Source: an uncultured bacterium (GTDB lineage: Bacteria; Armatimonadota; JACIXR01). Taken from it: a stretch of 64,000 nt of DNA. Each line of letters opens with the position of its first letter. Position 1 is the stretch's first letter. The position numbers and the translations under genes are program-made. The notes beneath the pieces are model-generated. The model worked only from the letters and a program-made list of their open reading frames with translations. It ran no database searches and was not told the DNA's origin. The DNA is taken from contig CALITO010000021.1 in NCBI GenBank assembly GCA_938041455.1, positions 11,909-75,908 on the forward strand. The letters run 5' to 3'. Shown here one piece after another: positions 1 through 64,000 of the stretch.

Positions 1-813
1 GTGTCTCCATTGGCTATATTCGCATTCCTTATATCGTGAAGGAGCAAGTTCATCTTGCATATGGCGTAGATCTCCGGGTTCCTTTCTTGCCCAAACAAGA
101 ATAATCTTATCGCCTCTTCTTCCCCATATCTCTCAATTACATACAGATGCGAAAGTATTAACATACCGCCAGAACCACAGCAAGGATCATATACACTCTC
201 TCCGGGCTTTGGATCCAAAATCTCAACCATCAACTTTATAACTTCCCTCGGGGTATAGATTTCTCCTTCCTTCGCTCTCTCGGGTGCAAACTTCATTAAT
301 ATATGCTCATAGGCATCCCCAAGGATATCGGGAGAAACTTCTTCACCAGCCAGATCATACTTATTGAATAATTCAACAAGCTGTCTTAATAATTCCCTAT
401 TCTCTTGATTTCTCGCAAACACTTGAAAATCGACTCTATCAATAACCCCTTGCAATTCCTCATTTAATTTTGCAATTTCAGATATGGCAGTGGGGAGATT
501 TTGAGGTAAATCTTTTACATTTTTCGTCACCTCATCCCAAAGAAATTGTCTCGGAATATTAAAGGTGTGGTGAGTTTTTTCTTCAGCTTCCCTCTCAGCC
601 TCTTCCTCTGGTAGGCCAGCCTCTTTTATTAACCTCTCTTTTGCTTGCCGTTTTTCAACTTTCCATACATCGTTTAATCTCTTCAGGAAAAGCAGGACAA
701 GGATAAACTTGTAATCTACCGCTGTTCTTATCAAATCTGCAGCCTTGTCAATAAGGGAGTTCAACTCTTCACGAGTTACTCTTTGGGGAAACCAGAGTCC
801 CTGTGCCATTGTA
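1..813 (-). CDS. hsdM: Type I restriction-modification N6-adenine DNA methyltransferase subunit HsdM. The N-terminal 271 codons are present and the 3' part runs off the left window edge.
   Basis: Reverse-strand translation from the ATG at 813 gives MAQGLWFPQRVTREELNSLIDKAADLIRTAVDYKF...DPCCGSGGML...NLLLHDIRNANIANGDT. The HsdM N-terminal helical domain and AdoMet motif I (DPCCGSGGML) are recognisable. It is absent from the ORF track because it is truncated. Confidence 0.8.
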
Positions 814-840
814 AATTATCACCTTCCTCTACACAAAATA

Positions 841-869
841 ATCATAATTCTTTTTTAGATTTTTGTCAA
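841..869 (-). promoter_or_regulatory. Sigma70-like promoter for hsdM (-35 TTGACA, 17-nt spacer, -10 TATGAT on the minus strand)
   Basis: The reverse complement of 841-869 reads TTGACAaaaatctaaaaaagaatTATGAT. It lies ~30 nt upstream of the hsdM ATG at 813. Confidence 0.5.
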
Positions 870-938
870 TTCTAACTTCAAACTATGAGATTATCTCCAC
901 ACAAAAGAGGACGCTATAGACTGGTAAAAAGTCCTTAT

Positions 939-967
939 TTGACTTTTTTTTGAAAGCATGTTATAGT
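939..967 (+). promoter_or_regulatory. Sigma70-like promoter for tmRNA (-35 TTGACT 939-944, 17-nt spacer, -10 TATAGT 962-967)
   Basis: Read directly from the sequence. It is positioned ~16 nt upstream of the mature tmRNA 5' end and is divergent from the hsdM promoter. Confidence 0.55.
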
Positions 968-982
968 TTTTAATAGCGAAGT

Positions 983-1331
983 GGGGGCGCGTGGTCTCGA
1001 CGGGGAGCGGAGGTTGCAAGTTGCGAGCCGAGGTCGCCGCAGACCTTGTAAAAAATGCGGCGAAAGATAAGTGCCAACCACTCTTACGCGCTCGCTGCTT
1101 AATTGAAGTAGCGACGTTCCCTCGCTCTTGCCGGGGGAGTGAGAGGGGCGCCATACACTCGGCTGCCTCACGGGCTCTGTCCTTGGGTTCGTGAGAAAGA
1201 GGAAAAGGGCTTGGCTTTAATCCATCCTGCCTTTGGGAGGGATTAAAGCGAGAGGAAAACAAAGGCTACGCTCGTAGAGGCTTGTGGCTGAGGCTCTTCG
1301 GACACGGGTTCAACTCCCGTCGCCTCCACCA
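983..1331 (+). ncRNA. ssrA: tmRNA (SsrA), ~349 nt, standard one-piece form
   Basis: The 5' GGGGGCGCGUGGUCUCGACGGGG aligns with the E. coli GGGGCUGAUUCUGGAUUCGACGGG. The 3' T-arm and acceptor end read GGUUCAACUCCCGUCGCCUCCACCA. The acceptor stem GGGGGCG/CGCCUCC contains a G3:U70 wobble, the Ala identity element. The tag reading frame ends ...GCC AAC CAC UCU UAC GCG CUC GCU GCU UAA (ANHSYALAA, stop at about 1108-1110). Confidence 0.85.
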
Positions 1332-1388
1332 ACTCAAAAGGCTTTAGATACAATCCTTCCTGATTTTTAAGTTATCCCCCTTAAAAAT

Positions 1389-1464
1389 TGGTGCCGAGGC
1401 CCAGAGTCGAACTGGGGACGCCAGGATTTTCAGTCCTGCGCTCTACCTCCTGAGCTACCTCGGC
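1389..1464 (-). tRNA. tRNA-Phe (GAA), CCA encoded
   Basis: The reverse complement is GCCGAGGTAGCTCAGGAGGTAGAGCGCAGGACTGAAAATCCTGGCGTCCCCAGTTCGACTCTGGGCCTCGGCACCA. The anticodon loop is CTGAAAA, and the 7-bp acceptor stem, D-arm AGCTCAG and T-arm GGTTCGA are present. Confidence 0.9.
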
Positions 1465-1470
1465 ACTTTC

Positions 1471-1548
1471 TGGCGGGGTCGACGGGACTTGAACCCGCGT
1501 CCTCTTGCTTGACAGGCAAGCGCGCTAACCGGACTGCGCCACGACCCC
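1471..1548 (-). tRNA. tRNA-Asp (GTC), CCA encoded
   Basis: The reverse complement is GGGGTCGTGGCGCAGTCCGGTTAGCGCGCTTGCCTGTCAAGCAAGAGGACGCGGGTTCAAGTCCCGTCGACCCCGCCA. The anticodon loop is CTGTCAA. Confidence 0.9.
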
Positions 1549-1560
1549 TATTTTTAAAAA

Positions 1561-1636
1561 TGGTGGGCGAAGTAGGAGTTGAACCTACGACCTTCTCCTT
1601 GTAAGGGAGACGCTCTCCCACCTGAGCTATTCGCCC
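1561..1636 (-). tRNA. tRNA-Val (TAC), CCA encoded
   Basis: The reverse complement is GGGCGAATAGCTCAGGTGGGAGAGCGTCTCCCTTACAAGGAGAAGGTCGTAGGTTCAACTCCTACTTCGCCCACCA. The anticodon loop is CTTACAA. Confidence 0.9.
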
Positions 1637-1641
1637 TTCAA

Positions 1642-1718
1642 TGGTGCCCTCGGGGGGATTTGAACCCCCGCCGCAGGCTTGAAAGGCCTGTATCCTAACC
1701 TGGCTAGATGACGAGGGC
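1642..1718 (-). tRNA. tRNA-Glu (TTC), CCA encoded
   Basis: The reverse complement is GCCCTCGTCATCTAGCCAGGTTAGGATACAGGCCTTTCAAGCCTGCGGCGGGGGTTCAAATCCCCCCGAGGGCACCA. The anticodon loop is CTTTCAA. Confidence 0.85.
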
Positions 1719-1724
1719 ATTAAT

Positions 1725-1802
1725 TGGTGAGCCGTGCAGGAGTCGAACCCGCGACCCCCGGCTTAAAAGGCCGGTGCTCTACCACGGCTGAGCTAACGGC
1801 TC
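1725..1802 (-). tRNA. tRNA-Lys (TTT), CCA encoded
   Basis: The reverse complement is GAGCCGTTAGCTCAGCCGTGGTAGAGCACCGGCCTTTTAAGCCGGGGGTCGCGGGTTCGACTCCTGCACGGCTCACCA. The anticodon loop is CTTTTAA. Confidence 0.9.
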
Positions 1803-1853
1803 ATTATAACTATACACACTTTTAATTTTTTCGTCAAATAGAGGGGCTTGTCT

Positions 1854-3242
1854 TTATTCGCTGCTTGCGCTGGTAATCCTTTGTCTCTTTGCTTCAAGCC
1901 AAGCTTTATATGCCTCCATAATGGGGCGGGTGGTCTCCTCCATCTTTTGGGAATATTCCTCCAAGAAATCCTTCAAATCGGTGAAAAGGCTTTCCGCTCC
2001 GGGATGGGTTGGATGGGCTCCCCCTTCCTCAGCAGATTCCCTCAAGACCCAGGGATTATCAACTATCATACAGGGCTTGAAGTAGTTATCAGTCCAGGGG
2101 AAGCGCCTTCTTATCGCCTTGAAGAAAGGGGAGTTGAGACATTCAAAGAGGGGTTTTTCCTTCACATTATCCACGGCGAAATGGGAGAAGACGCAAGGTT
2201 CTACCTCCCCCTTGTTGTTTATGTGGGCATAAAGTCTCCCTCCAGCCATACAACCCGAGGTCAAATGCCCGTCATTCCAAAAATCCGCTACAAATATGGG
2301 CTTGGTGTCCCGTATTTTCCATATCCTTTCCCGAACATATTGTCTCTGTTCGGGCGTCACCATAAGGGATATATCGGGGGCCTTCCCCACCGGCACATAC
2401 ATAAAATACCAGCCGAAGAAACAACCCCTATCTATCAGGAAATCAATGAATTCCTCACTTGATACCACTTGATAATTGAGGCTTGTATAGGTAGCGGAGA
2501 AACCGAAGAAAACCCCCTCCCTTTTGAGGTTGTCCATCGCTTGCAAAACTTTTTCATATATTCCCTTACCCCTTCGGTAATCCGTCTCATCTCGGTAGCC
2601 CTCTATGCTGATGGCGGGGGCAACATTCCCCAATTTACCAAGGTTCTTTGCTAATTCTTCATCTATAAGGGTTCCGTTCGTATAAACGAGGAAGGATGCA
2701 TCGTTATGCTTTCTGAAGATGTCAAGCAACCCCTCGTAAATAAAGGGTTCACCTCCCGAGATTGTGAAGAAGTATGTTCCCATCTCCTTAGCTTCGCTCA
2801 ACACCCTATCAAACACCTCGAATGGCAAGTCGCTCTCCTTCTTGTAAGAGCCAGCATAGCAACCGATACAGTTTAGGTTGCAACGCATTGTGGGACTTAT
2901 TACTATGAGGAAAGGTGCAGCCAGTCCCTGTGCCTCCAATTCTTTTCTCCGGGATAGAGTGAAGTAGACCGCATTTAGTCCCAGGTTATTGAAAAGCTTT
3001 TGGCGAACAGTGGGGTTGGTATCTCGTAGGACGCGGCGAGCGAATTCAATAGCGGGATGGCGCTTCTCAAAGAGTGCGCGAAGCTCTCGCAATTGCAATT
3101 TATGATAATCGTGCCTCGCTATTCTCTCCAAGATATAGGTGAGACGGATGAGGTTATCGTCGGATGTGCGATTGAGAAGGGGAACAAGGAGCTTCATCGC
3201 CTGATTGGCAGCGATTCTGAGAGCGCTCCTCTTCAAGGACAT
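1854..3242 (-). CDS. Radical SAM protein (462 aa) with a ~120-aa N-terminal helical domain and a 4-Cys twitch/partial-SPASM C-terminal region
   Basis: CNLNCIGC (CxxxCxxC) lies at residues 121-128, followed by the GGEP-type motif SGGEPF. C-terminal Cys residues occur in GCMAGG, EPCVF, FECL and KPCMIV. The gene is co-oriented with the upstream radical SAM gene and separated from it by 4 nt. Confidence 0.75.
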   Translation of the reverse strand: MSLKRSALRIAANQAMKLLVPLLNRTSDDNLIRLTYILERIARHDYHKLQLRELRALFEKRHPAIEFARRVLRDTNPTVRQKLFNNLGLNAVYFTLSRRKELEAQGLAAPFLIVISPTMRCNLNCIGCYAGSYKKESDLPFEVFDRVLSEAKEMGTYFFTISGGEPFIYEGLLDIFRKHNDASFLVYTNGTLIDEELAKNLGKLGNVAPAISIEGYRDETDYRRGKGIYEKVLQAMDNLKREGVFFGFSATYTSLNYQVVSSEEFIDFLIDRGCFFGWYFMYVPVGKAPDISLMVTPEQRQYVRERIWKIRDTKPIFVADFWNDGHLTSGCMAGGRLYAHINNKGEVEPCVFSHFAVDNVKEKPLFECLNSPFFKAIRRRFPWTDNYFKPCMIVDNPWVLRESAEEGGAHPTHPGAESLFTDLKDFLEEYSQKMEETTRPIMEAYKAWLEAKRQRITSASSE

Positions 3243-3245
3243 CTT

Positions 3246-4721
3246 TCAAGCCCTCCTTTCGGTGAAGGTATAAATCTCGGGATGACTTCTTTGAAACTCC
3301 TCAAAGTATTCCTCGTTTTTCACACAGCCCGGGTCGGGACCCATTGGGTCTCCGAAGTAGGCGAGTGCCCTTGCTCGGCATCCCCCGCAGGCCCTGTTGT
3401 ATTCGCAAGTTCCACAGGCTCCCCATAGCGCCTTTCTATCTCTTAACTTGTTCAGGAAGGGATGATTTTGCCAAACATCAATAATTCTGTCTGTTCTAAC
3501 GTGCCCCAAGTGGACATCGGGCATATAGACGCAGGGGGTGATGGTGCCATCGGGCTGAACCGCCATATAAGCTCTGGCAACTCCACACCCACCTATCAGT
3601 TCCGCAAGGAGGGAAAGGTCTTTCGCCTTTCCTGTGCCCAGATGAGCAATCGGCGCGAACTCGGGCTTGTCCTTCTCCATACAAAATCTACCCAACTGGG
3701 GAGCGGTGGTGCAGAGGGAACCCCCTTCCAAAAGGAATTCATACATTTGCTTGAGGATTGATTCCTTCTCAGCGGGCGTTAGGTCGCTGTTCCAAATCTC
3801 CTTGCCCCGCCCTGTTGGTATGAAGTTGTAGACCATAACCTTATAAACTCCCAAATTCTTGCCTAACTCCAGGATGTCCTGGAATTCATCGTAGTTATAT
3901 TTGGTGACGGTGACGGAGAGGATGGCATTTCCTCCCGCTTCTATAACATTCTTTATGCCTTGTATGGACCTTTCCCATGCCCCTTTTACCCCTCGGAAAA
4001 AGTCGTGTTTTTCGGGGTTGGCGCTATCAATACTAACTGCTACATAGGCGAAGTCATATTCTTTCAAGCGTTTGGCTACATCCGGGCTTATAAGCACGCC
4101 ATTCGTATTCATAGAGAGATAAAGCCCTTTCTCCCTTGCTTTTTCCACCACATCCCAGAAGTCCCTGCAGAGAAGCGGTTCCCCTCCCGAGAAGGAGAGG
4201 GTAGGGATATAGGAATCGGCAATTTCTTCTACCAACCTTATTTTTTCTTCTTTTGAAAGTTCGCCCATTCCTAATTCCTTGGGGCGAAGGGTTCCGGCGT
4301 TTTCATAGCAGTGTTTACAACGTAGGTTACAGGTGTAGGTTATATTCCATACTACCATAAGAGGGGCATAGAAGGTCATCGGCAAATTCAGGCCATAAGT
4401 CTGCACACTGTATGCTGCGTTGAGAATAGTTCGTCTTATATTGGGATGAGCCATAAATTGGGGGAGTCGTTCTTTGGGGATACCGATAGCCCTCGCTACG
4501 GTGTTAACCATAGCGTATATTGGACGCTCGAGGAATCTTCGAGGTTTCTCGTCTTTTGCTATCCTATCCATAAGTTCCTCAAGGCGAGTCTTTCCCCCAT
4601 CGGCAGAGGTAAGGAGATAATTGAGTGTCCTCTTGGTCAGGGGATTGGTGAAAAGGAGCCGCAATTTCATATAATCGGTTTTTGCCTTTATGTGGCTCCG
4701 TTTCATTACCAATAATCCCAT
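3246..4721 (-). CDS. Radical SAM/SPASM-domain protein (491 aa) with a ~120-aa N-terminal, RRE/PqqD-like domain
   Basis: CNLRCKHC (CxxxCxxC) lies at residues 131-138, followed by SGGEPL. The 7-Cys C-terminal SPASM pattern reads GGCG...PCVY...GACGTCEYNRACGGCRA...PGC. The N-terminal segment TLNYLLTSADGGKTRLEELMDRIAKD resembles RiPP recognition elements. Confidence 0.75.
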   Translation of the reverse strand: MGLLVMKRSHIKAKTDYMKLRLLFTNPLTKRTLNYLLTSADGGKTRLEELMDRIAKDEKPRRFLERPIYAMVNTVARAIGIPKERLPQFMAHPNIRRTILNAAYSVQTYGLNLPMTFYAPLMVVWNITYTCNLRCKHCYENAGTLRPKELGMGELSKEEKIRLVEEIADSYIPTLSFSGGEPLLCRDFWDVVEKAREKGLYLSMNTNGVLISPDVAKRLKEYDFAYVAVSIDSANPEKHDFFRGVKGAWERSIQGIKNVIEAGGNAILSVTVTKYNYDEFQDILELGKNLGVYKVMVYNFIPTGRGKEIWNSDLTPAEKESILKQMYEFLLEGGSLCTTAPQLGRFCMEKDKPEFAPIAHLGTGKAKDLSLLAELIGGCGVARAYMAVQPDGTITPCVYMPDVHLGHVRTDRIIDVWQNHPFLNKLRDRKALWGACGTCEYNRACGGCRARALAYFGDPMGPDPGCVKNEEYFEEFQRSHPEIYTFTERRA

Positions 4722-4740
4722 CTCTCAAACACCTCCTATT

Positions 4741-5367
4741 CTATTTCAAGCCTTTCAGTTCTTCCCTAAGGATGGAGGCGATCAATTCCTTCTGGGCTTT
4801 GCTTAGACGGGAGAGGGCTTGTTGGCAGGTCCGCACTATTTTATGTAAGCGTCCCTCCCCATCCCCTGCCATAACCGCCCCACTGATAAGGGGGAGGTCT
4901 TCACCACCTCTCAAAGATCTCCTTATTCGGGAATAAAGGGAAGAGGAACGCTTTTTTAATTCCAGAAGGAGCATGGTCAGACTGCGTGCAGTTCGAGTAA
5001 GGGGGGTGGTAGCAGTGGCTATCCTCTCCCTAAGGGAAGATATAGTAGAGCTCAAATCCTTCCTGGCAGATTGAAAGTAGTGGGAAAGTTCTTCCCTCAA
5101 AGTTTCTAAATAACCCTCCCCTTTAATTGTCTCCTCTCCTTGAGGAGATAGGCTGAAGCGGAGGGAGGGGCGTCCGCCCAATTTCCCTTCGCTTCTTCTC
5201 AGTTCGGACAAAACATAACCTTCTTCCTCCAGCTGAATAAGTAATTCATAAGCTGACCACTTGCTTATACCGAGCTGGAGGGCAAGTTCCTCATAACCTA
5301 TAGGACCTTTTTCCTCGGTTAGCTTGTGTAAGGCTTTCAGCGCCTCTCTCCTTCTTCTCGTCAGCAT
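4741..5367 (-). CDS. Winged helix-turn-helix DNA-binding protein (208 aa) with a low-complexity Ser/Arg/Leu-rich C-terminal tail. It is a putative regulator of the radical SAM pair.
   Basis: The N-terminus KALHKLTEEKGPIGYEELALQLGISKWSAYELLIQLEEEGYVLSELRRSEGKLGGRPSLRF has the look of a wHTH domain with a beta-hairpin wing. It sits directly upstream of the rSAM genes and is co-oriented with them. Confidence 0.5.
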   Translation of the reverse strand: MLTRRRREALKALHKLTEEKGPIGYEELALQLGISKWSAYELLIQLEEEGYVLSELRRSEGKLGGRPSLRFSLSPQGEETIKGEGYLETLREELSHYFQSARKDLSSTISSLRERIATATTPLTRTARSLTMLLLELKKRSSSLYSRIRRSLRGGEDLPLISGAVMAGDGEGRLHKIVRTCQQALSRLSKAQKELIASILREELKGLK

Positions 5368-5401
5368 TCTCCATCGACTCCGAATGAATAATCACTTATT
5401 A

Positions 5402-5430
5402 ATTATATAAAGGTTTAAAAAACTCGTCAA
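5402..5430 (-). promoter_or_regulatory. Sigma70-like promoter for the wHTH-rSAM-rSAM operon (-35 TTGACG, 17-nt spacer, -10 TATAAT on the minus strand)
   Basis: The reverse complement reads TTGACGagttttttaaaccttTATATAAT and ends ~35 nt upstream of the ATG at 5367. Confidence 0.5.
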
Positions 5431-5505
5431 CAAATTTTTCCAAAAATACCAAAAACCTTCTAACAAGTGAAATTAAAGGAGATAAGGGTGTGGGAATGGA
5501 AGTGG

Positions 5506-8106
5506 CTATCTCTTTTCAGTGGATAATTTATCTTGGAGTTCTTTCAGTTTATTAAGGGCTTCTATAGGCGTCAGGTTGGACAAATCAAGGCTTTTCAGTT
5601 CCTCCAGAACGGGGTGAGGCTCCAGTTCGAAAAGGGAAAGTTGCAATCTCTGGCGTTTGGTGGGAATCCTTTTATAAGAAGGTTGCTCCTCCCTTTCCAA
5701 CTCCTCTAAAATTTCCCTCGCCCGCTCCAACACTTCCTTAGGGACCCCAGCCAGACTGGCTACCTGGATACCATAAGACCTATCGGTTGCCCCGGGTCGT
5801 ATCTTGTAAAGGAAAATGATATTGCCTCCTTCCTCCTTGACATCCGCCCTTAAGTTCCTTACCCCCTCGTATTCCTTGGCCAATTTGTTCAGACGATGAT
5901 AGTGTGTAGCAAAGAGTGTGCGTGCTCCGATGCTATTGCTGAGGATATACTCCGCCACTGCCCAGGCGATGGATAACCCATCAAAAGTGGATGTTCCTCT
6001 TCCAATCTCGTCCAGCACGATCAGGCTCCTGCTCGTTGCGTTATTGAGGATATTGGCGACCTCGTTCATCTCCACCATAAAAGTGGATTGTCCCGAGGAG
6101 AGGTCATCCCTTGCCCCAATGCGGGTGAATATCCTATCCACGATGCCAATTTTCGCGTATTTCGCTGGGACAAATGAACCCACCTGCGCCATTAGAACTA
6201 TGAGGGCTACCTGACGGAGGTAAGTGGATTTGCCCGCCATATTGGGGCCGGTGATGATTAAAAGGCGTTTATCTCGGCAGTTCAGTTCCACATCGTTGGG
6301 CACGAACCTTCCCTCTTCCATAAAGCGTTCCACCACAGGGTGTCTTCCCTCTTTTATGACGATTTCATCGCTTTCATCTATAATAGGTCTATTGTAGTTA
6401 TAGCGAGCGGCGACCTCGGCCAAGGATTGTAATGCATCTAATTCAGCGACCGCTCTTGCCACCCCTAAAATCTCCTCAGCCCGCCTCATCACTTCCTCCC
6501 TCAGGGAAATGAAGAGCTCGTATTCCAACTCCCCCATCCTTTCCTCCGCTCCTAAAACTTTTGCCTCTAATTCCTTCAAAGGTTCCGTTATGAATCTCTC
6601 CGCATTGACGAGCGTTTGCTTCCTTATGTAATCCTTGGGAACGAGGTGGAGATTGGGCTTCGTCACCTCAATATAATAGCCGAAAACGGCATTATAGCCT
6701 ATCTTTAGGGATTTGATGCCCGTGCGGAGACGTTCCTGGTTCTCCATCTTCGCTATCCATTCCTTGCCCTGGGAAGCTGCCTCCCGCAACTCGTCCAATT
6801 CCTTACTGAAGCCCTCTTTTATTATGCCTCCCTCTCTCAAAGTAGCGGGAGCATCTTCCCTGAGAGCCCTATCTAGAAGAGAATAAAGGTCTGGAAGAGG
6901 GTTGAGCCTCTCCTTGATCTCCTCCAGCAGTTGGCTTTTCATAGCCTCCAGATGGGGTGAAATAGCCGATATACTTCCCAATGCCCTCTTCAAGATCAGC
7001 AAGTCCTTAGGGGAAGCAACGCCGGTTGCGCATCTCCCCACTATCCTTTCCATATCACCTATTGATTTCAAGCCCTCCCTCAACCAAGCCCTTATCCTTC
7101 CCTGATGGTAAAGTTCCTCAACTGCGTCCAGCCTGCTCTCTATCTCCGTCTTTAAGAGAAGCGGCTGTTCAACCCATTTTCTCAAGAGCCTGCTACCCAT
7201 AGGGGTGAGGGTTGAATCCAGGATACCTAACAGACTCCTTTCCCTTGAGCCTTCAAAGGATTCCGTCACCTCCAAGGTTCGTCTTGCTATCCCATCCACC
7301 ATCATAAACTGCTGGGGGAAGTAAAGGGATATGGTGTTGATATGGCGAAGGGAGGAAAGGTGTGTCTTCCTTAAATAGAAAAGAATCATAGCGCAGGCTT
7401 CCTGAACAAGGGGATATTCTTCCACACCGAAACCACGAAGGGAAGAAACCTGAAAATGCTCCAAAAGGATTTGGCGGGGGGATTGGAGTATGAAGGGATC
7501 TTCCTCCAAGTAAGTAACGGTTGTCCCGGAGGGCACTCTGCTCGCCAATTCTTCCTCCTCAGGGAGGAGCAGGAGTTCTGCGGGGGAAATTCTCTGTAAT
7601 TCTTCCCAGAGGAATCTTTGTCCCTTTATATTCGTTCCCACAAGTTCTCCCGTGGAGACATCGGTGATAGCAAGCCCGAATTCGTCCTCCTCCCTCGCTA
7701 TAGCGGCGAGGAAACTGCTCCTCCTCGCTTCCAGCATAGTCTCTTCCACTACTGTCCCCGGCGTCACTATTCTGGTGACCGCCCTTTTCACCAATCCCTT
7801 TGCCTTTGCTGGGTCCTCCATCTGCTCACATATAGCGACTTTATGCCCCCGAGAAAGGAGACGGGCTATATATCTTTCCACTGCGTGATAGGGAACACCA
7901 CACATAGGTATGCGTTTGCCCTTTCCCGCTTCCCGGGAGGTCAAAACGAGGTCCAATTCACGGGAGGCTATCTCGGCATCCTTCCCGAACATCTCATAAA
8001 AATCACCAAGACGAAACATCAGAATGACATCGGGATACTGGGACTTTATTGAATGATACTGCCTGAAAAGAGGGGTTAAACTATCCTTTTCCTTCTCTTT
8101 CTTCAT
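5506..8106 (-). CDS. mutS: DNA mismatch repair protein MutS
   Basis: 866 aa. The N-terminal mismatch-binding region reads TPLFRQYHSIKSQYPDVILMFRLGDFYEMFGKDA. The Walker A motif is GPNMAGKSTYLRQ and the C-terminal ABC ATPase region is present. Confidence 0.92.
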   Translation of the reverse strand: MKKEKEKDSLTPLFRQYHSIKSQYPDVILMFRLGDFYEMFGKDAEIASRELDLVLTSREAGKGKRIPMCGVPYHAVERYIARLLSRGHKVAICEQMEDPAKAKGLVKRAVTRIVTPGTVVEETMLEARRSSFLAAIAREEDEFGLAITDVSTGELVGTNIKGQRFLWEELQRISPAELLLLPEEEELASRVPSGTTVTYLEEDPFILQSPRQILLEHFQVSSLRGFGVEEYPLVQEACAMILFYLRKTHLSSLRHINTISLYFPQQFMMVDGIARRTLEVTESFEGSRERSLLGILDSTLTPMGSRLLRKWVEQPLLLKTEIESRLDAVEELYHQGRIRAWLREGLKSIGDMERIVGRCATGVASPKDLLILKRALGSISAISPHLEAMKSQLLEEIKERLNPLPDLYSLLDRALREDAPATLREGGIIKEGFSKELDELREAASQGKEWIAKMENQERLRTGIKSLKIGYNAVFGYYIEVTKPNLHLVPKDYIRKQTLVNAERFITEPLKELEAKVLGAEERMGELEYELFISLREEVMRRAEEILGVARAVAELDALQSLAEVAARYNYNRPIIDESDEIVIKEGRHPVVERFMEEGRFVPNDVELNCRDKRLLIITGPNMAGKSTYLRQVALIVLMAQVGSFVPAKYAKIGIVDRIFTRIGARDDLSSGQSTFMVEMNEVANILNNATSRSLIVLDEIGRGTSTFDGLSIAWAVAEYILSNSIGARTLFATHYHRLNKLAKEYEGVRNLRADVKEEGGNIIFLYKIRPGATDRSYGIQVASLAGVPKEVLERAREILEELEREEQPSYKRIPTKRQRLQLSLFELEPHPVLEELKSLDLSNLTPIEALNKLKELQDKLSTEKR

Positions 8107-9400
8107 CTTCTATCTTTCCCCTAAATCCCCAGAGAAAAGCCTCCTCCGCCTTCACCCGGAGGAGTTTCCCTATGAGTTTCTTATTGCCAGGGAAAATGAC
8201 AGTCTTATGCTCCCTCGTCTTTCCCATAAGGAGCCCCTTCCCCTTAGGGTCTTCTCCCTCTACGAGCACCTCCATACTTCTGCCCACTAGTCTCATGTTC
8301 TTTCTCCTGCTTATCTCGTTCTGAAGCACTATCAATTCCCTTAAGCGGCTCATTTTCTCCTCTTGCTCCACTTGTTCGGGTAGTTTCTCAGCCAAAGTCC
8401 CGGGGCGAGGAGAAAAAGCGAACATAAAAGCCTGGTCGAATTCTATCTCCTCAAATGTCCGTAGGGTATTGCGGAACTCTTCCTTACCTTCCCCCGGAAA
8501 ACCAACCATCACATCAGTGGTAAGGGAGACATCGGGGATCCTTTCCCTTATCTTCCTCACCAGTTCCTTATAGTATGAGACTGTGTAGCCTCTCCTCATC
8601 AACTGGAGAATCTTGTCATCCCCCGCTTGGATGGGGAGGTGAATCCAATGGCACACTTGAGGAACGGAAGCAATGGCTTCTATGAGTTGGGGGGAGAAGT
8701 CCCTTGGATGGGATGTGGTGAATTTTATCCTCTTGATGGGTAATTTTCCCAAAGCATAGAGAAGGTCGGGAAAAGAACGAGTATTTCCCAAATCCTTACC
8801 GTAAGCGTTTACATTCTGCCCCAGTAGGATTATCTCTATTACCCCCTCATCTACCAATCTTTTAGCCTCCTCTACTATCTCCTCAAGTGGTCTACTTCTT
8901 TCTCTTCCCCTTACAAAGGGGACAATACAATAGGAGCAGAAATTATTACATCCGAAGATGATGGGTAAGTAGGCTTGGAAGTTTTTCTCTCTCAAGGTAG
9001 GGAGGGGGGGAGAACAGCCATTTATATCCAACGCTACTATCTTTTTTGTTCTCGCTTCCTCCACTATGGAGGCGATATTCTGCACTTGTCCCGTGCCGAG
9101 GAGGAAATCAACAGCGGGGAAGCGGTGGAGGAGTTCCTCTCCCATCCTCTGCGCCATACAGCCCGCCACCCCCAAGAGGATATGGGGTTTCTGGGTCTTC
9201 AGTTTGGCAAGATAGCCCAGCTCACTGAGGGCTTTTTCCTCCGGCTTCTTTCTTACTGAGCAAGTGTTGATTATGAGTAGGTCGGCATCAAGTGGGGAAG
9301 AGGAAGGTTCCCAGCCTTTTTGACGGAGGATTCCCAACATCGCCTGGCTATCCCACTCGTTCATTTGGCAGCCGAAAGTATCTATCCAAACCTTGGGCAT
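8081..9400 (-). CDS. miaB: tRNA-2-methylthio-N6-dimethylallyladenosine synthase MiaB (radical SAM methylthiotransferase)
   Basis: MPKVWIDTFGCQMNEWDSQAM is the MTTase N-terminal Cys triad region, CSYCIVPFVRGRE is the radical SAM motif, and a TRAM C-terminus is present. The ORF track starts at a TTG at 9439. The ATG at 9400 (MPKVW) matches the family N-terminus better, but neither start has a good RBS. Confidence 0.85.
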   Translation of the reverse strand: MPKVWIDTFGCQMNEWDSQAMLGILRQKGWEPSSSPLDADLLIINTCSVRKKPEEKALSELGYLAKLKTQKPHILLGVAGCMAQRMGEELLHRFPAVDFLLGTGQVQNIASIVEEARTKKIVALDINGCSPPLPTLREKNFQAYLPIIFGCNNFCSYCIVPFVRGRERSRPLEEIVEEAKRLVDEGVIEIILLGQNVNAYGKDLGNTRSFPDLLYALGKLPIKRIKFTTSHPRDFSPQLIEAIASVPQVCHWIHLPIQAGDDKILQLMRRGYTVSYYKELVRKIRERIPDVSLTTDVMVGFPGEGKEEFRNTLRTFEEIEFDQAFMFAFSPRPGTLAEKLPEQVEQEEKMSRLRELIVLQNEISRRKNMRLVGRSMEVLVEGEDPKGKGLLMGKTREHKTVIFPGNKKLIGKLLRVKAEEAFLWGFRGKIEDEEREGKG

Positions 9401-9503
9401 TTCTTGATAAATTTTAACTCGCCGGAATAAGCAAGGCAAGAGGAGGTATACTTCCCTCCCTTTGTTTGCTATTAGTGAAAGAAAATGTTATAATTGAGTT
9501 AAA

Positions 9504-11324
9504 GTGGAAAGAAGAAACTCTAGCCTGATATTTTTGATGTTGTTCTTTTTCTTCCTCATTCTATTGATGAGGGGTTCAATTACCTACAATATGGGGGTGG
9601 AGAAGTATGGGTATAGTGAGTTCCTTGAAAAGGTTGAGAAAGGGGAAGTATTGAAGTGCGTAATTGGAAGGGGGGAGGTAAGTGGGGAACTCAAAAATGG
9701 CACCCACTTCATCACACGGTTTCTTCCCGAGTTAGTAGGACCGGAGTTGGAAAAAACGCTGAAGAAGAACGGCGTTCGTTTCACTTATAGGACTCCCCTT
9801 CTATCCGAGGGTTGGCAGAATCTCCTCTTTTACCTTATTCTGCCCATTTTCGTCCTTGTAATCTTCTGGTCCTTGTTCTTACGGGGGATGCAAGCGGGGA
9901 ATAGGGAGGCTTTCACATTTGCGAGAAGTAGGGCCAGGAAATATACCCCTGCGAACATTCCCCGAGTGACCTTCAATGATGTAGCGGGAGCAGATGAGGC
10001 GAAGCAGGAGCTACAAGAGATAGTGGAGTTTCTCAAAAATCCCCGCAAGTTTCAAGCTTTGGGCGCTAAGATACCGAAAGGAGTTCTTCTTTATGGACCG
10101 CCAGGTTGTGGAAAAACCCTTCTGGCGAGGGCTGTTGCTGGGGAGGCGAATGTTCCTTTCTTCCACATCTCCGGTTCGGAATTCGTGGAGATGTTTGTGG
10201 GGGTGGGAGCAGCGAGGGTGAGGGACCTCTTCGACCAGGCTAAAGCAAATGCTCCCTGCCTTATCTTCATAGACGAGATAGATGCTGTAGGAAGGCAGAG
10301 GGGCACGGGATTGGGCGGTGGACATGATGAGAGGGAGCAGACGCTGAATCAGATATTGGCGGAAATGGACGGCTTCGATCCCAATATAGGTGTCATAGTG
10401 CTCGCCGCAACGAACCGTCCGGATGTCTTGGACCCCGCCCTCCTCCGGCCGGGAAGATTCGACCGCCATATCGTAATAGACCATCCCGATTTGAAAGGGC
10501 GTCTGGAAATCCTCAAGGTGCATACTCAAAATAAACCTCTCGGGGAGGATGTGGACCTGGAAATGATTGCTCGGAGGACGCCGGGCTTCTCCGGTGCCGA
10601 TTTGGCTAACTTGGTGAACGAGGCAGCCCTCCTAGCGGCGAGGTTGGGGAAACATAAGATAACGATGTCCGAAATGGAGGAGGCGATAGAGAGGGTGGTG
10701 GCCGGTCCCCAGAGAAGAAGCAGAGTTATAAGCGAGAAGGAAAAGAAATTGGTTGCCTACCACGAGGTAGGGCACGCACTCGTCGCTAAAATGTTGCCCA
10801 ATGCTAATCCCGTGCATAAGATATCCATCTTACCCAGGGGTATGGCTCTGGGATATACCCTTCAATTCCCCGAGCAGGATAAATACATAATTACAAAATC
10901 AGAGCTAATGGATGAACTCTCCGCCCTTTTAGCGGGAAGGGCAGCGGAGGAAATAGTATTTGGGGAGACGACAACAGGGGCACAGAACGACCTCCAAAGG
11001 GCAACGGATATAGCAAGGCGGATGGTATGCGAACTGGGGATGTCGGAAAGAATAGGACCAATAACCCTTGGAAGAAGACATGGAAACCCCTTCCTGGGTA
11101 GGGATATATTTGAGGATAGGAATTACTCCGATGAAGTAGCGAGGTTGATAGATGAGGAGGTGAAGAACATAATAGAAACGAACTACAAAAGGGCGGAGGA
11201 AATACTGCGGGAAAATAGGGATGTGTTGGAGAAGTTGGTGGGGATACTACTCCAAAAAGAAACGCTTGAGAAAGAGGAGATAGACCGTATTCTATCCGAT
11301 GGGGAAGATTCTCAGCAGTCCTAA
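9504..11324 (+). CDS. ftsH: ATP-dependent zinc metalloprotease FtsH
   Basis: There is an N-terminal TM segment, then the AAA+ Walker A motif [18 protein letters not shown], the second region of homology, the zinc motif HEVGHAL, and the C-terminal helical domain. Confidence 0.92.
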
Positions 11325-12186
11325 CTTCAGCGAGGGAAGTTCTCCCCAGATACTGGAGGAAATCGTTTCACTTGCGAGAAATAAGAAAAATGTCAAGTTA
11401 ATAGATTACTCCTCTGACGCCGACCATAACCGTTCCGTAGTGAGTATTATAGGGGAAGCGGAGGCTGTTATTGAAGTGCTCTTAGAAATGTCCCGCAAGG
11501 CGGTTTCCCTTATAAACTTGAATAACCACAAGGGACAGCATCCTCGGTGTGGAGCTATAGATGTGATTCCTCTTATTCCCCTTCAGGGAATTAGCCTGGA
11601 GGAATGTGTTCGTATTGCTCACAAATTAGGGGAGCGTTTAGCAGAGGAGCTCGGGCTTCCCGTCTACTTCTATGGTGAGGCGGCGTTCAGGGAGGAGAGG
11701 AGAGACCTCTCCGATGTGAGAAGAGGTGGGTTAGAAGCAATGGCGGAGGATATGAGACAAGGAAAGAGATTGCCCGATATAGGTCCACCCAGTCCCCATC
11801 CCACCGCTGGATGTGTGATTGTTGGGGTGCGCGACTTCCTCGTTGCCTTCAATGTTAATCTCGCCACTTCAAACCTTGATATAGCAAGGAGAATTGCCTC
11901 CCTTGTGAGGGAGAGGGGTGGTGGATTGGTGGGTGTGAAGGCGCTCGGCATAGACCTCCCATCAAGAGGTAAGGTGCAGGTCTCTATGAATATAACGATG
12001 CCCCTTAAAACGCCCTTATATAGAGTGCTTGAGTTGGTCAAATTGGAGGCTAAACGCTATGGAGTGGAGGTGGAATCCACGGAGATAGTAGGTCCTGTTC
12101 CCCTCAAAGTGCTTATTGAAACTCTTTCTTATTATCTTTCCCTAAGGGATTTCAAAATAGAACAGATAGTAGATATCCATATATAA
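11299..12186 (+). CDS. ftcD: Glutamate formimidoyltransferase (FtcD formiminotransferase domain), 295 aa
   Basis: The N-terminus [13 protein letters not shown] matches the family hallmark (L)VECVPNFSEG(R). Its size matches the FT domain. It overlaps the ftsH 3' end by 26 nt. Confidence 0.65.
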   Translation: MGKILSSPNFSEGSSPQILEEIVSLARNKKNVKLIDYSSDADHNRSVVSIIGEAEAVIEVLLEMSRKAVSLINLNNHKGQHPRCGAIDVIPLIPLQGISLEECVRIAHKLGERLAEELGLPVYFYGEAAFREERRDLSDVRRGGLEAMAEDMRQGKRLPDIGPPSPHPTAGCVIVGVRDFLVAFNVNLATSNLDIARRIASLVRERGGGLVGVKALGIDLPSRGKVQVSMNITMPLKTPLYRVLELVKLEAKRYGVEVESTEIVGPVPLKVLIETLSYYLSLRDFKIEQIVDIHI

Positions 12187-12191
12187 AAGGA

Positions 12192-12752
12192 GTGATCTCC
12201 CCCGTGGATAAAGAGAGAATAGAAAAGGCTGTGAGAGAGATACTGTTTGCTATAGGGGAGAATCCGGAGCGTGAGGGGTTGAGGGAAACCCCAAGAAGGG
12301 TGGCGGAGGCGATGGAGGAATTATTGAAGGGATATGAGTTGAAGGAAGACGATTTCACCGTCTTTCAAAACCAATCCCAAGAAACAGTGATATTAAGAGA
12401 TATCCCCTTCTTTTCCCTCTGTGAGCACCATCTCCTACCTTTTATCGGCAAGGCACATATCGCTTATATACCCCAGGGCAAGATAGCGGGAGTAAGCAAG
12501 CTCGTGCGCGTAGTGGATAAGTATGCCCACAGGTTGCAAGTGCAGGAGAGATTGACCGAGGAGATAACGAATGAACTTTGGGAGAAGGTCCAGCCGAAGG
12601 GCTTGTTGGTGCTATTGGAAGCTGAGCATCTATGTATGACATTAAGGGGGGTGAGGAGTCCGGGTTCGCTCGTGGTGACGCTGGGGGTAAGAGGGATATA
12701 CGAGGAACAGGAATCTCTGCGTAATGCAGTGCTCTCTTTGTTAGGAAGATGA
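12192..12752 (+). CDS. folE: GTP cyclohydrolase I FolE
   Basis: 186 aa. GLRETPRRVAEAMEELLKGY, the CEHHLLPF zinc/active-site motif and the QERLT motif are present. Confidence 0.9.
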   Translation: MISPVDKERIEKAVREILFAIGENPEREGLRETPRRVAEAMEELLKGYELKEDDFTVFQNQSQETVILRDIPFFSLCEHHLLPFIGKAHIAYIPQGKIAGVSKLVRVVDKYAHRLQVQERLTEEITNELWEKVQPKGLLVLLEAEHLCMTLRGVRSPGSLVVTLGVRGIYEEQESLRNAVLSLLGR

Positions 12753-13960
12753 GAGGGATAAGGATTTTGGAGATAGCGAAAGAGGAACTATCAAGGGAGA
12801 TGAAGAGGGTGGGGGCATCGGAGGAAGGGATCAAGCGTATGCTTCCCAAAGGGGAGTTCGTCAAAATTTTCCTGCCCGGTATTCCTTATACCATAGCAAA
12901 CATAATTAAACAGAAGATGCTTTCTTTAGGGGGGGAAACCGCAGTATCAAGGGATACTGTTAAGGGAGGGGAAGGGGTGACGGATTGTCTTATTTTGGGC
13001 ACAGGAAAGCAGATAGAAGAATTGATAACTTATCTCAAAGAGCAGCCATTTTCCACCCTTAGGGAAATCGTTGAGGAATTGGAGACGGTTAGGGGGAATT
13101 ATGGAAAGAAAGAGTGGCTTTTGCCCTTCCCACGCCATCCCTTAGCGATTAGAGGAAAGCCTTTAATAATGGGTATTCTCAATGTCACTCCCGATTCCTT
13201 TTATGATGGTGGGAGATATAGCAGAGTTGAGTTAGCCTTAAATTGGGCTGAGAAGATGGTGGAAGAAGGAGCTGATATAATAGATGTGGGAGGGGAATCC
13301 ACTCGTCCAGGGTCAGAGAGGGTGAGTGTGGAGGAGGAATTAAGGAGGGTCTTACCAGTAGTCAAGGAACTAGTGAAAAGGATAGATGTGCCAATATCCA
13401 TTGATACATATAAGGCCGAGGTCGCTCGTTTAGCAATAGAGGAAGGGGCGGAGATGGTGAACGATATAAGCGCTATGAGATTTGACAAGGAGATGGTGGA
13501 GGTAGTGAGGGAGAGGGAGGTGCCGGTGGTGCTTATGCATATGAAGGGAACTCCTAAGGATATGCAAGAGAATCCTTTTTATGTGGATGTGATGGGCGAG
13601 ATATATGAGTTCCTTTTGCGTAGAGCGGAATGGGCTATGGGAAAGGGAATAAAGAAGGAGAACATAGTTATTGACCCTGGAATCGGCTTTGGGAAAAGGA
13701 CGATCGACAATTTAGAAATCATAAGGCGCCTGCCGGAGTTGAAATCCTTGGGCTTTCCTATTCTCATAGGTCCGTCTCGCAAATCGTTCATAGGAAACAT
13801 CTTAGGAGGGTTGCCACCTGAGGAGCGTTTGGAGGGCACCGCTTCCGCGGTTGCTATAGCGGTGCTCAAGGGGGCGAATATAATAAGGGTGCACGATGTG
13901 GGGGCTATGAAGAAAGTAGTGGAGGTAGCCTACGCAATATCTGGGGAAGAGGATAAATAA
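12749..13960 (+). CDS. folP: Dihydropteroate synthase FolP with a ~125-aa N-terminal extension of unknown function
   Basis: The pterin-binding DHPS core begins near residue 125 (PLIMGILNVTPDSFYDGGRY...DVGGESTRPG...VNDISAMRFD...SIGPSRKSFIG). The preceding 125 residues are not part of the canonical DHPS fold. Confidence 0.85.
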   Translation: MRGIRILEIAKEELSREMKRVGASEEGIKRMLPKGEFVKIFLPGIPYTIANIIKQKMLSLGGETAVSRDTVKGGEGVTDCLILGTGKQIEELITYLKEQPFSTLREIVEELETVRGNYGKKEWLLPFPRHPLAIRGKPLIMGILNVTPDSFYDGGRYSRVELALNWAEKMVEEGADIIDVGGESTRPGSERVSVEEELRRVLPVVKELVKRIDVPISIDTYKAEVARLAIEEGAEMVNDISAMRFDKEMVEVVREREVPVVLMHMKGTPKDMQENPFYVDVMGEIYEFLLRRAEWAMGKGIKKENIVIDPGIGFGKRTIDNLEIIRRLPELKSLGFPILIGPSRKSFIGNILGGLPPEERLEGTASAVAIAVLKGANIIRVHDVGAMKKVVEVAYAISGEEDK

Positions 13961-14075
13961 GAGGCGAGGGTGGTTCTTAACTGTCAGTTTCCTGCTGGCA
14001 TACCCCATTTTATTTTGACTTTTACCTCCTCCTTCTTTATATTTCTAATATGAATCTTTGAAGGAGGTCCCTTTT

Positions 14076-14588
14076 ATGAGGATTAAAGGATATGCGCGGC
14101 GCCTACCCATAGACGATGATATAAACACGGATTACATAATATCGGGGCGTTATAAATTCCAAACAGAGGATATATCTCAAATGGCGCGCCATATATTTGA
14201 GGATTTAGATCCCAACTTTTACGAGAAAATTAAGGAGGGTGACATCGTTGTAGCGGGAAAAAACTTTGGCTGCGGTTCCTCCAGGGAGCAGGCTCCCCGT
14301 GCTCTAAAAGCAGCTGGGCTATCCTGCGTAGTTGCTAAATCATTCGCCCGCATATTCTACCGCAATTGCATCAATATCGGGTTCCCTTTGGTAGAGGCGG
14401 ATACCACCGATATAAGGGATGGTGAACCCTTAGAGATAGACTTGGATAAAGGTATAATCTACCTTCCAGAGAGGGGTAAGAAAATCCCCTTTAAGCCCTT
14501 ACCCCCCTTTATGCAAAAGCTCCTTCAGGATGGAGGGCTTGTGCCCCACCTCCTCAAACACAAAGGGTTCTTGATAGAAGAAAAGTAG
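14076..14588 (+). CDS. leuD: Aconitase-family small (swivel) subunit, archaeal-type LeuD-like (3-isopropylmalate/homoaconitate dehydratase small subunit)
   Basis: The [14 protein letters not shown]...[14 protein letters not shown] motif is diagnostic of LeuD-type small subunits. The ATG at 14076 has a GAAGGAGG RBS 9 nt upstream. The TTG start at 14058 used by the ORF track overlaps that RBS. Confidence 0.8.
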
Positions 14589-14605
14589 AGAAAGGAGGTT
14601 AGGAA

Positions 14606-15655
14606 ATGTATAGAGTAACATTTATCCCCGGAGACGGAGTGGGACCAGATGTTGCTTACTCAGCGAGGAAGGTCGTGGAAGCAAGTGGTGTCCAAGTGGA
14701 ATGGGAGGAGAAGATAGCTGGTGAACCAGCAATTGAAAAATATAACACCCCACTCCCTGACGATACACTGGAATCCATTAAAAGAAACAAAGTTGCCCTT
14801 AAGGGACCCATAACCACTCCCATAGGGGAAGGGTACCGTTCCGTCAATGTCCTCCTTCGCCAGCTCCTCAACCTCTATGCCTGCTTACGTCCTGCTCGTT
14901 CTATTCCAGGCATCAAGACCTCTTTCCCCAATGTAGATTTGGTGATAGTAAGGGAAAATACAGAGGATGTTTACAGTGGCGTGGAATTTCCCCCTCATTC
15001 TGAGGAAGCGAAGAAAATCATAGCACTTTGCGAGGGAAAAGTGCGCGAGGATTCCGCCATAACATTGAAACCAATCTCATTCTATGCCTCCGAGAAAATA
15101 GTTAGGTTCGCATTCCGTTATGCCCTTGAACATAATCGCAAGAAGGTCACCTGTGTCACAAAAGCAAACATTATGAAGTTCACCGATGGGCTCTTTTTAG
15201 AAGCAGCAAGAAAAGTAGCGAAGGAATTTCCCCAAATAGAGTTTGAGGAACGTCTCGTGGACAATATGGCTATGCAACTCGTTCAGAAACCTCATCTTTA
15301 CGATGTCATCGTGACTCCCAACCTTTACGGGGATATATTATCTGACCTTTGCGCTGGACTAATAGGTGGGCTCGGGGTTGCCCCAGGCGCTAATATGGGG
15401 GATGACGCGGCGGTTTTCGAACCAGTGCACGGCAGTGCCCCCAAGTATAAGGGGATGAACAAGGTGAATCCCACCGCCGCTATCCTCTCCGCAGCTATGA
15501 TGCTTGATTACCTCGGGGAGAAGTCCGCAAGCCAGAGAATAGAAAAAGCGGTAAGGGCAGTTATATCTGAGGGTAAGTGGCTTACATATGATTTGGGAGG
15601 TAGCGCCTCTACAACAGATATGACGGAGGCGATAATAGATAAAATAGGTGAATGA
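14606..15655 (+). CDS. Isocitrate/3-isopropylmalate dehydrogenase family beta-decarboxylating dehydrogenase (LeuB, homoisocitrate DH or Icd-like)
   Basis: 349 aa. The N-terminal Rossmann-like region is [13 protein letters not shown], and the motifs [19 protein letters not shown] and SAPKYKG are present. A strong RBS reads GAAAGGAGG. Confidence 0.85.
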
Positions 15656-16518
15656 GAGAAGGGAAAATATTCGTTCCAACATCCCTTTTGAAGGATATCG
15701 TCTATAAACTCGTCAGGGAGGCGAGTGTTTCTCTTCATCCTCGTTATCTTGAGGAGTTGAGAAGAAGAAAGGAAGAGGAGACCTCTCCTAATGCCCAGTG
15801 GATACTTGACCAACTTCTGAAAAATGTAGAAATCGCAAGGCGAGATAATCTCCCCCTCTGTCAGGATACTGGCTATGTGCTCGTTTTTATCTCCCTAGGA
15901 AAGGGTATCTGCCTTCCCCCGGATGTTCAAACTACCATAGACGAGGCGGTGCGGAAAGTTTATAAGGAAGCTCTTCTCAGAGCTTCTATGGTTTCCCATC
16001 CCTTGCAGAGGCTTAATACAAAAGATAATACCCCTGCGGTGGTCCACATAGAAGAGACTACAGGTGATGGTTTGGAGATAGATGTTATGCTAAAAGGGGG
16101 AGGTTCGGAAAACGCCTCCGCCCTGAAGATGCTTTCACCTGCTGAGGGGGAGAAGGGAATTCGTAGGCTCGTGCTCCAAACTTTGAGAAAAACCGCTTGG
16201 AATGCCTGCCCTCCTCTAATATTAGGGATAGGGATAGGGGGAACGATGGAGAAATCCGCCTATTTAGCAAAGAAAGCCCTTCTCAACTGGGCTAAAGGGA
16301 AGGAGATGGACGATTGGGAGACAAGTTTGATGGAGGACATTAACCGGCTGGGAATTGGACCAGGAGGGGTAGGGGGTAAGCTCACCTGTTTGGGGGTGAG
16401 CATTGAAACCGCTCCCTGCCACATAGCTACCTTGCCAGTTTCTTTGAATGTCCAGTGTTATGCGACGAGGATCACAAGCCTGTGGCTATCCAAAGACGAG
16501 ATAAGAAGAAGGGAATAG
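15652..16518 (+). CDS. Fe-S hydro-lyase, tartrate/fumarate family alpha (catalytic) subunit (class I fumarate hydratase alpha / TtdA-like)
   Basis: 288 aa. The motif [17 protein letters not shown] is characteristic of class I fumarase/L(+)-tartrate dehydratase alpha subunits. No matching beta subunit gene follows. Confidence 0.75.
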
Positions 16519-16522
16519 GATT

Positions 16523-17755
16523 TTAAACCCCATTGTGCCTCTCGGAACTCCCTTTTATGCGATATATGTGGACATCATAGGGGCGGAAATCGTCTTCAAA
16601 AAGTCCTTTCACCAAGGGAATTTCTCGCTTTTCTCCTATTACCTCCGCCTTAGCTTTATTAGGAACATTTCTTAGCTGGAAAGAAGCTCTTGTAGGTGCG
16701 TTTCTCATCGCTACAGCGAAGAGATAGGTAGCGCCTCCATACCGCTTAACCATGGTATGGACGGGCACATCAGGGTTTTGGGAACGAACCTCCACCTCGT
16801 CCTTGAGGGAAGGACTATTTAAGATGGGAGCTAATTCCTGAATTTGCTTGTTGATTTGGGTAACCTCGGCAAGCATTTCGGGGTCCTCAAACAAGCCTGC
16901 TTCCACGAATTTCGGCTCAAACTGGTGAACGAAGTATATCAATCCTTGAGAACCGTGCACGAGTGCCATCCATACCTCTGCCTTCACTTGATAAGGTGTG
17001 GGCTTTTTCTCCAAATTGCTTATGCGTGTGCATTCGATACAGTTCCAAACTATTTTCTCTCCATCAGTTGATTTATTCCAATTGACCCAGGAAAAGAGCC
17101 TCATAACTCCCTTAGCAACATACCAAAGGAGGTTTTCATCGTTCAGACCTGCCACCGGATAGACATCGAAGGAGACGATGTCGCAACCTTTCACATATGT
17201 GAAGTAATCGTCGGGATGAGCACCCACCCCTCGTCCTATCCAGGTATCATTAGCGACACCCTGTCCCAAATTGAGGAGGATGGGACGGTCGGGATCGTTC
17301 AATTTCATCTTCTTATAGCGTTCAACGATTTCCTTGGGAGGGACAGGTCCACCATATATCGGATTGCCCTTTGCATCTTTCCCAATTACCTGTGCATTGT
17401 CAGGTTCATCTTGATGCATCCAGCCGACGATTATAGGGTCATCTTTATGACGAAGTCCTACCTCATTCTGCTCACAGATGACCATCATCCCCGCCTTACG
17501 AAGGGTCTCCAATTGTTCTTCCGTTGGTCCCTTCCACAAGCCAACATAAAGATTGAAGCCTGCCTTTTTGTAATGCTCCGCGTTATCGGGATTTTGTAGC
17601 CAAACCGCTACGGGAAAGAAACTAGGGTCCTCTGGGGGTCCTTTCTTCCAGCGGGCGTAGGGGTTGGTGGGCGTTTGTGCTCCGATGGTCAGCAAATATA
17701 CGCCACTTCCCAAGGCAAAAAGCATCACCAAAACAATCGTCCAGTTCATTTTCAT
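16523..17755 (-). CDS. Secreted TIM-barrel glycoside hydrolase-like protein (clan GH-A-like), function unknown
   Basis: There is an N-terminal signal peptide (MKMNWTIVLVMLFALGSGVYLL). VGWMHQDEPDN resembles the NEP acid/base motif of GH5-like enzymes. The start was chosen at the internal Met that begins the signal peptide. Confidence 0.35.
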   Translation of the reverse strand: MKMNWTIVLVMLFALGSGVYLLTIGAQTPTNPYARWKKGPPEDPSFFPVAVWLQNPDNAEHYKKAGFNLYVGLWKGPTEEQLETLRKAGMMVICEQNEVGLRHKDDPIIVGWMHQDEPDNAQVIGKDAKGNPIYGGPVPPKEIVERYKKMKLNDPDRPILLNLGQGVANDTWIGRGVGAHPDDYFTYVKGCDIVSFDVYPVAGLNDENLLWYVAKGVMRLFSWVNWNKSTDGEKIVWNCIECTRISNLEKKPTPYQVKAEVWMALVHGSQGLIYFVHQFEPKFVEAGLFEDPEMLAEVTQINKQIQELAPILNSPSLKDEVEVRSQNPDVPVHTMVKRYGGATYLFAVAMRNAPTRASFQLRNVPNKAKAEVIGEKREIPLVKGLFEDDFRPYDVHIYRIKGSSERHNGV

Positions 17756-17839
17756 CTCGTTCCCCTCCACAATATATTCTAATTCCTTTAATACAAAGCA
17801 ATTGTTAAATAATCAAGCAAAATTAAAATTAAGAAAAAG

Positions 17840-18964
17840 ATGACACCAAGAGAAAGAATTATCTCTGCTTTCAGGGGCACTCCCGATAGAACGCCCCTTT
17901 TTGAGAGGGAGGTCAAATCCCCCAGTGTGAGGGAGATTCTGGGGAAGCCCTCCGCAGTGGATGATTTCCCATACAAGATGGAATTCCTGGAAGCGGGGGA
18001 TTGGGAAGGGTTGATGGAAGAGATGGCAGATGATGCAGTGAAGGTGGCAGAGGTTTGCGGTTTTGATATGATAAGATTGGGTATCAACATTCCCCGGGAT
18101 TACGAGCGTCCAAGAAGGATAGGAAACTCCCTTTGGGAGACGGAAAGTGGGTATATAAAGTATCTGCCTGAATCAGATATGGATATGTTCATCCCTAAGG
18201 AAAAACCTGATGACGAGGAAGAAAATATGAGGCGCTGGCTCCTTGAAGAAGAATTTCAAGAGCCAAAATTTAGCGATGACCAATTTGAATTCTTCAGAAG
18301 AGCTAAAAGAAAGATGGGGGAGCGAGGACTGGACTTAGCAATAATGTGTTCCCTTTACACATTTCCCGTTGCCGTGCTTCCCTCCTATATGCTTGAATGG
18401 TTCCTGAGGGAACCCCAACTTCTCGCCGAGTATTATCGAAGGCAAGCGCTCTGGGCTATGGCAATGGGTAAGAGGTTGATAGAGGAAGGAGCGGATGTCC
18501 TAGGGATAGGGGGAGATTTGGCGAGCGATAAAGGTCCTTTGATTTCGCCCGCTTGCTATAGGGAGGTTCTCCTTCCCGCTGTGAAGATGCTCAGCGATTA
18601 CCTTCATTCCCTCGGTGCCCTTGTGATTCATGCCTCCGATGGCAACCTCTGGCCGATTATAGACGACTTTATCTTAGGGGCAGGAGTGGATGGCTACGAA
18701 GAGATAGACAAAGCGGCGGGGATGGAGATACCGCTCCTGAAGGAGAAATTCGGAGATAGGATAACCCTCGTGGGGAATGTGGATTGCCGGTGGCTTCTCA
18801 CACAAGGGAAACCGGAGGAGGTGAAGCAGGCGGTGAGGAGATGTCTTGATGAAGGAGGAGGGAGAAGACACATATTGATGACGAGCAATGTGATTCACCG
18901 AGGCGTCAAACCGGAGAACTTCATAGCCTATATAGAAGCTTATAGGGAATATTACGGATTATGA
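17840..18964 (+). CDS. Uroporphyrinogen decarboxylase (URO-D) family protein (HemE-like/methyltransferase-like)
   Basis: It has 374 aa and the overall URO-D family architecture. The assignment rests on family-level similarity only. Confidence 0.4.
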   Translation: MTPRERIISAFRGTPDRTPLFEREVKSPSVREILGKPSAVDDFPYKMEFLEAGDWEGLMEEMADDAVKVAEVCGFDMIRLGINIPRDYERPRRIGNSLWETESGYIKYLPESDMDMFIPKEKPDDEEENMRRWLLEEEFQEPKFSDDQFEFFRRAKRKMGERGLDLAIMCSLYTFPVAVLPSYMLEWFLREPQLLAEYYRRQALWAMAMGKRLIEEGADVLGIGGDLASDKGPLISPACYREVLLPAVKMLSDYLHSLGALVIHASDGNLWPIIDDFILGAGVDGYEEIDKAAGMEIPLLKEKFGDRITLVGNVDCRWLLTQGKPEEVKQAVRRCLDEGGGRRHILMTSNVIHRGVKPENFIAYIEAYREYYGL

Positions 18965-18999
18965 AGGTTTTCGTAGTTAACGAATAGTAAAACCTGTTC

Positions 19000-19395
19000 T
19001 CAAACCTCTTCTTTACCCTTGGTAGTTTCCTTGGAACGAATAGTTATCACGGTGTGGACATTGCCCCGAGGCTGGAAATCGGCGATTACCTCTAAGTAAC
19101 GAGGTTTTAGTATGGAGAAAAGAGCATCGTATATCTCGTTGGCAGCAGCTTCATGGGATATGTAGCGAGTGCGATATTTGTTTAGCCAGAGTTTAAGCGA
19201 CTTGAGCTCTATTATGTATTTGTCGGGGATGTAATTTATCCTTATGGTAGCGAAGTCGGGATAACCGCTACGAGGGCAGAGGCAGGTGAACTCTGGAAAG
19301 GTTATACTGATGGTATAGTCCTTCTCGGGAGACGGATTCTCCCAAACTTCCAACTGAGCTTCTTCTATCGCCTTTTCGCCATATCTCTTCTCCAT
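19000..19395 (-). CDS. queF: NADPH-dependent 7-cyano-7-deazaguanine reductase QueF (unimodular type)
   Basis: 131 aa. [23 protein letters not shown] carries the catalytic Cys, and the QueF motif E(L/S)K(S)LKLWL is present. Confidence 0.88.
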
Positions 19396-19501
19396 ATCAT
19401 ACCTATAATAAATCTTTTTTAGGAAATAAGCAAACGAGGATGCCTTCTATAGAAACCATTTATAATCCTCAACCAAGATATTAAAATTTATAAGCACAAA
19501 A

Positions 19502-21043
19502 ATGAAAAACAGGGGCTTAATGCAATGGTTGCTCTTCTTTTCCTTCGTTCTCTTCTGGGGAGAAGCCCGCTCAGTAAGCGATTTGGAGCACATATTGGGA
19601 GAAGCAACGAAGGAAGCTTTCGCCCTCCACTACGGTTTGAACTTCGAGCCCCTTTTATACAATTGGATAGATAGAGTGGGGAGGAAACTTTCCCAATCGG
19701 CAAATGTAAAGGTTGATTTCTATATCCTGGATACAGACGAGATAAATGCTTACGCTACCCTCGGTAACCTCGTCTTCTTGACCAAGGGGTTATTGAAGAT
19801 TGTGGAGACCGAAGACGAGATAGCCTGTGTCCTCGCTCACGAGGTTGCCCACATAAAGCTCCGACACCCCCAAAAACAAAGCGGGGTTATCGCGCTTTCC
19901 CTTGCCCTTTTATCTTCTATAGATTTAAAAACTGAGGAAAAGCTTCTGGCAAAGGTTCTGCTTGCCCTTGCTAATCTTGGCTTCAGTAGAAGCCAAGAGA
20001 GAGAAGCAGACAAGGTAGGAATGGAGATAGCTTTGAAGAGCGGGTTCAATCCTCAAGGTTTACTAAATTTCTTAAATAGATTGGGAAGGGAAAGAGTTCC
20101 ACCTTGGACCGAATATTTTGCTAGCCATCCCTTACCTTCCCACAGGTTAGAAATTTGTAAAAGGAAACTGGAGACAATCTCTCAAGAGGAGTGGGAGCGG
20201 ATATATCTTTCACTTTGGGAAAGAGGCGAAGCGATGGAAGCACGAAGGTTTGCCCAATTCCAACCTCAACCTCCTCCCTTGGAAGAATCTCCTCCTTCCC
20301 CGATAAGCAGGGAAAAGCTCTCCGCCCTTTGGGAAAGACTTTATAGGATTTATCCTCTTTCAGAGAGGATTTCCCAATGGCAGAGCTCCTTCCTTTTGGC
20401 CCCGCTCCCTTATGAGCTATTTCCCCTCATAGGAGAAGCCATAGCCCAAAACGACCGCCTGAAAGAGCTCTATGCCCAAGCATTACTTTTGTATAATAAT
20501 GTAAATATTTTAATTAATAAACTTGAACAAAAGGATGAAATGGAGAAGGCTTTAGGAGGGTTAATATCTGCCTTGGACAAAGGGGTTAAGGGTGGTGAAA
20601 AGCTTTTGCTCTGCTCAGCATCGCTCGTTGGACTGGCATTTTCAAAATATAGTGAGGAGCTTCCCCTCCTTTCCCTCCAAGCACTCCTCATGGCTTCTGG
20701 ACGGGACATCGCTAAAGCGAAGGGGGAAATACAGGAGGTTAATAATTCGCTACTTCTCCATCAGATAGAATTTCTCGTTCATAGATTGAACAGTTTTGAT
20801 AACGAATGGTTGAGGAGGAAATGCTCCCATAGGTTGGGGACTTCCTTGGAGGGAGAAATGCCCCTGGGCGATTTATGTCTTCTGGAAGGCATCGCTAAAA
20901 CAATGGGAAAACCAAAGATTGATATTGAGAAACTTTGGCACCAAGTATCCAGTGTAGAGGAAATGCTGAGGGTATGTAATCTTACTTTAAGGGAGAAGGA
21001 AGGGCTTTATATCTTCCTTAACTCCTTGGCAAAGGGGAATTGA
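19502..21043 (+). CDS. Secreted M48-family zinc metalloprotease with a ~300-aa C-terminal helical extension
   Basis: It has a signal peptide, the HEXXH motif HEVAHIKLRH preceded by the DTDEINAYAT M48 signature, and a downstream E(R)EADKVG motif. Confidence 0.7.
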   Translation: MKNRGLMQWLLFFSFVLFWGEARSVSDLEHILGEATKEAFALHYGLNFEPLLYNWIDRVGRKLSQSANVKVDFYILDTDEINAYATLGNLVFLTKGLLKIVETEDEIACVLAHEVAHIKLRHPQKQSGVIALSLALLSSIDLKTEEKLLAKVLLALANLGFSRSQEREADKVGMEIALKSGFNPQGLLNFLNRLGRERVPPWTEYFASHPLPSHRLEICKRKLETISQEEWERIYLSLWERGEAMEARRFAQFQPQPPPLEESPPSPISREKLSALWERLYRIYPLSERISQWQSSFLLAPLPYELFPLIGEAIAQNDRLKELYAQALLLYNNVNILINKLEQKDEMEKALGGLISALDKGVKGGEKLLLCSASLVGLAFSKYSEELPLLSLQALLMASGRDIAKAKGEIQEVNNSLLLHQIEFLVHRLNSFDNEWLRRKCSHRLGTSLEGEMPLGDLCLLEGIAKTMGKPKIDIEKLWHQVSSVEEMLRVCNLTLREKEGLYIFLNSLAKGN

Positions 21044-21046
21044 GAT

Positions 21047-22072
21047 ATGAAGGGGATTCTTTTGGCGGGATATTTTGGGATGGGGAATTTAGGCGATGAA
21101 GCGATTTTGGAAGGTGAATTTAAGTATTTAAGAGAAGAACTACCGGGAGCGGAGATAGCGGTGCTATCGGGAAATCCCAAACGGACAAGGGAGAACCTTG
21201 CTTGCCAAAGCTATCATAGAACTGCCTTAAAAGAAGTTATCTCTGCAATCTCTAATTGCCACCTCTTCATCCTCGGAGGCGGTGGACTTCTCCAAGATAT
21301 AACCAGCTTCCGTTCCCTTCTCTATTATCTTTTCCTCTTGGAATTCGCCAAGTGGAGGAGAAAGAAAGTGGCGGTATTCGCGGTGGGTGTAGGGCCGCTG
21401 AGAAGAAGGATAAGCCAACGCTTAGTAGCAAAGGTGCTGCGCAAGGTCGACGCTCTCTCCCTAAGAGACAAAGCCTCCTATGAGTGGGCAAAGCGCTTGG
21501 GGATAGAAAAAGCTTCTCTTTCTGCTGATGCTTCCTTCCTCTTACCACCACCTTCCCCCAGGGAGAGAAAACGGGAGATAGGCATCTCCCTGCGTTCCTG
21601 GAAGGGACTGAATGTCTATAATATAAAGGAATTTCTTAAAAGTGTTAATCAAAAGGGATTCTCTCTTTTCTATCTCGTGTTTAATCCCGCCGATTTGGAG
21701 CTCTCTCTCCTCCTAACTCGTGAAACAGGAGGAAAGTTGGTAGAACCATCGTCTCCCCGGGAGGCTCTAAATCTATTGGCTCAAATGGAAGGCACGATAG
21801 CTATGAGACTTCACAGTGGTATACTATCTGCGATAGCGGGCACACCCTTCCTCGCTATATCTTATGACCCTAAGGTAAAAACTATGGCTGAGGAATTAGG
21901 GCAACCCTCCCTCTCCTTGGAAGCATCTAATATAATGATGAGGGAGACATTGGAAAAGTGGTTCCTTCAAAAAGAAACCTTTCGGTCCCTTTTACCGCAA
22001 AAGTGCTTTGAAATGAAAAAACGCTTGGAAAAAGCGATAGAGAAAATAAAAGTGTTGATGGATACCCCCTAA
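21047..22072 (+). CDS. csaB: Polysaccharide pyruvyl transferase (CsaB-like)
   Basis: The N-terminal LLAGYFGMGNLGDEAIL matches the PS_pyruv_trans family signature (GYYGxxNxGDE). Confidence 0.7.
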   Translation: MKGILLAGYFGMGNLGDEAILEGEFKYLREELPGAEIAVLSGNPKRTRENLACQSYHRTALKEVISAISNCHLFILGGGGLLQDITSFRSLLYYLFLLEFAKWRRKKVAVFAVGVGPLRRRISQRLVAKVLRKVDALSLRDKASYEWAKRLGIEKASLSADASFLLPPPSPRERKREIGISLRSWKGLNVYNIKEFLKSVNQKGFSLFYLVFNPADLELSLLLTRETGGKLVEPSSPREALNLLAQMEGTIAMRLHSGILSAIAGTPFLAISYDPKVKTMAEELGQPSLSLEASNIMMRETLEKWFLQKETFRSLLPQKCFEMKKRLEKAIEKIKVLMDTP

Positions 22073-22145
22073 GATGGTGGAGAAAAAGACGGGAAGTTTC
22101 GGGAAAAGATATCCATCTTGGAGTAGATTGTAGTCCTTACATATG

Positions 22146-22178
22146 TTGACATTTTATTTTTCATTGCTATTATATAAT
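22146..22178 (+). promoter_or_regulatory. Sigma70-like promoter of the polyamine operon (-35 TTGACA 22146-22151, then -10 TATTAT 22168-22173 or TATAAT 22173-22178)
   Basis: Read directly from the sequence. It lies 65-95 nt upstream of the bpsA start. Confidence 0.5.
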
Positions 22179-22185
22179 TTATTGC

Positions 22186-22210
22186 AGGGATACCCCTATA
22201 GGGTATCCCT
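22186..22210. promoter_or_regulatory. Perfect 10-bp inverted repeat AGGGATACCC-ctata-GGGTATCCCT between the promoter and the RBS of the polyamine operon. It could be an operator or a 5'-UTR hairpin.
   Basis: Exact palindromic arms are read from the sequence, and the RBS AAGGAGG follows ~20 nt downstream. Confidence 0.5.
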
Positions 22211-22242
22211 AAAGTTCTATTTTATAAGGAGGTGATGCCCCA

Positions 22243-23301
22243 ATGAGAGATTTGCTTACAGATCTCAAAAAGAGAATGGATATAAGTGAACGAGATTTGG
22301 AGCGGTTAATTTCTGCTTTCCTGTCGACTAGTGATTTCTGGGAGGCTATAGCGGTGAGTCGCCTACCGTTCAATATGGTAGTGGAAATTAGTAAGCACCT
22401 TTACGAAAGGGGCATCATTTTCTTTGAGGACGAGGAGCAGGTCGTTCTAACTGATAAAGGTAAAAGATTGTTTGATTACGGAGTTACTCCCTTAAAAGGA
22501 CATCTATGTCCCAGTTGTGAGGGAAAAGGGATTGACCTCAGGGATTGGAAGGAACTGCTAAAGGTATATGAGGAGACAAAGGAGGGGCGTCCAGAACCGC
22601 TCTTGGAGTATGACCAGGGTTACTTAACGGCGAAATCCGTCATAGAGAGGATAGCCTTTGCAGACGGAAAGGGAGACATAAGGGGTAGGAAGGTGATTGT
22701 ATTGGGCGATGACGACCTATTAAGTATAGCTTTGGGACTAAGCGGATTACCAGAAGGAATAACCGTTCTGGAGGTGGATGAAAGACTGGTGGAGTTTATA
22801 GAAAGAACGGGCAAAAAGAGGGGGCTCAAGATAGAGGTAAGAAAACACGACCTTCGGTACCCCCTTCCAAATGACTTGCTAGGCGAATTTGATACATTTT
22901 TCACCGACCCAGTAGAGACCCTAGAGGGGTTAGGGGTCTTTATTGCGAGGGGCATCGCCTCCTTAAAAGGGGTTGGTAGTGCTGGCTATTTTGGGCTTAC
23001 TACCGCGGAAGCTTCTTTCAGGAAATGGCGGGATATAGAGAAAATGTTAGTGGACAAATTCGGCGTTGTGATAACCGATATCCTTTCCGATTTCTCGATC
23101 TATGAAAATTGGGATTATCTCCTTGAGAGTATAAGGAGGGATTTACCCCCCCTTAACCGAAAGCCAAATGTGCTGTGGTATAAGTCCTCCCTTTTCCGCA
23201 TAGAATTAGTGGAAGGTTATAGGAGTTTTAACGAAGAGGGCAAAGGTGAAATTTACATTGACCAAGAATCAATGGCTTGGATTAGGAGGGAAAAGAATTG
23301 A
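22243..23301 (+). CDS. bpsA: Branched-chain polyamine synthase BpsA-like aminopropyltransferase (DUF43 family)
   Basis: 352 aa. RKVIVLGDDDLLSIALGLSG carries the GDDDLxS signature of the DUF43/BpsA class. The gene is the first of the polyamine operon. Confidence 0.6.
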   Translation: MRDLLTDLKKRMDISERDLERLISAFLSTSDFWEAIAVSRLPFNMVVEISKHLYERGIIFFEDEEQVVLTDKGKRLFDYGVTPLKGHLCPSCEGKGIDLRDWKELLKVYEETKEGRPEPLLEYDQGYLTAKSVIERIAFADGKGDIRGRKVIVLGDDDLLSIALGLSGLPEGITVLEVDERLVEFIERTGKKRGLKIEVRKHDLRYPLPNDLLGEFDTFFTDPVETLEGLGVFIARGIASLKGVGSAGYFGLTTAEASFRKWRDIEKMLVDKFGVVITDILSDFSIYENWDYLLESIRRDLPPLNRKPNVLWYKSSLFRIELVEGYRSFNEEGKGEIYIDQESMAWIRREKN

Positions 23302-23762
23302 AGGGTTTCATACCAAATATGGCTATTCTTACCGCAGGGGCAGATGAGGGAGGTTCGGAATTGAACGCCTTGGATAATGCGCTTTTAAAGGCTGGTATAG
23401 GAAATTTGAATCTCCTCCCCGTTTCCAGTATACTGCCTCCCAAGGCGCAAATAACTTACGAGGTGCCTTTTATAGAAAAGGGCACACTTGTTCCGGTGGT
23501 CTTGGCTAAAATAATAAGCGGGAAGGAAGGTGAGAAGATAGCAGCTGCGATTGCGATAGGGGTAGGGGAAGATTTTGGGGTGATAATGGAGCATACAGGT
23601 AAAGGGGGGAAGGAAGAGATAGAGGGGGAGGCAAGGATTAAGGTAGAGGAGGCCTTCCGAGTAAGGGATATGGAATTTAAGGGCTTGCACACCATTTCCG
23701 TGGAACATACAGTTAAGAAGTTAGGCTGCGCCATCGCAGCCGCCATTCTTTGGTGGAGGTGA
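23298..23762 (+). CDS. pdaD: Pyruvoyl-dependent arginine decarboxylase PdaD (archaeal type)
   Basis: 154 aa. The Ser-Ser self-cleavage site in LLPVSSILPP is present, and the C-terminal ISVEHTVKKLGCAIAAAILWWR closely matches M. jannaschii PdaD (IAVEHTVEKLGCAFAAAALWYK). Confidence 0.85.
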   Translation: MKGFIPNMAILTAGADEGGSELNALDNALLKAGIGNLNLLPVSSILPPKAQITYEVPFIEKGTLVPVVLAKIISGKEGEKIAAAIAIGVGEDFGVIMEHTGKGGKEEIEGEARIKVEEAFRVRDMEFKGLHTISVEHTVKKLGCAIAAAILWWR

Positions 23763-23769
23763 TGGTTTT

Positions 23770-24126
23770 ATGGAGATGAAAAGTGTCGGAAGACACCTTG
23801 TCGTCGAGCTCTGGCATTGCCAGGAGCTCGACGACTCCCAAAAGTGTGAAGAGACGCTTAGAGAAGCGGTAAGACGAGCAGGTGCTACACTCTTAGACTT
23901 GAAGGTCCACCGCTTCAATCCCCATGGTCTGACGGGCATAGCAATAATCGCCGAGTCCCACATCTCCGTTCATACTTGGCCGGAGTTGAGCTATGCTGCT
24001 GTAGACATCTTTACCTGTGGAGATAAGGTGGACCCTGTTCGCGCCGTGGAACCTTTTGTGGAATGGCTTAAGCCCAAGCAGACGCAGATGCTCGAGATTC
24101 GCCGGGGTGTTATGAGAAATGGATGA
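23770..24126 (+). CDS. speH: S-adenosylmethionine decarboxylase proenzyme (small SpeH/SpeD class)
   Basis: 118 aa. GRHLVVELW...IAIIAESHISVHTWPE carries the E-S pyruvoyl processing site. Confidence 0.88.
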   Translation: MEMKSVGRHLVVELWHCQELDDSQKCEETLREAVRRAGATLLDLKVHRFNPHGLTGIAIIAESHISVHTWPELSYAAVDIFTCGDKVDPVRAVEPFVEWLKPKQTQMLEIRRGVMRNG

Positions 24127-24982
24127 TGACTGGTTAGAGGAGAGATTAAATAATTACGGGCAGAGATATAGAATAAAAAAACTCCTCTATAAAGAGAGGT
24201 CTCCCTTCCAGGAGATAGAAGTAGTGGAGACCTGGGACTGGGGAGCTATGCTCCTTTTGGATGGAGCAGTGCAAACGACAGAAAGGGATGAGTTCATATA
24301 TCACGAGATGCTTGTCCATCCTCCTTTGTTGCTTCACCCTGCCCCCAGGAAGGTTTTAATAGTAGGAGGAGGAGATGGAGGGGTTTTACGCCACTCCCTT
24401 CAACACCCCGTGGAGGAAATCTATATGGTGGAAATAGACGAGAAGGTGCTGGAGGTTTGCGAGAAATATATGCCCTCTATAGCAGGTGATTCTTTAAGGG
24501 ATGAAAGGGCAAGGGTATTAATAGAGGATGGCTTCGCCTTTTTGGAAGAAGGTGGTCTTAAATTTGATATAATAATCGTTGACTCCACTGACCCCATAGG
24601 AGAAGCCAAAAAGCTCTTTTCCAGGCGCTTCTATCAACTCGCCTATAACGCTTTGGAGAAGAACGGCATACTGGTCACCCAAAGCGGTTCTCTTTTCTAT
24701 CAACCCCAGCTCCTCAGGGATGTTTATTATAAGCTTTCGTCTCTTTTCCCTCACTTGGCTGTGATCATGATGCTCGTTCCCACTTATCCCGGCGTCGTAT
24801 GGACAGCAACCCTGGGAAGCAAACTTTATGACCCCTTCCAGCTCACCCCTGAGGAATGGCTACAAAGAGCAAAAGAAAGAAAACTTTCTCCTAAATATTG
24901 GACTGCCAAATTACAATTCTTCCCCCAAAACTTTCCCCTCCTTCAAAAAGTTCTGCAAGGGGGAACTCCTTTTGCCTCTTAA
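24119..24982 (+). CDS. speE: Spermidine synthase / polyamine aminopropyltransferase SpeE
   Basis: VLIVGGGDGGVLR, DIIIVDSTDPIG and the tetramerisation N-terminus are present. Confidence 0.9.
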   Translation: MDDDWLEERLNNYGQRYRIKKLLYKERSPFQEIEVVETWDWGAMLLLDGAVQTTERDEFIYHEMLVHPPLLLHPAPRKVLIVGGGDGGVLRHSLQHPVEEIYMVEIDEKVLEVCEKYMPSIAGDSLRDERARVLIEDGFAFLEEGGLKFDIIIVDSTDPIGEAKKLFSRRFYQLAYNALEKNGILVTQSGSLFYQPQLLRDVYYKLSSLFPHLAVIMMLVPTYPGVVWTATLGSKLYDPFQLTPEEWLQRAKERKLSPKYWTAKLQFFPQNFPLLQKVLQGGTPFAS

Positions 24983-25817
24983 GCCTGCGAAGATTCCCTT
25001 TATATCGGCGAGGAAATGGGAGGAAAGGGAGGCGAATATAGGGGATTGCAAAATCATCTGTGGCATCCCTTATGAGAAAACCGAGAGCTTTCGGGGTGGT
25101 GCGGGATTAGCCCCCTCAATAATAAGGGAATTTTCTCATAGTTTGGAATCCTACAGCATAATATCGGGCAGGGATTTGGGAGATATAAACATCTTTGATG
25201 TGGGAGACCTGGACGTTTCCCATTTACAACCCGAAGAAATGGTAAGGGAAGTTGAGGCTCTTGTGGGAAGCTTTCCCTTTGCTTTCCCCATCCTTTTTGG
25301 AGGAGAGCATACCATTACTCTCGGGGCTATAAGAGCTTTGGCAAAGCGTTTTTCCCCCCTTTATGTAATCTCCTTAGACGCTCACCCGGATTTTCGTTCC
25401 TCATATGAGGGAAAGACAATTTGCCACGCCACGGTGATGAAGCGGGTTTCAGAAATAGTGGGTAAAGAGCGATTGCTCTTTCTGGGCTTAAGAACAGCTA
25501 CATCTGAGGAGTGGCAGGAACTGAAAAGCTGTTATATTGTATCTCCGCAACCCATAACTTTCCCATCCGAATTGAAGGATAAACCACTCTATATTTCTTT
25601 GGATATAGATGTGCTTGACCCAAGCTGTGCCCCTGGGACGGGAAATCCTGAACCCGGGGGATGGAGTTTTGAGGAGCTACTAAGCTTTCTCCTCTCTCTG
25701 AAGGGTTATAATGTGGTTGGGTTGGATATAGCAGAGGTTTCCCCTCCCTTAGACCCAAGTGGTATAACCTCCGTTTCCGCTGCCAAGATCGCAAGGGAAA
25801 CCCTTCTTTTATTTTAA
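24972..25817 (+). CDS. speB: Agmatinase / aminopropylagmatine ureohydrolase (arginase family) SpeB
   Basis: The Mn-binding motifs GGEHTITLG, SLDAHPDF and SLDIDVLDP are present. The conserved N-terminus begins at ANIGDCKIICGIPYE. A TTG at 24972 sits 9-10 nt downstream of the AAGGGGG RBS and gives ~281 aa. The ORF-track ATG at 24828 would overlap speE by 155 nt and is probably artefactual. Confidence 0.8.
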   Translation: MPLKPAKIPFISARKWEEREANIGDCKIICGIPYEKTESFRGGAGLAPSIIREFSHSLESYSIISGRDLGDINIFDVGDLDVSHLQPEEMVREVEALVGSFPFAFPILFGGEHTITLGAIRALAKRFSPLYVISLDAHPDFRSSYEGKTICHATVMKRVSEIVGKERLLFLGLRTATSEEWQELKSCYIVSPQPITFPSELKDKPLYISLDIDVLDPSCAPGTGNPEPGGWSFEELLSFLLSLKGYNVVGLDIAEVSPPLDPSGITSVSAAKIARETLLLF

Positions 25818-26890
25818 GAGGGATGGAGAGAAGCGGCAGTTTGAGAATCCAACTTCTTCAGGACAGCAATGAGGAGGTTCTTTGTATTCTCAAAATCCTC
25901 AGCGCTGAGGATTCCTATAGGGGAATGGATATGGCGTGTAGCCACACCTATAACTATGCTCGGCACCCCCTCAGCATATAGGTGTATTCTCCCCGCATCA
26001 GTAGCTCCCCCCTCCATAATCTCTACTTGATATTTCATTCCTAATTCTTTAGCGGTGTCCATAAACAGGTCGCGGAGCCTTAGATTTGGGATAAGGGAAA
26101 CATCGAAAAGGCAGATAACCGGACCTTCCCCCAATTTAGCTTGGGCCTCTTCTGGATTAACTCCGGGGATATCGCCGGCAATGGCAACCTCCAGAGCTAT
26201 TGCTACATCTGGTTTTACTAAGTGGGCAGAAGTTTGGGCACCTCGTAGGCCTACTTCCTCCTGCACGGTCGCAGTTGCGTATATCGTGTTGGGGTGGTCA
26301 TCTCCTATCTCTTCCAGAATCTTAACCATGAGGGCGCAACCCACTCGATCATCAAATCCTTTGCCCATATAGGCTTTTCCCCCCGCTATTTCTTCAAATG
26401 GACCATAAGGAACTATGGGGTCTCCTATCCTTATGCCTAAATTCGCGACCTCTTCTTCACTCTTGACCCCTACATCTATGAACATCTCCTTTCTCTCCAC
26501 AAGCTTTTTCCTCTCCTCAGAAGGGATAATATGGGGTGGTTTACAACCTATTACACCTAACACATCTCCTCGCCTTGTTTTAATTATCACCCTCTGTCCG
26601 AGGATAAGCTGGTCCATCCAACCCCCCAAGGGGGTGAATCTCAAAAAACCTTCCTTAGTTATATAGCGAACCATAAATCCTATCTCGTCCATATGTGCAG
26701 CGAGCATAACCCTTGGTTGGTCATTCTTCCCACGCTTTATGCCCACTAAGGTGCCGAGTTTGTCCATCTCCAATTCATCCACATATCCCTCCATCAATTC
26801 TCTCATTAGAGAGCGGACACTATCTTCAAATCCCGAGGGTCCATCCACATTGCAAAGCCTCCCGAGCAATTCCTTACTTCCCCTTGGCAT
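25814..26890 (-). CDS. M42-family (TET/FrvX-like) aminopeptidase
   Basis: 358 aa. The N-terminus LLGRLCNVDGPSGFEDSVR and the motifs MDEIGFMV and GKGFDDRVGCA show the M42 metal-binding signature. Confidence 0.8.
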   Translation of the reverse strand: MPRGSKELLGRLCNVDGPSGFEDSVRSLMRELMEGYVDELEMDKLGTLVGIKRGKNDQPRVMLAAHMDEIGFMVRYITKEGFLRFTPLGGWMDQLILGQRVIIKTRRGDVLGVIGCKPPHIIPSEERKKLVERKEMFIDVGVKSEEEVANLGIRIGDPIVPYGPFEEIAGGKAYMGKGFDDRVGCALMVKILEEIGDDHPNTIYATATVQEEVGLRGAQTSAHLVKPDVAIALEVAIAGDIPGVNPEEAQAKLGEGPVICLFDVSLIPNLRLRDLFMDTAKELGMKYQVEIMEGGATDAGRIHLYAEGVPSIVIGVATRHIHSPIGILSAEDFENTKNLLIAVLKKLDSQTAASLHPS

Positions 26891-27082
26891 TTATAGTTGC
26901 CCTCCTTTCCAAGGAAAATTTTTAAAAATTTTAAACGCCCAAAGGTAAATTCGCAAGAAATTTGAGGAGAAAACTGTTACACTCTTTTAAACATTATTAT
27001 GGAGGAATGAAAAATATCCCTTTCTGGGAGAAGAAAGCGAGCTCCCTGTTTGCGAAAAATTTCTTAAAAAATTTAAAAAATA

Positions 27083-27111
27083 TTGACGAAGACAACTTCT
27101 TCTGTTATCTT
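27083..27111 (+). promoter_or_regulatory. Extended -10 sigma70-like promoter (-35 TTGACG, 17-nt spacer, TGtTATCTT) for the NlpC/P60 gene
   Basis: Read directly from the sequence. The RBS GAAGGAGG lies before the GTG at 27139. Confidence 0.4.
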
Positions 27112-27138
27112 AAATGAAAACTATGAAGGAGGTATGTT

Positions 27139-28314
27139 GTGCGTAGCATATGGCTCGTAGCAACAGTTGTTGCGATATCCGCGATAGGAAGTAGTTTAAT
27201 TTTTTTAAAAAGGCACACTCCAACTAAAATAATTTCTCAAGAGGAACCCTTCACCCAACAGCAAGAGCGGGAGATACCCAGAGAAACGGTTTATGTTGTA
27301 AAAGAAGGGGATTCCCTTTGGAGTATAGCTCGCAAATTCGGAGTTTCTCTCCGTGCAATAGCCGAGTTAAACAACATAAGCATTGATAAGATACTGCAAA
27401 TAGGGGATAGACTCCGCATTCCTGCTGAGCTCCCACACAGCTCCTCCAGCCGAAAGGCAGAAGAGCAGGTGAAGCAGATTCCTACGGGAGGGCAGGTTTA
27501 CCAAGTAAGAAGGGGTGATTCTCTCTGGACAATCTCCAGAAAGTTCGAGATAAAGGTGGAGGATATAGCAAGGGTTAATAACATAAGTCTTGACAAACCG
27601 CTTCAAATCGGTGACAAGTTGCTGATTCCAGGAAGCGGGAATAGACAGGTTGCCCAACCCCAGACACCTCACAAAGGGGCAAATAGATTAAAGGTCGTCA
27701 GGGAAGGAGTGCTTGTAAGGAAAGGTCCGGGGACTGTGTATCCTCCCCTGGCTAAATTGAGCAAGGGAAGAGAAATTATATCTCTTGGACAGCAAGGGGA
27801 TTGGCAGAAAGTTTCTCTATCCGAGGGGAAAATAGGTTGGATTAGACGGGATATGCTGGGCTTTACCTTGGCTAAGAAATCCTCAGCGTCGTCTTCTAAA
27901 AACAATTCTTCCTCACGCAGTTCTTCCCCCAAAGGCGGTAGCGGTTCGACCAGCGTAGTCAAAACAGCGCTTTCCTACCAAGGGACGAGGTATGCTTATG
28001 GAGGGTTATCTTCCCGTGGTTTTGATTGCTCAGGTTTCGTTAAATACATTTACCAAAAGCACGGAATCAATCTTCCTCATAACTCCAAAGCCCAGTTCGA
28101 ATATGGCAAACCTGTTAGCGAAAACGAGCTCCAGCCAGGGGACCTCGTCTTTTTCAGGACGAGGAGGAGCAGGGGGATAAACCATGTAGGCATATATATA
28201 GGAAATGGCAAATTCGTCCATGCCTCCTCAGCCAGGGGCAGGGTCAAGATAGATAGCCTTAACGAGGGTTATTATAAGGACCGTTATATGGGGGCAAGAA
28301 GGGTCAAATTTTAG
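27139..28314 (+). CDS. Cell-wall hydrolase with an N-terminal membrane anchor, 2 LysM domains, an SH3b-like domain and a C-terminal NlpC/P60 peptidase
   Basis: The two LysM domains read YVVKEGDSLWSIARKFGVSLRAIAELNNI and YQVRRGDSLWTISRKFEIKVEDIARVNNI. The NlpC/P60 catalytic Cys lies in YAYGGLSSRGFDCSGFVKYIY and the catalytic His in HVGIYIGNGKFVHA. Confidence 0.85.
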   Translation: MRSIWLVATVVAISAIGSSLIFLKRHTPTKIISQEEPFTQQQEREIPRETVYVVKEGDSLWSIARKFGVSLRAIAELNNISIDKILQIGDRLRIPAELPHSSSSRKAEEQVKQIPTGGQVYQVRRGDSLWTISRKFEIKVEDIARVNNISLDKPLQIGDKLLIPGSGNRQVAQPQTPHKGANRLKVVREGVLVRKGPGTVYPPLAKLSKGREIISLGQQGDWQKVSLSEGKIGWIRRDMLGFTLAKKSSASSSKNNSSSRSSSPKGGSGSTSVVKTALSYQGTRYAYGGLSSRGFDCSGFVKYIYQKHGINLPHNSKAQFEYGKPVSENELQPGDLVFFRTRRSRGINHVGIYIGNGKFVHASSARGRVKIDSLNEGYYKDRYMGARRVKF

Positions 28315-28419
28315 CCCTGGTTGGCTTACTCACACTCCACTTTGCTTTAGGGACGACGGTGCTCCTCATCTGTTGACGGATTCATAATCTTCCTTTATTC
28401 TTATAAACGGGAATGAGGA

Positions 28420-29706
28420 ATGAGAAAATATACTATTTTATTATCGTTCATTCTATTAGGGTGTTTAGCTCTCCCGCAGGCGCCTATTTATCTCCTTAAG
28501 GTGGAGGGGGCGATAACCCCTGCTGTTAGTAGGTATATCACGAGGGTGATAAATGAAGCAATAGTAGATGGCGCACAGGCGGTGATAATGGAGATGGATA
28601 CCCCGGGTGGACTTGACAAGAGTATGAGAGATATCGTCCAAAAGGAATTGTCCGCTCCCATTCCCATCATCGCTTATGTTTCCCCTCCCGGGGCAAGGGC
28701 TGCTTCTGCAGGAGCCTACATAACTATAGCTGCTGATGTCGCCGTGATGGCACCGGGGACGAACATTGGTGCTGCTACTCCCGTTCAGCTCGGCGGGGTA
28801 CCGGAAGGGGGAACCAGCACGACTATGGAAAGGAAAATCGTCAGCGACGCGGCTGCTTTTATGAAATCTCTTGCCCAAAGGAAAGGAAGAAATGTCCAAT
28901 GGGCGGAGGAAGCGGTCACCAAAGCCCGTTCATCCTTCTCTGAGGAGGCATTAAGGTTGGGAGTTATAGACTTCATAGCTAATGACTTGCAGGACCTCCT
29001 CAACAAGTTGGACGGAAGACAGATCAAAAAGAATGGGGAGACTTACATCCTCCACACAAAGGGCGTGCCTATTTCCCGGCAAGAGATGAACTGGAGGGAG
29101 CGCTTCTTGCAACTTCTCTCGGACCCCAATCTCGCTTACTTACTCCTGATTTTGGCAACCTATGGAATCATCTTTGAACTTAGCAATCCCGGGGCTATTC
29201 TGCCAGGGATTGTGGGGGCAGTAGCCCTTGTCCTTGCCCTCTATTCACTTGCTATTCTTCCTGTTAATTGGGCAGGGTTAGCCCTTATGGCTTTAGGCAT
29301 AGGGTTCCTAATCGCTGAGGTAAAGGCGCCAACTCACGGGCTTTTAGGAGTTGCAGGGGGAATTTCCTTCCTCATAGGTTCAATAATGCTGTTTGAGGAT
29401 GTAAAATATCAGAGAATTTCCCTTAGTTTGATATCCTCTATGAGCATTCTTACCACCCTCTTCTTCCTCTTCGTTATAACGGCGGGTATAAAAGCCCAGT
29501 TCAGGGCAAAGGCGGTGGGAAGGGAGGCGCTTCTCGGCAAGATTGCGGAGGCAAGAAGCGACCTCAATCCCACGGGGCTTGTCTTTTTGGATGGAGAACT
29601 TTGGAAAGCCGAGAGCAGAGAGGGGTTTATAGAGAAAGGAAGCAAGGTGAAAGTTATAGCTATGAAGGGCTTAACCCTTCAAGTAGAGAAAGAAAAGGAG
29701 GTGTAA
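28420..29706 (+). CDS. NfeD-family membrane-bound ClpP-class serine protease
   Basis: A ClpP-like domain ([14 protein letters not shown]) is followed by multiple TM helices and a C-terminal OB-fold beta domain. It is paired with the downstream SPFH gene. Confidence 0.8.
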
Positions 29707-29710
29707 AAAT

Positions 29711-32310
<2,600 letters not shown>

Positions 32311-32325
32311 GATCAAAAGGTTCTT

Positions 32326-34500
32326 TTGAATATGAAGACTTTGTGGTTTGTCCTTACTATTGTGGCGTGTGCTTTCCCTCTTGTATTAACTCGTGAGGGG
32401 AGAGATGAGCTTCTGCCAGTTTTGGGGAGAAGGTGTGCCCTTCTCGCGAGGGAAAACGGACAATTTGAGGTTTGGATTTACCCTTTCAAGGCTTTTTATA
32501 ATGGGGAAATTTCCTTCCTGAAAGATGATAGGGAAATTCCTTTTCACCAGATTCGGCGAAAAATTCTTGTTTCTCCTGCCGTTTCCTCAATAATCCTCAG
32601 TGGCGAAGTTGAAGGAAGGATAGACCTACTCTGTTCCCACAAGGAACCACTCTGTCTTCTTCAATTTAATATACAAAGGGATACAGCGCGAAAGCTCCTC
32701 ATAACCTTTGAACCTTCCCTCCAACTGATGTGGCCTGCCTCCACTGAGGGAGAGGTGCGATGGCGTAGGGAAACCCCTAATAAGTTGATTTTTTCACTTC
32801 AGACAAAGGGAAAAGAACTCCAATGCGTTCTCACTTCTAATAAACCTTTAAAATTTAGCGAAGGAAAACTGGAAGTAGATGTGGATGATGGGGGTGTGAG
32901 TATCGCTCTCAGCGGAGGGGTTGATAACCTGGGAGAAGCGCAGTCGCTAATTGGGCGATATCTGGAGAATTATGGTAGATTATTGAAGGAGAATGAAGCG
33001 GTTTACAAGGATTTCTTCAACAAGACAACGGAATTGAAGAGCTCCAATGCTTTATTAAATGAGGCCTTCAACTGGGCTAAGGTCGGCTTGGAGAAATGTT
33101 TTGTGGAAACCTCTTTGGGGAAAGGGTTTGTCGCTGGCTACCATATGGCAGGTCAGGGAAATCGTCCAGGCTTCGCCTGGTTCTTCGGTAGAGACTCCGC
33201 CTGGATGAGTTTTGCTGCACTAAGCATAGGTAGTTTCTCCCAGGTTAAGGAAAACCTAATGTTGCAGAAAAGATATCAAATTAAAGAAGGGGTTAACAAG
33301 GGCAAGATTTATCATGAACTGTCTTTGGCTCACGATTTTGTTCCAGATCCTTCTTATGCCTATCCAGCGGGGGATTCCACGCCCTTTTATGTGATAGTAT
33401 GCGCTGAGTATGCCAAGTGGTCAGGGGATTTGGCTTTCTTGAAGGAGAATTGGGAAAGTATTTTGGAAGCTATGACATGGTGTGAGAGGATGGATGTAGA
33501 TGGGGACCTTTTAATAGACAATCCCCCCGCAGGACATCAGTGGTTTGATTATGGGGAGAAGAATATGATAGACCTCGTAGCTATATGGCAAAAAGCTTTA
33601 GAAGAGGGCGCCTGGATAGCAGAAATCTTGGGGAAAGAGAATTTAAAAGCGAGGTGGAAAGAGAAGGCGAAGAAGGTGAAGGAGATATTGAACCAAGATT
33701 TTTGGAACGAGAAAAGGGGCTATTTCTACGATAGAAAGCTTCCCGATGGCTCTCTTTTAGACCTCGCCACCTGCAATCCCCTCATACCTATGCTTTGGCG
33801 CCAGATTGAAGAGGGGAAAGCGCAAAAAGCGCTTTCCCTCCTAAATTCTCCTTCGTTTACCACTGATTGGGGGGTTAGAACAACCGCCGAAGGAGAAAAG
33901 ATTTACAATCCCCGGGGATATCACGAGGGGAGGGTTTGGCCCCTTGTAACCGGCTGGGCGTCCTGGGCGCAATTCATTAATTGTCATCCGGAGGAAGGCT
34001 ATAAGGCGCTCTTAAGCAATGCTAAAATGACTAGGGACTTCTGTCTCGGTTATATTCCGGAGATTTTAGATGGGGATAGTTATGTGGCCGCAGGCCCCCC
34101 TCTACAAGGTTGGTCTGAGGCTATGGTCATTCTGCCCTTCACAAAGGGCATGTTGGGTTTAGAGCCAAACGCTTTGGAGAAAAAACTTAAATTGCTCCTG
34201 CATATTCCTAAGGATATGGACTTTTTAAAGGTAAATAATCTCAGGATAGGTGAAAGTCGGTGGGACATAGAATGGAGGAAAGTAAGGGATCAGGCAACGC
34301 TCAGCCTCAATAAAAAAGGAGGGGGTGAGTTTTCGCTTAATCTGGAGATCGCCCTAGAAGAATTTAGTGGAGCTCGGGCCCTGGTAGACGGTCAAAGAGC
34401 AGGGCTAAGAAAGTTCGTAAAGCCTTGCGGATATCATACCTCTTTAACCACCCCTTTCAAGGAAAAAGCAGTTATAAGTATCTATTATTCAGCCAAATGA
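32326..34500 (+). CDS. Secreted (alpha/alpha)6-barrel glycoside hydrolase, amylo-alpha-1,6-glucosidase / GDE_C (GH63/GH133-like) family
   Basis: 724 aa with a signal peptide. FVAGYHMAGQGNRPGFAWFFGRDSAWMSFAAL and GYHEGRVWPLVTGW are typical of the glycogen-debranching C-terminal-domain-like family. Confidence 0.55.
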   Translation: MNMKTLWFVLTIVACAFPLVLTREGRDELLPVLGRRCALLARENGQFEVWIYPFKAFYNGEISFLKDDREIPFHQIRRKILVSPAVSSIILSGEVEGRIDLLCSHKEPLCLLQFNIQRDTARKLLITFEPSLQLMWPASTEGEVRWRRETPNKLIFSLQTKGKELQCVLTSNKPLKFSEGKLEVDVDDGGVSIALSGGVDNLGEAQSLIGRYLENYGRLLKENEAVYKDFFNKTTELKSSNALLNEAFNWAKVGLEKCFVETSLGKGFVAGYHMAGQGNRPGFAWFFGRDSAWMSFAALSIGSFSQVKENLMLQKRYQIKEGVNKGKIYHELSLAHDFVPDPSYAYPAGDSTPFYVIVCAEYAKWSGDLAFLKENWESILEAMTWCERMDVDGDLLIDNPPAGHQWFDYGEKNMIDLVAIWQKALEEGAWIAEILGKENLKARWKEKAKKVKEILNQDFWNEKRGYFYDRKLPDGSLLDLATCNPLIPMLWRQIEEGKAQKALSLLNSPSFTTDWGVRTTAEGEKIYNPRGYHEGRVWPLVTGWASWAQFINCHPEEGYKALLSNAKMTRDFCLGYIPEILDGDSYVAAGPPLQGWSEAMVILPFTKGMLGLEPNALEKKLKLLLHIPKDMDFLKVNNLRIGESRWDIEWRKVRDQATLSLNKKGGGEFSLNLEIALEEFSGARALVDGQRAGLRKFVKPCGYHTSLTTPFKEKAVISIYYSAK

Positions 34501-34513
34501 TGAGAGCGTAGAA

Positions 34514-36448
34514 CTATGGGGTTCCTGGGTTGTAGGCGAAGCCGTGGAAGCCCAAGAGTGCTTGGAGTATAGCCCAAAACCCATTCCCTATTACCTCGCC
34601 CATAATCAACCCCAAGAAAAAAGGGAGAGCTTTTCTGTAAGCCTTAAGTCCGCCAATCCTCAAGGCAGACACCTTGCACAACCAACCTAAAAAGAAGGAG
34701 AACCAGAGGTAATTCATAGTGAGGGTGTTTGCTGCTGCATAGCCGAGGGGATGGAAAGGCCAGAAGGCAAAGCGGAGGCGCATAAAACCGAGAAAGATAG
34801 TGAAGACCATCCCTATCACTGTATAGCCAAAGCGTTGGGGATCGGGTTGAGAAGAAACATTTAACCAGGAGGCGAGTTCTCGGAAGGCCCAGACCCCGCT
34901 TTCCACGCGCCATCTATCAGCCTTTGCCGAGCCTGCCCCGTTGAGGTAGTAGAGATGGAGGGTAGTGGGCACTGCTACCGCTACACAGGCCATTATGGCC
35001 AGCCACACTCCCAATGTTAAAAGCCAGCCTTTCTTTGCCACAGGGTCGCTGAATTTAACTGCTTCTAACTCGGAGGGCATAATATAGCCCCTGCCGTCTA
35101 CTCCCAAAAACTTCAAAGAGGAAAGGATTGTTAAATTTTTCTCGCCTAAACCTTCTACACCCAAAGCAGAAACAGCGATGTTGCTTGGATGGTCAGGGAC
35201 ATGGATCCAGGTAAGTCCCCCCTCTGCTCTCATCCTCGAAAGGACAAGGGAGAATATAAGGAAGATGAGGATAAAGAATAAGGAATACAGGAGGGAAAGC
35301 CCCACCCTTTTAAGCCAAAATAAAAGGATTAAGAGCGATAGAAGAGCTCCAATCAGGGTGGATTTATATGAGAGTGGTTCGGATGAATCGTCCATTTCCT
35401 TTTTACCCAATGCTTTTAGCAAAATATCCCTCAAATGTCCTCTGGCGGTCCAAATCATTAACCCGAAAAGGGCAAGGAACGCGCCGAGGGATTGTTCCTC
35501 CAGCCCGGGAAAGTGAGCCCAGAACCCACTCTCCCTACCCGCGCCGAAGCCCATAGCGGAGCCGAAAACTAACTCCACTTTACCTAAAAGGTAGAAAAAC
35601 CAGCAACTGAAAGCTACTTCAGCGGAGACAAGATAGGCAAGACCCAAAATAGAAGGATAGAGACTCAGTTCAAGCCATTGCATAGCGTTCCAAGGTGGTT
35701 GGGGGAAGAAACGCATCAAATTGTTATGAAGTAGCACTAAAGGGGGGATAGACGGTCTTATATGATATATTCCATAGGATATTTGGGAGAGTAATGCCAG
35801 ACCCATTCCGGTTAAAGTCAAGGGATGCCTTAGGAAAGAGTTGAAGAAATGTCCTTTTTCCGGCTCCCGGAGCATCTCCAAAGGAACGATTACCAGGGGA
35901 AAGGTAAGTTTTTCCCCTTCCACCCACTGTTTACGAAAAATCACTCCTACACACCAGAAGAAAAAATAAAGGGCTAGGCAGAAGATGAGCCAGTTTGCCA
36001 AGGGAAAAACCCAATGACGCCAGGGTATCCTCCCTCCCCCGTCGAAGAACAATCTAATTGCCTCCTCCTCTTGTAAGTATAGATATTGAGGAAGGTAAGG
36101 GAGGAATTTATTCCAATGTAGTTCTATTTGGGAGAAGTATTTTAAATCCCCAATGCTCGGTATAAGGAATTGGACGAGTCCGAAGGAGGAGAAGGGAGCA
36201 GAGACCATTCCCATCACATAGATTGCTATAAGTTCTCCTGAGGAGAGGGCTTTGTGCGGAAGATATTTCCTAATAACGCTATTGATAATAATGATTAAAA
36301 ATAGGATGAACATTACCCCTATGGGTGGTGGGGGAATAGCATAATCACAAGTCCAGTTGAAGACTTCTACGAAGGGACAAAGATAGCCTACGAGAGCGGA
36401 GAGGAGGACACCTAGGAGGAGGGAACGGAAGGTTAACCGAAACCCCAT
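34514..36448 (-). CDS. Large polytopic integral membrane protein (644 aa, >12 predicted TM helices), function unknown
   Basis: Hydrophobic segments are spaced throughout, and there is no recognisable transporter signature. Confidence 0.5.
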   Translation of the reverse strand: MGFRLTFRSLLLGVLLSALVGYLCPFVEVFNWTCDYAIPPPPIGVMFILFLIIIINSVIRKYLPHKALSSGELIAIYVMGMVSAPFSSFGLVQFLIPSIGDLKYFSQIELHWNKFLPYLPQYLYLQEEEAIRLFFDGGGRIPWRHWVFPLANWLIFCLALYFFFWCVGVIFRKQWVEGEKLTFPLVIVPLEMLREPEKGHFFNSFLRHPLTLTGMGLALLSQISYGIYHIRPSIPPLVLLHNNLMRFFPQPPWNAMQWLELSLYPSILGLAYLVSAEVAFSCWFFYLLGKVELVFGSAMGFGAGRESGFWAHFPGLEEQSLGAFLALFGLMIWTARGHLRDILLKALGKKEMDDSSEPLSYKSTLIGALLSLLILLFWLKRVGLSLLYSLFFILIFLIFSLVLSRMRAEGGLTWIHVPDHPSNIAVSALGVEGLGEKNLTILSSLKFLGVDGRGYIMPSELEAVKFSDPVAKKGWLLTLGVWLAIMACVAVAVPTTLHLYYLNGAGSAKADRWRVESGVWAFRELASWLNVSSQPDPQRFGYTVIGMVFTIFLGFMRLRFAFWPFHPLGYAAANTLTMNYLWFSFFLGWLCKVSALRIGGLKAYRKALPFFLGLIMGEVIGNGFWAILQALLGFHGFAYNPGTP

Positions 36449-36454
36449 CCTCTT

Positions 36455-36856
36455 TTATCTCTCCAGTTTTTTTAGGAGTTCCCTTATATCTTTCCTTTCA
36501 GGCTCTAACTCCAGAAACCTTTTAAGATAGCCCTTTGCCTCCTCCCACAGTTTGTGTTTAAGGCAGAGTTTACTCAAGAGAAGCAAGGCATCGGCGAACT
36601 CGGGGTCTATTGCTAATACATTCCGCAACTGGGCCATCGCTATCTCATCTTCCCCCTTCATACTGAAAGCTAACGCCAGATTGTAATATATGTCGGGATT
36701 TTTGGGATTGTCTTCCAGTTTCCGTCTAAAATCGTCTATCATCCTGTCAAGGCTTTCCAATCTCCTTTCTTCCTTGGGGGGCTTTAGCCTTGTCCCACAA
36801 TTTGAACAGAAATTATCCTCTTCCCTACATTCTTTGCCACAAACTGGGCACTTCAA
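36455..36856 (-). CDS. Zinc-ribbon plus TPR-repeat protein
   Basis: The N-terminal zinc ribbon reads CPVCGKEC...CSNCG, followed by TPR-like helices. Confidence 0.55.
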   Translation of the reverse strand: MKCPVCGKECREEDNFCSNCGTRLKPPKEERRLESLDRMIDDFRRKLEDNPKNPDIYYNLALAFSMKGEDEIAMAQLRNVLAIDPEFADALLLLSKLCLKHKLWEEAKGYLKRFLELEPERKDIRELLKKLER

Positions 36857-38148
36857 GTCTTATCTTCCCCTTTTGGTTTATCTATTATCTGTCCCAATTC
36901 CCTGAGGCGAGCCTGGATTTCCTTCACATCTACCTGTCGAGGGATGATTCCTTTCTGGCTAGCGATTGCACCGGCGATTCCCCCTGCTGTCCCTATTGCT
37001 ATAGATGTTGGTTGGATACGAAGGGAGGCCATAGCCTCCTGGCTTGCGGAGATACATCTTCCCACTACCAAAAGATTGTCCACCCCCTTGGGCAAAAGGG
37101 ACCTATAAGGAATGGAATAAGTAGGAACTTCTCCCCATCGTCCTGTAACCTCTTTTAGATCCTTGCTCTTCTTTTGGTAATGTATATCTATGGGATAATT
37201 ACAGAGGGCTATTCTATCCTCGAACGTCTTTCCCTCTAAGAGGTCTTCTTCTTTCAATATATAATCCCCTATTATTCTCCGCGACTCCCTCACCCCAATG
37301 TGTGGGCCGGAGCTGATGAGCCTTACTTTGAAACCTTTATCAAGGAGTTCTTCCAGTTGCTCTTTAATCTCTTTTCTTCCTTCTATTTCCGCTTCCGTCA
37401 GTTGGAATGGGTCAAGTGGGTTAGCTGGTATCCTCGTTTGATTGGCGAAAACCCTAAAGGGGTCCATTCTCCAAACTGCTCCATAGTTCCGCCAAAGGGG
37501 AGGCCAGCCATTCCTCCACCATAATATATAGCAAAGTGTAAGGGGCATTATCTTGTCCTCGGGCGATATCTCATAGGGGGCTCCTGCGGCAACCGCTATA
37601 TCTGCGTCTCCCGTTGCATCTACGAATACCTTTCCTTTAATTAGCCCGATGCCTACCTCAGGATGATGTATAAGTATAGCCTTTATTCTTTTACTTTCTT
37701 TTACAACACCAAGAGCCCAGGAGTTTAAGAATAAAGAGACCCCGCTTTCCTTACACATCTTGTAGAGAACTACTTTCATAACATCTGGGTCATAAGCGTT
37801 GCCTTTGAGTCCCTGTTTTTCCCGCAATTTCTCCCTGATTTCATCGTATAATCCACCAACTACATCCTGACCCATAAAGAGGGAAACGCCCATAGAGGTG
37901 CCTGCCCCACCAAGGAAATCAAATCTCTCTATTAATATCACCTTAACTCCTTGCCGAGCGGAGGCTATCGCGGCGGCGGAGCCGGCGGGTCCACCCCCGA
38001 TTACCACCACATCGGCTTCCTCCTCAAAAGAAATTTTCAATGGGTGTCCTCTCATCCCACGGGGTTTGGAAAAGGAAGGAAACAAAAGATTTACCTCAGT
38101 CGCTATGGTAAGAGAAGCAAGCAAGGAGAGAAAAAGTGGTATTTTCAA
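36853..38148 (-). CDS. Secreted FAD-dependent oxidoreductase (FAD_oxidored-like, PF12831-type)
   Basis: 431 aa. A signal peptide is followed by the dinucleotide-binding motif DVVVIGGGPAGSAAAIASARQGVKVILIERFDFLGG. Confidence 0.65.
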   Translation of the reverse strand: MKIPLFLSLLASLTIATEVNLLFPSFSKPRGMRGHPLKISFEEEADVVVIGGGPAGSAAAIASARQGVKVILIERFDFLGGAGTSMGVSLFMGQDVVGGLYDEIREKLREKQGLKGNAYDPDVMKVVLYKMCKESGVSLFLNSWALGVVKESKRIKAILIHHPEVGIGLIKGKVFVDATGDADIAVAAGAPYEISPEDKIMPLTLCYILWWRNGWPPLWRNYGAVWRMDPFRVFANQTRIPANPLDPFQLTEAEIEGRKEIKEQLEELLDKGFKVRLISSGPHIGVRESRRIIGDYILKEEDLLEGKTFEDRIALCNYPIDIHYQKKSKDLKEVTGRWGEVPTYSIPYRSLLPKGVDNLLVVGRCISASQEAMASLRIQPTSIAIGTAGGIAGAIASQKGIIPRQVDVKEIQARLRELGQIIDKPKGEDKT

Positions 38149-39314
38149 TCTCCGCTCAACTCCTTTCCCAAATCGCTACCTTTCACTGCGTGGGGGGATA
38201 ATCCGCTTTTCAAAGACAGAGCGGATAAAGTGCCCAAAGCTTTTCCTACCTCCCAGGAAAGTCCTATGCTTTCAAGCCAGGCTACCCCCGGGCGGAGGGG
38301 TAACTTGTCCCCAAAGGTGAAGATGAGGTTCCCCAGTTGGCGGGATAAGAAAAATTCCTTATCCAATTCTACTTCCTTGCTCTCCCACTTCTTTATCCCC
38401 AGCTGGGAGTGCATCGCGAAAATCGTGCCCTTCCCCCTGGCTATGGGATGCCTTACCTTTTTACCTTCTACGGCATCGGATAAATAAAGGCTCCTATAAG
38501 TAGGAGGATAGCGAAGGGGAGCGAATGTGCTAAAGGGAGCGGTAGCAAGGGGATGGAAATTATCAACCAGCGTCTCGGTTAATTCTCCGGCTCGTTGAGA
38601 AAATTCTAAGGGGGAGGTTGTGCCTTCCCGCAATAGGAGTAGCCTGCAGTATCTTTCCTCTCTCTGGGGCGATTCCTGATAGAGGAGAAGGGAACGAGGC
38701 AGAGGGGAGATTAAATTTTCTGTAAGGGTTATAAATCCCCTACTTTCTATATAGGGGAAAGGGCGAGAAGTGAGAAGAAAGGGAGAAGTGGCTTGAGCAA
38801 AGGGGGTAGCATCTATGAGTATCCTACATTCTATGGCGAATATTCCTCCTTTACTTATGAAAATTACTCCCTTTACTTTGTTATTTTCGACCATCACATC
38901 AACTGGTTTACACCAGAAAAGGAGAGGAAGACCTTTTTCCTTGCATAAATCCTCAAGAGCGGTTTTGAGCCTTTCAAGATGAGCGAAGTGGTCGTCCAGC
39001 ACTCCTTTCTCATAGAGGAGGGAATGGAGTTCTTCTCCTATATCCATCTTATCCCAACTATAGCTAACCGCCTCATAAGAGGCAGTTAGTGCTCCTCCTA
39101 AAAAACCTTTGTCTTCTACCAGCATAACATCAACAGCATGGGACTTAGCGGAGATAGCAGAGGCTATGCCTGACAAGCTCCCTCCCAAGACGAGTATATC
39201 TACCTTCTTTAAGGTGGGTATTTCTGCACTCATCTTTTCCACGGGCATCCCTTCTTTAGTATTTGTTATTAAGAAAGCCAAAAGTAGGAAGGTAAAAAGG
39301 GGCAATTTTTTCAT
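38145..39314 (-). CDS. Secreted FAD-dependent oxidoreductase, a paralog of the downstream gene
   Basis: 389 aa. A signal peptide is followed by VDILVLGGSLSGIASAISAKSHAVDVMLVEDKGFLGG. It overlaps the paralog by 4 nt. Confidence 0.6.
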   Translation of the reverse strand: MKKLPLFTFLLLAFLITNTKEGMPVEKMSAEIPTLKKVDILVLGGSLSGIASAISAKSHAVDVMLVEDKGFLGGALTASYEAVSYSWDKMDIGEELHSLLYEKGVLDDHFAHLERLKTALEDLCKEKGLPLLFWCKPVDVMVENNKVKGVIFISKGGIFAIECRILIDATPFAQATSPFLLTSRPFPYIESRGFITLTENLISPLPRSLLLYQESPQREERYCRLLLLREGTTSPLEFSQRAGELTETLVDNFHPLATAPFSTFAPLRYPPTYRSLYLSDAVEGKKVRHPIARGKGTIFAMHSQLGIKKWESKEVELDKEFFLSRQLGNLIFTFGDKLPLRPGVAWLESIGLSWEVGKALGTLSALSLKSGLSPHAVKGSDLGKELSGD

Positions 39315-39369
39315 ATTAAATAATTATGTTTGATCGAGGATTAGGGGTCAATGTATTGTATGCTACTTA

Positions 39370-41040
39370 CTATGGTGAGGGGACTCTCTTACCCCACAAG
39401 ACCTTCGCGAAATCTGCTATAAGGTCATATCTCTGAAGCCAAGTGGTATACATAAAGCCGAGCACATTTTTGTATTTTTGGGAAAGTTTCCCCCATTGTT
39501 GGACATCCTCTACATTAGGGGCATCATAATAGCAAGCGATTAGCACCTTGAACCCCTCTTTGGAGAAAAACTCCAAGCTTTCTTCCCTTGGTTCGCCGCC
39601 CCATACAGCCATAACTAAATCCTTCGGAACATATTTCCAAGAGCCTGTGAAATCGCCTTCCACAAGATAATAATCCTTCCTTGCATTATGATTGGGGTCA
39701 AACATATCCGACCATACATAGATTTCCGCCTTTGGATTATATTTTCTAAGAATGTCAACTTGTTTGGTGACGCATTCTCCCAGAAGTTTTGCCATATCTT
39801 TACCAGAGCAAGCGGAACAGGTGCCCCCCATTCTAACCTCATCCATATTCAGCAACACCTTTTTATACTTCAGAGTTTCCCACAACAACTTCGCCTCGTG
39901 TTCGAAGATTTCATAAACTTCTGGCTCTGCCATACAAACCGTTACCTGCCATTCATAAATAATCATTGGATGATACCAACTTACCCGTAGTCTTTGTCCA
40001 TCTTTTATGCGACTATTTGGAAGGATTTTGATCTTCGGATATGGTCTATCAAAACTGCGGAAAGCAAAACCGGGGTCAACCAGTGGTTCATAATCCTTTC
40101 CCTCTTCATATTTTTCTCCAGTTTCCTCATCCTTCACGACTATAGGCGTGCCGGGACGTCTTAGCACATTTAACGGACCTATTTCCTCAATCGTCCAGTC
40201 ATCTAGCCAGAACTTGCCCGACTTAGCTCCCCAAACACCCGCATAAACACGAACCTTTTTGAACTCCAAACTATTAAAAATCATCGTTAGTTTCATCCAA
40301 TCAGCTGTGGCTGGAATATTAAAAGTTAGCGGTGCCAAGTCTCTATTGTCCGCTAAGACCAGCATATTGAAACATCCCTGGGGTTGAAGATCCTCAGTCT
40401 TCACCCATATACTTAAGCGATAACATCTATATGGCTTAAGAGAGATTTCCTGCATTACACGACCGTGCCCATATGGATTAGCGGTGAAATTCTCAAATCT
40501 TATGGAGGCATTCCCGCTCCTTTTCACTTTTTCATCTACGAAGCTTACCTCTCCGGGTTGATCATGAAAACCGAAACCTTTGAAGACATTGCCTGTGAAC
40601 TCTTCAAAGTTTCCGTTAACGATTTCCACATAGGAATCAGGAACAAAGGTGGCTTCTCCTCCCTGGACTATGAAGAGGGCATCTTTTACCGGCATCCCCT
40701 CCGCAAGATACCTATTATGTTCTAAAATACCCCCTCCATAGCCTATGGAGAAAACAGAGGGAATCAATTCGAGTTTCAATCGGTCACAGTAGTTCTTGAG
40801 TTCTTTGAGATTTTCGAAATACAACTTGTCCTTTTTACATAATGAATCGAGCCCTGCAGAAAGGACGACCCCGTTATAATTGTTTTCTTTAGCTTCTTTT
40901 AAAATGTTTTTTATCTTCTGCAGTTCCTCTTCTTTTTGCAAGTCAAACCCGAAAATCCATATGAAACGGTCCCTTGCACTCTGGCAGAAGGAAAAGTTCA
41001 CGAGCAAGAGAATGTTAAAAATAATAACTAAACTCTTCAT
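39370..41040 (-). CDS. Secreted carbohydrate-active protein with a central CBM4/9-like carbohydrate-binding module
   Basis: 556 aa with a signal peptide. The segment NGNFEEF...RSGNASIRFEN...W has a CBM_4_9-like signature. The flanking regions are of unknown catalytic type. Confidence 0.4.
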   Translation of the reverse strand: MKSLVIIFNILLLVNFSFCQSARDRFIWIFGFDLQKEEELQKIKNILKEAKENNYNGVVLSAGLDSLCKKDKLYFENLKELKNYCDRLKLELIPSVFSIGYGGGILEHNRYLAEGMPVKDALFIVQGGEATFVPDSYVEIVNGNFEEFTGNVFKGFGFHDQPGEVSFVDEKVKRSGNASIRFENFTANPYGHGRVMQEISLKPYRCYRLSIWVKTEDLQPQGCFNMLVLADNRDLAPLTFNIPATADWMKLTMIFNSLEFKKVRVYAGVWGAKSGKFWLDDWTIEEIGPLNVLRRPGTPIVVKDEETGEKYEEGKDYEPLVDPGFAFRSFDRPYPKIKILPNSRIKDGQRLRVSWYHPMIIYEWQVTVCMAEPEVYEIFEHEAKLLWETLKYKKVLLNMDEVRMGGTCSACSGKDMAKLLGECVTKQVDILRKYNPKAEIYVWSDMFDPNHNARKDYYLVEGDFTGSWKYVPKDLVMAVWGGEPREESLEFFSKEGFKVLIACYYDAPNVEDVQQWGKLSQKYKNVLGFMYTTWLQRYDLIADFAKVLWGKRVPSP

Positions 41041-41789
41041 AATCCTGCCCTCCTTGACGACCCCGCCCCACTTGGAGGGGGAAGGGATAGATGTTTTTGT
41101 CTATTATATAGTATTTCTGCCTTCTTCAACTCCACCTCCGCGAAGGCTCTCTCTCCAAGTTTCTCATAAGCGACACCTAGATGATAGCGCAGTTCCCAAT
41201 TATAAGGATTCTCTGCCACAGCCTTTTTTAAGAGCTTAAGCCCCTCCTCAACTCGCCCTGTCTTCACATAAGCCCAACCGAGACTATCTAATATCTCGGG
41301 AGTGCGGACCTTCCTTACCGCTCTTTCCAACATTTTCACTGCTTCCCCTAAATTCTTATTTTCTTCAACCCAGATATAGCCGAGGTCATTCAGCGCATAG
41401 GGATTTGAAGGGTCTAATTCCAGTGCCTTTTGGAGGATTTCTTCTGCTTCCTCTAATTTTCCTTGTAGATAAAGGCATTGTCCGAGAAGATAATAGGTAG
41501 TAGAAGATGGAAACTTATTCGCTAGTTGGCGAATGAATTTTTCGCCTTGCTCCCCTTTTTCTCTGACGAGGAAAAGTCTCCCTATTTCCAGAAGTATCTC
41601 TGGCTTACTTCTTGCGTTCTCCAGCGCCTTTTGGAACTCCTTTTCCGCCTTTTCTTTGTCTCCTCGGAAAAAATAAAACCGTCCTAAGGCCAAATCTCGC
41701 CATTCCCGGGGAGGATAAGAAGTAAGGAAATGATGGATGCTCAATACTAAACAAAGGAGGATAATAAAGAACAAAAAGTTACCCCTCAT
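41037..41789 (-). CDS. Membrane-anchored TPR-repeat protein
   Basis: An N-terminal TM segment is followed by multiple TPR motifs (AEKEFQKALE..., LEEAEEILQKALELDPSN...). Confidence 0.6.
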   Translation of the reverse strand: MRGNFLFFIILLCLVLSIHHFLTSYPPREWRDLALGRFYFFRGDKEKAEKEFQKALENARSKPEILLEIGRLFLVREKGEQGEKFIRQLANKFPSSTTYYLLGQCLYLQGKLEEAEEILQKALELDPSNPYALNDLGYIWVEENKNLGEAVKMLERAVRKVRTPEILDSLGWAYVKTGRVEEGLKLLKKAVAENPYNWELRYHLGVAYEKLGERAFAEVELKKAEILYNRQKHLSLPPPSGAGSSRRAGL

Positions 41790-42633
41790 ATCTTACCCCC
41801 GACACAATTCTCTCTATTTTGAGCAAATCTTTGAAAACTTCCACATCCTCAAAGCCGTTCTGAATGAAAATCTCCTTTACCCTTTCGCTCTGTCCTTCTC
41901 CCACTTCCAAAATTAGGTATCCTCCGGGGAGCAAAATCTCCCTCGCCCGAGAAACGATGAGCCTTATTATCTCTAAACCATCCTCTCCCCCATCTAAAGC
42001 TTCCATTGGCTCATAGAGGCGAATTTGGAGGGGTAGACGAGGGAGCTGATAGGTTGGTATATAAGGGGGGTTGGATATGATGGCGACCGCCTGGGGAAGC
42101 TCAGCGTTGGAGATGTCAGCCCTGCGGAAGATTATTCTACTTCCCACTCCGTTCAGCCTAGCATTTCTTCTCGCTAAGGCAATGGCTTCTCTGCTGATAT
42201 CTATGCCGATTAGGGATAATCCGGGGCAGAAACGTGCCAAGGCTATGGCAATTGCTCCCGTCCCCGTTCCCATATCTATCACAATCCCCTTTTTATCCCT
42301 TAGTTTCTTTATTGCTACTTCTACTAATATCTCGGTCTCTGGGCGAGGGATAAAGACACCCCGCCTTATTTCCAGGGTGAAATCCATAAAGTAGTGATAA
42401 CCAAGTATATAGGGTAGGGGTTCAAATCTTTTTCTCCGATTGATGAGAAATCTATAATACGCGAGGATTTGGGGTAGGATAGGCTTATTATAAAGGAGGA
42501 GCAAGCCGGAATGTGACCGATAGGTGGCGTGTTGAAGGAGTAAACGAGCGGAGAGGACGGGCTCGGGCACTGCAGATCTTTTTAAAACCAGAGAACCCCA
42601 AATAAGTGCCTTTCTAAATGTCAAGGTTTTCAT
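41779..42633 (-). CDS. prmC: Release factor glutamine N5-methyltransferase PrmC (HemK)
   Basis: IISNPPYIP carries the NPPY motif and DMGTGTGAIAIA is motif I. It follows prfA directly. Confidence 0.9.
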   Translation of the reverse strand: MKTLTFRKALIWGSLVLKRSAVPEPVLSARLLLQHATYRSHSGLLLLYNKPILPQILAYYRFLINRRKRFEPLPYILGYHYFMDFTLEIRRGVFIPRPETEILVEVAIKKLRDKKGIVIDMGTGTGAIAIALARFCPGLSLIGIDISREAIALARRNARLNGVGSRIIFRRADISNAELPQAVAIISNPPYIPTYQLPRLPLQIRLYEPMEALDGGEDGLEIIRLIVSRAREILLPGGYLILEVGEGQSERVKEIFIQNGFEDVEVFKDLLKIERIVSGVRYEG

Positions 42634-43709
42634 CAGGACTGGGTAATTTTTTTAGCATTTGCCTTCTCATTAAGAGCGAGGGCCTCTATTATCTCGTCCA
42701 AGTCTCCATCGAGCACGTCGTCAAGACGGTGAATAGTCAAGCCTATCCGATGGTCAGTGACCCTATTTTGAAGGAAATTGTAGGTCCTTATTTTTTCACT
42801 TCTTGCTCCCGTCCCTATTTGCGCTCTTCTTTGAGTGGCGAGTTCTTCTTCCTGTTTTTTTCTCTCTAATTCGAAGAGGTGAGCTCGTAGGGTGCGTAAG
42901 GCTCTTTCCTTATTTTGGAGCTGGGAGCGTTGGTCCTGACACATCACCACTATTCCCGTGGGGATATGACGAATTCTCACAGCGGTTTCGTTTTTCTGCA
43001 TATGCTGACCTCCCGGACCAGATGAGCGGAAGGTCTCTATCTCCAAATCCTCTTCTTTTATCTCCACCTCCACTTCCTCAGGCTCTGGCAAAACCGCAAC
43101 AGTAGCGGTAGAGGTGTGAATTCTTCCCCCGCTTTCCGTCTCGGGAATTCTCTGAACCCGATGAACACCACTTTCATATTTCAACCTACTATAAGCTCCC
43201 TTTCCCTCCACGGTGATTATAGCCTCCTTGTAACCGCCCAAGCCGGTTGTATTGGCGTGGATTATCTCCGCCTTATAGCCGTGTCTCTCCGCATAACGAA
43301 GGTACATCCGCACAAGGTCGGCGGCGAAAAGCGCCGCCTCTTCTCCTCCCGTTGCAGCCCTTATCTCGATAATGGCGGTTCTATCGGCGTAGGGGTCGGG
43401 GGGAAAGACCAACTCCAAGAGTTCCCTCTCCAACTTCTCTCTTTCTATCCGCAGCCTCTCTATCTCCTCCTCCGCAAGAGGATGGAGGTCTGGGTCACTC
43501 AAGAGTTTCTTCATATCCTCTTCTTCCTCAAGGTTCTTTTTATATCTCTCATAGCGTGATACTATCTCCTCCAACTGGGAGAGGCGCTTGGATAACTGTC
43601 CTATCTTCACCGCATCGGAGGCGACCTCCGGCTTTGCCATCTCTTCTATTATCCCCTCGTATTCCTCCTTTATTTCTTCTATTTTCTCTATGACCTTAGC
43701 CTCAAGCAA
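42633..43709 (-). CDS. prfA: Peptide chain release factor 1
   Basis: The GGQ motif lies in SGPGGQHMQKNETAV. The region YESGVHRVQRIPETESGGRIHTSTATVAVLPE aligns to the RF1 PxT anticodon loop, here with PET. The gene is paired with prmC. Confidence 0.9.
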   Translation of the reverse strand: MLEAKVIEKIEEIKEEYEGIIEEMAKPEVASDAVKIGQLSKRLSQLEEIVSRYERYKKNLEEEEDMKKLLSDPDLHPLAEEEIERLRIEREKLERELLELVFPPDPYADRTAIIEIRAATGGEEAALFAADLVRMYLRYAERHGYKAEIIHANTTGLGGYKEAIITVEGKGAYSRLKYESGVHRVQRIPETESGGRIHTSTATVAVLPEPEEVEVEIKEEDLEIETFRSSGPGGQHMQKNETAVRIRHIPTGIVVMCQDQRSQLQNKERALRTLRAHLFELERKKQEEELATQRRAQIGTGARSEKIRTYNFLQNRVTDHRIGLTIHRLDDVLDGDLDEIIEALALNEKANAKKITQS

Positions 43710-44562
43710 TTAGCACTACCTCCTTGAGTGCGGTTATGGCTACTTCCAATTGCCTTTTGTGGGGTGATTTAGTCGTTATTCGCTGAAGTAATAAGCCGGG
43801 AGCAAGGAAAAAAGAGAACCGCTCATCCCGCCAGGCAAGATATACTAACTCAAAGGCTATGGGTAGGGCAAAGGGCAATATGAGTGTTTTGAGAAGGATA
43901 CGAGTGAAAAAGGGAAGATATTGAAAGGGCAAGTAAAGGAAGAAGAGGAGAAGCAAAATAAGGGCGAAAAGGGTGGTTCCACATCTTGTGTGAAGTTGTG
44001 GATAACCATCGACCTCCTCGGGAACCATTTCTGCCCCTTTTTCAAAAGCATTTATCGCCTTGTGCTCCGCCCCATGGTATTGAAGAAGCCGCTCACCCGC
44101 AGGAAACAAAGAAAGCACCAAGACATAGAGAATTAGCAAGAAGATGCGGAGGAGGGTTTCAGACAAGGTCATAAGGACGAGAGAATAAGGAAGCAATAGG
44201 TGGGATAAGAAATCGGGGAGGAGAACGAGAATCACGAAGCCCAGAAGCAGATTCGGAACAATTTTGAGAAGTAAATTTCTATCGCACAAAGGTTCCGAGC
44301 TCTCTTCTTCACCAGAGGAAAGTCTGTTGGCTATAAAATAAGCTCGGAGGGATATCCCTAAGGAAAGGACGAAGGCAAAGATTCCCCTCAAGAAAGGGAA
44401 GCGGGAAATTGGTCCCATTTGGGGCAGGGCTTGGGCAGTTCCGAATGCTTCCTTATACACTACAACATCTTCTCCCCTTCGGCAGGCGACGGCGTAGCCG
44501 AAGGGTGAAAACATCATCACTCCTTCCCATACTGCGGAACCACCAAGAAGAAAATTGCCCAC
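43702..44562 (-). CDS. Conserved polytopic membrane protein (DUF1385-like), a common neighbour of rpmE/prfA
   Basis: 286 aa with multiple TM helices. The family assignment comes from memory of the conserved rpmE-DUF1385-prfA-prmC gene order. Confidence 0.4.
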   Translation of the reverse strand: MGNFLLGGSAVWEGVMMFSPFGYAVACRRGEDVVVYKEAFGTAQALPQMGPISRFPFLRGIFAFVLSLGISLRAYFIANRLSSGEEESSEPLCDRNLLLKIVPNLLLGFVILVLLPDFLSHLLLPYSLVLMTLSETLLRIFLLILYVLVLSLFPAGERLLQYHGAEHKAINAFEKGAEMVPEEVDGYPQLHTRCGTTLFALILLLLFFLYLPFQYLPFFTRILLKTLILPFALPIAFELVYLAWRDERFSFFLAPGLLLQRITTKSPHKRQLEVAITALKEVVLIA

Positions 44563-44570
44563 CTAATCCC

Positions 44571-44741
44571 TCACTCTCTGTCTCTCGTGGCTTCTTCCTT
44601 GTATAACTGGGAGAATATAGGATGGCAGCGCCAGCACTGGTTCACCCTTATCTCGGGTTTGGTGGAAATCGTCTTAAAAGTATATCCACAGGCGCAGATA
44701 ACCACCGCTGGCACATATTTGGGGTGAATATCCTTCTTCAT
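44571..44741 (-). CDS. rpmE: 50S ribosomal protein L31 (Zn-ribbon type), 56 aa, absent from the ORF track
   Basis: Reverse-strand translation gives [65 protein letters not shown] and the CxC...CxxCHP zinc-ribbon signature match L31. The stop is a TGA at 44571-44573. Confidence 0.8.
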
Positions 44742-44768
44742 TTAGGCACACCTCTTATTTTTTATAAA

Positions 44769-44797
44769 ATTATACACAAAATAGTCCCTCTTTTCAA
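44769..44797 (-). promoter_or_regulatory. Sigma70-like promoter for rpmE (-35 TTGAAA, 17-nt spacer, extended -10 TGTGTATAAT on the minus strand)
   Basis: The reverse complement reads TTGAAAagagggactatttTGTGTATAAT and lies ~25 nt upstream of the rpmE ATG. Confidence 0.5.
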
Positions 44798-44834
44798 ACA
44801 CTTGTGAAAAATCGCTTCTTCTTTTTAACTTCTG

Positions 44835-44862
44835 TTGAAGTAATTGGGAGATTAATTATAAT
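44835..44862 (+). promoter_or_regulatory. Sigma70-like promoter (-35 TTGAAG, 16-nt spacer, -10 TATAAT) for the esterase-htrA operon
   Basis: Read directly from the sequence. The RBS AAGGAGG precedes the ATG at 44887. Confidence 0.5.
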
Positions 44863-44886
44863 GCTTTTAAAAAAGGAGGAGCAAAG

Positions 44887-45939
44887 ATGAAAGAGGAGGA
44901 ACTCAAAAAGTTATCACCTTCTTACTTCCATCTCCGGATGATGGAGAGGGCACCAAAATCCCTTGCTTTTTCTCCAGATGTTGATTTCCCCCGATGGCAG
45001 GGAAAGTTAAGGAGAAAGTTGAAACAACTGTTGGGACCGATTTACAAGGAGGAGGGACCAGTTGAATACGAGGTTTTGGAGGCTGAGGAGAAGCAAGAAT
45101 ATTCCCTCAGGAAAATTGCCTTCTATAACACACCTGATGTTTTGGTCCTCGCTTATCTCTTAGTGCCTAAGGATGGTAGAGAGAAATACCCCGCTATGGT
45201 CTGTCTTCAGGGGCATACACCCGGTGCTCATCTCTCGGTGGGAAGGGTTTACAACAAAGAGGACGAGGAGAATCTCGCTAATGATAGGGATTTTGCCATC
45301 CAGGCGGTAAAAAATGGTTATGTCGCCTTGGCTATGGAGCAGAGGGCTTTTGGAGAGAGGCAGGAAAAATTACAGGAGATGAGAGCCCCTCATACTTGCC
45401 ATGACGCAGTTATGCATGCTCTTATGCTGGGACATACCTTCACTGCGGAGAGGATAGCGGATGTGATGCGAGGAATAGACCTCCTATATCAACTTCCCTT
45501 CGTTGACAAAATGAAGATAGGATGTATGGGAGAATCAGGTGGTGGAACGGTGACCTTCTACGCCTCCTGTATAGAGCCGAGGATAACCCTGTCCGTCGTC
45601 ATCTGCGCCTTTTGCACCTATGAGGACTCTATAATGACAATATATCACTGCGCCGATAATTATATACCTAATGCCCTCCTCTACTTTGGAGAGGAAGATT
45701 TGGCTGGTCTAATAGCTCCAAGACCATTTGTGATTGTGGCGGGTGAGCAGGACCCTATTTTCCCCATCCAGGGGGTGAGGAAAGCTTATGAGAAAGCGAA
45801 GTTGATTTATAAAAAGGTAGGGCATCCCCAGAATATAGAGCTTGTTGTAGGTCCTGGGGGGCACCGTAATTATGCTGACCTCGCCTGGCCAGTGATAAAC
45901 AAGCTTATGCTTATGAAACCGGCGAAGGAAGATCGATGA
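44887..45939 (+). CDS. Alpha/beta-hydrolase-fold esterase (acetyl-esterase / dienelactone-hydrolase-like)
   Basis: 350 aa. The nucleophile elbow is GCMGESGGG (GxSxG), and the C-terminal D/H region is present. Confidence 0.55.
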   Translation: MKEEELKKLSPSYFHLRMMERAPKSLAFSPDVDFPRWQGKLRRKLKQLLGPIYKEEGPVEYEVLEAEEKQEYSLRKIAFYNTPDVLVLAYLLVPKDGREKYPAMVCLQGHTPGAHLSVGRVYNKEDEENLANDRDFAIQAVKNGYVALAMEQRAFGERQEKLQEMRAPHTCHDAVMHALMLGHTFTAERIADVMRGIDLLYQLPFVDKMKIGCMGESGGGTVTFYASCIEPRITLSVVICAFCTYEDSIMTIYHCADNYIPNALLYFGEEDLAGLIAPRPFVIVAGEQDPIFPIQGVRKAYEKAKLIYKKVGHPQNIELVVGPGGHRNYADLAWPVINKLMLMKPAKEDR

Positions 45940-47978
45940 ATATAGGCGAAAAACCTTCCTTACCAAAAGATAAAAATAAGAAAAACTATTTAGCCTCAGT
46001 TTATTTGTTGTTGCTCTTCCTTTTCTCACCTCTCGTCCTACCTCGAGGAGTTGTGCCCGAGAGCGTCCAGCAGAGGGTTAACGCAATCGCTGCCCAAATA
46101 AGACCAGCCCTGGTGAAAATCTACGCTGTCATCCCGGAGTATCAAGGGGGTAGGGAAATAAAGATGGAAGTGGGCGGAAGTGGGACGATCATCCATCCTG
46201 ACGGTTTCGTCCTAACCAATTACCATGTGGCAGGGAGGGCGAGTTATGTTAGATGTATCCTCGCTAATGGTGAGGAAATAGACGCTTACTATTACGCTGG
46301 CGACCCGCTCACCGACCTCGCTATCGTCAAACTAAAGGACCAAAGGAAATTCCCTTATGCTAAATTCGGCGATTCCTCCAAACTAAAAATTGGTGATTGG
46401 GTAATAGCGGCGGGTAGTCCATATGCCCTTTCCCAGTCCCTAACCCTTGGCATAGTGAGCAATACGAAACTTGTTGAGCCGGAGATTTTCTCCCGTTTGG
46501 AAAGGCTGGAAATAGAAGGCGAGAATGTGGGGAGTATGATAACCTGGATTGGACACGATGCCCCCATATACGCTGGAAACTCGGGCGGACCACTTCTCAA
46601 TTTAGATGGGGAAATAGTGGGAGTGAACGAGATGAAAATCGGTTTGGGTGGGGCTATCCCCGGTAACATTGCCAAGAAAGTGGCGGAGGAATTGATAAAG
46701 AACAAAGAAATCCAGAGAAGCTGGTTAGGTATAGAGATACAGCCTTTGCTTGCCACCTCTAAGATGAAAGAGGGGGTCCTTATTTCAAGTGTGATTAAAG
46801 GCTCACCTGCTGAAAAGGCTGGTATCTTGCCGGGGGATATAATCCTCCAAATAGGTGATGAGAAAGTGAAGGTTGAAACGGTAGAGGATATGCCCGAATT
46901 TAATCGGTTGACCTCGGAGCTCCCCCTTGACCGCGATATAAGAGTTCTCCTTTTGCGGGAGGGAAGGAAAAGAACCACATTCATAAGACCGGTTAAGAGG
47001 GAACGCGCCTACTGCGAGATAAGGGAGATAAAAAGATTAGGCATAACTGCAAGAGATATTTCCCCCTACGAGGCGATCGAGTTGAGGAGAGATTCTCAAG
47101 AGGGGGTAGTAATAACTAGCGTGAGAGCGGGTGGACCTGCAGGAGAAGCTAAACCACCCCTCCAGGAGAAGGATGTTATTATGGAGGTGGAGGGGAAAAA
47201 GATAAAGAACATAGAGGAGTTGACCAAATATCTTGAGGAACTAAAAGGGGATGCGTTGGTCAGCCTTCGCTTTGAGAGGAAGAAGGAGAATATGCTCACC
47301 GTTTTGCGACTGGGGGAGGAGAAGGAGGTGGAGGCAATACCTTATGCGAAGAAAGGATGGCTTCCCCTTTCTGTTCAGAGCTTGACCGATGATATAAGAG
47401 AGAAACTCGGCTTGAATAAAAGAGGAGTGATTGTGACAAGGGTCTTCACTAAGGAAGAAACATTTCCCCTCAAAGTGGGAGATATGATTGTAGAGATTGA
47501 GGGGGAGAGTTTGCCGATCCGTTCTCCCGCTGATAAGGCGGTTTTCTTTGAGAAACTTTCAAACTATCGCGTGGGGGATGAGGTTGAACTAACAATCATA
47601 AGAGAGGGAAGGGAGATAAGGGAAAAGGTGAAGCTCTTAGCTGAACCGCCGGGCAGGGAGGAAACGGCGAAGTATAAGGAATCCACTTTGGGGATGACGG
47701 TACGGGATTTATGTTTTGATGATTTAAAAGCGATAGGGGAAGAGAAAGAAGGGGTTATAGTGGAGGCCATAGAAGAAGGTGGTTGGGCTTCCCTGGCGAG
47801 ATTGAATGTGGGGGATTTAATTCTCAAGATAAATGGAAAAAAGGTCAAGAACATCAACGATTTCCAAGAGATAATGAAGCGATTGAAAGGAGAAAAGAAG
47901 GACATAGTTTTCTTCATAGAAAGGGATATGGGGACTCGTTTTATAGAAATTAAAAACTTAGTATGGGAGGTAAAATAA
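45936..47978 (+). CDS. htrA: HtrA/DegP-family periplasmic serine protease with four PDZ domains
   Basis: 680 aa with a signal peptide. The trypsin-fold catalytic residues are TNYHV (His), DLAIV (Asp) and GNSGGPLLNLDGEIVGVN (Ser). Four PDZ-like segments follow it (ISSVIKGSPAEKAGILPGDIIL..., VVITSVRAGGPAGE..., GVIVTRVFTKEET...VGDMIVEIEG, GVIVEAIEEGGWASLARLNVGDLILKING). Confidence 0.85.
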   Translation: MNIGEKPSLPKDKNKKNYLASVYLLLLFLFSPLVLPRGVVPESVQQRVNAIAAQIRPALVKIYAVIPEYQGGREIKMEVGGSGTIIHPDGFVLTNYHVAGRASYVRCILANGEEIDAYYYAGDPLTDLAIVKLKDQRKFPYAKFGDSSKLKIGDWVIAAGSPYALSQSLTLGIVSNTKLVEPEIFSRLERLEIEGENVGSMITWIGHDAPIYAGNSGGPLLNLDGEIVGVNEMKIGLGGAIPGNIAKKVAEELIKNKEIQRSWLGIEIQPLLATSKMKEGVLISSVIKGSPAEKAGILPGDIILQIGDEKVKVETVEDMPEFNRLTSELPLDRDIRVLLLREGRKRTTFIRPVKRERAYCEIREIKRLGITARDISPYEAIELRRDSQEGVVITSVRAGGPAGEAKPPLQEKDVIMEVEGKKIKNIEELTKYLEELKGDALVSLRFERKKENMLTVLRLGEEKEVEAIPYAKKGWLPLSVQSLTDDIREKLGLNKRGVIVTRVFTKEETFPLKVGDMIVEIEGESLPIRSPADKAVFFEKLSNYRVGDEVELTIIREGREIREKVKLLAEPPGREETAKYKESTLGMTVRDLCFDDLKAIGEEKEGVIVEAIEEGGWASLARLNVGDLILKINGKKVKNINDFQEIMKRLKGEKKDIVFFIERDMGTRFIEIKNLVWEVK

Positions 47979-48757
47979 TGAAAAGGTTTGTGCTGTTCAG
48001 TTTTTTGGTGTTGGCTATGGGCGGGTTTTCGCTCGCCCAAATAGATAGGGAACAAGTGAGGAAACTTGTGGATACCTACAAAAACGCCGCTCTGAAGGTC
48101 AAGGTGATAATTACCTACTGGAGCGTCTTCGGAGGGCAGGAATCGAGCAAGGAGGAAACTAAATACGAGGTTATGGGAACTGTTATAGATAAGAATGGCA
48201 CCATCGTTACCTCAGCCTTCGCCGTTGACCCTTCTAAACTATTCCAACGGCTCTTCAGCGAAGAGGGAGGTTATCAGATGAAAAGCGAGCTCAAGGAAAT
48301 CAAGATAATCCTGCCCGATAATAAGGAGGTAGAGGGGAAAATTGTATTAAGGGATGATAAACTGGACTTGGTCTTCCTGAGGCCAAAATCTCCCCCCCAA
48401 GATGGGCAATTCAATAGCGTGGACTTGGATAACTCCACGGAGCCCCAAATTCTGGACGAGGTGATAAGCATCCAAAGAATGGATGAAGATGTTGACAGAA
48501 CTATATTCGTTGCGCTTTCCCGAATTGGTGGAATAATAACCAAACCCAGGCTCTATTATCTGTCAATGGATATGTTGGAACCGGGGACTCCGGTTTTCTC
48601 TCTGGATGGTAAGTTGGTGGGCTTAAACACGGTTAGGGTGACGGAGACGGAGGGTTCTTCTTACCGTTTCTTCTCAACGGCCACCAGTTCTCCTGTTTCT
48701 TCCGTGATTCTTCCAGCGAAAACTATAAAGGAGAGTGCTGCTCAGATAAAGGAGTGA
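47978..48757 (+). CDS. Secreted trypsin-fold-like protein lacking the GNSGG catalytic serine motif, a likely inactive HtrA-like paralog
   Basis: It has a signal peptide (MKRFVLFSFLVLAMGGFSLAQ). GTPVFSLDGKLVGLNTV occupies the position of the protease GNSGGP...LDGEVVGVN but has no Ser nucleophile and no TNxHV histidine motif. A GGGAGG RBS lies 7 nt upstream of the ATG at 47978, and the start overlaps the htrA stop as TAATG. Confidence 0.45.
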   Translation: MKRFVLFSFLVLAMGGFSLAQIDREQVRKLVDTYKNAALKVKVIITYWSVFGGQESSKEETKYEVMGTVIDKNGTIVTSAFAVDPSKLFQRLFSEEGGYQMKSELKEIKIILPDNKEVEGKIVLRDDKLDLVFLRPKSPPQDGQFNSVDLDNSTEPQILDEVISIQRMDEDVDRTIFVALSRIGGIITKPRLYYLSMDMLEPGTPVFSLDGKLVGLNTVRVTETEGSSYRFFSTATSSPVSSVILPAKTIKESAAQIKE

Positions 48758-49872
48758 TCTTTATGAAATGGTTTGAGGAAGAGGAAATAGAAAGGAGGAA
48801 GGAATTCCTCACCCACCTTTGGCATCTGGATAGGGTAGAGCGGCCGGGCTATATGCTGAACGGCTTCGCGGTAGGCGATGAGAAGGACCCCGATAGACCG
48901 CCTTCTACCACGACGAGGGAATATTTCTTAAACTGGGAGGTTATGCTTAAATCCCAACTATATGATATGAAGTTGAGAAGCCAGTTGAAGGACGATTATG
49001 TCCCCAACCTCTTTCCCTATCTGGGAACGGGTGTTTTGGCTTCTGCCTTCGGCTGTGAGATAATCTACCCGGAAGTAGAACAGCCGTGGACCAAGCCCCT
49101 CGTCCGCTCTCCCGAAGATGTTTATAAGCTCAAGGAGCCCGAACCAACGGGAGGGCTTCTTAAAGAGGTTTTGGAACTAACCAGGTTTATGGCGGATAAG
49201 ACGAATGGAGCCCTACCCATAAGAGTGACGGACATTCAGGGTCCTCTGGACACTGCCTCACTCGTCTGGGAATATCCTTCATTCCTAACCGCTATGTATG
49301 AGGCGCCTGAAGCGGTTCACACCCTTTTGGATATGGTGACGAATTTGATAATTGACTTCGTCTCTCTCCAAAGGGAAACCTGTGAAGAATTGGGAGTTGA
49401 ATTCGTTCCCAATCATTGCCCGGGAGTTTGGGTTCCTGAGGATTGGGGGATTTCCATAAGTGAGGACTTGATCGCGGTGGTTTCGCCCCATCTCTATGAG
49501 GAGTTTGCTCTTCCCTATAATCAGAGGCTCTCTGACGCCTTCAACGGCTTACATATCCATTCCTGCGGGAACTTCACCTTCAATTACGAGAACCTCCTTA
49601 GGATAGACAAGTTGAGGGGAGTGGATATGGGGGTGACGGAGACGGACTATCCCAAGGCGGTAGAAGTCCTTGGGAATAAATGCTTGTTGATCCCTCGTAT
49701 CGGCTTTGTAGGGCTGGATAGGATAGTTAACCTTCCTTCAACGAATGAATATCTGGACTATGTAATGGAGAGTTCCGACGATGCGAACATCTTCGTCTTC
49801 ATAGACAAATTTGGAGCAGATGTGGAACTGGAGAGGTTAAAGGAAAAACACGGTTGGATTAATGGGAAGTAA
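48754..49872 (+). CDS. Uroporphyrinogen decarboxylase (URO-D) family protein, second paralog
   Basis: It has 372 aa and the URO-D family architecture. The assignment rests on family-level similarity only. Confidence 0.4.
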   Translation: MIFMKWFEEEEIERRKEFLTHLWHLDRVERPGYMLNGFAVGDEKDPDRPPSTTTREYFLNWEVMLKSQLYDMKLRSQLKDDYVPNLFPYLGTGVLASAFGCEIIYPEVEQPWTKPLVRSPEDVYKLKEPEPTGGLLKEVLELTRFMADKTNGALPIRVTDIQGPLDTASLVWEYPSFLTAMYEAPEAVHTLLDMVTNLIIDFVSLQRETCEELGVEFVPNHCPGVWVPEDWGISISEDLIAVVSPHLYEEFALPYNQRLSDAFNGLHIHSCGNFTFNYENLLRIDKLRGVDMGVTETDYPKAVEVLGNKCLLIPRIGFVGLDRIVNLPSTNEYLDYVMESSDDANIFVFIDKFGADVELERLKEKHGWINGK

Positions 49873-49932
49873 ACAACGGTGATAAAAAATTTGAAATACT
49901 CGCGTTGCTCCCAATCGGCTTAGGAATGTGCT

Positions 49933-50634
49933 TTATGGCAAAAGCCTTTCCGCTCGTAATCTGCCCCAGAGTTGGGCAGTTTGGAATGCTTCTGCATAAA
50001 GAACCCCGCATTGAAGTCCCCTGAACTTCGCCATCGTCTCTATGAGATTTATTGGGTCAGCCTGATGGTGTCCGCTAAGCCACTTGTATTGGCTCTCGTG
50101 ACAAAGAAGCATCTCCTTCTTCATTTGGAAGAAATCCGTTATATCAACATAATCTGTAGGTTCAAAGCCTATTCCAGCGAGTGTATCCATATAGAAAATG
50201 GGAACTATCGGTTCGTGAGTGGGCTGGCCTGTTTTGTAGAGGGGCAGAGTGGCGGTGAAACTCGCTTCGAACACCAGCTGGGAGGTTATCGTATGGTCTG
50301 GCATATAGTCGTTGGGACTGTGGGTTATTATGATATCTGGCTTAGCGTATCGTATTATATCAACAACTTTTATTCGCATATCTTTGGTAGGGTAGAGGTC
50401 TAAGTCATCTGCAATTGGTCCCAAAACCTCTGCACCTATAATATCTCCCGCTTTTTTTGCTTCTTTATCCCTTATCTCTGCTAACTTGTCCGGCTCTATT
50501 TCCCTTCCTCCCATATTCCCGCTGCAAAGATGGACCATTACCACCTCATCTCCGCGCTTCGCAAATTTGGCCAGAGTCCCTCCACAAAGAATCTCAAGGT
50601 CGTCGGGATGCGCCCCGATAGCAAGGACTCGCAT
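49933..50634 (-). CDS. PIG-L/LmbE-family N-acetylglucosaminyl deacetylase
   Basis: The N-terminus MRVLAIGAHPDDLEILCGGTLAKF carries the AHPDDE zinc-binding signature. It is 233 aa. Confidence 0.8.
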   Translation of the reverse strand: MRVLAIGAHPDDLEILCGGTLAKFAKRGDEVVMVHLCSGNMGGREIEPDKLAEIRDKEAKKAGDIIGAEVLGPIADDLDLYPTKDMRIKVVDIIRYAKPDIIITHSPNDYMPDHTITSQLVFEASFTATLPLYKTGQPTHEPIVPIFYMDTLAGIGFEPTDYVDITDFFQMKKEMLLCHESQYKWLSGHHQADPINLIETMAKFRGLQCGVLYAEAFQTAQLWGRLRAERLLP

Positions 50635-50647
50635 ATTCCCTCCTTCC

Positions 50648-51598
50648 TCAATTGCACTCAGGAATTAATGGACCGGCGAGTTCCTTTAAGAAGAAGAGTC
50701 TGCCGGGAAGGGTAGGCATAAAACTGCTCGGCACCCAGATATCGGGACCATATCTAAGGGTGACCCAGAGACTCATTCCCTGCCACATCATTCCCCTACC
50801 TAATGCCCCGTCTGCTCCCCCGATGATCTTATCCGCTTTTAAGAATATCCCCGGTCCAATTGTATTTGCGAAACAGGGGACAAGCGTGGTTCTGCTCTTG
50901 AAACTCGTTATTGCATTCTGTTCAATTGTAAGGGGGTGGAGTCTAGCTCCCAGTCTATGTGTTTGTTTTTTCCATTCCTCCTCTGAGGAGAATTCCTCAG
51001 CGAAATGGGGTTCCCAAAAGGCTATATGGAAGACCCTTCCTATTCCAAACACTAACACCATCTTCGCACCTTCTCTTCTTAGTTCCTCTATCATCTCCGG
51101 ATAGCGAGGCAGAAGTTCCTTAGTAGCAAAGAACCTGTGCTCCTTGGGAACGGTCAACTCGCCCAAAGGGTTGTAGAAAGCGTTCTCCATAGCATTTTGG
51201 AAAGCACCCGGTTCAGTGGGTGGAAGGGTATTGCCATCCTTGTCGCTCCACTCGTCCATATTGAAGCAGTAGATATGCCTGCAATCCACTCCCCATTCTC
51301 TGAGAAAATAGACCACCCATCTATACATCCCCATAGGTCCCACGGGAAGGATGAGAATGAGCTTCTGTCCCCTCTCCTTCGCTTCGCATATCTCAACTGC
51401 TATCTCATGTCCCATCTTAATGTTGAATTCCTCCAAGGTCTCGCATGGTATGGGCTGAAAGTCCTTATGCCACCAGGGCTGTCTCTCCAATATCTTTTCC
51501 GGCGGATTAGAACAACATTTATCTATCTTCTCCAGATCCCAACCCTTAGGGAAGAAGTTCTCCAGCAGAGAACCCTTAATGGTAGTTATTAAATTCAT
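50648..51598 (-). CDS. Glucosamine-6-phosphate deaminase/isomerase (NagB)-family protein with an N-terminal ~50-aa extension
   Basis: [16 protein letters not shown] and [14 protein letters not shown] align with the NagB motifs GLPTGGTP, FNMDEY and GGIGxDGHIAFNEP. Confidence 0.6.
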
Positions 51599-51631
51599 AA
51601 GTCTTCGCCTCCTTCCGTTTTCTCGTCAAGT

Positions 51632-53209
51632 TTATTTTACTTTCTTTAGTATAAACACCTCCTCCTTATCAGAAAAGAGGGGGAGTTTACCTTCTTTCAC
51701 CTCCATTCTTGCATTTTTTTCCTCCTTACATTTCACAGGGTCAAGGAACCTCACTTCAAAGCTTCCAGAGAGGCCTTCCAGGATAACATTTCCTCCCTCT
51801 GGTAGATAAAGCAACAGGACGGACTTATCCTCTGAGGCTAGGCAAATGGGGTGTTTTTCTCCTTCCAATTTAAAATAGGGTTTCATATTCCACCACTGGA
51901 GGGAGGTTATCACCCGATACATAAATTCCAAATAGGGATAGAGTTTGCCAGCTGGTTTCATAAGAGTTCCCATATTGCTGAAATGTATGCCCCGTTCCCC
52001 TATCTCGCGAGGAGGGGTCACTTCGTCGCCATAGGAGAGGTAGGCTCCGCTCAGTAGAATCGTCCACGAACCCCTCCGCATATTATCAATATCGAGCCCT
52101 GCCTCCCCTTGATAGCCGTTTCCCTCCCAGATACATTCCTGTGCAAGTATTGGTTTTTCTGCTACTTCACGAATTTCCTTCATAGTGTTCCCATACTTCC
52201 AATAGTCCCGATCGGTAAGTTTGTCCTGGAGGGTGAAGTAGTCATAAAGTTGGGAAGAAGGGATTTGCAAAGCTTTCCTACTATAATTCCGGGAGTGAAC
52301 ACTTATGAGTCTCTTCCAAGGGTCATATTTTCTGATCAAGCTGAGTATTTGGAGGACTTCCTCAGGTTTAAATCCTTCCTCCCATTCCGATATCGGTTGG
52401 AAAGTAACATTATAAAAACCTGACCAGCGGGCGGTCCAATATCTTATGAAATTTTCCCATTCCTCTTCGGGCATCCTTGGCACATTATTTGTTCCCCCGA
52501 AGATGTTAAAAGGAATGAGGAACATATTCCTTTTTTTAAGGGCGAATATAACCTTATCCATATTCCTCCAGAAGCGGAGGTCATAGCGAGAGAAATCAAA
52601 TCCACTTCCTGTGTTAACCCAGGGAGCGCGGTAACCTACGCCTGGCGTCTCACTTAAACCACAGTGGGGGCCAACGATTGTGTTGAAGCCATATTTTTGA
52701 AGGAAATCGAGGGTTTCCTCCAAAACGCCAAGTTCGGGGAGGACATCCACCTCTCCAGCTTCGAAGGCGAACATATAAAAGGGAGTTCCATCCGCATAGG
52801 AGAACCAAATTTTATTCTTTTGGTAAATTTTCAAAGGTCCCTTTATTTTAGAAGGGATACAGATAAAGTTCCCTTCCAAGGGTTTTTTTGAAGCATCGGA
52901 GAAATAAATTTTATACCTCCACTCGCCTTCTCTGTCGGGCATAAAACGAATTTTCCAAACTGTTCCCCCATCGTAAAAGCCGTAGAGCTTCTGCTCGCTC
53001 TTGCTCGGGATGTGGGTGAATTCCCCTATAAGTAAAACATCTTGAAAAGGGTTGTCATAGATCTTCTCATTTTTCAATGAAAGCTCCAACAAGTCCCATT
53101 TTCCTACCTTTACATCTCCCTTAGCCGGCAGGGAAAATAGCAAAATAGTAAGGAATAAAGGTAATTTTTTAAATATGCACTTCCCAGAAAAGCCACCTTT
53201 CATAGCATT
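51632..53209 (-). CDS. Secreted putative glycoside hydrolase (DUF5060 N-terminal domain plus DUF4038-like TIM barrel)
   Basis: It has a signal peptide (MKGGFSGKCIFKKLPLFLTILLFSLPAKG), then a beta-sandwich N-domain and a TIM-barrel-like core. The start was chosen at the internal Met, which removes the overlap with the next gene. Confidence 0.4.
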   Translation of the reverse strand, partial: NAMKGGFSGKCIFKKLPLFLTILLFSLPAKGDVKVGKWDLLELSLKNEKIYDNPFQDVLLIGEFTHIPSKSEQKLYGFYDGGTVWKIRFMPDREGEWRYKIYFSDASKKPLEGNFICIPSKIKGPLKIYQKNKIWFSYADGTPFYMFAFEAGEVDVLPELGVLEETLDFLQKYGFNTIVGPHCGLSETPGVGYRAPWVNTGSGFDFSRYDLRFWRNMDKVIFALKKRNMFLIPFNIFGGTNNVPRMPEEEWENFIRYWTARWSGFYNVTFQPISEWEEGFKPEEVLQILSLIRKYDPWKRLISVHSRNYSRKALQIPSSQLYDYFTLQDKLTDRDYWKYGNTMKEIREVAEKPILAQECIWEGNGYQGEAGLDIDNMRRGSWTILLSGAYLSYGDEVTPPREIGERGIHFSNMGTLMKPAGKLYPYLEFMYRVITSLQWWNMKPYFKLEGEKHPICLASEDKSVLLLYLPEGGNVILEGLSGSFEVRFLDPVKCKEEKNARMEVKEGKLPLFSDKEEVFILKKVK

Positions 53210-53222
53210 CATCTCCTTTCTC

Positions 53223-53954
53223 CTATCTTTCCGGACCAATGCTTCTGAAGAGATACTCACACAGTTTCAAGTTATCCAGCTTCTCTATTGCGAAGTTGTC
53301 CCAGAAAACAGAAGTTCCAAGGGCAATCAATTCTCCTTTACCTATGCTTCTACTCGCTCCCAGAATTATATTACTACCAGCGATATCGCTAAGGGCGCTT
53401 TCCTCTCCCAGAATCAAAACCTCTACTTCTTCTCCAATTTCAAGGGAAGCGCTACAGGGGAAGAATATTTGGGAAACGCCCTTCAAGCCGGGGGAGAACT
53501 TGGATGTCGTTATCAAAAGGGGGTCATTATCCATACAGTGGAGAGGGTCTATCACCTCGTCATCCCTGAATTTTATCCCCCATTCCTCTGTTAGTGTATT
53601 ACAGATACCCGCGACTCTATCGGAACAGCGATAATAAGCGGTTACTATGACCCTTCCACCTGCTTCCATAAACCTCTTTATGTCCGCTTTTTCCCGAGGG
53701 GAAAAGGGTTCTTCTGGATAGCAGAGAACCAAGATATCGAAAGCGGAAAGGAACTTAAATGCTAACTGTTCCTCTCTTTCCTCAAAATTTATTCCCCATT
53801 CTTTCAAATAAGTTGCGAGTTTGGAGAAATAGTAATGGTCGGATAAGCTGAATTCCCTATGGCGAACATCCCAAAGCAATTTTCTCACTACTCTACTACA
53901 CCCCCTCTTCCCATCTATGTGGTAAGAGGTGGGTTGTATACATTCTATAGGCAT
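53223..53954 (-). CDS. Hypothetical protein (243 aa), possibly class I glutamine amidotransferase-like/ThuA-like fold
   Basis: It is an ORF with no strong motif. The start is uncertain, and a GTG at ~53891 would remove the 59-nt overlap with dgt. Confidence 0.3.
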   Translation of the reverse strand: MPIECIQPTSYHIDGKRGCSRVVRKLLWDVRHREFSLSDHYYFSKLATYLKEWGINFEEREEQLAFKFLSAFDILVLCYPEEPFSPREKADIKRFMEAGGRVIVTAYYRCSDRVAGICNTLTEEWGIKFRDDEVIDPLHCMDNDPLLITTSKFSPGLKGVSQIFFPCSASLEIGEEVEVLILGEESALSDIAGSNIILGASRSIGKGELIALGTSVFWDNFAIEKLDNLKLCEYLFRSIGPER

Positions 53955-54948
53955 AATGGTCAGTCATACCGGCGATGAAATCGCAGACCGCTCTTGCCAT
54001 ACCTTCTCTTGTCCCCATAGTGAGGAGGAACTCGGGAAGGAGTTGGGGGTTTTCCATATAGAATTCGAAAAGCTCATTAAGGAGCCTCTTTGCCTTAGCC
54101 AGTTCGTTGAGTATCAGAGGGTGGCTATAGACCCTTTGATAAAGGAAATCCTTCATCTCCTCCATAGCGGAAAGGACATCCTCAGAGAGGGAAATGAGGG
54201 GTTTACCTTCGCTTTCTCTAATAATATCCTGCACCATTTTCCCTATTCTCTCCGAGTGGGTTCTCCCCAACACCCCCTGCCACCGGGTAGGGATGTCCCC
54301 TTCTTTTAGCAATCCCGCTCTAATAGCGTCGTCTATATCATGATTTATGTAAGCTATGCGGTCCGCTACCATCACTACCTGTGCCTCAAGCGTTGCTTTT
54401 CCCTTCTCTCGCAGGGCATCCTTTAAATTCTCCATTCCCTTACTATGGTAGAGAATACCCTCCCTAACCTCGTAAGTGAGGTTCAATCCTTCTCCATTGT
54501 TCTCCAGGAAATCCACTACTCTCAGTCCCTGTTCATCGTGATGGAAATGTGCAGGAGGGGTGTATTTTCCCAAAATTTCATCTAAGGCATCCTCGCCAGC
54601 GTGCCCGAAGGGAGTATGTCCGATGTCGTGAGCTAAAGAGATAGCTTCTATTAAATCCTCGTTAAGCCGCAATGCTCTCCCTATCGTGCGGGCTATTTGG
54701 GATACCTCAAGGGTATGGGTGAGGCGGGTGCGATAATGGTCGCCTTCGGGAGCAATAAAGACCTGCGTTTTATGCTTTAATCTCCGAAAAGCCTTGCTGT
54801 GAATTATCCTATCCCTATCCCTCTGGAAATCCGTCCTTATAGCGCATTTTTCCTCCTCTCTCCGCCTTCCTCTGCTATTACAAGATAAAGTTGCGAAGGG
54901 AGATAAAAGTTCTTTTTCCTTTTGCTCCACATATTCACGAGGAAGCAT
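53896..54948 (-). CDS. dgt: dGTP triphosphohydrolase-like HD-domain protein (Dgt family)
   Basis: 350 aa. RTRLTHTLEVSQIARTIGRAL...LAHDIGHTPFGHAGE is the HD-domain signature of dNTP triphosphohydrolases. Confidence 0.8.
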   Translation of the reverse strand: MLPREYVEQKEKELLSPFATLSCNSRGRRREEEKCAIRTDFQRDRDRIIHSKAFRRLKHKTQVFIAPEGDHYRTRLTHTLEVSQIARTIGRALRLNEDLIEAISLAHDIGHTPFGHAGEDALDEILGKYTPPAHFHHDEQGLRVVDFLENNGEGLNLTYEVREGILYHSKGMENLKDALREKGKATLEAQVVMVADRIAYINHDIDDAIRAGLLKEGDIPTRWQGVLGRTHSERIGKMVQDIIRESEGKPLISLSEDVLSAMEEMKDFLYQRVYSHPLILNELAKAKRLLNELFEFYMENPQLLPEFLLTMGTREGMARAVCDFIAGMTDHYAYRMYTTHLLPHRWEEGV

Positions 54949-57022
54949 CGTTTCTCTGCCTTTCTATGACTATCTGGGACAAATCCCCGAATAAGAAGAA
55001 AAGGTTCCAGATGAAGTTAACAAGTGCGAGCCTATTTGCTCGTAACTCCTTCTCCTCGGTCATAACCAAAACCTTATCAAAGAATCTGTTTATCAAATCC
55101 TTCAGGGAAGAAAGTTCTCTAAAAATTGCCTTGTAATCCTCCTTCCTCCTCAGTATCTCCAATGTTCTCGCAACCCTTTTTCCTTCCTCGTAAAGCCCTT
55201 TTTCTTCCTCTAAAAGGAGAAGATCTTCCTTTATTCCTTCCTCGGGAGGATTTTCCCCTCTTCTCTGAGCAAAACGGATTATGTTTATCAATCTGACGGA
55301 GGCAGTCACTGTGGGAATAAATTCCTCGTCCTCCCTCAGTTCGTTAAGGGCGATAGCCCGAGCGAAAAGCTCCCTTATGTTCTCCATTTTCCCCTCCAAA
55401 ACCGCATTCACTATATCATATCTTATTCCCATCTCCCTTAAAGCGAGTTCCAGCCTGTTTCTGAGAAATTCCAAAAGTTTCTCCATCCCCCCGAGCTCCA
55501 CGCCCATTTCCTCCTTATAGGCTTTTCCCACTGCTTGTATTATTTCCCTCAGATTGAACCTTTCCTCTTCCCGCAGTATCTCTATTACCGTTTGGCCGGC
55601 TCTTCGCAGGGCGAAGGGATCGGAGGAGCCGGTGGGTTGTAAGTGCAAGTGAAAAGCACCGGCAAGGGTGTCAATTTTATCAACCAGACTTATGAGTTTA
55701 CCGAGGGGCGTTTTTATTCCTTCCTCTGAGAGTGTGTATTGATAGGATTCATATATTGCTCGTGCTATCTCTTCGTCCTCACCTTGGAGGAGGGCGTAGT
55801 TCATTCCTACTATTCCCTCTAAGTCAGGAAATTCCCTTACCATATGAGTTGTCAAGTCCGCCCTACAAAGCAGGGCGGTCCGAAGAGCTCTTTCTCTTAT
55901 CTCTTCTATTGGTAGGGAAGAGATGATATTTCTCATTCTTCTAACTTTATCAGCTATAGTTCCCAAACCCCCGAGGAATATTATGCCGGAGAGCGCGGTT
56001 GCTCTCTCTTTTAGAGGAATCTTTAAATCCTCCTCAAAGAAAAAATGTGCATCAGCGAGGCGAGCTTTCAAGACTTGCTCATAACCTTCCACTACATTTT
56101 CCAGTCCCTTACCATCTCCATCCCTTACGCCAACGAAATAGGGTAAGAGTTCACCGCGCTTATTATGGATGGGAAAAAGATTTAACTGGCTCTCCATAGA
56201 TGTGGCAATTATCTCTCTGGGGAGAACAAGGAAGCGCTCGTCCATTTTGCCCAAGAAAAGGTGGGGTTTCTCGTTAAGGAAAACGATTTTCTCCAAAAAT
56301 CGCTCGTGAATTGTTATCTCTCCTTCAACGCTTTCCGCTAACTCCTTTGCTTTATCAAGGATAATCTTCCTTCTCTCCTCTTGGTCAAGGATTATACCCT
56401 CTACCTTTACCCTTTGAAGATAATCGTCCACACTTTCAGGGGAGAACACACCTTCGAGGTATCTTTCGGTGTAGGAAATCCTATTTGAGGCTATTTCTCC
56501 GATCTTCAATTCCAATAGTTTATCGTCCATCAGGGAAAGAATCCAACGAATGGGACGGATGAAGCGGGAGGAGGAAGCATCCCAGCGCATAGATTTGGGG
56601 AGATAAACCGAGTTAAGAAGGGAGGGGATTGTTTCTTTGAGAATTTCTTCCGTAGGGCGTCCACTTTCCTTCTTCACAGCGTATACATATTTACCTTGTT
56701 TATCTTCCTTTATGATGAGTTCATCCAGGCTAATGCCTTGGGCTTTGGCGAAGCCATGGGCAGCTGAGGTGGGATTTCCCTCCTCGTCGAAAGCCTTTTG
56801 GTAAGGGGGTCCCTTTATTTCCACAATCCTTTCCTTCTGCTGGGGTGCGATATCGTCTATTAGTAGGACAAGTCGGCGGGGTGTCCCATAGACAAAGAGA
56901 TTGGAAAAGGAGATATCCTTCTCATAAAGGAGTTTCTCCATTCTCTCCTTCAACTGTTGGATAGCGGAAGGAAGGAAATTAGGAGGAAGTTCCTCACAGC
57001 CTATTTCCAAGAGAAACTTCAT
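54935..57022 (-). CDS. glyS: Glycine--tRNA ligase beta subunit
   Basis: 695 aa. The N-terminus MKFLLEIGCEELPP is a GlyS hallmark, and the gene follows glyQ directly. Confidence 0.9.
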   Translation of the reverse strand: MKFLLEIGCEELPPNFLPSAIQQLKERMEKLLYEKDISFSNLFVYGTPRRLVLLIDDIAPQQKERIVEIKGPPYQKAFDEEGNPTSAAHGFAKAQGISLDELIIKEDKQGKYVYAVKKESGRPTEEILKETIPSLLNSVYLPKSMRWDASSSRFIRPIRWILSLMDDKLLELKIGEIASNRISYTERYLEGVFSPESVDDYLQRVKVEGIILDQEERRKIILDKAKELAESVEGEITIHERFLEKIVFLNEKPHLFLGKMDERFLVLPREIIATSMESQLNLFPIHNKRGELLPYFVGVRDGDGKGLENVVEGYEQVLKARLADAHFFFEEDLKIPLKERATALSGIIFLGGLGTIADKVRRMRNIISSLPIEEIRERALRTALLCRADLTTHMVREFPDLEGIVGMNYALLQGEDEEIARAIYESYQYTLSEEGIKTPLGKLISLVDKIDTLAGAFHLHLQPTGSSDPFALRRAGQTVIEILREEERFNLREIIQAVGKAYKEEMGVELGGMEKLLEFLRNRLELALREMGIRYDIVNAVLEGKMENIRELFARAIALNELREDEEFIPTVTASVRLINIIRFAQRRGENPPEEGIKEDLLLLEEEKGLYEEGKRVARTLEILRRKEDYKAIFRELSSLKDLINRFFDKVLVMTEEKELRANRLALVNFIWNLFFLFGDLSQIVIERQRNDASS

Positions 57023-57871
57023 CTAAACCTTCGCCTCCTGCTGAATGTAAAGCTGGGCGCAGCGGTTTGCGATTCCCCGCACTCTGTCTATTAACCCTGC
57101 CCTCTCTACAACGCTCAGCGCTCCCCTGGCGTCAAGGATGTTGAAGATATGAGAGCATTTCAGCGCTAAATCATAACTGGGGAAGATAAGCCCTTTATCC
57201 AGCAATAGATGGGCTTCCTTTTCAAAGGAAGTAAAGAGGGAGACAAGGGAGGATATATTCGCAAGCTCAAAGTTGTATCGGCAATGTTCTATCTCCATAG
57301 GTTTGTGGAGCTCACCGTAGCTCGTTCCATTCCCCCATTCTATATCCAGAATAGAATCCCTTTTCTGGAGATACATAGCGAGTCTTTCCGGACCATAGGT
57401 TATTTCCGCAGAGATGGTGGAGAGCTCTATTCCCCCCATTTGTTGGAAGTAAGTGAACTGGGTTATCTCCAAGCCGTCCAGCCAGACCTCCCAGCCTACA
57501 CCGGATGCGCCCAAGGTAGGGGATTCCCAATCGTCCTCAATGAAGCGAACCTCGTGTTCTTTGAGGGGTATGCCGAGAAACTCCAGACTCCTCAGGTAGA
57601 TGTTCTGGATATTATGAGGGGCAGGCTTGATTATCACTTGATATTGATAGTATCTTTGAAGGCGATTGGGATTCTGGGCATAGCGTCCATCTTGGGGTCT
57701 GCGGGAGGGCTGGACATAGGCTACTCGCCAGGGATTGTCTCCCAAGGCACCAAAGAAGGTGGCAGGGTGCATAGTTCCTGCCCCTACCTCAACATCGTAA
57801 GGTTGGAGGATGAGACACCCCTGGTTAATCCAAAATTCGTCTAACTTTCGTAGAAGTGTTTGAAAATCCAT
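57023..57871 (-). CDS. glyQ: Glycine--tRNA ligase alpha subunit
   Basis: 282 aa. [39 protein letters not shown] is highly conserved in GlyQ. Confidence 0.92.
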
Positions 57872-57993
57872 CCGATTTCTTAATTATACAAGTTTCTCCT
57901 CTCCTTTCAAACAGATTTGGAGACTAAACTGTAACAGATTTTTCCTTTTATAGTCTCAATAGACTGAAAATCCCCGGAAGGAGGTTTAGCAAA

Positions 57994-59016
57994 ATGGCAA
58001 GAAGAATCAGCTGTGAGCAAATTTCTCCTCTTCTCTCCGCTTATCTTGATGGTGAGCTTTCCAAGGCGGAGAGGCAGAGCGTGGAGTGGCACCTCAGGGA
58101 GTGCGAGGCGTGCCGAGGCGAGTTAAGGGAGCTTGAAAAGGCCAAAAAATTCGCCCTCCAACTCGGCGAGATCCAGCCTCCCATCTCCCTCAGGCAGAAG
58201 ATTATGGCAAGGGTTGAGAAGGAGAAGGAGTGCGAGACCGTTCGCCCCTTGCTCGGAGCTTATCTGGATGAGGAAATTGTCGAGGCGGAACGGAAGCATA
58301 TAGAGCTTCATCTGATCAGGTGTGCCGATTGCAGGAAGGAGTTGGAAGCGACGAAGAAGGTGAGAGAAATCCTCCGAACCCTTCCCGAGGTGGAGCTTCC
58401 CTCCTACTCAAGGGCAAGAATCTACGCCTCCATACAAAGAAGACCCGTCTTTGTGAGGAGGTTCGCCCTTGGTTTTGCCACCTTGGCGGCTGCCGCTTCC
58501 CTGGTTTTCTTCGCTCTACCCCTCCACCGCCCCACCCCTCCCCCTCATGTGCCCATCATCGCCCAGCAAAGCGCCCCTTCTACTATCTCCCAAACCGAGC
58601 CCTTGCTCCCTAAGGGTGCCAAGTCTTCCACAAAAGCGGTCGTTCCAGGCTACCGAAAGCCTACTCTGGCGGTCATCCCTTCGGTAGCTTCCCCGCGGGA
58701 AGAGCAACCCATAACAATTACCCCACCTGTAAAGGAGGAGGAAGAAAAACTCGTTATAGGTGAGACCCGCCCCGTTGTCCTACCCCAGCCTAGCGAGATG
58801 CCATCTGCATCTGAGGCAAAGGAGGAACCACAAGAGGTAGCTCCTATGCCCCCCACTTCTCCTACACCCGTAAAGGTAGCTGTAAAGCTGGAACCTTCCC
58901 TCTCCGATGTCCTAAAGGAGATAACAACCTCCGTGGATAAACCATCTATTCCTTCAAAGCTTACCGAGCGACTGGATAAAAGCATAGTGATAGGGGTAGT
59001 AAGGGTAGAGTTTTAA
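57994..59016 (+). CDS. Membrane-spanning anti-sigma factor with two tandem zf-HC2 (HxxxCxxC) domains and a Pro/Glu-rich extracytoplasmic C-terminal region
   Basis: The first zf-HC2 reads SCEQISPLLSAYLDGELSKAERQSVEWHLRECEACRGE and the second reads CETVRPLLGAYLDEEIVEAERKHIELHLIRCADCRKE. A TM helix (FALGFATLAAAASLVFFALPL) and a Pro-rich tail follow. Confidence 0.65.
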   Translation: MARRISCEQISPLLSAYLDGELSKAERQSVEWHLRECEACRGELRELEKAKKFALQLGEIQPPISLRQKIMARVEKEKECETVRPLLGAYLDEEIVEAERKHIELHLIRCADCRKELEATKKVREILRTLPEVELPSYSRARIYASIQRRPVFVRRFALGFATLAAAASLVFFALPLHRPTPPPHVPIIAQQSAPSTISQTEPLLPKGAKSSTKAVVPGYRKPTLAVIPSVASPREEQPITITPPVKEEEEKLVIGETRPVVLPQPSEMPSASEAKEEPQEVAPMPPTSPTPVKVAVKLEPSLSDVLKEITTSVDKPSIPSKLTERLDKSIVIGVVRVEF

Positions 59017-59037
59017 ACATCTCTCAGACCCCCGGAG

Positions 59038-62000
59038 GTGAGAGTCCCGATGAAGCGTATCTTTATTTTAGGTTTCATTGTTTTGCTTACCTCTTATGTG
59101 TTTTCTCTCGAGGAGGCGTCAAGCGATGACTTTTCCTTGGGCAATGCCCTGGCAATCACCAGCAACGCCATTTCCTCCAGTGCCTCCCTACCATCTGTCC
59201 AGGGTGCAGTCCTCCATACTGATACTCTAAGGGTGGTCAAGGGCGGTATCCTGGCTCTATCCCATAGGGGGATAGTCCAAGGAAGTGAGAAGGTGATAGC
59301 AAATGGACGCTTTCTCAAGCGGGATGTTGACTACCTCATAGATTATGCTAATGGGACGCTCATCCTCTCTGGGGAAGTGAAAGCCACTACACTCATCATC
59401 TCTTATCTATACGACCCTAATAACCAGAATCAGCCCGCAGGCGGGTTACCACTTCAATTAGCTCTGACCGGGGGCAATTCCACCATTCTAAACCTCCTTA
59501 CATATTTCCGCCCCGGCTCCCTTGGGCAAAATGGGGAAGAAAGTTGGTTAGTCGGTAGCCATTTCACCTCCAAACTGGGCTCTAATACCACTTTAAAGAG
59601 CCTCCTCTTTCTCAGTAGAACTACCGCTCCAAAGAGTTATGTAGTGGGTTTGGCGAGGAGTAACGCTGTTCCTACTACCGAGCAAAAAGGGAAAGCTATG
59701 GTGCATTGGATGGATATGAATTTGGGTAAAGGCAAGCTAAGTCTCTTATTCCAGAACATAGATAAAGATTTCTCCGTGCCTCAGGAGATACCCAACAATC
59801 TGAATGGTAACGATATATCCTTCCTCAAGCAGGAGGCCGGTACAAAGAAGATAGGAGTTGGTTATCAGGGTTCCAATCTCAGTCTTTCCTTCGCTCGGCA
59901 AACCGTTGACCCCCAAACGAGAGGAGACCAAGGGGTAGCAAGGGAAAAGGGGTTAACCAAGCAGATATTCGCTGGTGAATACAAGTTGTCCGATACCCTT
60001 TCCTTTTCTGCTCTATTGAAATCCGCTACCGATGGAAAGGGAGAAGGCTTTCTCAAGCGGATAGAATTAAGGGGCAGGGATGAGGAGTTCCTTCGCTTCA
60101 CTCACCAGCATATTTCCCCCAACTTCGTTAGGGGAGGGAGTTTGAACGAACCCGAGGCGGGCATATGGGCGAAAGAGGTAGGAGTAAGCAGAGAGATTAT
60201 CGAGCTTTCCAAGAGGCTTCTTCCCAACCTTTCCCTGAATCTTTCCCAGACGAAGATAAGGGATGAGAAGGGCGGGATAGAGCGGCTGAATTGGAATTTG
60301 CAAGGTGCGAACTTTTCTATAGCTGTTAGAAATCAGGAGGTCGGCAGGGATTTTGCTCGCTTCGGCAATCTAACTGAGGGTGATGCTGGTCAGCTTGCCA
60401 AGGAGAGAGGGTTGGTGAGGCGGACCATAGAAGGTGCTTTAAACCTCTCTCCCAAATTGCAAACCTCCTTTTCCCTCGCCAGTATAAATGATGGCAAAGA
60501 AGGCTGGCGAGGACATAATCCGCAATTGAAGGGCGATATCTGGGATATTTCCTTCTCCAAAAGTCACTTCAGCGAGGGCTTCAGAAGATTTGGTGATTTG
60601 ACCGACCCCGAGAAGCAAAGGTTCGCCAACGAGTGGGATATAAGCAAGTCCTTGCTCAAGGGCAACTTTAAACTCGATAATTTACTGCCCGGGCTCACTC
60701 TTTCCCTCGTCTCTCGCAAGTTGGGAGATTCTAAGGGTGGGCTTGAAGGCAAAAGTGTGGAGCTCAAACTGAAGGACCAACCCATTTTCCGCTTCTCCAC
60801 CCAGAGGATAGACCCCGCGTTCACGAGATTTGGAGACCTTGGAGAAGAAGATAAGGATCGCCTCGCTCAAGAGAGGGCTGCTGAGAAAAAAGACATCTTT
60901 CTTGCACTACCCATTTCCCAAAACCTCGCTTTTTCCACCTCCATAACTAAAGTGGATAGTTTGGATACCACGAGAAGTGATGCGAGTTGGGGTAAGTCCA
61001 CCCTCCACACCATAAACAACTTATCCTGGACAGGCAAGGACAGCATAAAAGCCTTCCTCACCTGGGACGCTACCAGGCAGGAAGGCGATGTGAGGAGAAC
61101 GAACGATATCTACAACCTGATAGTTGAGAAATCCTTCAGTAACGCTAATCTCAAGGTTCAACAAATGCAAGGAATTAGAACAGAGGGAGATAAGCAATTC
61201 CGCTCCATCCTCACAGTTTTGAACCTCCAGCAGACGCTGAAGGGGAATGCTTCTTACAGTATTAACTTAAAGCACAACAAGCTTGAGAACGGCAATACTA
61301 TAGAAGAGGGCAATCTTAATTTACAAGCTCCTTTGCTTAAAGGAAACGCCGGGACCATCGGCTTTTCCTTTAAGGAAAGTGCAGAGCATAGCTTCAAGAG
61401 CATTTCCCTTGTTCAACCTCTGGATTCCCAATCCCAATTCAAGGGAGAGGTTGCGAGGATACGCCAGGGCAACCAAGAGGGTAAAAAGGAAGAACTCTCC
61501 TTAACGAGGACATTCCTTCCCGGGCTCACCAGCAACCTCGCCTATGGTATTCAATCACTTGGTAGTCACTCCTCTTCTTATCGCCTTCTCCAAACCACTT
61601 ATCAACCCCAGGGCGCTCCCTACAAAATAAGTTATATGATTAAGGATAGGAGTGGAGGGAATAACACTACAACTAGGGCGATAGATATTACCTACCCCTT
61701 TGAGGGTAAAAATTTCACCCTCTCTATGTTGAAGAACCCCGAGGACCAAAATGGCAATCCACTTCATACCAAGAGGGTAGCTATTAATTTCCAAGGTTCT
61801 CCCGTATTATCCGGTCAGTATATTCTGGATACCAATTATATGAATGGGAAATTGAACAAACAATATTCCCTCCAATTCACCCCTTCCCAAAAGTTTAACC
61901 TCAAGCTTTCCCTTGTTGACAATGTGCCCGACCCAAATCAGAAGCTCCTGAGGAAACTCAACTGGGAAATTGCCTTCCCTCTGAACGAAAAGCTTTCTTT

Positions 62001-62286
62001 CAAAGGAACTCACAACTACCATTTCGTTGAAAGGGAGAAGAAGGGCGTTTACAAGACGCTTTTCACCCTTTCGGGCAAGCTCTCTACTTTTGAGGTGCTT
62101 GATGCCTCCGTCGGCTTAGATTACTCCTCCCTAGCGGGGGACAAGGTAGGAGGTATAACCTATAGATTTTCCTACTCCCGTAACATCAGTGCTGATAACT
62201 CCCTTGGGTTGTCTGGCTATTACACGGATAACTTCAAGGGGAAGGACAATGTTGGTGTAAGGTTAGATCTTACCCACGCATTTTAA
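59038..62286 (+). CDS. Large secreted cysteine-free protein (1082 aa) with five ~75-80-aa tandem repeats and a C-terminal beta-signal-like end (...RLDLTHAF), a putative outer-membrane beta-barrel or surface protein
   Basis: It has a signal peptide (MKRIFILGFIVLLTSYVFS). The repeats carry the core F-x-R-x-x-(I/V)-D-P-x-F-x-RFG(D/N)L...A-x-E-(R/K)-G-L...L-S-x-x-L...S-L...DGK(E)G. The terminal aromatic residue is typical of BAM substrates. Confidence 0.5.
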   Translation: MRVPMKRIFILGFIVLLTSYVFSLEEASSDDFSLGNALAITSNAISSSASLPSVQGAVLHTDTLRVVKGGILALSHRGIVQGSEKVIANGRFLKRDVDYLIDYANGTLILSGEVKATTLIISYLYDPNNQNQPAGGLPLQLALTGGNSTILNLLTYFRPGSLGQNGEESWLVGSHFTSKLGSNTTLKSLLFLSRTTAPKSYVVGLARSNAVPTTEQKGKAMVHWMDMNLGKGKLSLLFQNIDKDFSVPQEIPNNLNGNDISFLKQEAGTKKIGVGYQGSNLSLSFARQTVDPQTRGDQGVAREKGLTKQIFAGEYKLSDTLSFSALLKSATDGKGEGFLKRIELRGRDEEFLRFTHQHISPNFVRGGSLNEPEAGIWAKEVGVSREIIELSKRLLPNLSLNLSQTKIRDEKGGIERLNWNLQGANFSIAVRNQEVGRDFARFGNLTEGDAGQLAKERGLVRRTIEGALNLSPKLQTSFSLASINDGKEGWRGHNPQLKGDIWDISFSKSHFSEGFRRFGDLTDPEKQRFANEWDISKSLLKGNFKLDNLLPGLTLSLVSRKLGDSKGGLEGKSVELKLKDQPIFRFSTQRIDPAFTRFGDLGEEDKDRLAQERAAEKKDIFLALPISQNLAFSTSITKVDSLDTTRSDASWGKSTLHTINNLSWTGKDSIKAFLTWDATRQEGDVRRTNDIYNLIVEKSFSNANLKVQQMQGIRTEGDKQFRSILTVLNLQQTLKGNASYSINLKHNKLENGNTIEEGNLNLQAPLLKGNAGTIGFSFKESAEHSFKSISLVQPLDSQSQFKGEVARIRQGNQEGKKEELSLTRTFLPGLTSNLAYGIQSLGSHSSSYRLLQTTYQPQGAPYKISYMIKDRSGGNNTTTRAIDITYPFEGKNFTLSMLKNPEDQNGNPLHTKRVAINFQGSPVLSGQYILDTNYMNGKLNKQYSLQFTPSQKFNLKLSLVDNVPDPNQKLLRKLNWEIAFPLNEKLSFKGTHNYHFVEREKKGVYKTLFTLSGKLSTFEVLDASVGLDYSSLAGDKVGGITYRFSYSRNISADNSLGLSGYYTDNFKGKDNVGVRLDLTHAF

Positions 62287-62329
62287 CTCCACCATTTAAC
62301 GAGTTAGCATAAAAACTTGTTGCTACTGC

Positions 62330-64000
62330 TCACCTCAAAGTAAACAGCCTTATAGCCTGCACCGTTTCTCCCTCGGAAAATGCCCTTACTCTCACGATGT
62401 AAACCCCCGCTGGTAAGACATTCCCTCTCTCATCCCTTCCATCCCAATAGATGCAGTTTGTTCCCGCTTCTCTATTGCTTCTCATCACCCTTATCGTTCG
62501 CCCGTCTATGCTTTCTACTCTCACTTCTGCTTCTGCGTTCCTTGACAAGGTGAAGGCGAATTCCATCCCACCCCGAGTGGGCTTGACAAGAAGTTCCGAG
62601 ATAAGCAAGGGGTTTTTCTTGGACATCACTATGGAGAAAAGGCGAGGTGTGCCATCTCCTACGAATTTATAATACGAGGAGTGGAGGAGAGAAACTTTCT
62701 TTCTATTGGAGAGGTCGGTCAAGGTGAGGGAGTAACCACGAGGGAACGAAGAAAGGTCTTTCCAGCGCAAGACACATTCTCCTTCCAAGGAAATTTGAAG
62801 GAGCCATTCCGCAGAAGGAGAAATCCGCTTTATGTCCCAAGCGAGATGGACATCACGGGATGCATCAAGGAAGGAAGCACTGGGGGCCCTATTTATAGGG
62901 GGTGGAAACTCCAAGTTGAAGGAGGGTAGGGGGTTTTCCCCTTGCCCCAGGACGAGTGTCCTCGTTTTACCCGAGTTTTCAACCTCTATCTTAACTTGCC
63001 ATCCAATGGAAGGGGAAATAGCGTCCCTCCTCACCCTTTTGCTCCCCTTATTATGCTCGGGTCCAGGAATGATTAAAGAACATTCTTTATAGCATCTTAT
63101 CCAATAACCCTCCCACGGCAAGAGGGTATCAAGTGTGGGGTCAAGAGGCTCGTATTCTCCTGTCTGGGGGTTGAAACGCCAGAGGGTTTTTGCTAAGTAG
63201 CCTTGTTTGTTCGCTTCCGCAAGGCTTATGGGCTCAACTGAGCCGGGAATCCTCACAAGTATATCTGCCAAAGCACATCCCTTCTCATAGTTAAAGGGGT
63301 ATCCTATCTGATTCCAACCCACAGAGAGTCCCATGGTGAACTCTCCATCCAGCGGTTCAGCATAACCCTCTATTTGAACCTCCCTATCTTCAAGGAAGCG
63401 GATAAAATAACCTCTTCCTAAGGAGAGCGATAAATTTGGATAGAAGAGATATTTATTTGTTCCCTCTTTTGTAGGTTCCCAGCGAGCGAGCGCTAATTTA
63501 TCGGGTTCAATCCCTAAAGCACTGGCAGGGTCGTGAGAAACGGGGTCAAGGGGAGGGCTTATCATATATATACCTTTGGAGAAGCTCTTGCTTGCCACCT
63601 GCTTTTCCCGAGGGGGTTGGATGATTATAGCATAGGGACCATAAAAGCAATTGATTTTTCTTTCCAGCCTTTCTCCCCCTGGAGAGATGTATTCCACATC
63701 TATCTGTTGGGGTCCGGTTGATAAAGAGGGGAAAGGTGTTCCGAAAGCCCCCTGGGTTATGGGGATCTCCTGCCCATTTATAAGAAGCGTGCCACCTAAA
63801 CCGGTTTGTAAAGTTCCATAAACATTGTTGGGTTCCGCCTCTGTTCCCACTACTCCATAAGGGAAGAGAATGGAAACATCCAGACCCCCAATGGGAAACT
63901 CTATCGTAACCCTTTGAGGACCTCCTATGTTGAAGAATGTGGGGGCGACATAGCCGATACCATCAGTTATAGTAACGGTCTCATATTGTGGTTCAACGGG
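62330..64000 (-). CDS. Secreted protein with a C-terminal T9SS type-A sorting domain (Por_Secre_tail / FlgD-Ig-like). The N-terminus runs off the right window edge.
   Basis: The C-terminal ~75 aa (EVRVESIDGRTIRVMRSNREAGTNCIYWDGRDERGNVLPAGVYIVRVRAFSEGETVQAIRLFTLR) match the T9SS CTD pattern (xGxYFYRLxAxxFxxTKKMVLLK-like). The reading frame stays open upstream of the GTG at 63850 as far as position 64000. Confidence 0.6.
   Translation of the reverse strand, partial: PVEPQYETVTITDGIGYVAPTFFNIGGPQRVTIEFPIGGLDVSILFPYGVVGTEAEPNNVYGTLQTGLGGTLLINGQEIPITQGAFGTPFPSLSTGPQQIDVEYISPGGERLERKINCFYGPYAIIIQPPREKQVASKSFSKGIYMISPPLDPVSHDPASALGIEPDKLALARWEPTKEGTNKYLFYPNLSLSLGRGYFIRFLEDREVQIEGYAEPLDGEFTMGLSVGWNQIGYPFNYEKGCALADILVRIPGSVEPISLAEANKQGYLAKTLWRFNPQTGEYEPLDPTLDTLLPWEGYWIRCYKECSLIIPGPEHNKGSKRVRRDAISPSIGWQVKIEVENSGKTRTLVLGQGENPLPSFNLEFPPPINRAPSASFLDASRDVHLAWDIKRISPSAEWLLQISLEGECVLRWKDLSSFPRGYSLTLTDLSNRKKVSLLHSSYYKFVGDGTPRLFSIVMSKKNPLLISELLVKPTRGGMEFAFTLSRNAEAEVRVESIDGRTIRVMRSNREAGTNCIYWDGRDERGNVLPAGVYIVRVRAFSEGETVQAIRLFTLR

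Follow-up and report, generated by a model that had tools for sequence, protein, structure and literature searches.

Five co-directional genes, bpsA, pdaD, speH, speE, and speB, occupy positions 22243-25817 of the window (the whole 64-kb stretch of DNA that was analyzed). They probably form a single-promoter, translationally coupled operon, which by itself would suffice to make branched polyamines from arginine and S-adenosylmethionine (SAM) in an uncultured, apparently thermophilic bacterium. Since the pathway is known and the same operon was found in many other thermophilic bacteria, the finding is sound but ordinary; the enzymes are also known already, and little new biology is added. The operon would nevertheless be a clean example, from an uncultured lineage of bacteria, of the entire arginine-to-branched-polyamine route gathered in a single transcription unit.

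The open reading frames, all on the plus strand, were found where the preliminary description had placed them, and its gene identities, order, and tight coupling were borne out by family-model scores and by very short junctions (Table 1). In profile searches, each of the five proteins scored above the curated threshold of its family. The claim that the genes overlap by 4-11 nt throughout was correct for three junctions (bpsA/pdaD, 4 nt; speH/speE, 8 nt; speE/speB, 11 nt), whereas pdaD and speH are separated by a 7-nt gap. The start of speB is most likely the TTG at 24972, rather than the upstream ATG at 24828 of the mechanical ORF list, in line with the gene caller's placement on the same contig.

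Table 1. Predicted genes and upstream elements of the polyamine operon (window coordinates).
Feature	Coordinates	Strand	Description	Basis or position
Promoter (predicted)	22146..22173	+	sigma-70-type, near-consensus: TTGACA, 16 nt, TG-n-TATTAT	consensus match
Inverted repeat	22186..22210	+	10-bp perfect repeat, AGGGATACCC-ctata-GGGTATCCCT	between promoter and RBS
bpsA	22243..23301	+	N4-bis(aminopropyl)spermidine synthase family aminopropyltransferase, 352 aa	family model, solved homologues
pdaD	23298..23762	+	pyruvoyl-dependent arginine decarboxylase, 154 aa, TTG start	family model, self-cleavage site
speH	23770..24126	+	class 1 pyruvoyl S-adenosylmethionine decarboxylase proenzyme, 118 aa	family model, cleavage site
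speE	24119..24982	+	spermidine / N1-aminopropylagmatine synthase-type aminopropyltransferase, 287 aa	family models, motifs
speB	24972..25817	+	agmatinase-family ureohydrolase, 281 aa, TTG start	family model, gene call

Assignment of the 352-residue protein to the BpsA family of aminopropyltransferases (EC 2.5.1.128), predicted to aminopropylate spermidine at N4, was supported by several comparisons. Residues 104-344 matched PF01861 (BpsA_C) with an E-value of 2.4e-84, and residues 1-344, which include the N-terminal domain, aligned with the Thermococcus kodakarensis enzyme (Tk-BpsA, 5XNC; E 6.7e-93, ~46% identity). Further full-length matches among solved structures were the P. furiosus-type 2QM3 and Thermus BpsA (Tt-BpsA, 6J27/6J28), the window protein being nearer to the archaeal structures than to Tt-BpsA (E 6e-74). 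The GDDDLxS motif reads VLGDDDLLS here, and its GDDD (G155-D156-D157-D158) was invariant in 84 of 84 homologues. In BpsA, the GDDD (G157-D160 in Tk-BpsA) positions the aminopropyl group of decarboxylated SAM (dcSAM). Residues reported to be essential in BpsA are, in Tk numbering, G157-D160, D225, E259, Y290, and Y316 (PMC12979288). The acceptor-site residues D225, E259, Y290, and Y316 correspond to D222, E256, Y287, and Y313 of the window protein, and the equivalents of the essential residues were invariant or nearly so across the 84 family members. The preliminary description had named loss of the Thermococcus catalytic residues as grounds for doubt; their retention sets the protein apart from generic DUF43 proteins.

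The carrier tail of the window BpsA is partly substituted and extended, compared with that of Tk-BpsA. Three of the five Glu/Asp residues that make up the acidic C-terminal carrier cluster in Tk-BpsA are kept (E336, D340, and E342), and the other two are replaced by I339 and Q341. Every one of the 74 homologues with an alignment reaching these positions has the D-x-E pair formed by D340 and E342. The protein additionally ends in an extra hydrophobic, basic tail (AWIRREKN); this 8-10 residue extension is common to the clade of the window and to some Actinomycetota and Bacillota.

The remaining four proteins were assigned in the same manner. PdaD scored 145.6 bits against TIGR00286 (PvlArgDC; cutoff 107) and matched the M. 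jannaschii PvlArgDC 1N2M (E 1.3e-35), with an intact self-cleavage site, S43|S44, aligned with Mj S52|S53, and with active-site residues N38 and E98 equivalent to Mj N47 and E109. SpeH scored 141.8 bits against TIGR03330 (AdoMetDC; cutoff 75.65) and matched the T. maritima AdoMetDC (1VR7/1TLU, E 4e-32), with which its intact E62|S63 cleavage site, H68, and C83 align. SpeE exceeded the cutoffs of both NF002010 (polyamine aminopropyltransferase; 318.7 bits, cutoff 260) and TIGR00417 (281.9 bits, cutoff 249.55), has the B. subtilis SpeE 1IY9 as its best solved relative (E 1.5e-66), and carries GGGDGG and DSTDP motifs. SpeB scored 218.2 bits against the agmatinase model TIGR01230 (cutoff 174.3), matched 3LHL (E 2.4e-49) and 3PZL (E 6e-40), and contains the Mn-site motifs GGEH, DAHPD, and SLDIDVLDP, in agreement with a ureohydrolase fold.

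These families and their conserved residues support the overall route proposed in the preliminary description, from arginine through agmatine and spermidine to N4-aminopropylated spermidine. PdaD would decarboxylate arginine to agmatine, SpeH would supply dcSAM, and SpeE and SpeB would jointly convert agmatine to spermidine. BpsA would then transfer one or two aminopropyl groups from dcSAM onto the spermidine N4, giving N4-aminopropylspermidine and N4-bis(aminopropyl)spermidine, presumably through the ping-pong mechanism known from the BpsA enzymes of Thermococcus and Thermus; the branched products may serve in the thermoprotection of nucleic acids. The "long-chain" polyamines that had also been suggested were not supported, the operon having just one SpeE and no sign of penta- or hexa-amine chain extension. 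Because this SpeE is B. subtilis-like, and not like the broad-specificity Thermus enzyme 1UIR, a prediction of long-chain polyamines of the Thermus kind would be unfounded. Thermus thermophilus is otherwise similar, being a thermophilic bacterium in which spermidine is made by way of agmatine and then branched by BpsA. The T. kodakarensis pathway (PdaD, TK0149; SpeE, TK0147; SpeB-like, TK0882; BpsA, TK1691) comprises the same enzyme families with the same predicted chemistry, but in an archaeal rather than a bacterial host, and its locus tags lie far apart, whereas all five genes of the window are in one operon.

The order in which SpeE and SpeB act is not readable from sequence; more likely, SpeE acts first, converting agmatine to N1-aminopropylagmatine, and SpeB follows. 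The classical order, in which SpeB would hydrolyze agmatine to putrescine, SpeE would aminopropylate putrescine, and BpsA would then branch spermidine, is possible, if somewhat unlikely. It agrees with the passing scores of SpeB and SpeE on the agmatinase (TIGR01230) and spermidine synthase (TIGR00417) equivalogs, and with the annotation of their nearest solved relatives as agmatinase and spermidine synthase. The SpeE scores point to an aminopropyltransferase in general, and no known rule of sequence tells enzymes that accept agmatine from those that accept putrescine. Agmatine is an acceptor for the majority of bacterial SpeE enzymes that have been assayed: of 18 bacterial spermidine synthases, 17 aminopropylated it, and the N1-aminopropylagmatine route was proposed to be the standard one in the presence of an arginine decarboxylase (Li et al. 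2024, PMC11107197). Thermus and Thermococcus, which are thermophiles with this gene set, also use the N1-aminopropylagmatine order. One order need not preclude the other.

The product spectrum of BpsA is uncertain, since the flexible C-terminal region was found in swap experiments to set the substrate and product range and ratios (PMC12979288), and this region differs here from both characterized enzymes. The divergent tail, which bears the extension and keeps three of the five carrier acids of Tk-BpsA, might cause the enzyme to stop at the tetraamine N4-aminopropylspermidine or to branch other acceptors. We consider this doubtful, as the core acceptor-site residues and the universal D-x-E pair are intact, and both characterized enzymes yield N4-bis(aminopropyl)spermidine despite unlike tails. 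Some small class 1 AdoMetDC homologues are arginine or ornithine decarboxylases, and a SpeH neofunctionalized in this way would leave the operon without a source of dcSAM. This reading was rejected as highly improbable: SpeH scores well above the AdoMetDC equivalog cutoff and aligns with the T. maritima enzyme at the cleavage site and at H68 and C83, a dedicated PdaD is already present in the operon, and both operon aminopropyltransferases need dcSAM, with speH and speE overlapping.

The host is a bacterium, and apparently a thermophilic one, as judged from the window's genes and composition. Bacterial markers in the window include tmRNA, MutS, FtsH, and GlyS-beta, the MutS being 56-59% identical to Armatimonadota proteins and 87-90% identical to entries labelled just "bacterium". 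The thermophilic lifestyle predicted in the preliminary description gained independent backing from proteome composition and tRNA G+C. The IVYWREL fraction was 0.444 over 19,852 aa of window proteins, which corresponds to ~81 C by the Zeldovich regression, a formula that is noisy on small samples and was applied here to 64 kb only. The tRNA G+C was 63%, compared with 46.8% for the window. Per-locus IVYWREL estimates for 80 related loci were too noisy for classification, with known thermophiles ranging from 40 to 128 C.

The same five-gene order was found in at least 12 loci. Five of these (L001, L082, L083, L084, and L085) belong to the clade of the window and seven (L002, L058, L063, L070, L074, L077, and L080) to five further lineages of bacteria, so that at least five bacterial phyla share the arrangement. 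Operons of identical content and order occur in public MAGs of Ca. Subteraquimicrobium (Actinomycetota), Armatimonadota SKYB36, Acetothermia/Bipolaricaulota, Chloroflexota, and Clostridia 41_269, with proteins 40-50% identical to those of the window. Partial versions were found in Aquificota, Thermococci, Asgard archaea, and Thermoplasmata. The label "archaeal-type" does not fit an operon that is widespread in bacterial phyla, and a bacterial BpsA, that of Thermus, has already been characterized (PMC12979288). Among the papers searched, none described the bpsA-pdaD-speH-speE-speB operon. The arrangement could aid MAG annotation and could be used as a genomic marker often associated with thermophily; as a compact cassette, it could also be used to produce branched polyamines heterologously.

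Recent acquisition of the operon, or at least of bpsA and pdaD, from a hyperthermophilic archaeon would accord with archaea being the first source of characterized BpsA and PdaD, and with a BpsA identity to Thermococcus (~46%) equal to that to most bacterial homologues. A likely horizontal origin of these two genes had indeed been proposed. When the operon genes were compared with the 50 genes of the window, however, none was an outlier: G+C (0.447-0.524) and GC3 (0.45-0.57) lie inside the range of neighboring genes, and leave-one-out codon-usage ranks were 7, 8, 10, 32, and 50 of 50, all within ~2 SD. In phylogenies, where archaeal placement of BpsA and PdaD had been at issue, the two are surrounded by sequences from bacteria. 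The sister group of BpsA was wholly bacterial in 95 of 100 NJ bootstraps, and PdaD groups with the same bacterial neighbors. The operon is also kept across the whole clade, within which BpsA has diverged to 60-76% identity. On grounds of typical composition, bacterial tree placement, and clade-wide conservation, recent archaeal transfer was rejected, its probability being very small. Nor is PdaD otherwise archaeal or chlamydial, as had been stated, its closest named homologues being from heliobacteria, Anoxybacter, Sulfobacillus, and other Bacillota, and from Actinomycetota. These results correct the notion that bacterial PdaD and BpsA imply archaeal ancestry.

Upstream of bpsA, the predicted promoter matches 11 of 12 consensus positions and includes an extended -10 TG. 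Its hexamers are unchanged in five clade relatives, although the genes upstream differ there. The inverted repeat that follows occurs once in the window (chance expectation, 0.02). An Rfam search of the operon leader gave no meaningful match, and the palindrome was not found at 80 more distant bpsA loci among the matches listed; unlike the window, the MAG operons of identical order are without it, and it is specific to the window's clade. The palindrome is a candidate operator or 5′-UTR hairpin. It is rather improbable, though conceivable, that the five genes, under a strong promoter of their own, form a regulated, portable thermoadaptation cassette that has moved between bacterial phyla, with the palindrome as an undescribed operator or leader. 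If so, the palindrome would control branched-polyamine synthesis, and interphylum transfer would be reflected in the BpsA and PdaD trees, which agree in their groupings and place the window with Actinomycetota (Ca. Aquicultoria), the host MutS being nearest to Armatimonadota. The palindrome is predicted to fold as an RNA hairpin and is kept in clade relatives (L082-L086); the promoter and palindrome before bpsA, both conserved in the clade, are a small, unexplained additional feature of the locus.

The operon claimed in the preliminary description was found to be real. Five same-direction open reading frames (ORFs) appear in a mechanical ORF list at the expected place, and each matches the expected family (see table). 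Along the operon, neighbouring genes first overlap by 4 nt, are then separated by 7 nt, and finally overlap by 8 and by 11 nt, so that overlaps are present at three junctions rather than throughout, and a Shine-Dalgarno-like purine run precedes each junction. Gene calling on the public contig that matches the window starts speB with TTG. No paralogues of the five genes were found elsewhere within the window. The operon is a further example of a known pathway, with every component already known and all enzymes belonging to known families. The observation was thus confirmed, while its interpretation was supported only in part, failing on the distribution of PdaD, archaeal import and long-chain synthesis.

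Features of the operon, its upstream region and other parts of the window
Feature	Position	Strand	Length	Match or remark
tmRNA gene and tRNA cluster	983-1802
Large ORF	16523-17770	-	415 aa
Promoter, palindrome and ribosome-binding site (RBS)	22146-22242			upstream of bpsA; promoter near-consensus, RBS strong
Perfect inverted repeat	22186-22210		10 bp	AGGGATACCC-ctata-GGGTATCCCT; between promoter and RBS
Operon	22243-25817	+		bpsA, pdaD, speH, speE, speB
bpsA		+	352 aa	PF01861 BpsA_C, E 2.4e-84
CxxC pair in BpsA	about 22507-22518			C89 and C92
pdaD		+	154 aa	PvlArgDC; TIGR00286 145.6 bits (cutoff 107)
speH		+	118 aa	AdoMet_dc; TIGR03330 141.8 (cutoff 75.65)
speE		+	287 aa	spermidine-synthase domains; NF002010 318.7 (cutoff 260)
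speB	start equivalent to 24972	+	281 aa	arginase fold; agmatinase TIGR01230 218.2 (cutoff 174.3)
Glycoside-hydrolase-like genes and DUF6785/DUF6784 membrane protein	32326-36448; 51632-53260
Large ORF	39370-41040	-	556 aa
zf-HC2 anti-sigma-like gene	57994-59016
Large ORF	59038-62286	+	1082 aa

Residues 1 to 344 of the window BpsA align with the solved BpsA of Thermococcus kodakarensis (5XNC, E 6.7e-93), and further matches were obtained to the Pyrococcus-type structure 2QM3 and to Thermus BpsA (6J27/6J28). A 2026 review of the field (PMC12979288) lists as functional residues the GDDD motif (G157-D160) and, around the acceptor, D225, E259, Y290 and Y316. Their window counterparts (G155-D158, D222, E256, Y287 and Y313) are invariant or nearly so among 84 BpsA homologues, indicating that the protein is no generic DUF43 protein devoid of the catalytic residues of the Thermococcus enzyme, a doubt raised in the preliminary description. 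According to the same review, five C-terminal acidic residues carry the aminopropyl group, and the C-terminal tail tunes the substrate and product range. The window tail is acidic at three of the five carrier positions (E336, D340 and E342), of which D340 and E342 are kept in all homologues whose aligned sequence extends that far, and it has an added AWIRREKN, typical of its clade. Because the tail tunes this range, the exact product mix can only be inferred from the sequence. The N-terminal half also contains a CxxC pair, which is found unchanged in 84/84 homologues examined and is not among the catalytic residues given in the consulted part of the review.

PdaD is alignable to M. jannaschii PvlArgDC, with the self-cleavage site between Ser43 and Ser44 and residues equivalent to Asn47 and Glu109 kept, and SpeH to T. 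maritima AdoMetDC, with Glu62/Ser63, His68 and Cys83 kept. SpeE is nearest to B. subtilis SpeE (1IY9, E 1.5e-66), the Thermus enzyme being less close, and SpeB, in which the ureohydrolase metal motifs are present, to clostridial and Thermoplasma agmatinases. In the best-supported reading, PdaD would supply agmatine and SpeH decarboxylated SAM, SpeE and SpeB together would convert agmatine to spermidine, and BpsA would transfer one or two aminopropyl groups onto N4 of spermidine. The proposed route from arginine to N4-aminopropylation is supported as to its predicted enzymes and overall course. The sequence itself gives no order for the SpeE and SpeB steps; passage through N1-aminopropylagmatine is favoured because of precedent in Thermus and Thermococcus, and because 17/18 bacterial spermidine synthases aminopropylate agmatine (PMC11107197). 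No indication was seen of linear long-chain polyamine synthesis, long-chain polyamines having also been suggested in the preliminary description.

The window encodes tmRNA, MutS, FtsH and the beta subunit of bacterial GlyRS, and the host is therefore a bacterium. Its MutS relatives comprise a group, 87-90% identical, annotated only as "bacterium", followed at 56-59% by Armatimonadota, including Ca. Fervidibacter; this uncultured lineage is of uncertain phylum. The thermophilic lifestyle predicted from the operon agrees with two measures independent of it. The IVYWREL fraction (0.444; 50 ORFs, 19,852 aa) corresponds to about 81 C by the Zeldovich regression, which is read solely as "thermophile" because small samples make the formula noisy, and the G+C content of five tRNAs is 63%, against 46.8% for the window. 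These tRNA genes (Phe, Asp, Val, Glu, Lys; 57-68% G+C, window 47%) form a tight opposite-strand cluster after the tmRNA gene (tag ANHSYALAA). The glycoside-hydrolase-like genes (GDE_C/MGH1-like; apiosidase-like with DUF5060) and the accompanying membrane protein are consistent with a host that degrades polysaccharides, as thermophilic Armatimonadota do. The three large ORFs have no Pfam match, and the 1082- and 556-aa ORFs also lack an NCBIfam match; the former, which follows the anti-sigma-like gene, is unusually poor in IVYWREL residues (fraction 0.357).

A horizontal origin of pdaD and bpsA had been proposed, with pdaD described as otherwise archaeal or chlamydial. Operon GC (0.447-0.524) and GC3 (0.45-0.57) lie inside the spread of other window genes, and the leave-one-out codon-usage ranks of the five genes are 7, 8, 10, 32 and 50 of 50. 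In a neighbour-joining tree built from 84 BpsA sequences, monophyly of the window clade was recovered in 100/100 replicates, and its sister group was all bacterial in 95/100. The closest named PdaD relatives outside the clade belong to heliobacteria, Anoxybacter, Sulfobacillus and further Bacillota; among archaeal matches the nearest is Methanotorris (49%). A small tree places PdaD with the Actinomycetota (Ca. Aquicultoria) with which BpsA also groups. The description of pdaD as otherwise archaeal or chlamydial thus does not hold, and composition, the BpsA tree and the PdaD relatives reveal no sign of recent archaeal import. An older exchange among bacterial phyla may have occurred: BpsA and PdaD point to Actinomycetota whereas MutS points to Armatimonadota, but the host placement is too uncertain for more than a possibility.

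The predicted promoter upstream of bpsA (TTGACA, 16 nt, TG-n-TATTAT) is followed by a palindrome that occurs once in the window. Promoter, palindrome and RBS are kept in five clade relatives, although the upstream genes differ and BpsA is only 60-72% identical. The palindrome is not present at the 80 distant bpsA loci listed, and an Rfam search with it gave no match; it may be an operator or may form a 5′-UTR hairpin.

The gene order was compared across 80 genome loci among the matches listed in a BpsA profile search, against which the five window proteins were then run by tblastn. Among these, the identical order was found in Ca. Subteraquimicrobium, Armatimonadota, Acetothermia/Bipolaricaulota (three loci), Chloroflexota and a Clostridia MAG. 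Some Thermococci and additional Armatimonadota show bpsA-pdaD-speH-speE, and bpsA-pdaD-speE-speB was seen in Geothermocultoraceae and speB-speE-bpsA in Desulfurobacteriaceae; the genes are arranged in other ways in loci from Asgard archaea, Thermoproteota and Thermoplasmata. In every close relative of the window that was sampled, the operon is complete and the gene after it is the same convergent M42 peptidase gene. NCBI names such BpsA proteins "bis-aminopropyl spermidine synthase family protein", and no description of the five-gene operon as such was found in the literature searched.

BpsA homologues in which every core catalytic residue is kept also occur at listed loci (L-numbers) from lineages and habitats that are not obviously thermophilic: Acidobacteriota (L073), groundwater Deltaproteobacteria (L065), Dadabacteria (L029/L060), Planctomycetia (L051/L061), Ignavibacteriales (L059) and Spirochaetia (L048). 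The ORFs of L073 have a mesophile-like IVYWREL fraction of 0.355, from 1380 aa only. These loci sit uneasily with the statement in PMC12979288 that bpsA is restricted to thermophiles. At three Methanothermococcus loci (L018, L019 and L050), bpsA is followed about 3-4.5 kb further downstream by another, divergent BpsA-like ORF, which shares about 32-33% identity with the window BpsA and may be a paralogue.

Follow-up and report, generated by a model that had tools for sequence, protein, structure and literature searches.

The locus and its genes

The window, by which we mean the whole stretch of 64,000 nucleotides that was analysed, carries two adjacent genes on the forward strand, one for an anti-sigma-type protein (the partner) and one for a candidate outer-membrane protein of unusual size (the large protein). 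Their features, in window coordinates, are as follows.

57994-59016, forward: partner gene, a 340-residue membrane-anchored zf-HC2 anti-sigma-type protein (Pfam, NCBIfam)
58012-58116, forward: first zf-HC2 motif of the partner, residues 7-41, HxxxCxxC at H33
58228-58440, forward: second anti-sigma domain, RsrA-like, residues 79-149, HxxxCxxC at H106 (TIGR03988)
58462-58518, forward: single transmembrane helix of the partner, residues 157-175, FALGFATLAAAASLVFFAL, preceded by an RR..RR cluster (hydrophobicity)
58519-58878, forward: Pro/Ala/Ser/Thr-rich arm, predicted periplasmic, residues 176-295, 46% P/A/S/T
58879-59013, forward: conserved C-terminal helix of the partner and its terminal beta-strand (...LDKSIVIGVVRVEF), which looks like an OMP beta-signal
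59034-59038, forward: ribosome-binding site GGAGG, 11 nt before ATG 59050 and overlapping GTG 59038
59050-62286, forward: large protein, 1078 residues, a predicted outer-membrane beta-sheet protein (earlier ORF start, GTG 59038)
59050-59106, forward: Sec-type signal peptide MKRIFILGFIVLLTSYVFS, read from the sequence by eye
59227-59625, forward: small N-terminal beta domain (GSEKVIANGRFLKRDVDYLIDYANGTL...) and first strands, with homology to a module of SprA, a T9SS protein (NCBIfam, hhalign)
59737-60966, forward: six tandem repeats of about 76 residues, each of four beta-strands and one helix-bearing loop (HMM, secondary structure of the models)
60997-62277, forward: C-terminal meander of about 27 long strands with tight turns of 2-5 residues on both sides (DSSP, AlphaFold2 models)
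62248-62283, forward: terminal strand and beta-signal (...NVGVRLDLTHAF), from conservation of the family C-terminus

The open reading frame at 59038-62286 exists as the sequence-only reading described it, but its start and length need revision. Begun at GTG 59038 it would encode 1082 residues; ATG 59050 is most likely the start, because GGAGG overlaps the GTG yet sits 11 nt before the ATG, and because an identical database protein is 1078 residues long. The signal peptide that had been proposed is present, and N-termini resembling signal peptides are found across the family. The protein is also free of Cys, as claimed; at the rate of the 41 other ORFs of the window (1.09% Cys), the probability of finding none in 1078 residues is 7.6e-6. 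It ends in ...GVRLDLTHAF, and the proposed OMP-like terminal strand is borne out by its relatives: Phe is the last residue in 111 of 137 full-length members, and an aromatic residue lies within the last three positions in 130.

The gene immediately upstream does encode an anti-sigma-type protein with one transmembrane helix, as had been read from the sequence. Pfam zf-HC2 (PF13490) matches it in two copies (E 1.7e-21), and the RsrA-type NCBIfam model TIGR03988 just passes its cut-off of 62.5 bits (63.3 bits), with profile positions 1-72 of 77 aligning to residues 79-149. A FecR-type identity was rejected, PF04773 being without a match at E<=1. The helix is the best 19-residue hydrophobic window (mean KD 2.2), and the positive-inside rule predicts that the zinc-finger side is cytoplasmic. 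Upstream of the partner lies glyQ on the opposite strand. Downstream of the large protein, a convergent gene (62330-63850) encodes a secreted-type protein whose FlgD_ig C-terminal domain is weakly like a T9SS CTD.

The family and its repeat array

The extent of the family became apparent solely in an exhaustive HMM search, which recovered 1,111 cluster representatives (50% identity) at E<=1e-3 and 190 at E<=1e-30. By word-index search, the single protein found 15 relatives and a 66-sequence profile added almost nothing. Members occur in Armatimonadota and related MAGs. The GTDB scan used one N-domain motif, a 40-sequence alignment being too divergent to seed patterns for it, and therefore gives a minimum for the taxonomic range. 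Neither the large protein nor any of eight diverse members matches a Pfam or NCBIfam family, and a sequence search of the large protein against PDB chains gave nothing meaningful. Judged by sequence, the large protein is a member of a real, widespread and unannotated family. Two short-form relatives that do not have the repeat array were also found.

The tandem repeats noticed in the sequence are real, but their number is six, not five. A single-unit HMM matches the remaining units at E values of 4.5e-7 to 2e-13, and iteration places the units at residues 230-290, 296-341, 348-424, 426-501, 501-575 and 581-639 (1078-residue numbering). The commonest count among family members is likewise six (100 of 137). 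The loops share the consensus F-x-R-F-G-D-L-x-E-x-D-x-x-Q-L-A-K-E-x-G-L-x-R. No tandem repeat is detectable at the DNA level across the array, on which ground recent DNA-level duplication was rejected; the repeats are ancient. A wider repeat family, which the sequence-only reading had hoped to define with a single unit, did not emerge: the repeat-unit profile found no match at E<=1e-3 in a word-index search, leaving the repeat untraced outside the family. Conservation is higher in the repeat loops (2.1-2.7 bits) than in the strands (1.7 bits), and no part of the protein is more conserved than these loops and the N-domain. Such a pattern agrees with a role in interactions better than with surface loops of variable sequence.

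Predicted fold

The better of two AlphaFold2 models has a pLDDT of 82 and a pTM of 0.54 (the other, 75 and 0.47). Both contain 52-53 antiparallel strands (DSSP) following the small N-terminal beta domain. Foldseek matches at E<=1e-3 comprise outer-membrane barrels (SprA, LptD, TonB-dependent receptors and SlpA) and the beta-belt of apolipoprotein B, all at low TM-score; apart from the beta-belt, the matches are outer-membrane or mitochondrial barrels. The check by fold search that had been proposed thus returned an all-beta protein of about 53 strands whose best matches are mostly barrels, if at low TM-score. Target TM-scores against barrels of 22-26 strands are 0.2-0.37, and for model 1 the top query TM-score (0.27) belongs to ApoB100 beta-belt chains. 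Analysis of strand faces gave weak outward-facing hydrophobicity and alternation. In a low-power covariation test (MI/APC, 133 sequences), adjacent strands were enriched and a first-last strand closure signal was absent.

The signal peptide, the conserved terminal aromatic strand, the all-beta model and the barrel matches make the large protein resemble an outer-membrane protein of the BAM type, as had been suggested from the sequence. Its most likely form would be a giant barrel of about 52-54 strands. Most of the known families from which it had been set apart are indeed excluded by profile. Neither Pfam nor NCBIfam matches it to a model for a TonB-dependent receptor, LptD, BamA or PorU. For TonB-dependent receptors of the FecA type, PF07715, PF00593 and PF07660 are all without a Pfam match at E<=1 (Foldseek target TM-score 0.14-0.26), and neither protein of the pair has a TonB box, plug, STN or FecR domain. 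LptD was rejected in the absence of matches to the OstA_N jelly-roll and LptD barrel models (target TM-score 0.16-0.32), BamA/Omp85 in the absence of matches to the POTRA and Bac_surface_Ag models, and OmpM/SlpA in the absence of an SLH domain (Pfam) and of a sequence match among PDB chains. The separation did not hold for SprA, to which the N-terminal module is homologous.

Relation to SprA

SprA/Sov is the 36-strand outer-membrane translocon of T9SS (TIGR04189; PDB 6H3I, 8GL8). As late as March 2026 a preprint still called it the largest barrel known (bioRxiv 10.64898/2026.03.07.710327). With about 53 predicted strands against 36, the large protein is predicted to be among the largest outer-membrane beta-sheet proteins known; both are very large single chains of this kind. 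Alignment of the family with SprA by hhalign gives a probability of 97.5% (E 6e-12) over 133 columns, residues ~64-196. The shared module of about 130 residues, GSE-V-x-x-(D/N)-G-x-x-L-x-R-(D/N)-V-D-Y-x-I-D-Y-x-x-G and the next strands, spans TIGR04189 positions ~576-640 with flanking strands, and the remaining proteins that carry it are SprA homologues with scores of 202-522 bits. Full-length SprA/Sov membership was nevertheless rejected: the local TIGR04189 match of the large protein is a single 34-residue stretch (E 1.5e-5) at 22.4 bits against the 200-bit cut-off, and the hhalign match covers those 133 columns only. Beyond the N-terminal module homology is undetectable. The large protein is less than half as long as SprA and has neither the SprA_N domain nor the cap inserts, whereas its six helix-loop repeats are absent from SprA, which the repeat HMM does not match. 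In the better model, SprA is the top Foldseek match (E 4e-8), with TM-scores of 0.17 and 0.10. The two also differ in host, SprA being from the FCB group and the large protein from Armatimonadota-type Terrabacteria, and in neighbourhood, since T9SS genes are absent from the large-protein loci: PorV, PorK/L/M/N and CTD substrates were found in none of the retrieved loci, to which the search was confined. The common module is relevant to how the T9SS pore arose.

Pairing with the partner gene

The sequence-only reading had proposed co-conservation with the anti-sigma gene as a check, and it was borne out. The partner lies directly upstream on the same strand in 21 of 21 long-form (repeat-bearing) loci, whose identity ranges from 100% down to 17%. 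The gaps lie between -11 and +62 nt except in one locus, where 244 nt separate the genes, and in four loci the start and stop codons overlap (gaps of -1 and -11 nt). Flanking genes differ completely between the loci while the pair is kept, and no terminator separates the two genes in the window; we propose that they are co-transcribed. The two short-form relatives are also without the partner gene. This strict pairing leads us to infer that the two proteins are functionally coupled.

Partner architecture is nearly as constant as the pairing. One transmembrane helix, a P/A/S/T-rich arm, a C-terminal helix and strand, and a predicted periplasmic part of 165-245 residues are found in 21 of 21 partners, and zf-HC2 is Pfam-positive in 20, often with the anti-sigma domain duplicated. 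The C-terminus reads [R/K/E]-F in 16 of the 21, and Phe is last in 17. In two lineages (L005 and L088) the Zn ligands have been lost, so that, on sequence, classical ZAS chemistry is not universal among partners. A sigma-factor gene is absent beside the pair in most loci, and the 64-kb window holds no ECF sigma gene at E<=1 (tblastn, one ECF sigma query), hence no co-transcribed cognate ECF sigma of the sort usual for a ZAS. The cognate sigma is possibly encoded elsewhere in the genome, and ECF sigma factors are plentiful in the phylum: Fimbriimonas ginsengisoli has some 30 genes of the rpoE type (PMC4072686).

A possible trans-envelope module and its alternatives

The reading that we favour, with a probability of roughly 0.4, is by analogy: the pair would be a trans-envelope signalling or tether module, typical of diderm bacteria like the Armatimonadota, that follows a FecA/FecR-like logic with no homology to either protein. 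The large protein would pass through Sec and be inserted by BAM to form a nearly loop-free outer-membrane beta-sheet, with its small SprA-like N-terminal domain in the periplasm and its six helix-bearing loops on the outer side or folded into the lumen. The partner would be anchored in the inner membrane with one or two zinc-finger domains in the cytoplasm; its Pro-rich arm (165-245 residues) would span the periplasm and end in the short helix and terminal-Phe strand, which may dock by strand pairing onto the N-domain or the barrel edge of the large protein. The state of the large protein (assembled, occupied or damaged) would then set the stability of the partner and thereby decide when an ECF sigma factor, with its gene elsewhere in the genome, is set free. 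Such a module would achieve FecA/FecR surface signalling, or RseA-like sensing of OMP C-termini, from unrelated parts, and the pair probably connects the outer membrane to gene regulation in a way not described before.

Each known system resembles the pair in part. FecA/FecR signalling combines a TonB-dependent transducer, the FecR anti-sigma and an ECF sigma. As there, a gene for a (predicted) outer-membrane barrel is genetically coupled to one for a single-pass inner-membrane anti-sigma-type protein whose periplasmic part could reach the outer membrane. However, the large protein has no plug, TonB_dep_Rec barrel or STN signalling domain, the partner has zf-HC2 instead of FecR, the sigma gene is absent from the operon, and the anti-sigma gene precedes that of the outer-membrane protein. 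In the RseA/sigma-E pathway, the DegS PDZ domain senses Y-x-F peptides at OMP C-termini; an anti-sigma factor tied to the state of an outer-membrane protein, as proposed here, and an aromatic C-terminal motif as the recognisable element are common to both. Unlike RseA, the partner itself bears the OMP-like C-terminus and is genetically hard-wired to one giant outer-membrane protein, and homology to RseA or RseB is absent. TonB and TamB are anchored in the inner membrane, span the periplasm and dock on outer-membrane barrels via strand pairing, and TamB likewise ends in a beta-signal-like motif. The partner has a comparable N-terminal anchor, Pro-rich spacer and strand-forming end, but not TonB_C or DUF490; ExbBD genes are not nearby, and its cytoplasmic part is an anti-sigma domain. 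OmpM/SlpA of diderm Terrabacteria consist of an SLH domain and a 30-strand barrel. They too are large Terrabacteria barrels of about 1100 residues, and SlpA is among the fold matches, whereas the large protein has no SLH domain, coiled-coil stalk or sequence similarity to them.

The homology of the N-terminal module raises the question of whether the large protein is instead a protein-secretion translocon, a slimmed-down relative of SprA whose barrel conducts folded proteins while the partner gates, plugs or regulates it. SprA heads the fold matches, the sheet of the large protein is at least as large as that of SprA, and the downstream gene is weakly CTD-like. We consider this rather unlikely, in that the homology is confined to about 130 of 1078 residues, the TM-scores to SprA are low, the size, cap inserts and repeats do not correspond, and no locus has T9SS genes beside the pair, the single CTD-like gene being that of this window. 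Equally doubtful is a purely structural element, in which an abundant scaffold or pore is joined to an inner-to-outer-membrane tether and the zinc finger is incidental or serves its own turnover. There is a precedent, as OmpM/SlpA serve as envelope tethers in diderm Terrabacteria (bioRxiv 10.1101/2021.05.31.446380). One locus per genome was recovered in the motif-restricted GTDB scan, adjoining the glyQS housekeeping genes in close relatives, the Pro-rich arm is long enough to cross the periplasm, and the L005 and L088 partners retained the arm and C-terminal strand when the Zn ligands were lost. Against it, SLH and peptidoglycan-binding domains are absent (Pfam), and a pure tether would give little reason for 20 of 21 partners to retain the anti-sigma domain.

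Less probable still is that the large protein forms an extended amphipathic sheet, belt- or taco-shaped, that lies on membranes or bridges them and is anchored by its C-terminal strands alone, for example in lipid handling. The ApoB100 matches, the tight turns on both sides of the C-terminal half, the weak alternation, the covariation result and a sheet curvature unlike that of known barrels (from the TM-scores) all point that way. But the aromatic beta-signal, the signal peptide and the near-total lack of Cys are typical of BAM substrates, most fold matches are true barrels, and a barrel of more than 50 strands would likewise show low curvature. That the adjacency is coincidental and the large protein acts alone has almost nothing in its favour beyond the missing sigma gene and the two partnerless short forms; it is essentially refuted by synteny, the pair being kept in every long-form locus amid different flanks, with overlapping start and stop codons in four.

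Little is understood of the envelopes of diderm Terrabacteria such as Armatimonadota. If the partner docks, the state of the outer membrane would be coupled to transcription in a new way, through parts unrelated to FecA/FecR or RseA. A more specific version, which we hold unlikely, makes the large protein the largest single-chain barrel yet, of ~52-54 strands, enlarged from an ancestor of ~780 residues by the six four-strand repeats and binding the C-terminus of the partner, or even taking it into the barrel as one more strand; Armatimonadota-type diderm Terrabacteria would then have a trans-envelope device of a new kind, for signalling or secretion. Compared with each other, the short and long forms offer a natural example of barrel enlargement through insertion of hairpin repeats.

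The large protein and its repeats

The open reading frame reported at window 59038-62286 (+), for a presumed giant outer-membrane beta-sheet protein, exists, and its description needed only minor corrections. The sequence GGAGG occurs at 59034-59038, where it shares a base with the GTG at 59038 and lies 11 nt 5' of the ATG at 59050. Because of this placement, and because a database protein of identical sequence has 1078 residues, we take ATG 59050, not GTG 59038, as the putative start; residue numbers follow the 1078-residue form unless 1082-numbering is stated. The N-terminus, MKRIFILGFIVLLTSYVFS, is typical of Sec-type signal peptides, as had been proposed, and the protein ends in ...NVGVRLDLTHAF. 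The claimed lack of cysteine is borne out, with 0 Cys in 1078 residues. Cys content is 1.09% in the 41 other window ORFs used as the comparison set, which gives such an absence a probability of 7.6e-6.

The internal repeats are real by HMM, but they number six by iterated HMM, not five as first counted. An HMM of one unit, made from close orthologues, detected the remaining units with E-values of 4.5e-7 to 2e-13. The duplication appears to be ancient, since no tandem repeat is found in the array at the DNA level. Six is also the modal repeat number in the family (100/137 members).

Features of the large gene (nt, plus strand) and protein (aa)
nt 59737-60966 (+), whole repeat array, six units by iterated HMM
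aa 230-290, 296-341, 348-424, 426-501, 501-575 and 581-639, repeat units 1-6 by iterated HMM
aa ~20-50, disordered linker in the AlphaFold2 models
aa 54-121, small beta domain (N-domain) in the AlphaFold2 models
up to the last residue, unbroken meander of 52-53 antiparallel strands, each 9-17 residues long, in the AlphaFold2 models

Predicted structure

AlphaFold2 was run with MSAs of 15 sequences (mean pLDDT 75, pTM 0.47) and 66 sequences (mean pLDDT 82, pTM 0.54), and the anatomy of the protein agrees between the two models. The predicted fold is all-beta, so the all-alpha or soluble prediction that would have refuted the sequence-only reading was not obtained. Each repeat forms four strands and one long loop of 17-27 residues, and short helices are confined almost wholly to these loops, one per repeat. 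The C-terminal ~430 residues form about 27 strands, with turns of 2-5 residues on either side. The C-terminus of BAM substrates is periplasmic; if the strands are counted back from it, the helix loops come to lie on the outer side. Among 66 diverse members the N-domain (2.28 bits) and the helix loops (2.1-2.7 bits) are the most conserved parts, ahead of the strands (1.7 bits), a pattern opposite to that of ordinary porins. Such a pattern hints at loops that are tucked into the lumen, build a cap or serve as the contact site for a conserved partner.

Foldseek matches in the PDB at E<=1e-3 are outer-membrane barrels (SprA, LptD, TonB-dependent receptors, SlpA) and the beta-belt of apolipoprotein B; the PapC usher and the mitochondrial VDAC barrel come just above that threshold. 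The top match of the better model is SprA (E 4e-8). TM-scores are all low (0.10-0.27 query-normalised, at most 0.38 target-normalised), so the model, as predicted, holds no 19-26-strand barrel of known type. The curvature of the sheet differs from that of known barrels and is probably much lower, which would fit a single giant barrel and also an open belt. Hydrophobic-face analysis of the predicted strands gave a weak signal. A low-power covariation test on 133 sequences showed enrichment between neighbouring strands and no signal of closure between the first and the last. As late as March 2026, SprA with its 36 strands was termed the largest barrel known (bioRxiv 10.64898/2026.03.07.710327).

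A widespread family and its relation to SprA

The protein is one of a widespread family that has no annotation, bears outer-membrane hallmarks and shows an exceptionally long all-beta meander. A search of Pfam and a sequence search of all PDB chains gave no match, and no known outer-membrane protein family is clearly matched. The sole NCBIfam match is a 34-residue local one to SprA (TIGR04189, E 1.5e-5). At 22 bits vs a cut-off of 200, the large protein was rejected as a SprA. Eight diverse members likewise had no significant match in Pfam or NCBIfam (one sub-threshold NCBIfam match, E 0.014), and a literature search found no description of the family. A word-indexed protein search returned 15 relatives only. 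When 1.84 billion cluster representatives were searched exhaustively by HMM, 1,111 proteins passed E<=1e-3, of which 190 also passed E<=1e-30. Almost all are 1000-1400 aa long, with signal-peptide-like N-termini and a median of 1 Cys; Phe is the last residue in 111/137 full-length members (typically ...RLDYQLRF). A motif-based scan, in which each GTDB species was represented by a single genome, found full-length relatives at 68-72% identity in unclassified hot-spring 'bacterium' MAGs and others at 23-27% in Armatimonadota and Fimbriimonadales MAGs.

The same motif also matched many proteins of 1800-2400 aa in Gemmatimonadales, FCPU426, Fibrobacteraceae, Cloacimonadota and others, and the two tested are both SprA homologues, scoring 202 and 522 bits with TIGR04189. 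When the family (40 sequences) was compared profile to profile with 12 SprA homologues, 133 columns aligned (probability 97.5%, E 6e-12), pairing aa 64-196 (1082-numbering) with SprA ~589-730, and no alignment was obtained beyond them. On this alignment, the family has an N-terminal module in common with SprA, consisting of the small beta domain and the first strands. The repeat HMM had no match in SprA. Tandem copies of the SprA-like N-domain are seen in other large secreted proteins, so it behaves as a mobile module: there are at least four in a 1326-aa Saganbacteria protein (L033, 5476-9474) and two in a 1097-aa Cloacimonadales protein (L081, 5842-9138).

Two short forms of ~780 aa from uncultured bacteria (L022, 5833-8172; L030, 5809-8151) are matched by the family HMM in two parts, the N-domain plus first strands and the C-terminal meander. 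Both lack the repeat array and a zf-HC2 gene upstream, so the array co-occurs with the partner described below (n=2 on the short-form side). Judged from these forms, the array of about 24 strands seems to have been inserted into an older protein and so to have enlarged it, a lead from two sequences.

The partner and the gene pairing

The gene directly upstream encodes a zf-HC2 anti-sigma-type protein, here called the partner.

Features of the partner
57994-59016 (+), partner gene; two zf-HC2 motifs, Pfam E 1.7e-21
aa 157-175, single transmembrane helix, preceded by Arg clusters

The second zf-HC2 part reaches the curated cut-off of the RsrA model. The periplasmic part has 165 residues, 46% of them Pro, Ala, Ser or Thr, and ends in ...LSDVLKEITTSVDKPSIPSKLTERLDKSIVIGVVRVEF. 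In the window 33 nt separate the genes, measured to ATG 59050; they contain the ribosome-binding site, and no terminator was found between partner and large gene.

The pairing was followed in the 21 long-form loci whose upstream region was available. Some are from close relatives (55-78% identity), others from Armatimonadota and Fimbriimonadales MAGs (17-27%) or from four further distant subfamilies (P0015, P0024, P0029, P0060). Synteny with the anti-sigma gene, a check named in the sequence-only reading, is strongly conserved: a same-strand partner of the same architecture lies directly 5' of the large gene in 21/21, at gaps of -11 to +62 nt with a single exception of 244 nt. The other flanking genes all differ between distant loci. 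Every partner has one transmembrane helix, a low-complexity periplasmic arm of 165-245 aa, and a conserved C-terminal amphipathic helix followed by a beta-strand. This strand ends in Phe in 17/21 (...VRVEF, ...IKIRF, ...LRSRF, ...ITIRF or ...SMYF); the Fimbriimonadales ends are ...VTVDLK or ...SIRFK. In sequence, the ending resembles the large protein's own beta-signal. The large gene is strictly paired with that of a periplasm-spanning zf-HC2 protein ending in an OMP-like strand.

The zf-HC2 domain is Pfam-positive in 20/21 partners. The L005 partner (6833-7963) has no zf-HC2 match in Pfam, and that of L088 (789-1958) has a weak one lacking HxxxCxxC. In these two distant lineages the HxxxCxxC zinc ligands are lost, and the transmembrane helix, the arm and the terminal ...F strand are kept.

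Possible roles of the pair

We propose, with a probability of about 0.4, that the partner's terminal strand would dock on the large protein by beta-augmentation, and that the pair could then couple the state of the outer membrane to an ECF sigma factor. This would be like FecA/FecR, and like RseA sensing of OMP C-termini, in function, although the parts are unrelated; the FecR-FecA-type signalling suggested earlier remains an analogy. The sequence-only interpretation is partly supported, and it missed the SprA link. No ECF sigma gene was found in the 64-kb window by tblastn with one ECF sigma query. The sole nearby sigma candidate among the loci is a separate sigma/anti-sigma pair seen only in the Armatimonadota loci L019 (3231-4564) and L020 (3422-4548), where genes for an ECF sigma, clear in L020, and a 160-aa zf-HC2 anti-sigma lie divergently on the minus strand just upstream of the partner and the large gene. 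ECF sigmas are numerous in Armatimonadota; Fimbriimonas ginsengisoli has about 30 genes of the rpoE type (PMC4072686).

A SprA-like secretion pore gated by the partner would draw on the common N-terminal module and the top Foldseek match; the sequence likeness to SprA ends with that module, and we regard such a pore as unlikely. A structural scaffold tethered by the partner would suit the periplasmic arm and the terminal strand, and the zf-HC2 motifs of most partners point elsewhere; this too is improbable. An open beta-belt instead of a barrel, with which the apolipoprotein B match is consistent, is less likely still, most Foldseek matches being barrels; as it concerns fold, not role, it is compatible with the other readings. 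Chance adjacency, which the absence of the partner from the short-form loci might recall, is essentially refuted by the pairing in all long-form loci. What is new is the architecture of this outer-membrane beta-sheet family and its conserved partnership.

Other genes of the window

Downstream of the large gene and convergent with it lies window 62330-63850 (-), the gene for a protein of 506 aa. The final ~90 residues of this protein match FlgD_ig (PF13860, E 6e-9) and, weakly, T9SS C-terminal sorting domains (E 1e-4 for the PorU C-terminus and 0.04 for TIGR04183). The domain was detected only once in the window, and the gene is not kept beside the pair in other loci. About 10 kb upstream, window 45936-47978 (+) encodes an HtrA/DegP-type serine protease (680 aa, about three PDZ domains). 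Such a protease might recognise aromatic C-terminal tails that are exposed; its gene has no linkage to the pair in other loci.

Divergent and upstream of the pair are glyQ, glyS and an HD-domain dGTPase-like gene (53896-57871, -). This arrangement is kept in L001-L003, down to 55% identity, and glyQ-glyS also in L008; it is absent from the Armatimonadota loci. A DUF6785/DUF6784 protein (34514-36448, -; 644 aa, E 8e-132) has a counterpart ~3 kb 3' of the pair in those relatives that share 55% identity (L002, 13970-15895; L003, 14427-16352). The window also carries a tmRNA gene (983-1331, +), followed by a cluster of five tRNAs on the minus strand (1392-1802), and two adjoining radical-SAM/SPASM-domain genes (1854-4721, -; 462 and 491 aa), a pair typical of peptide-maturase loci.
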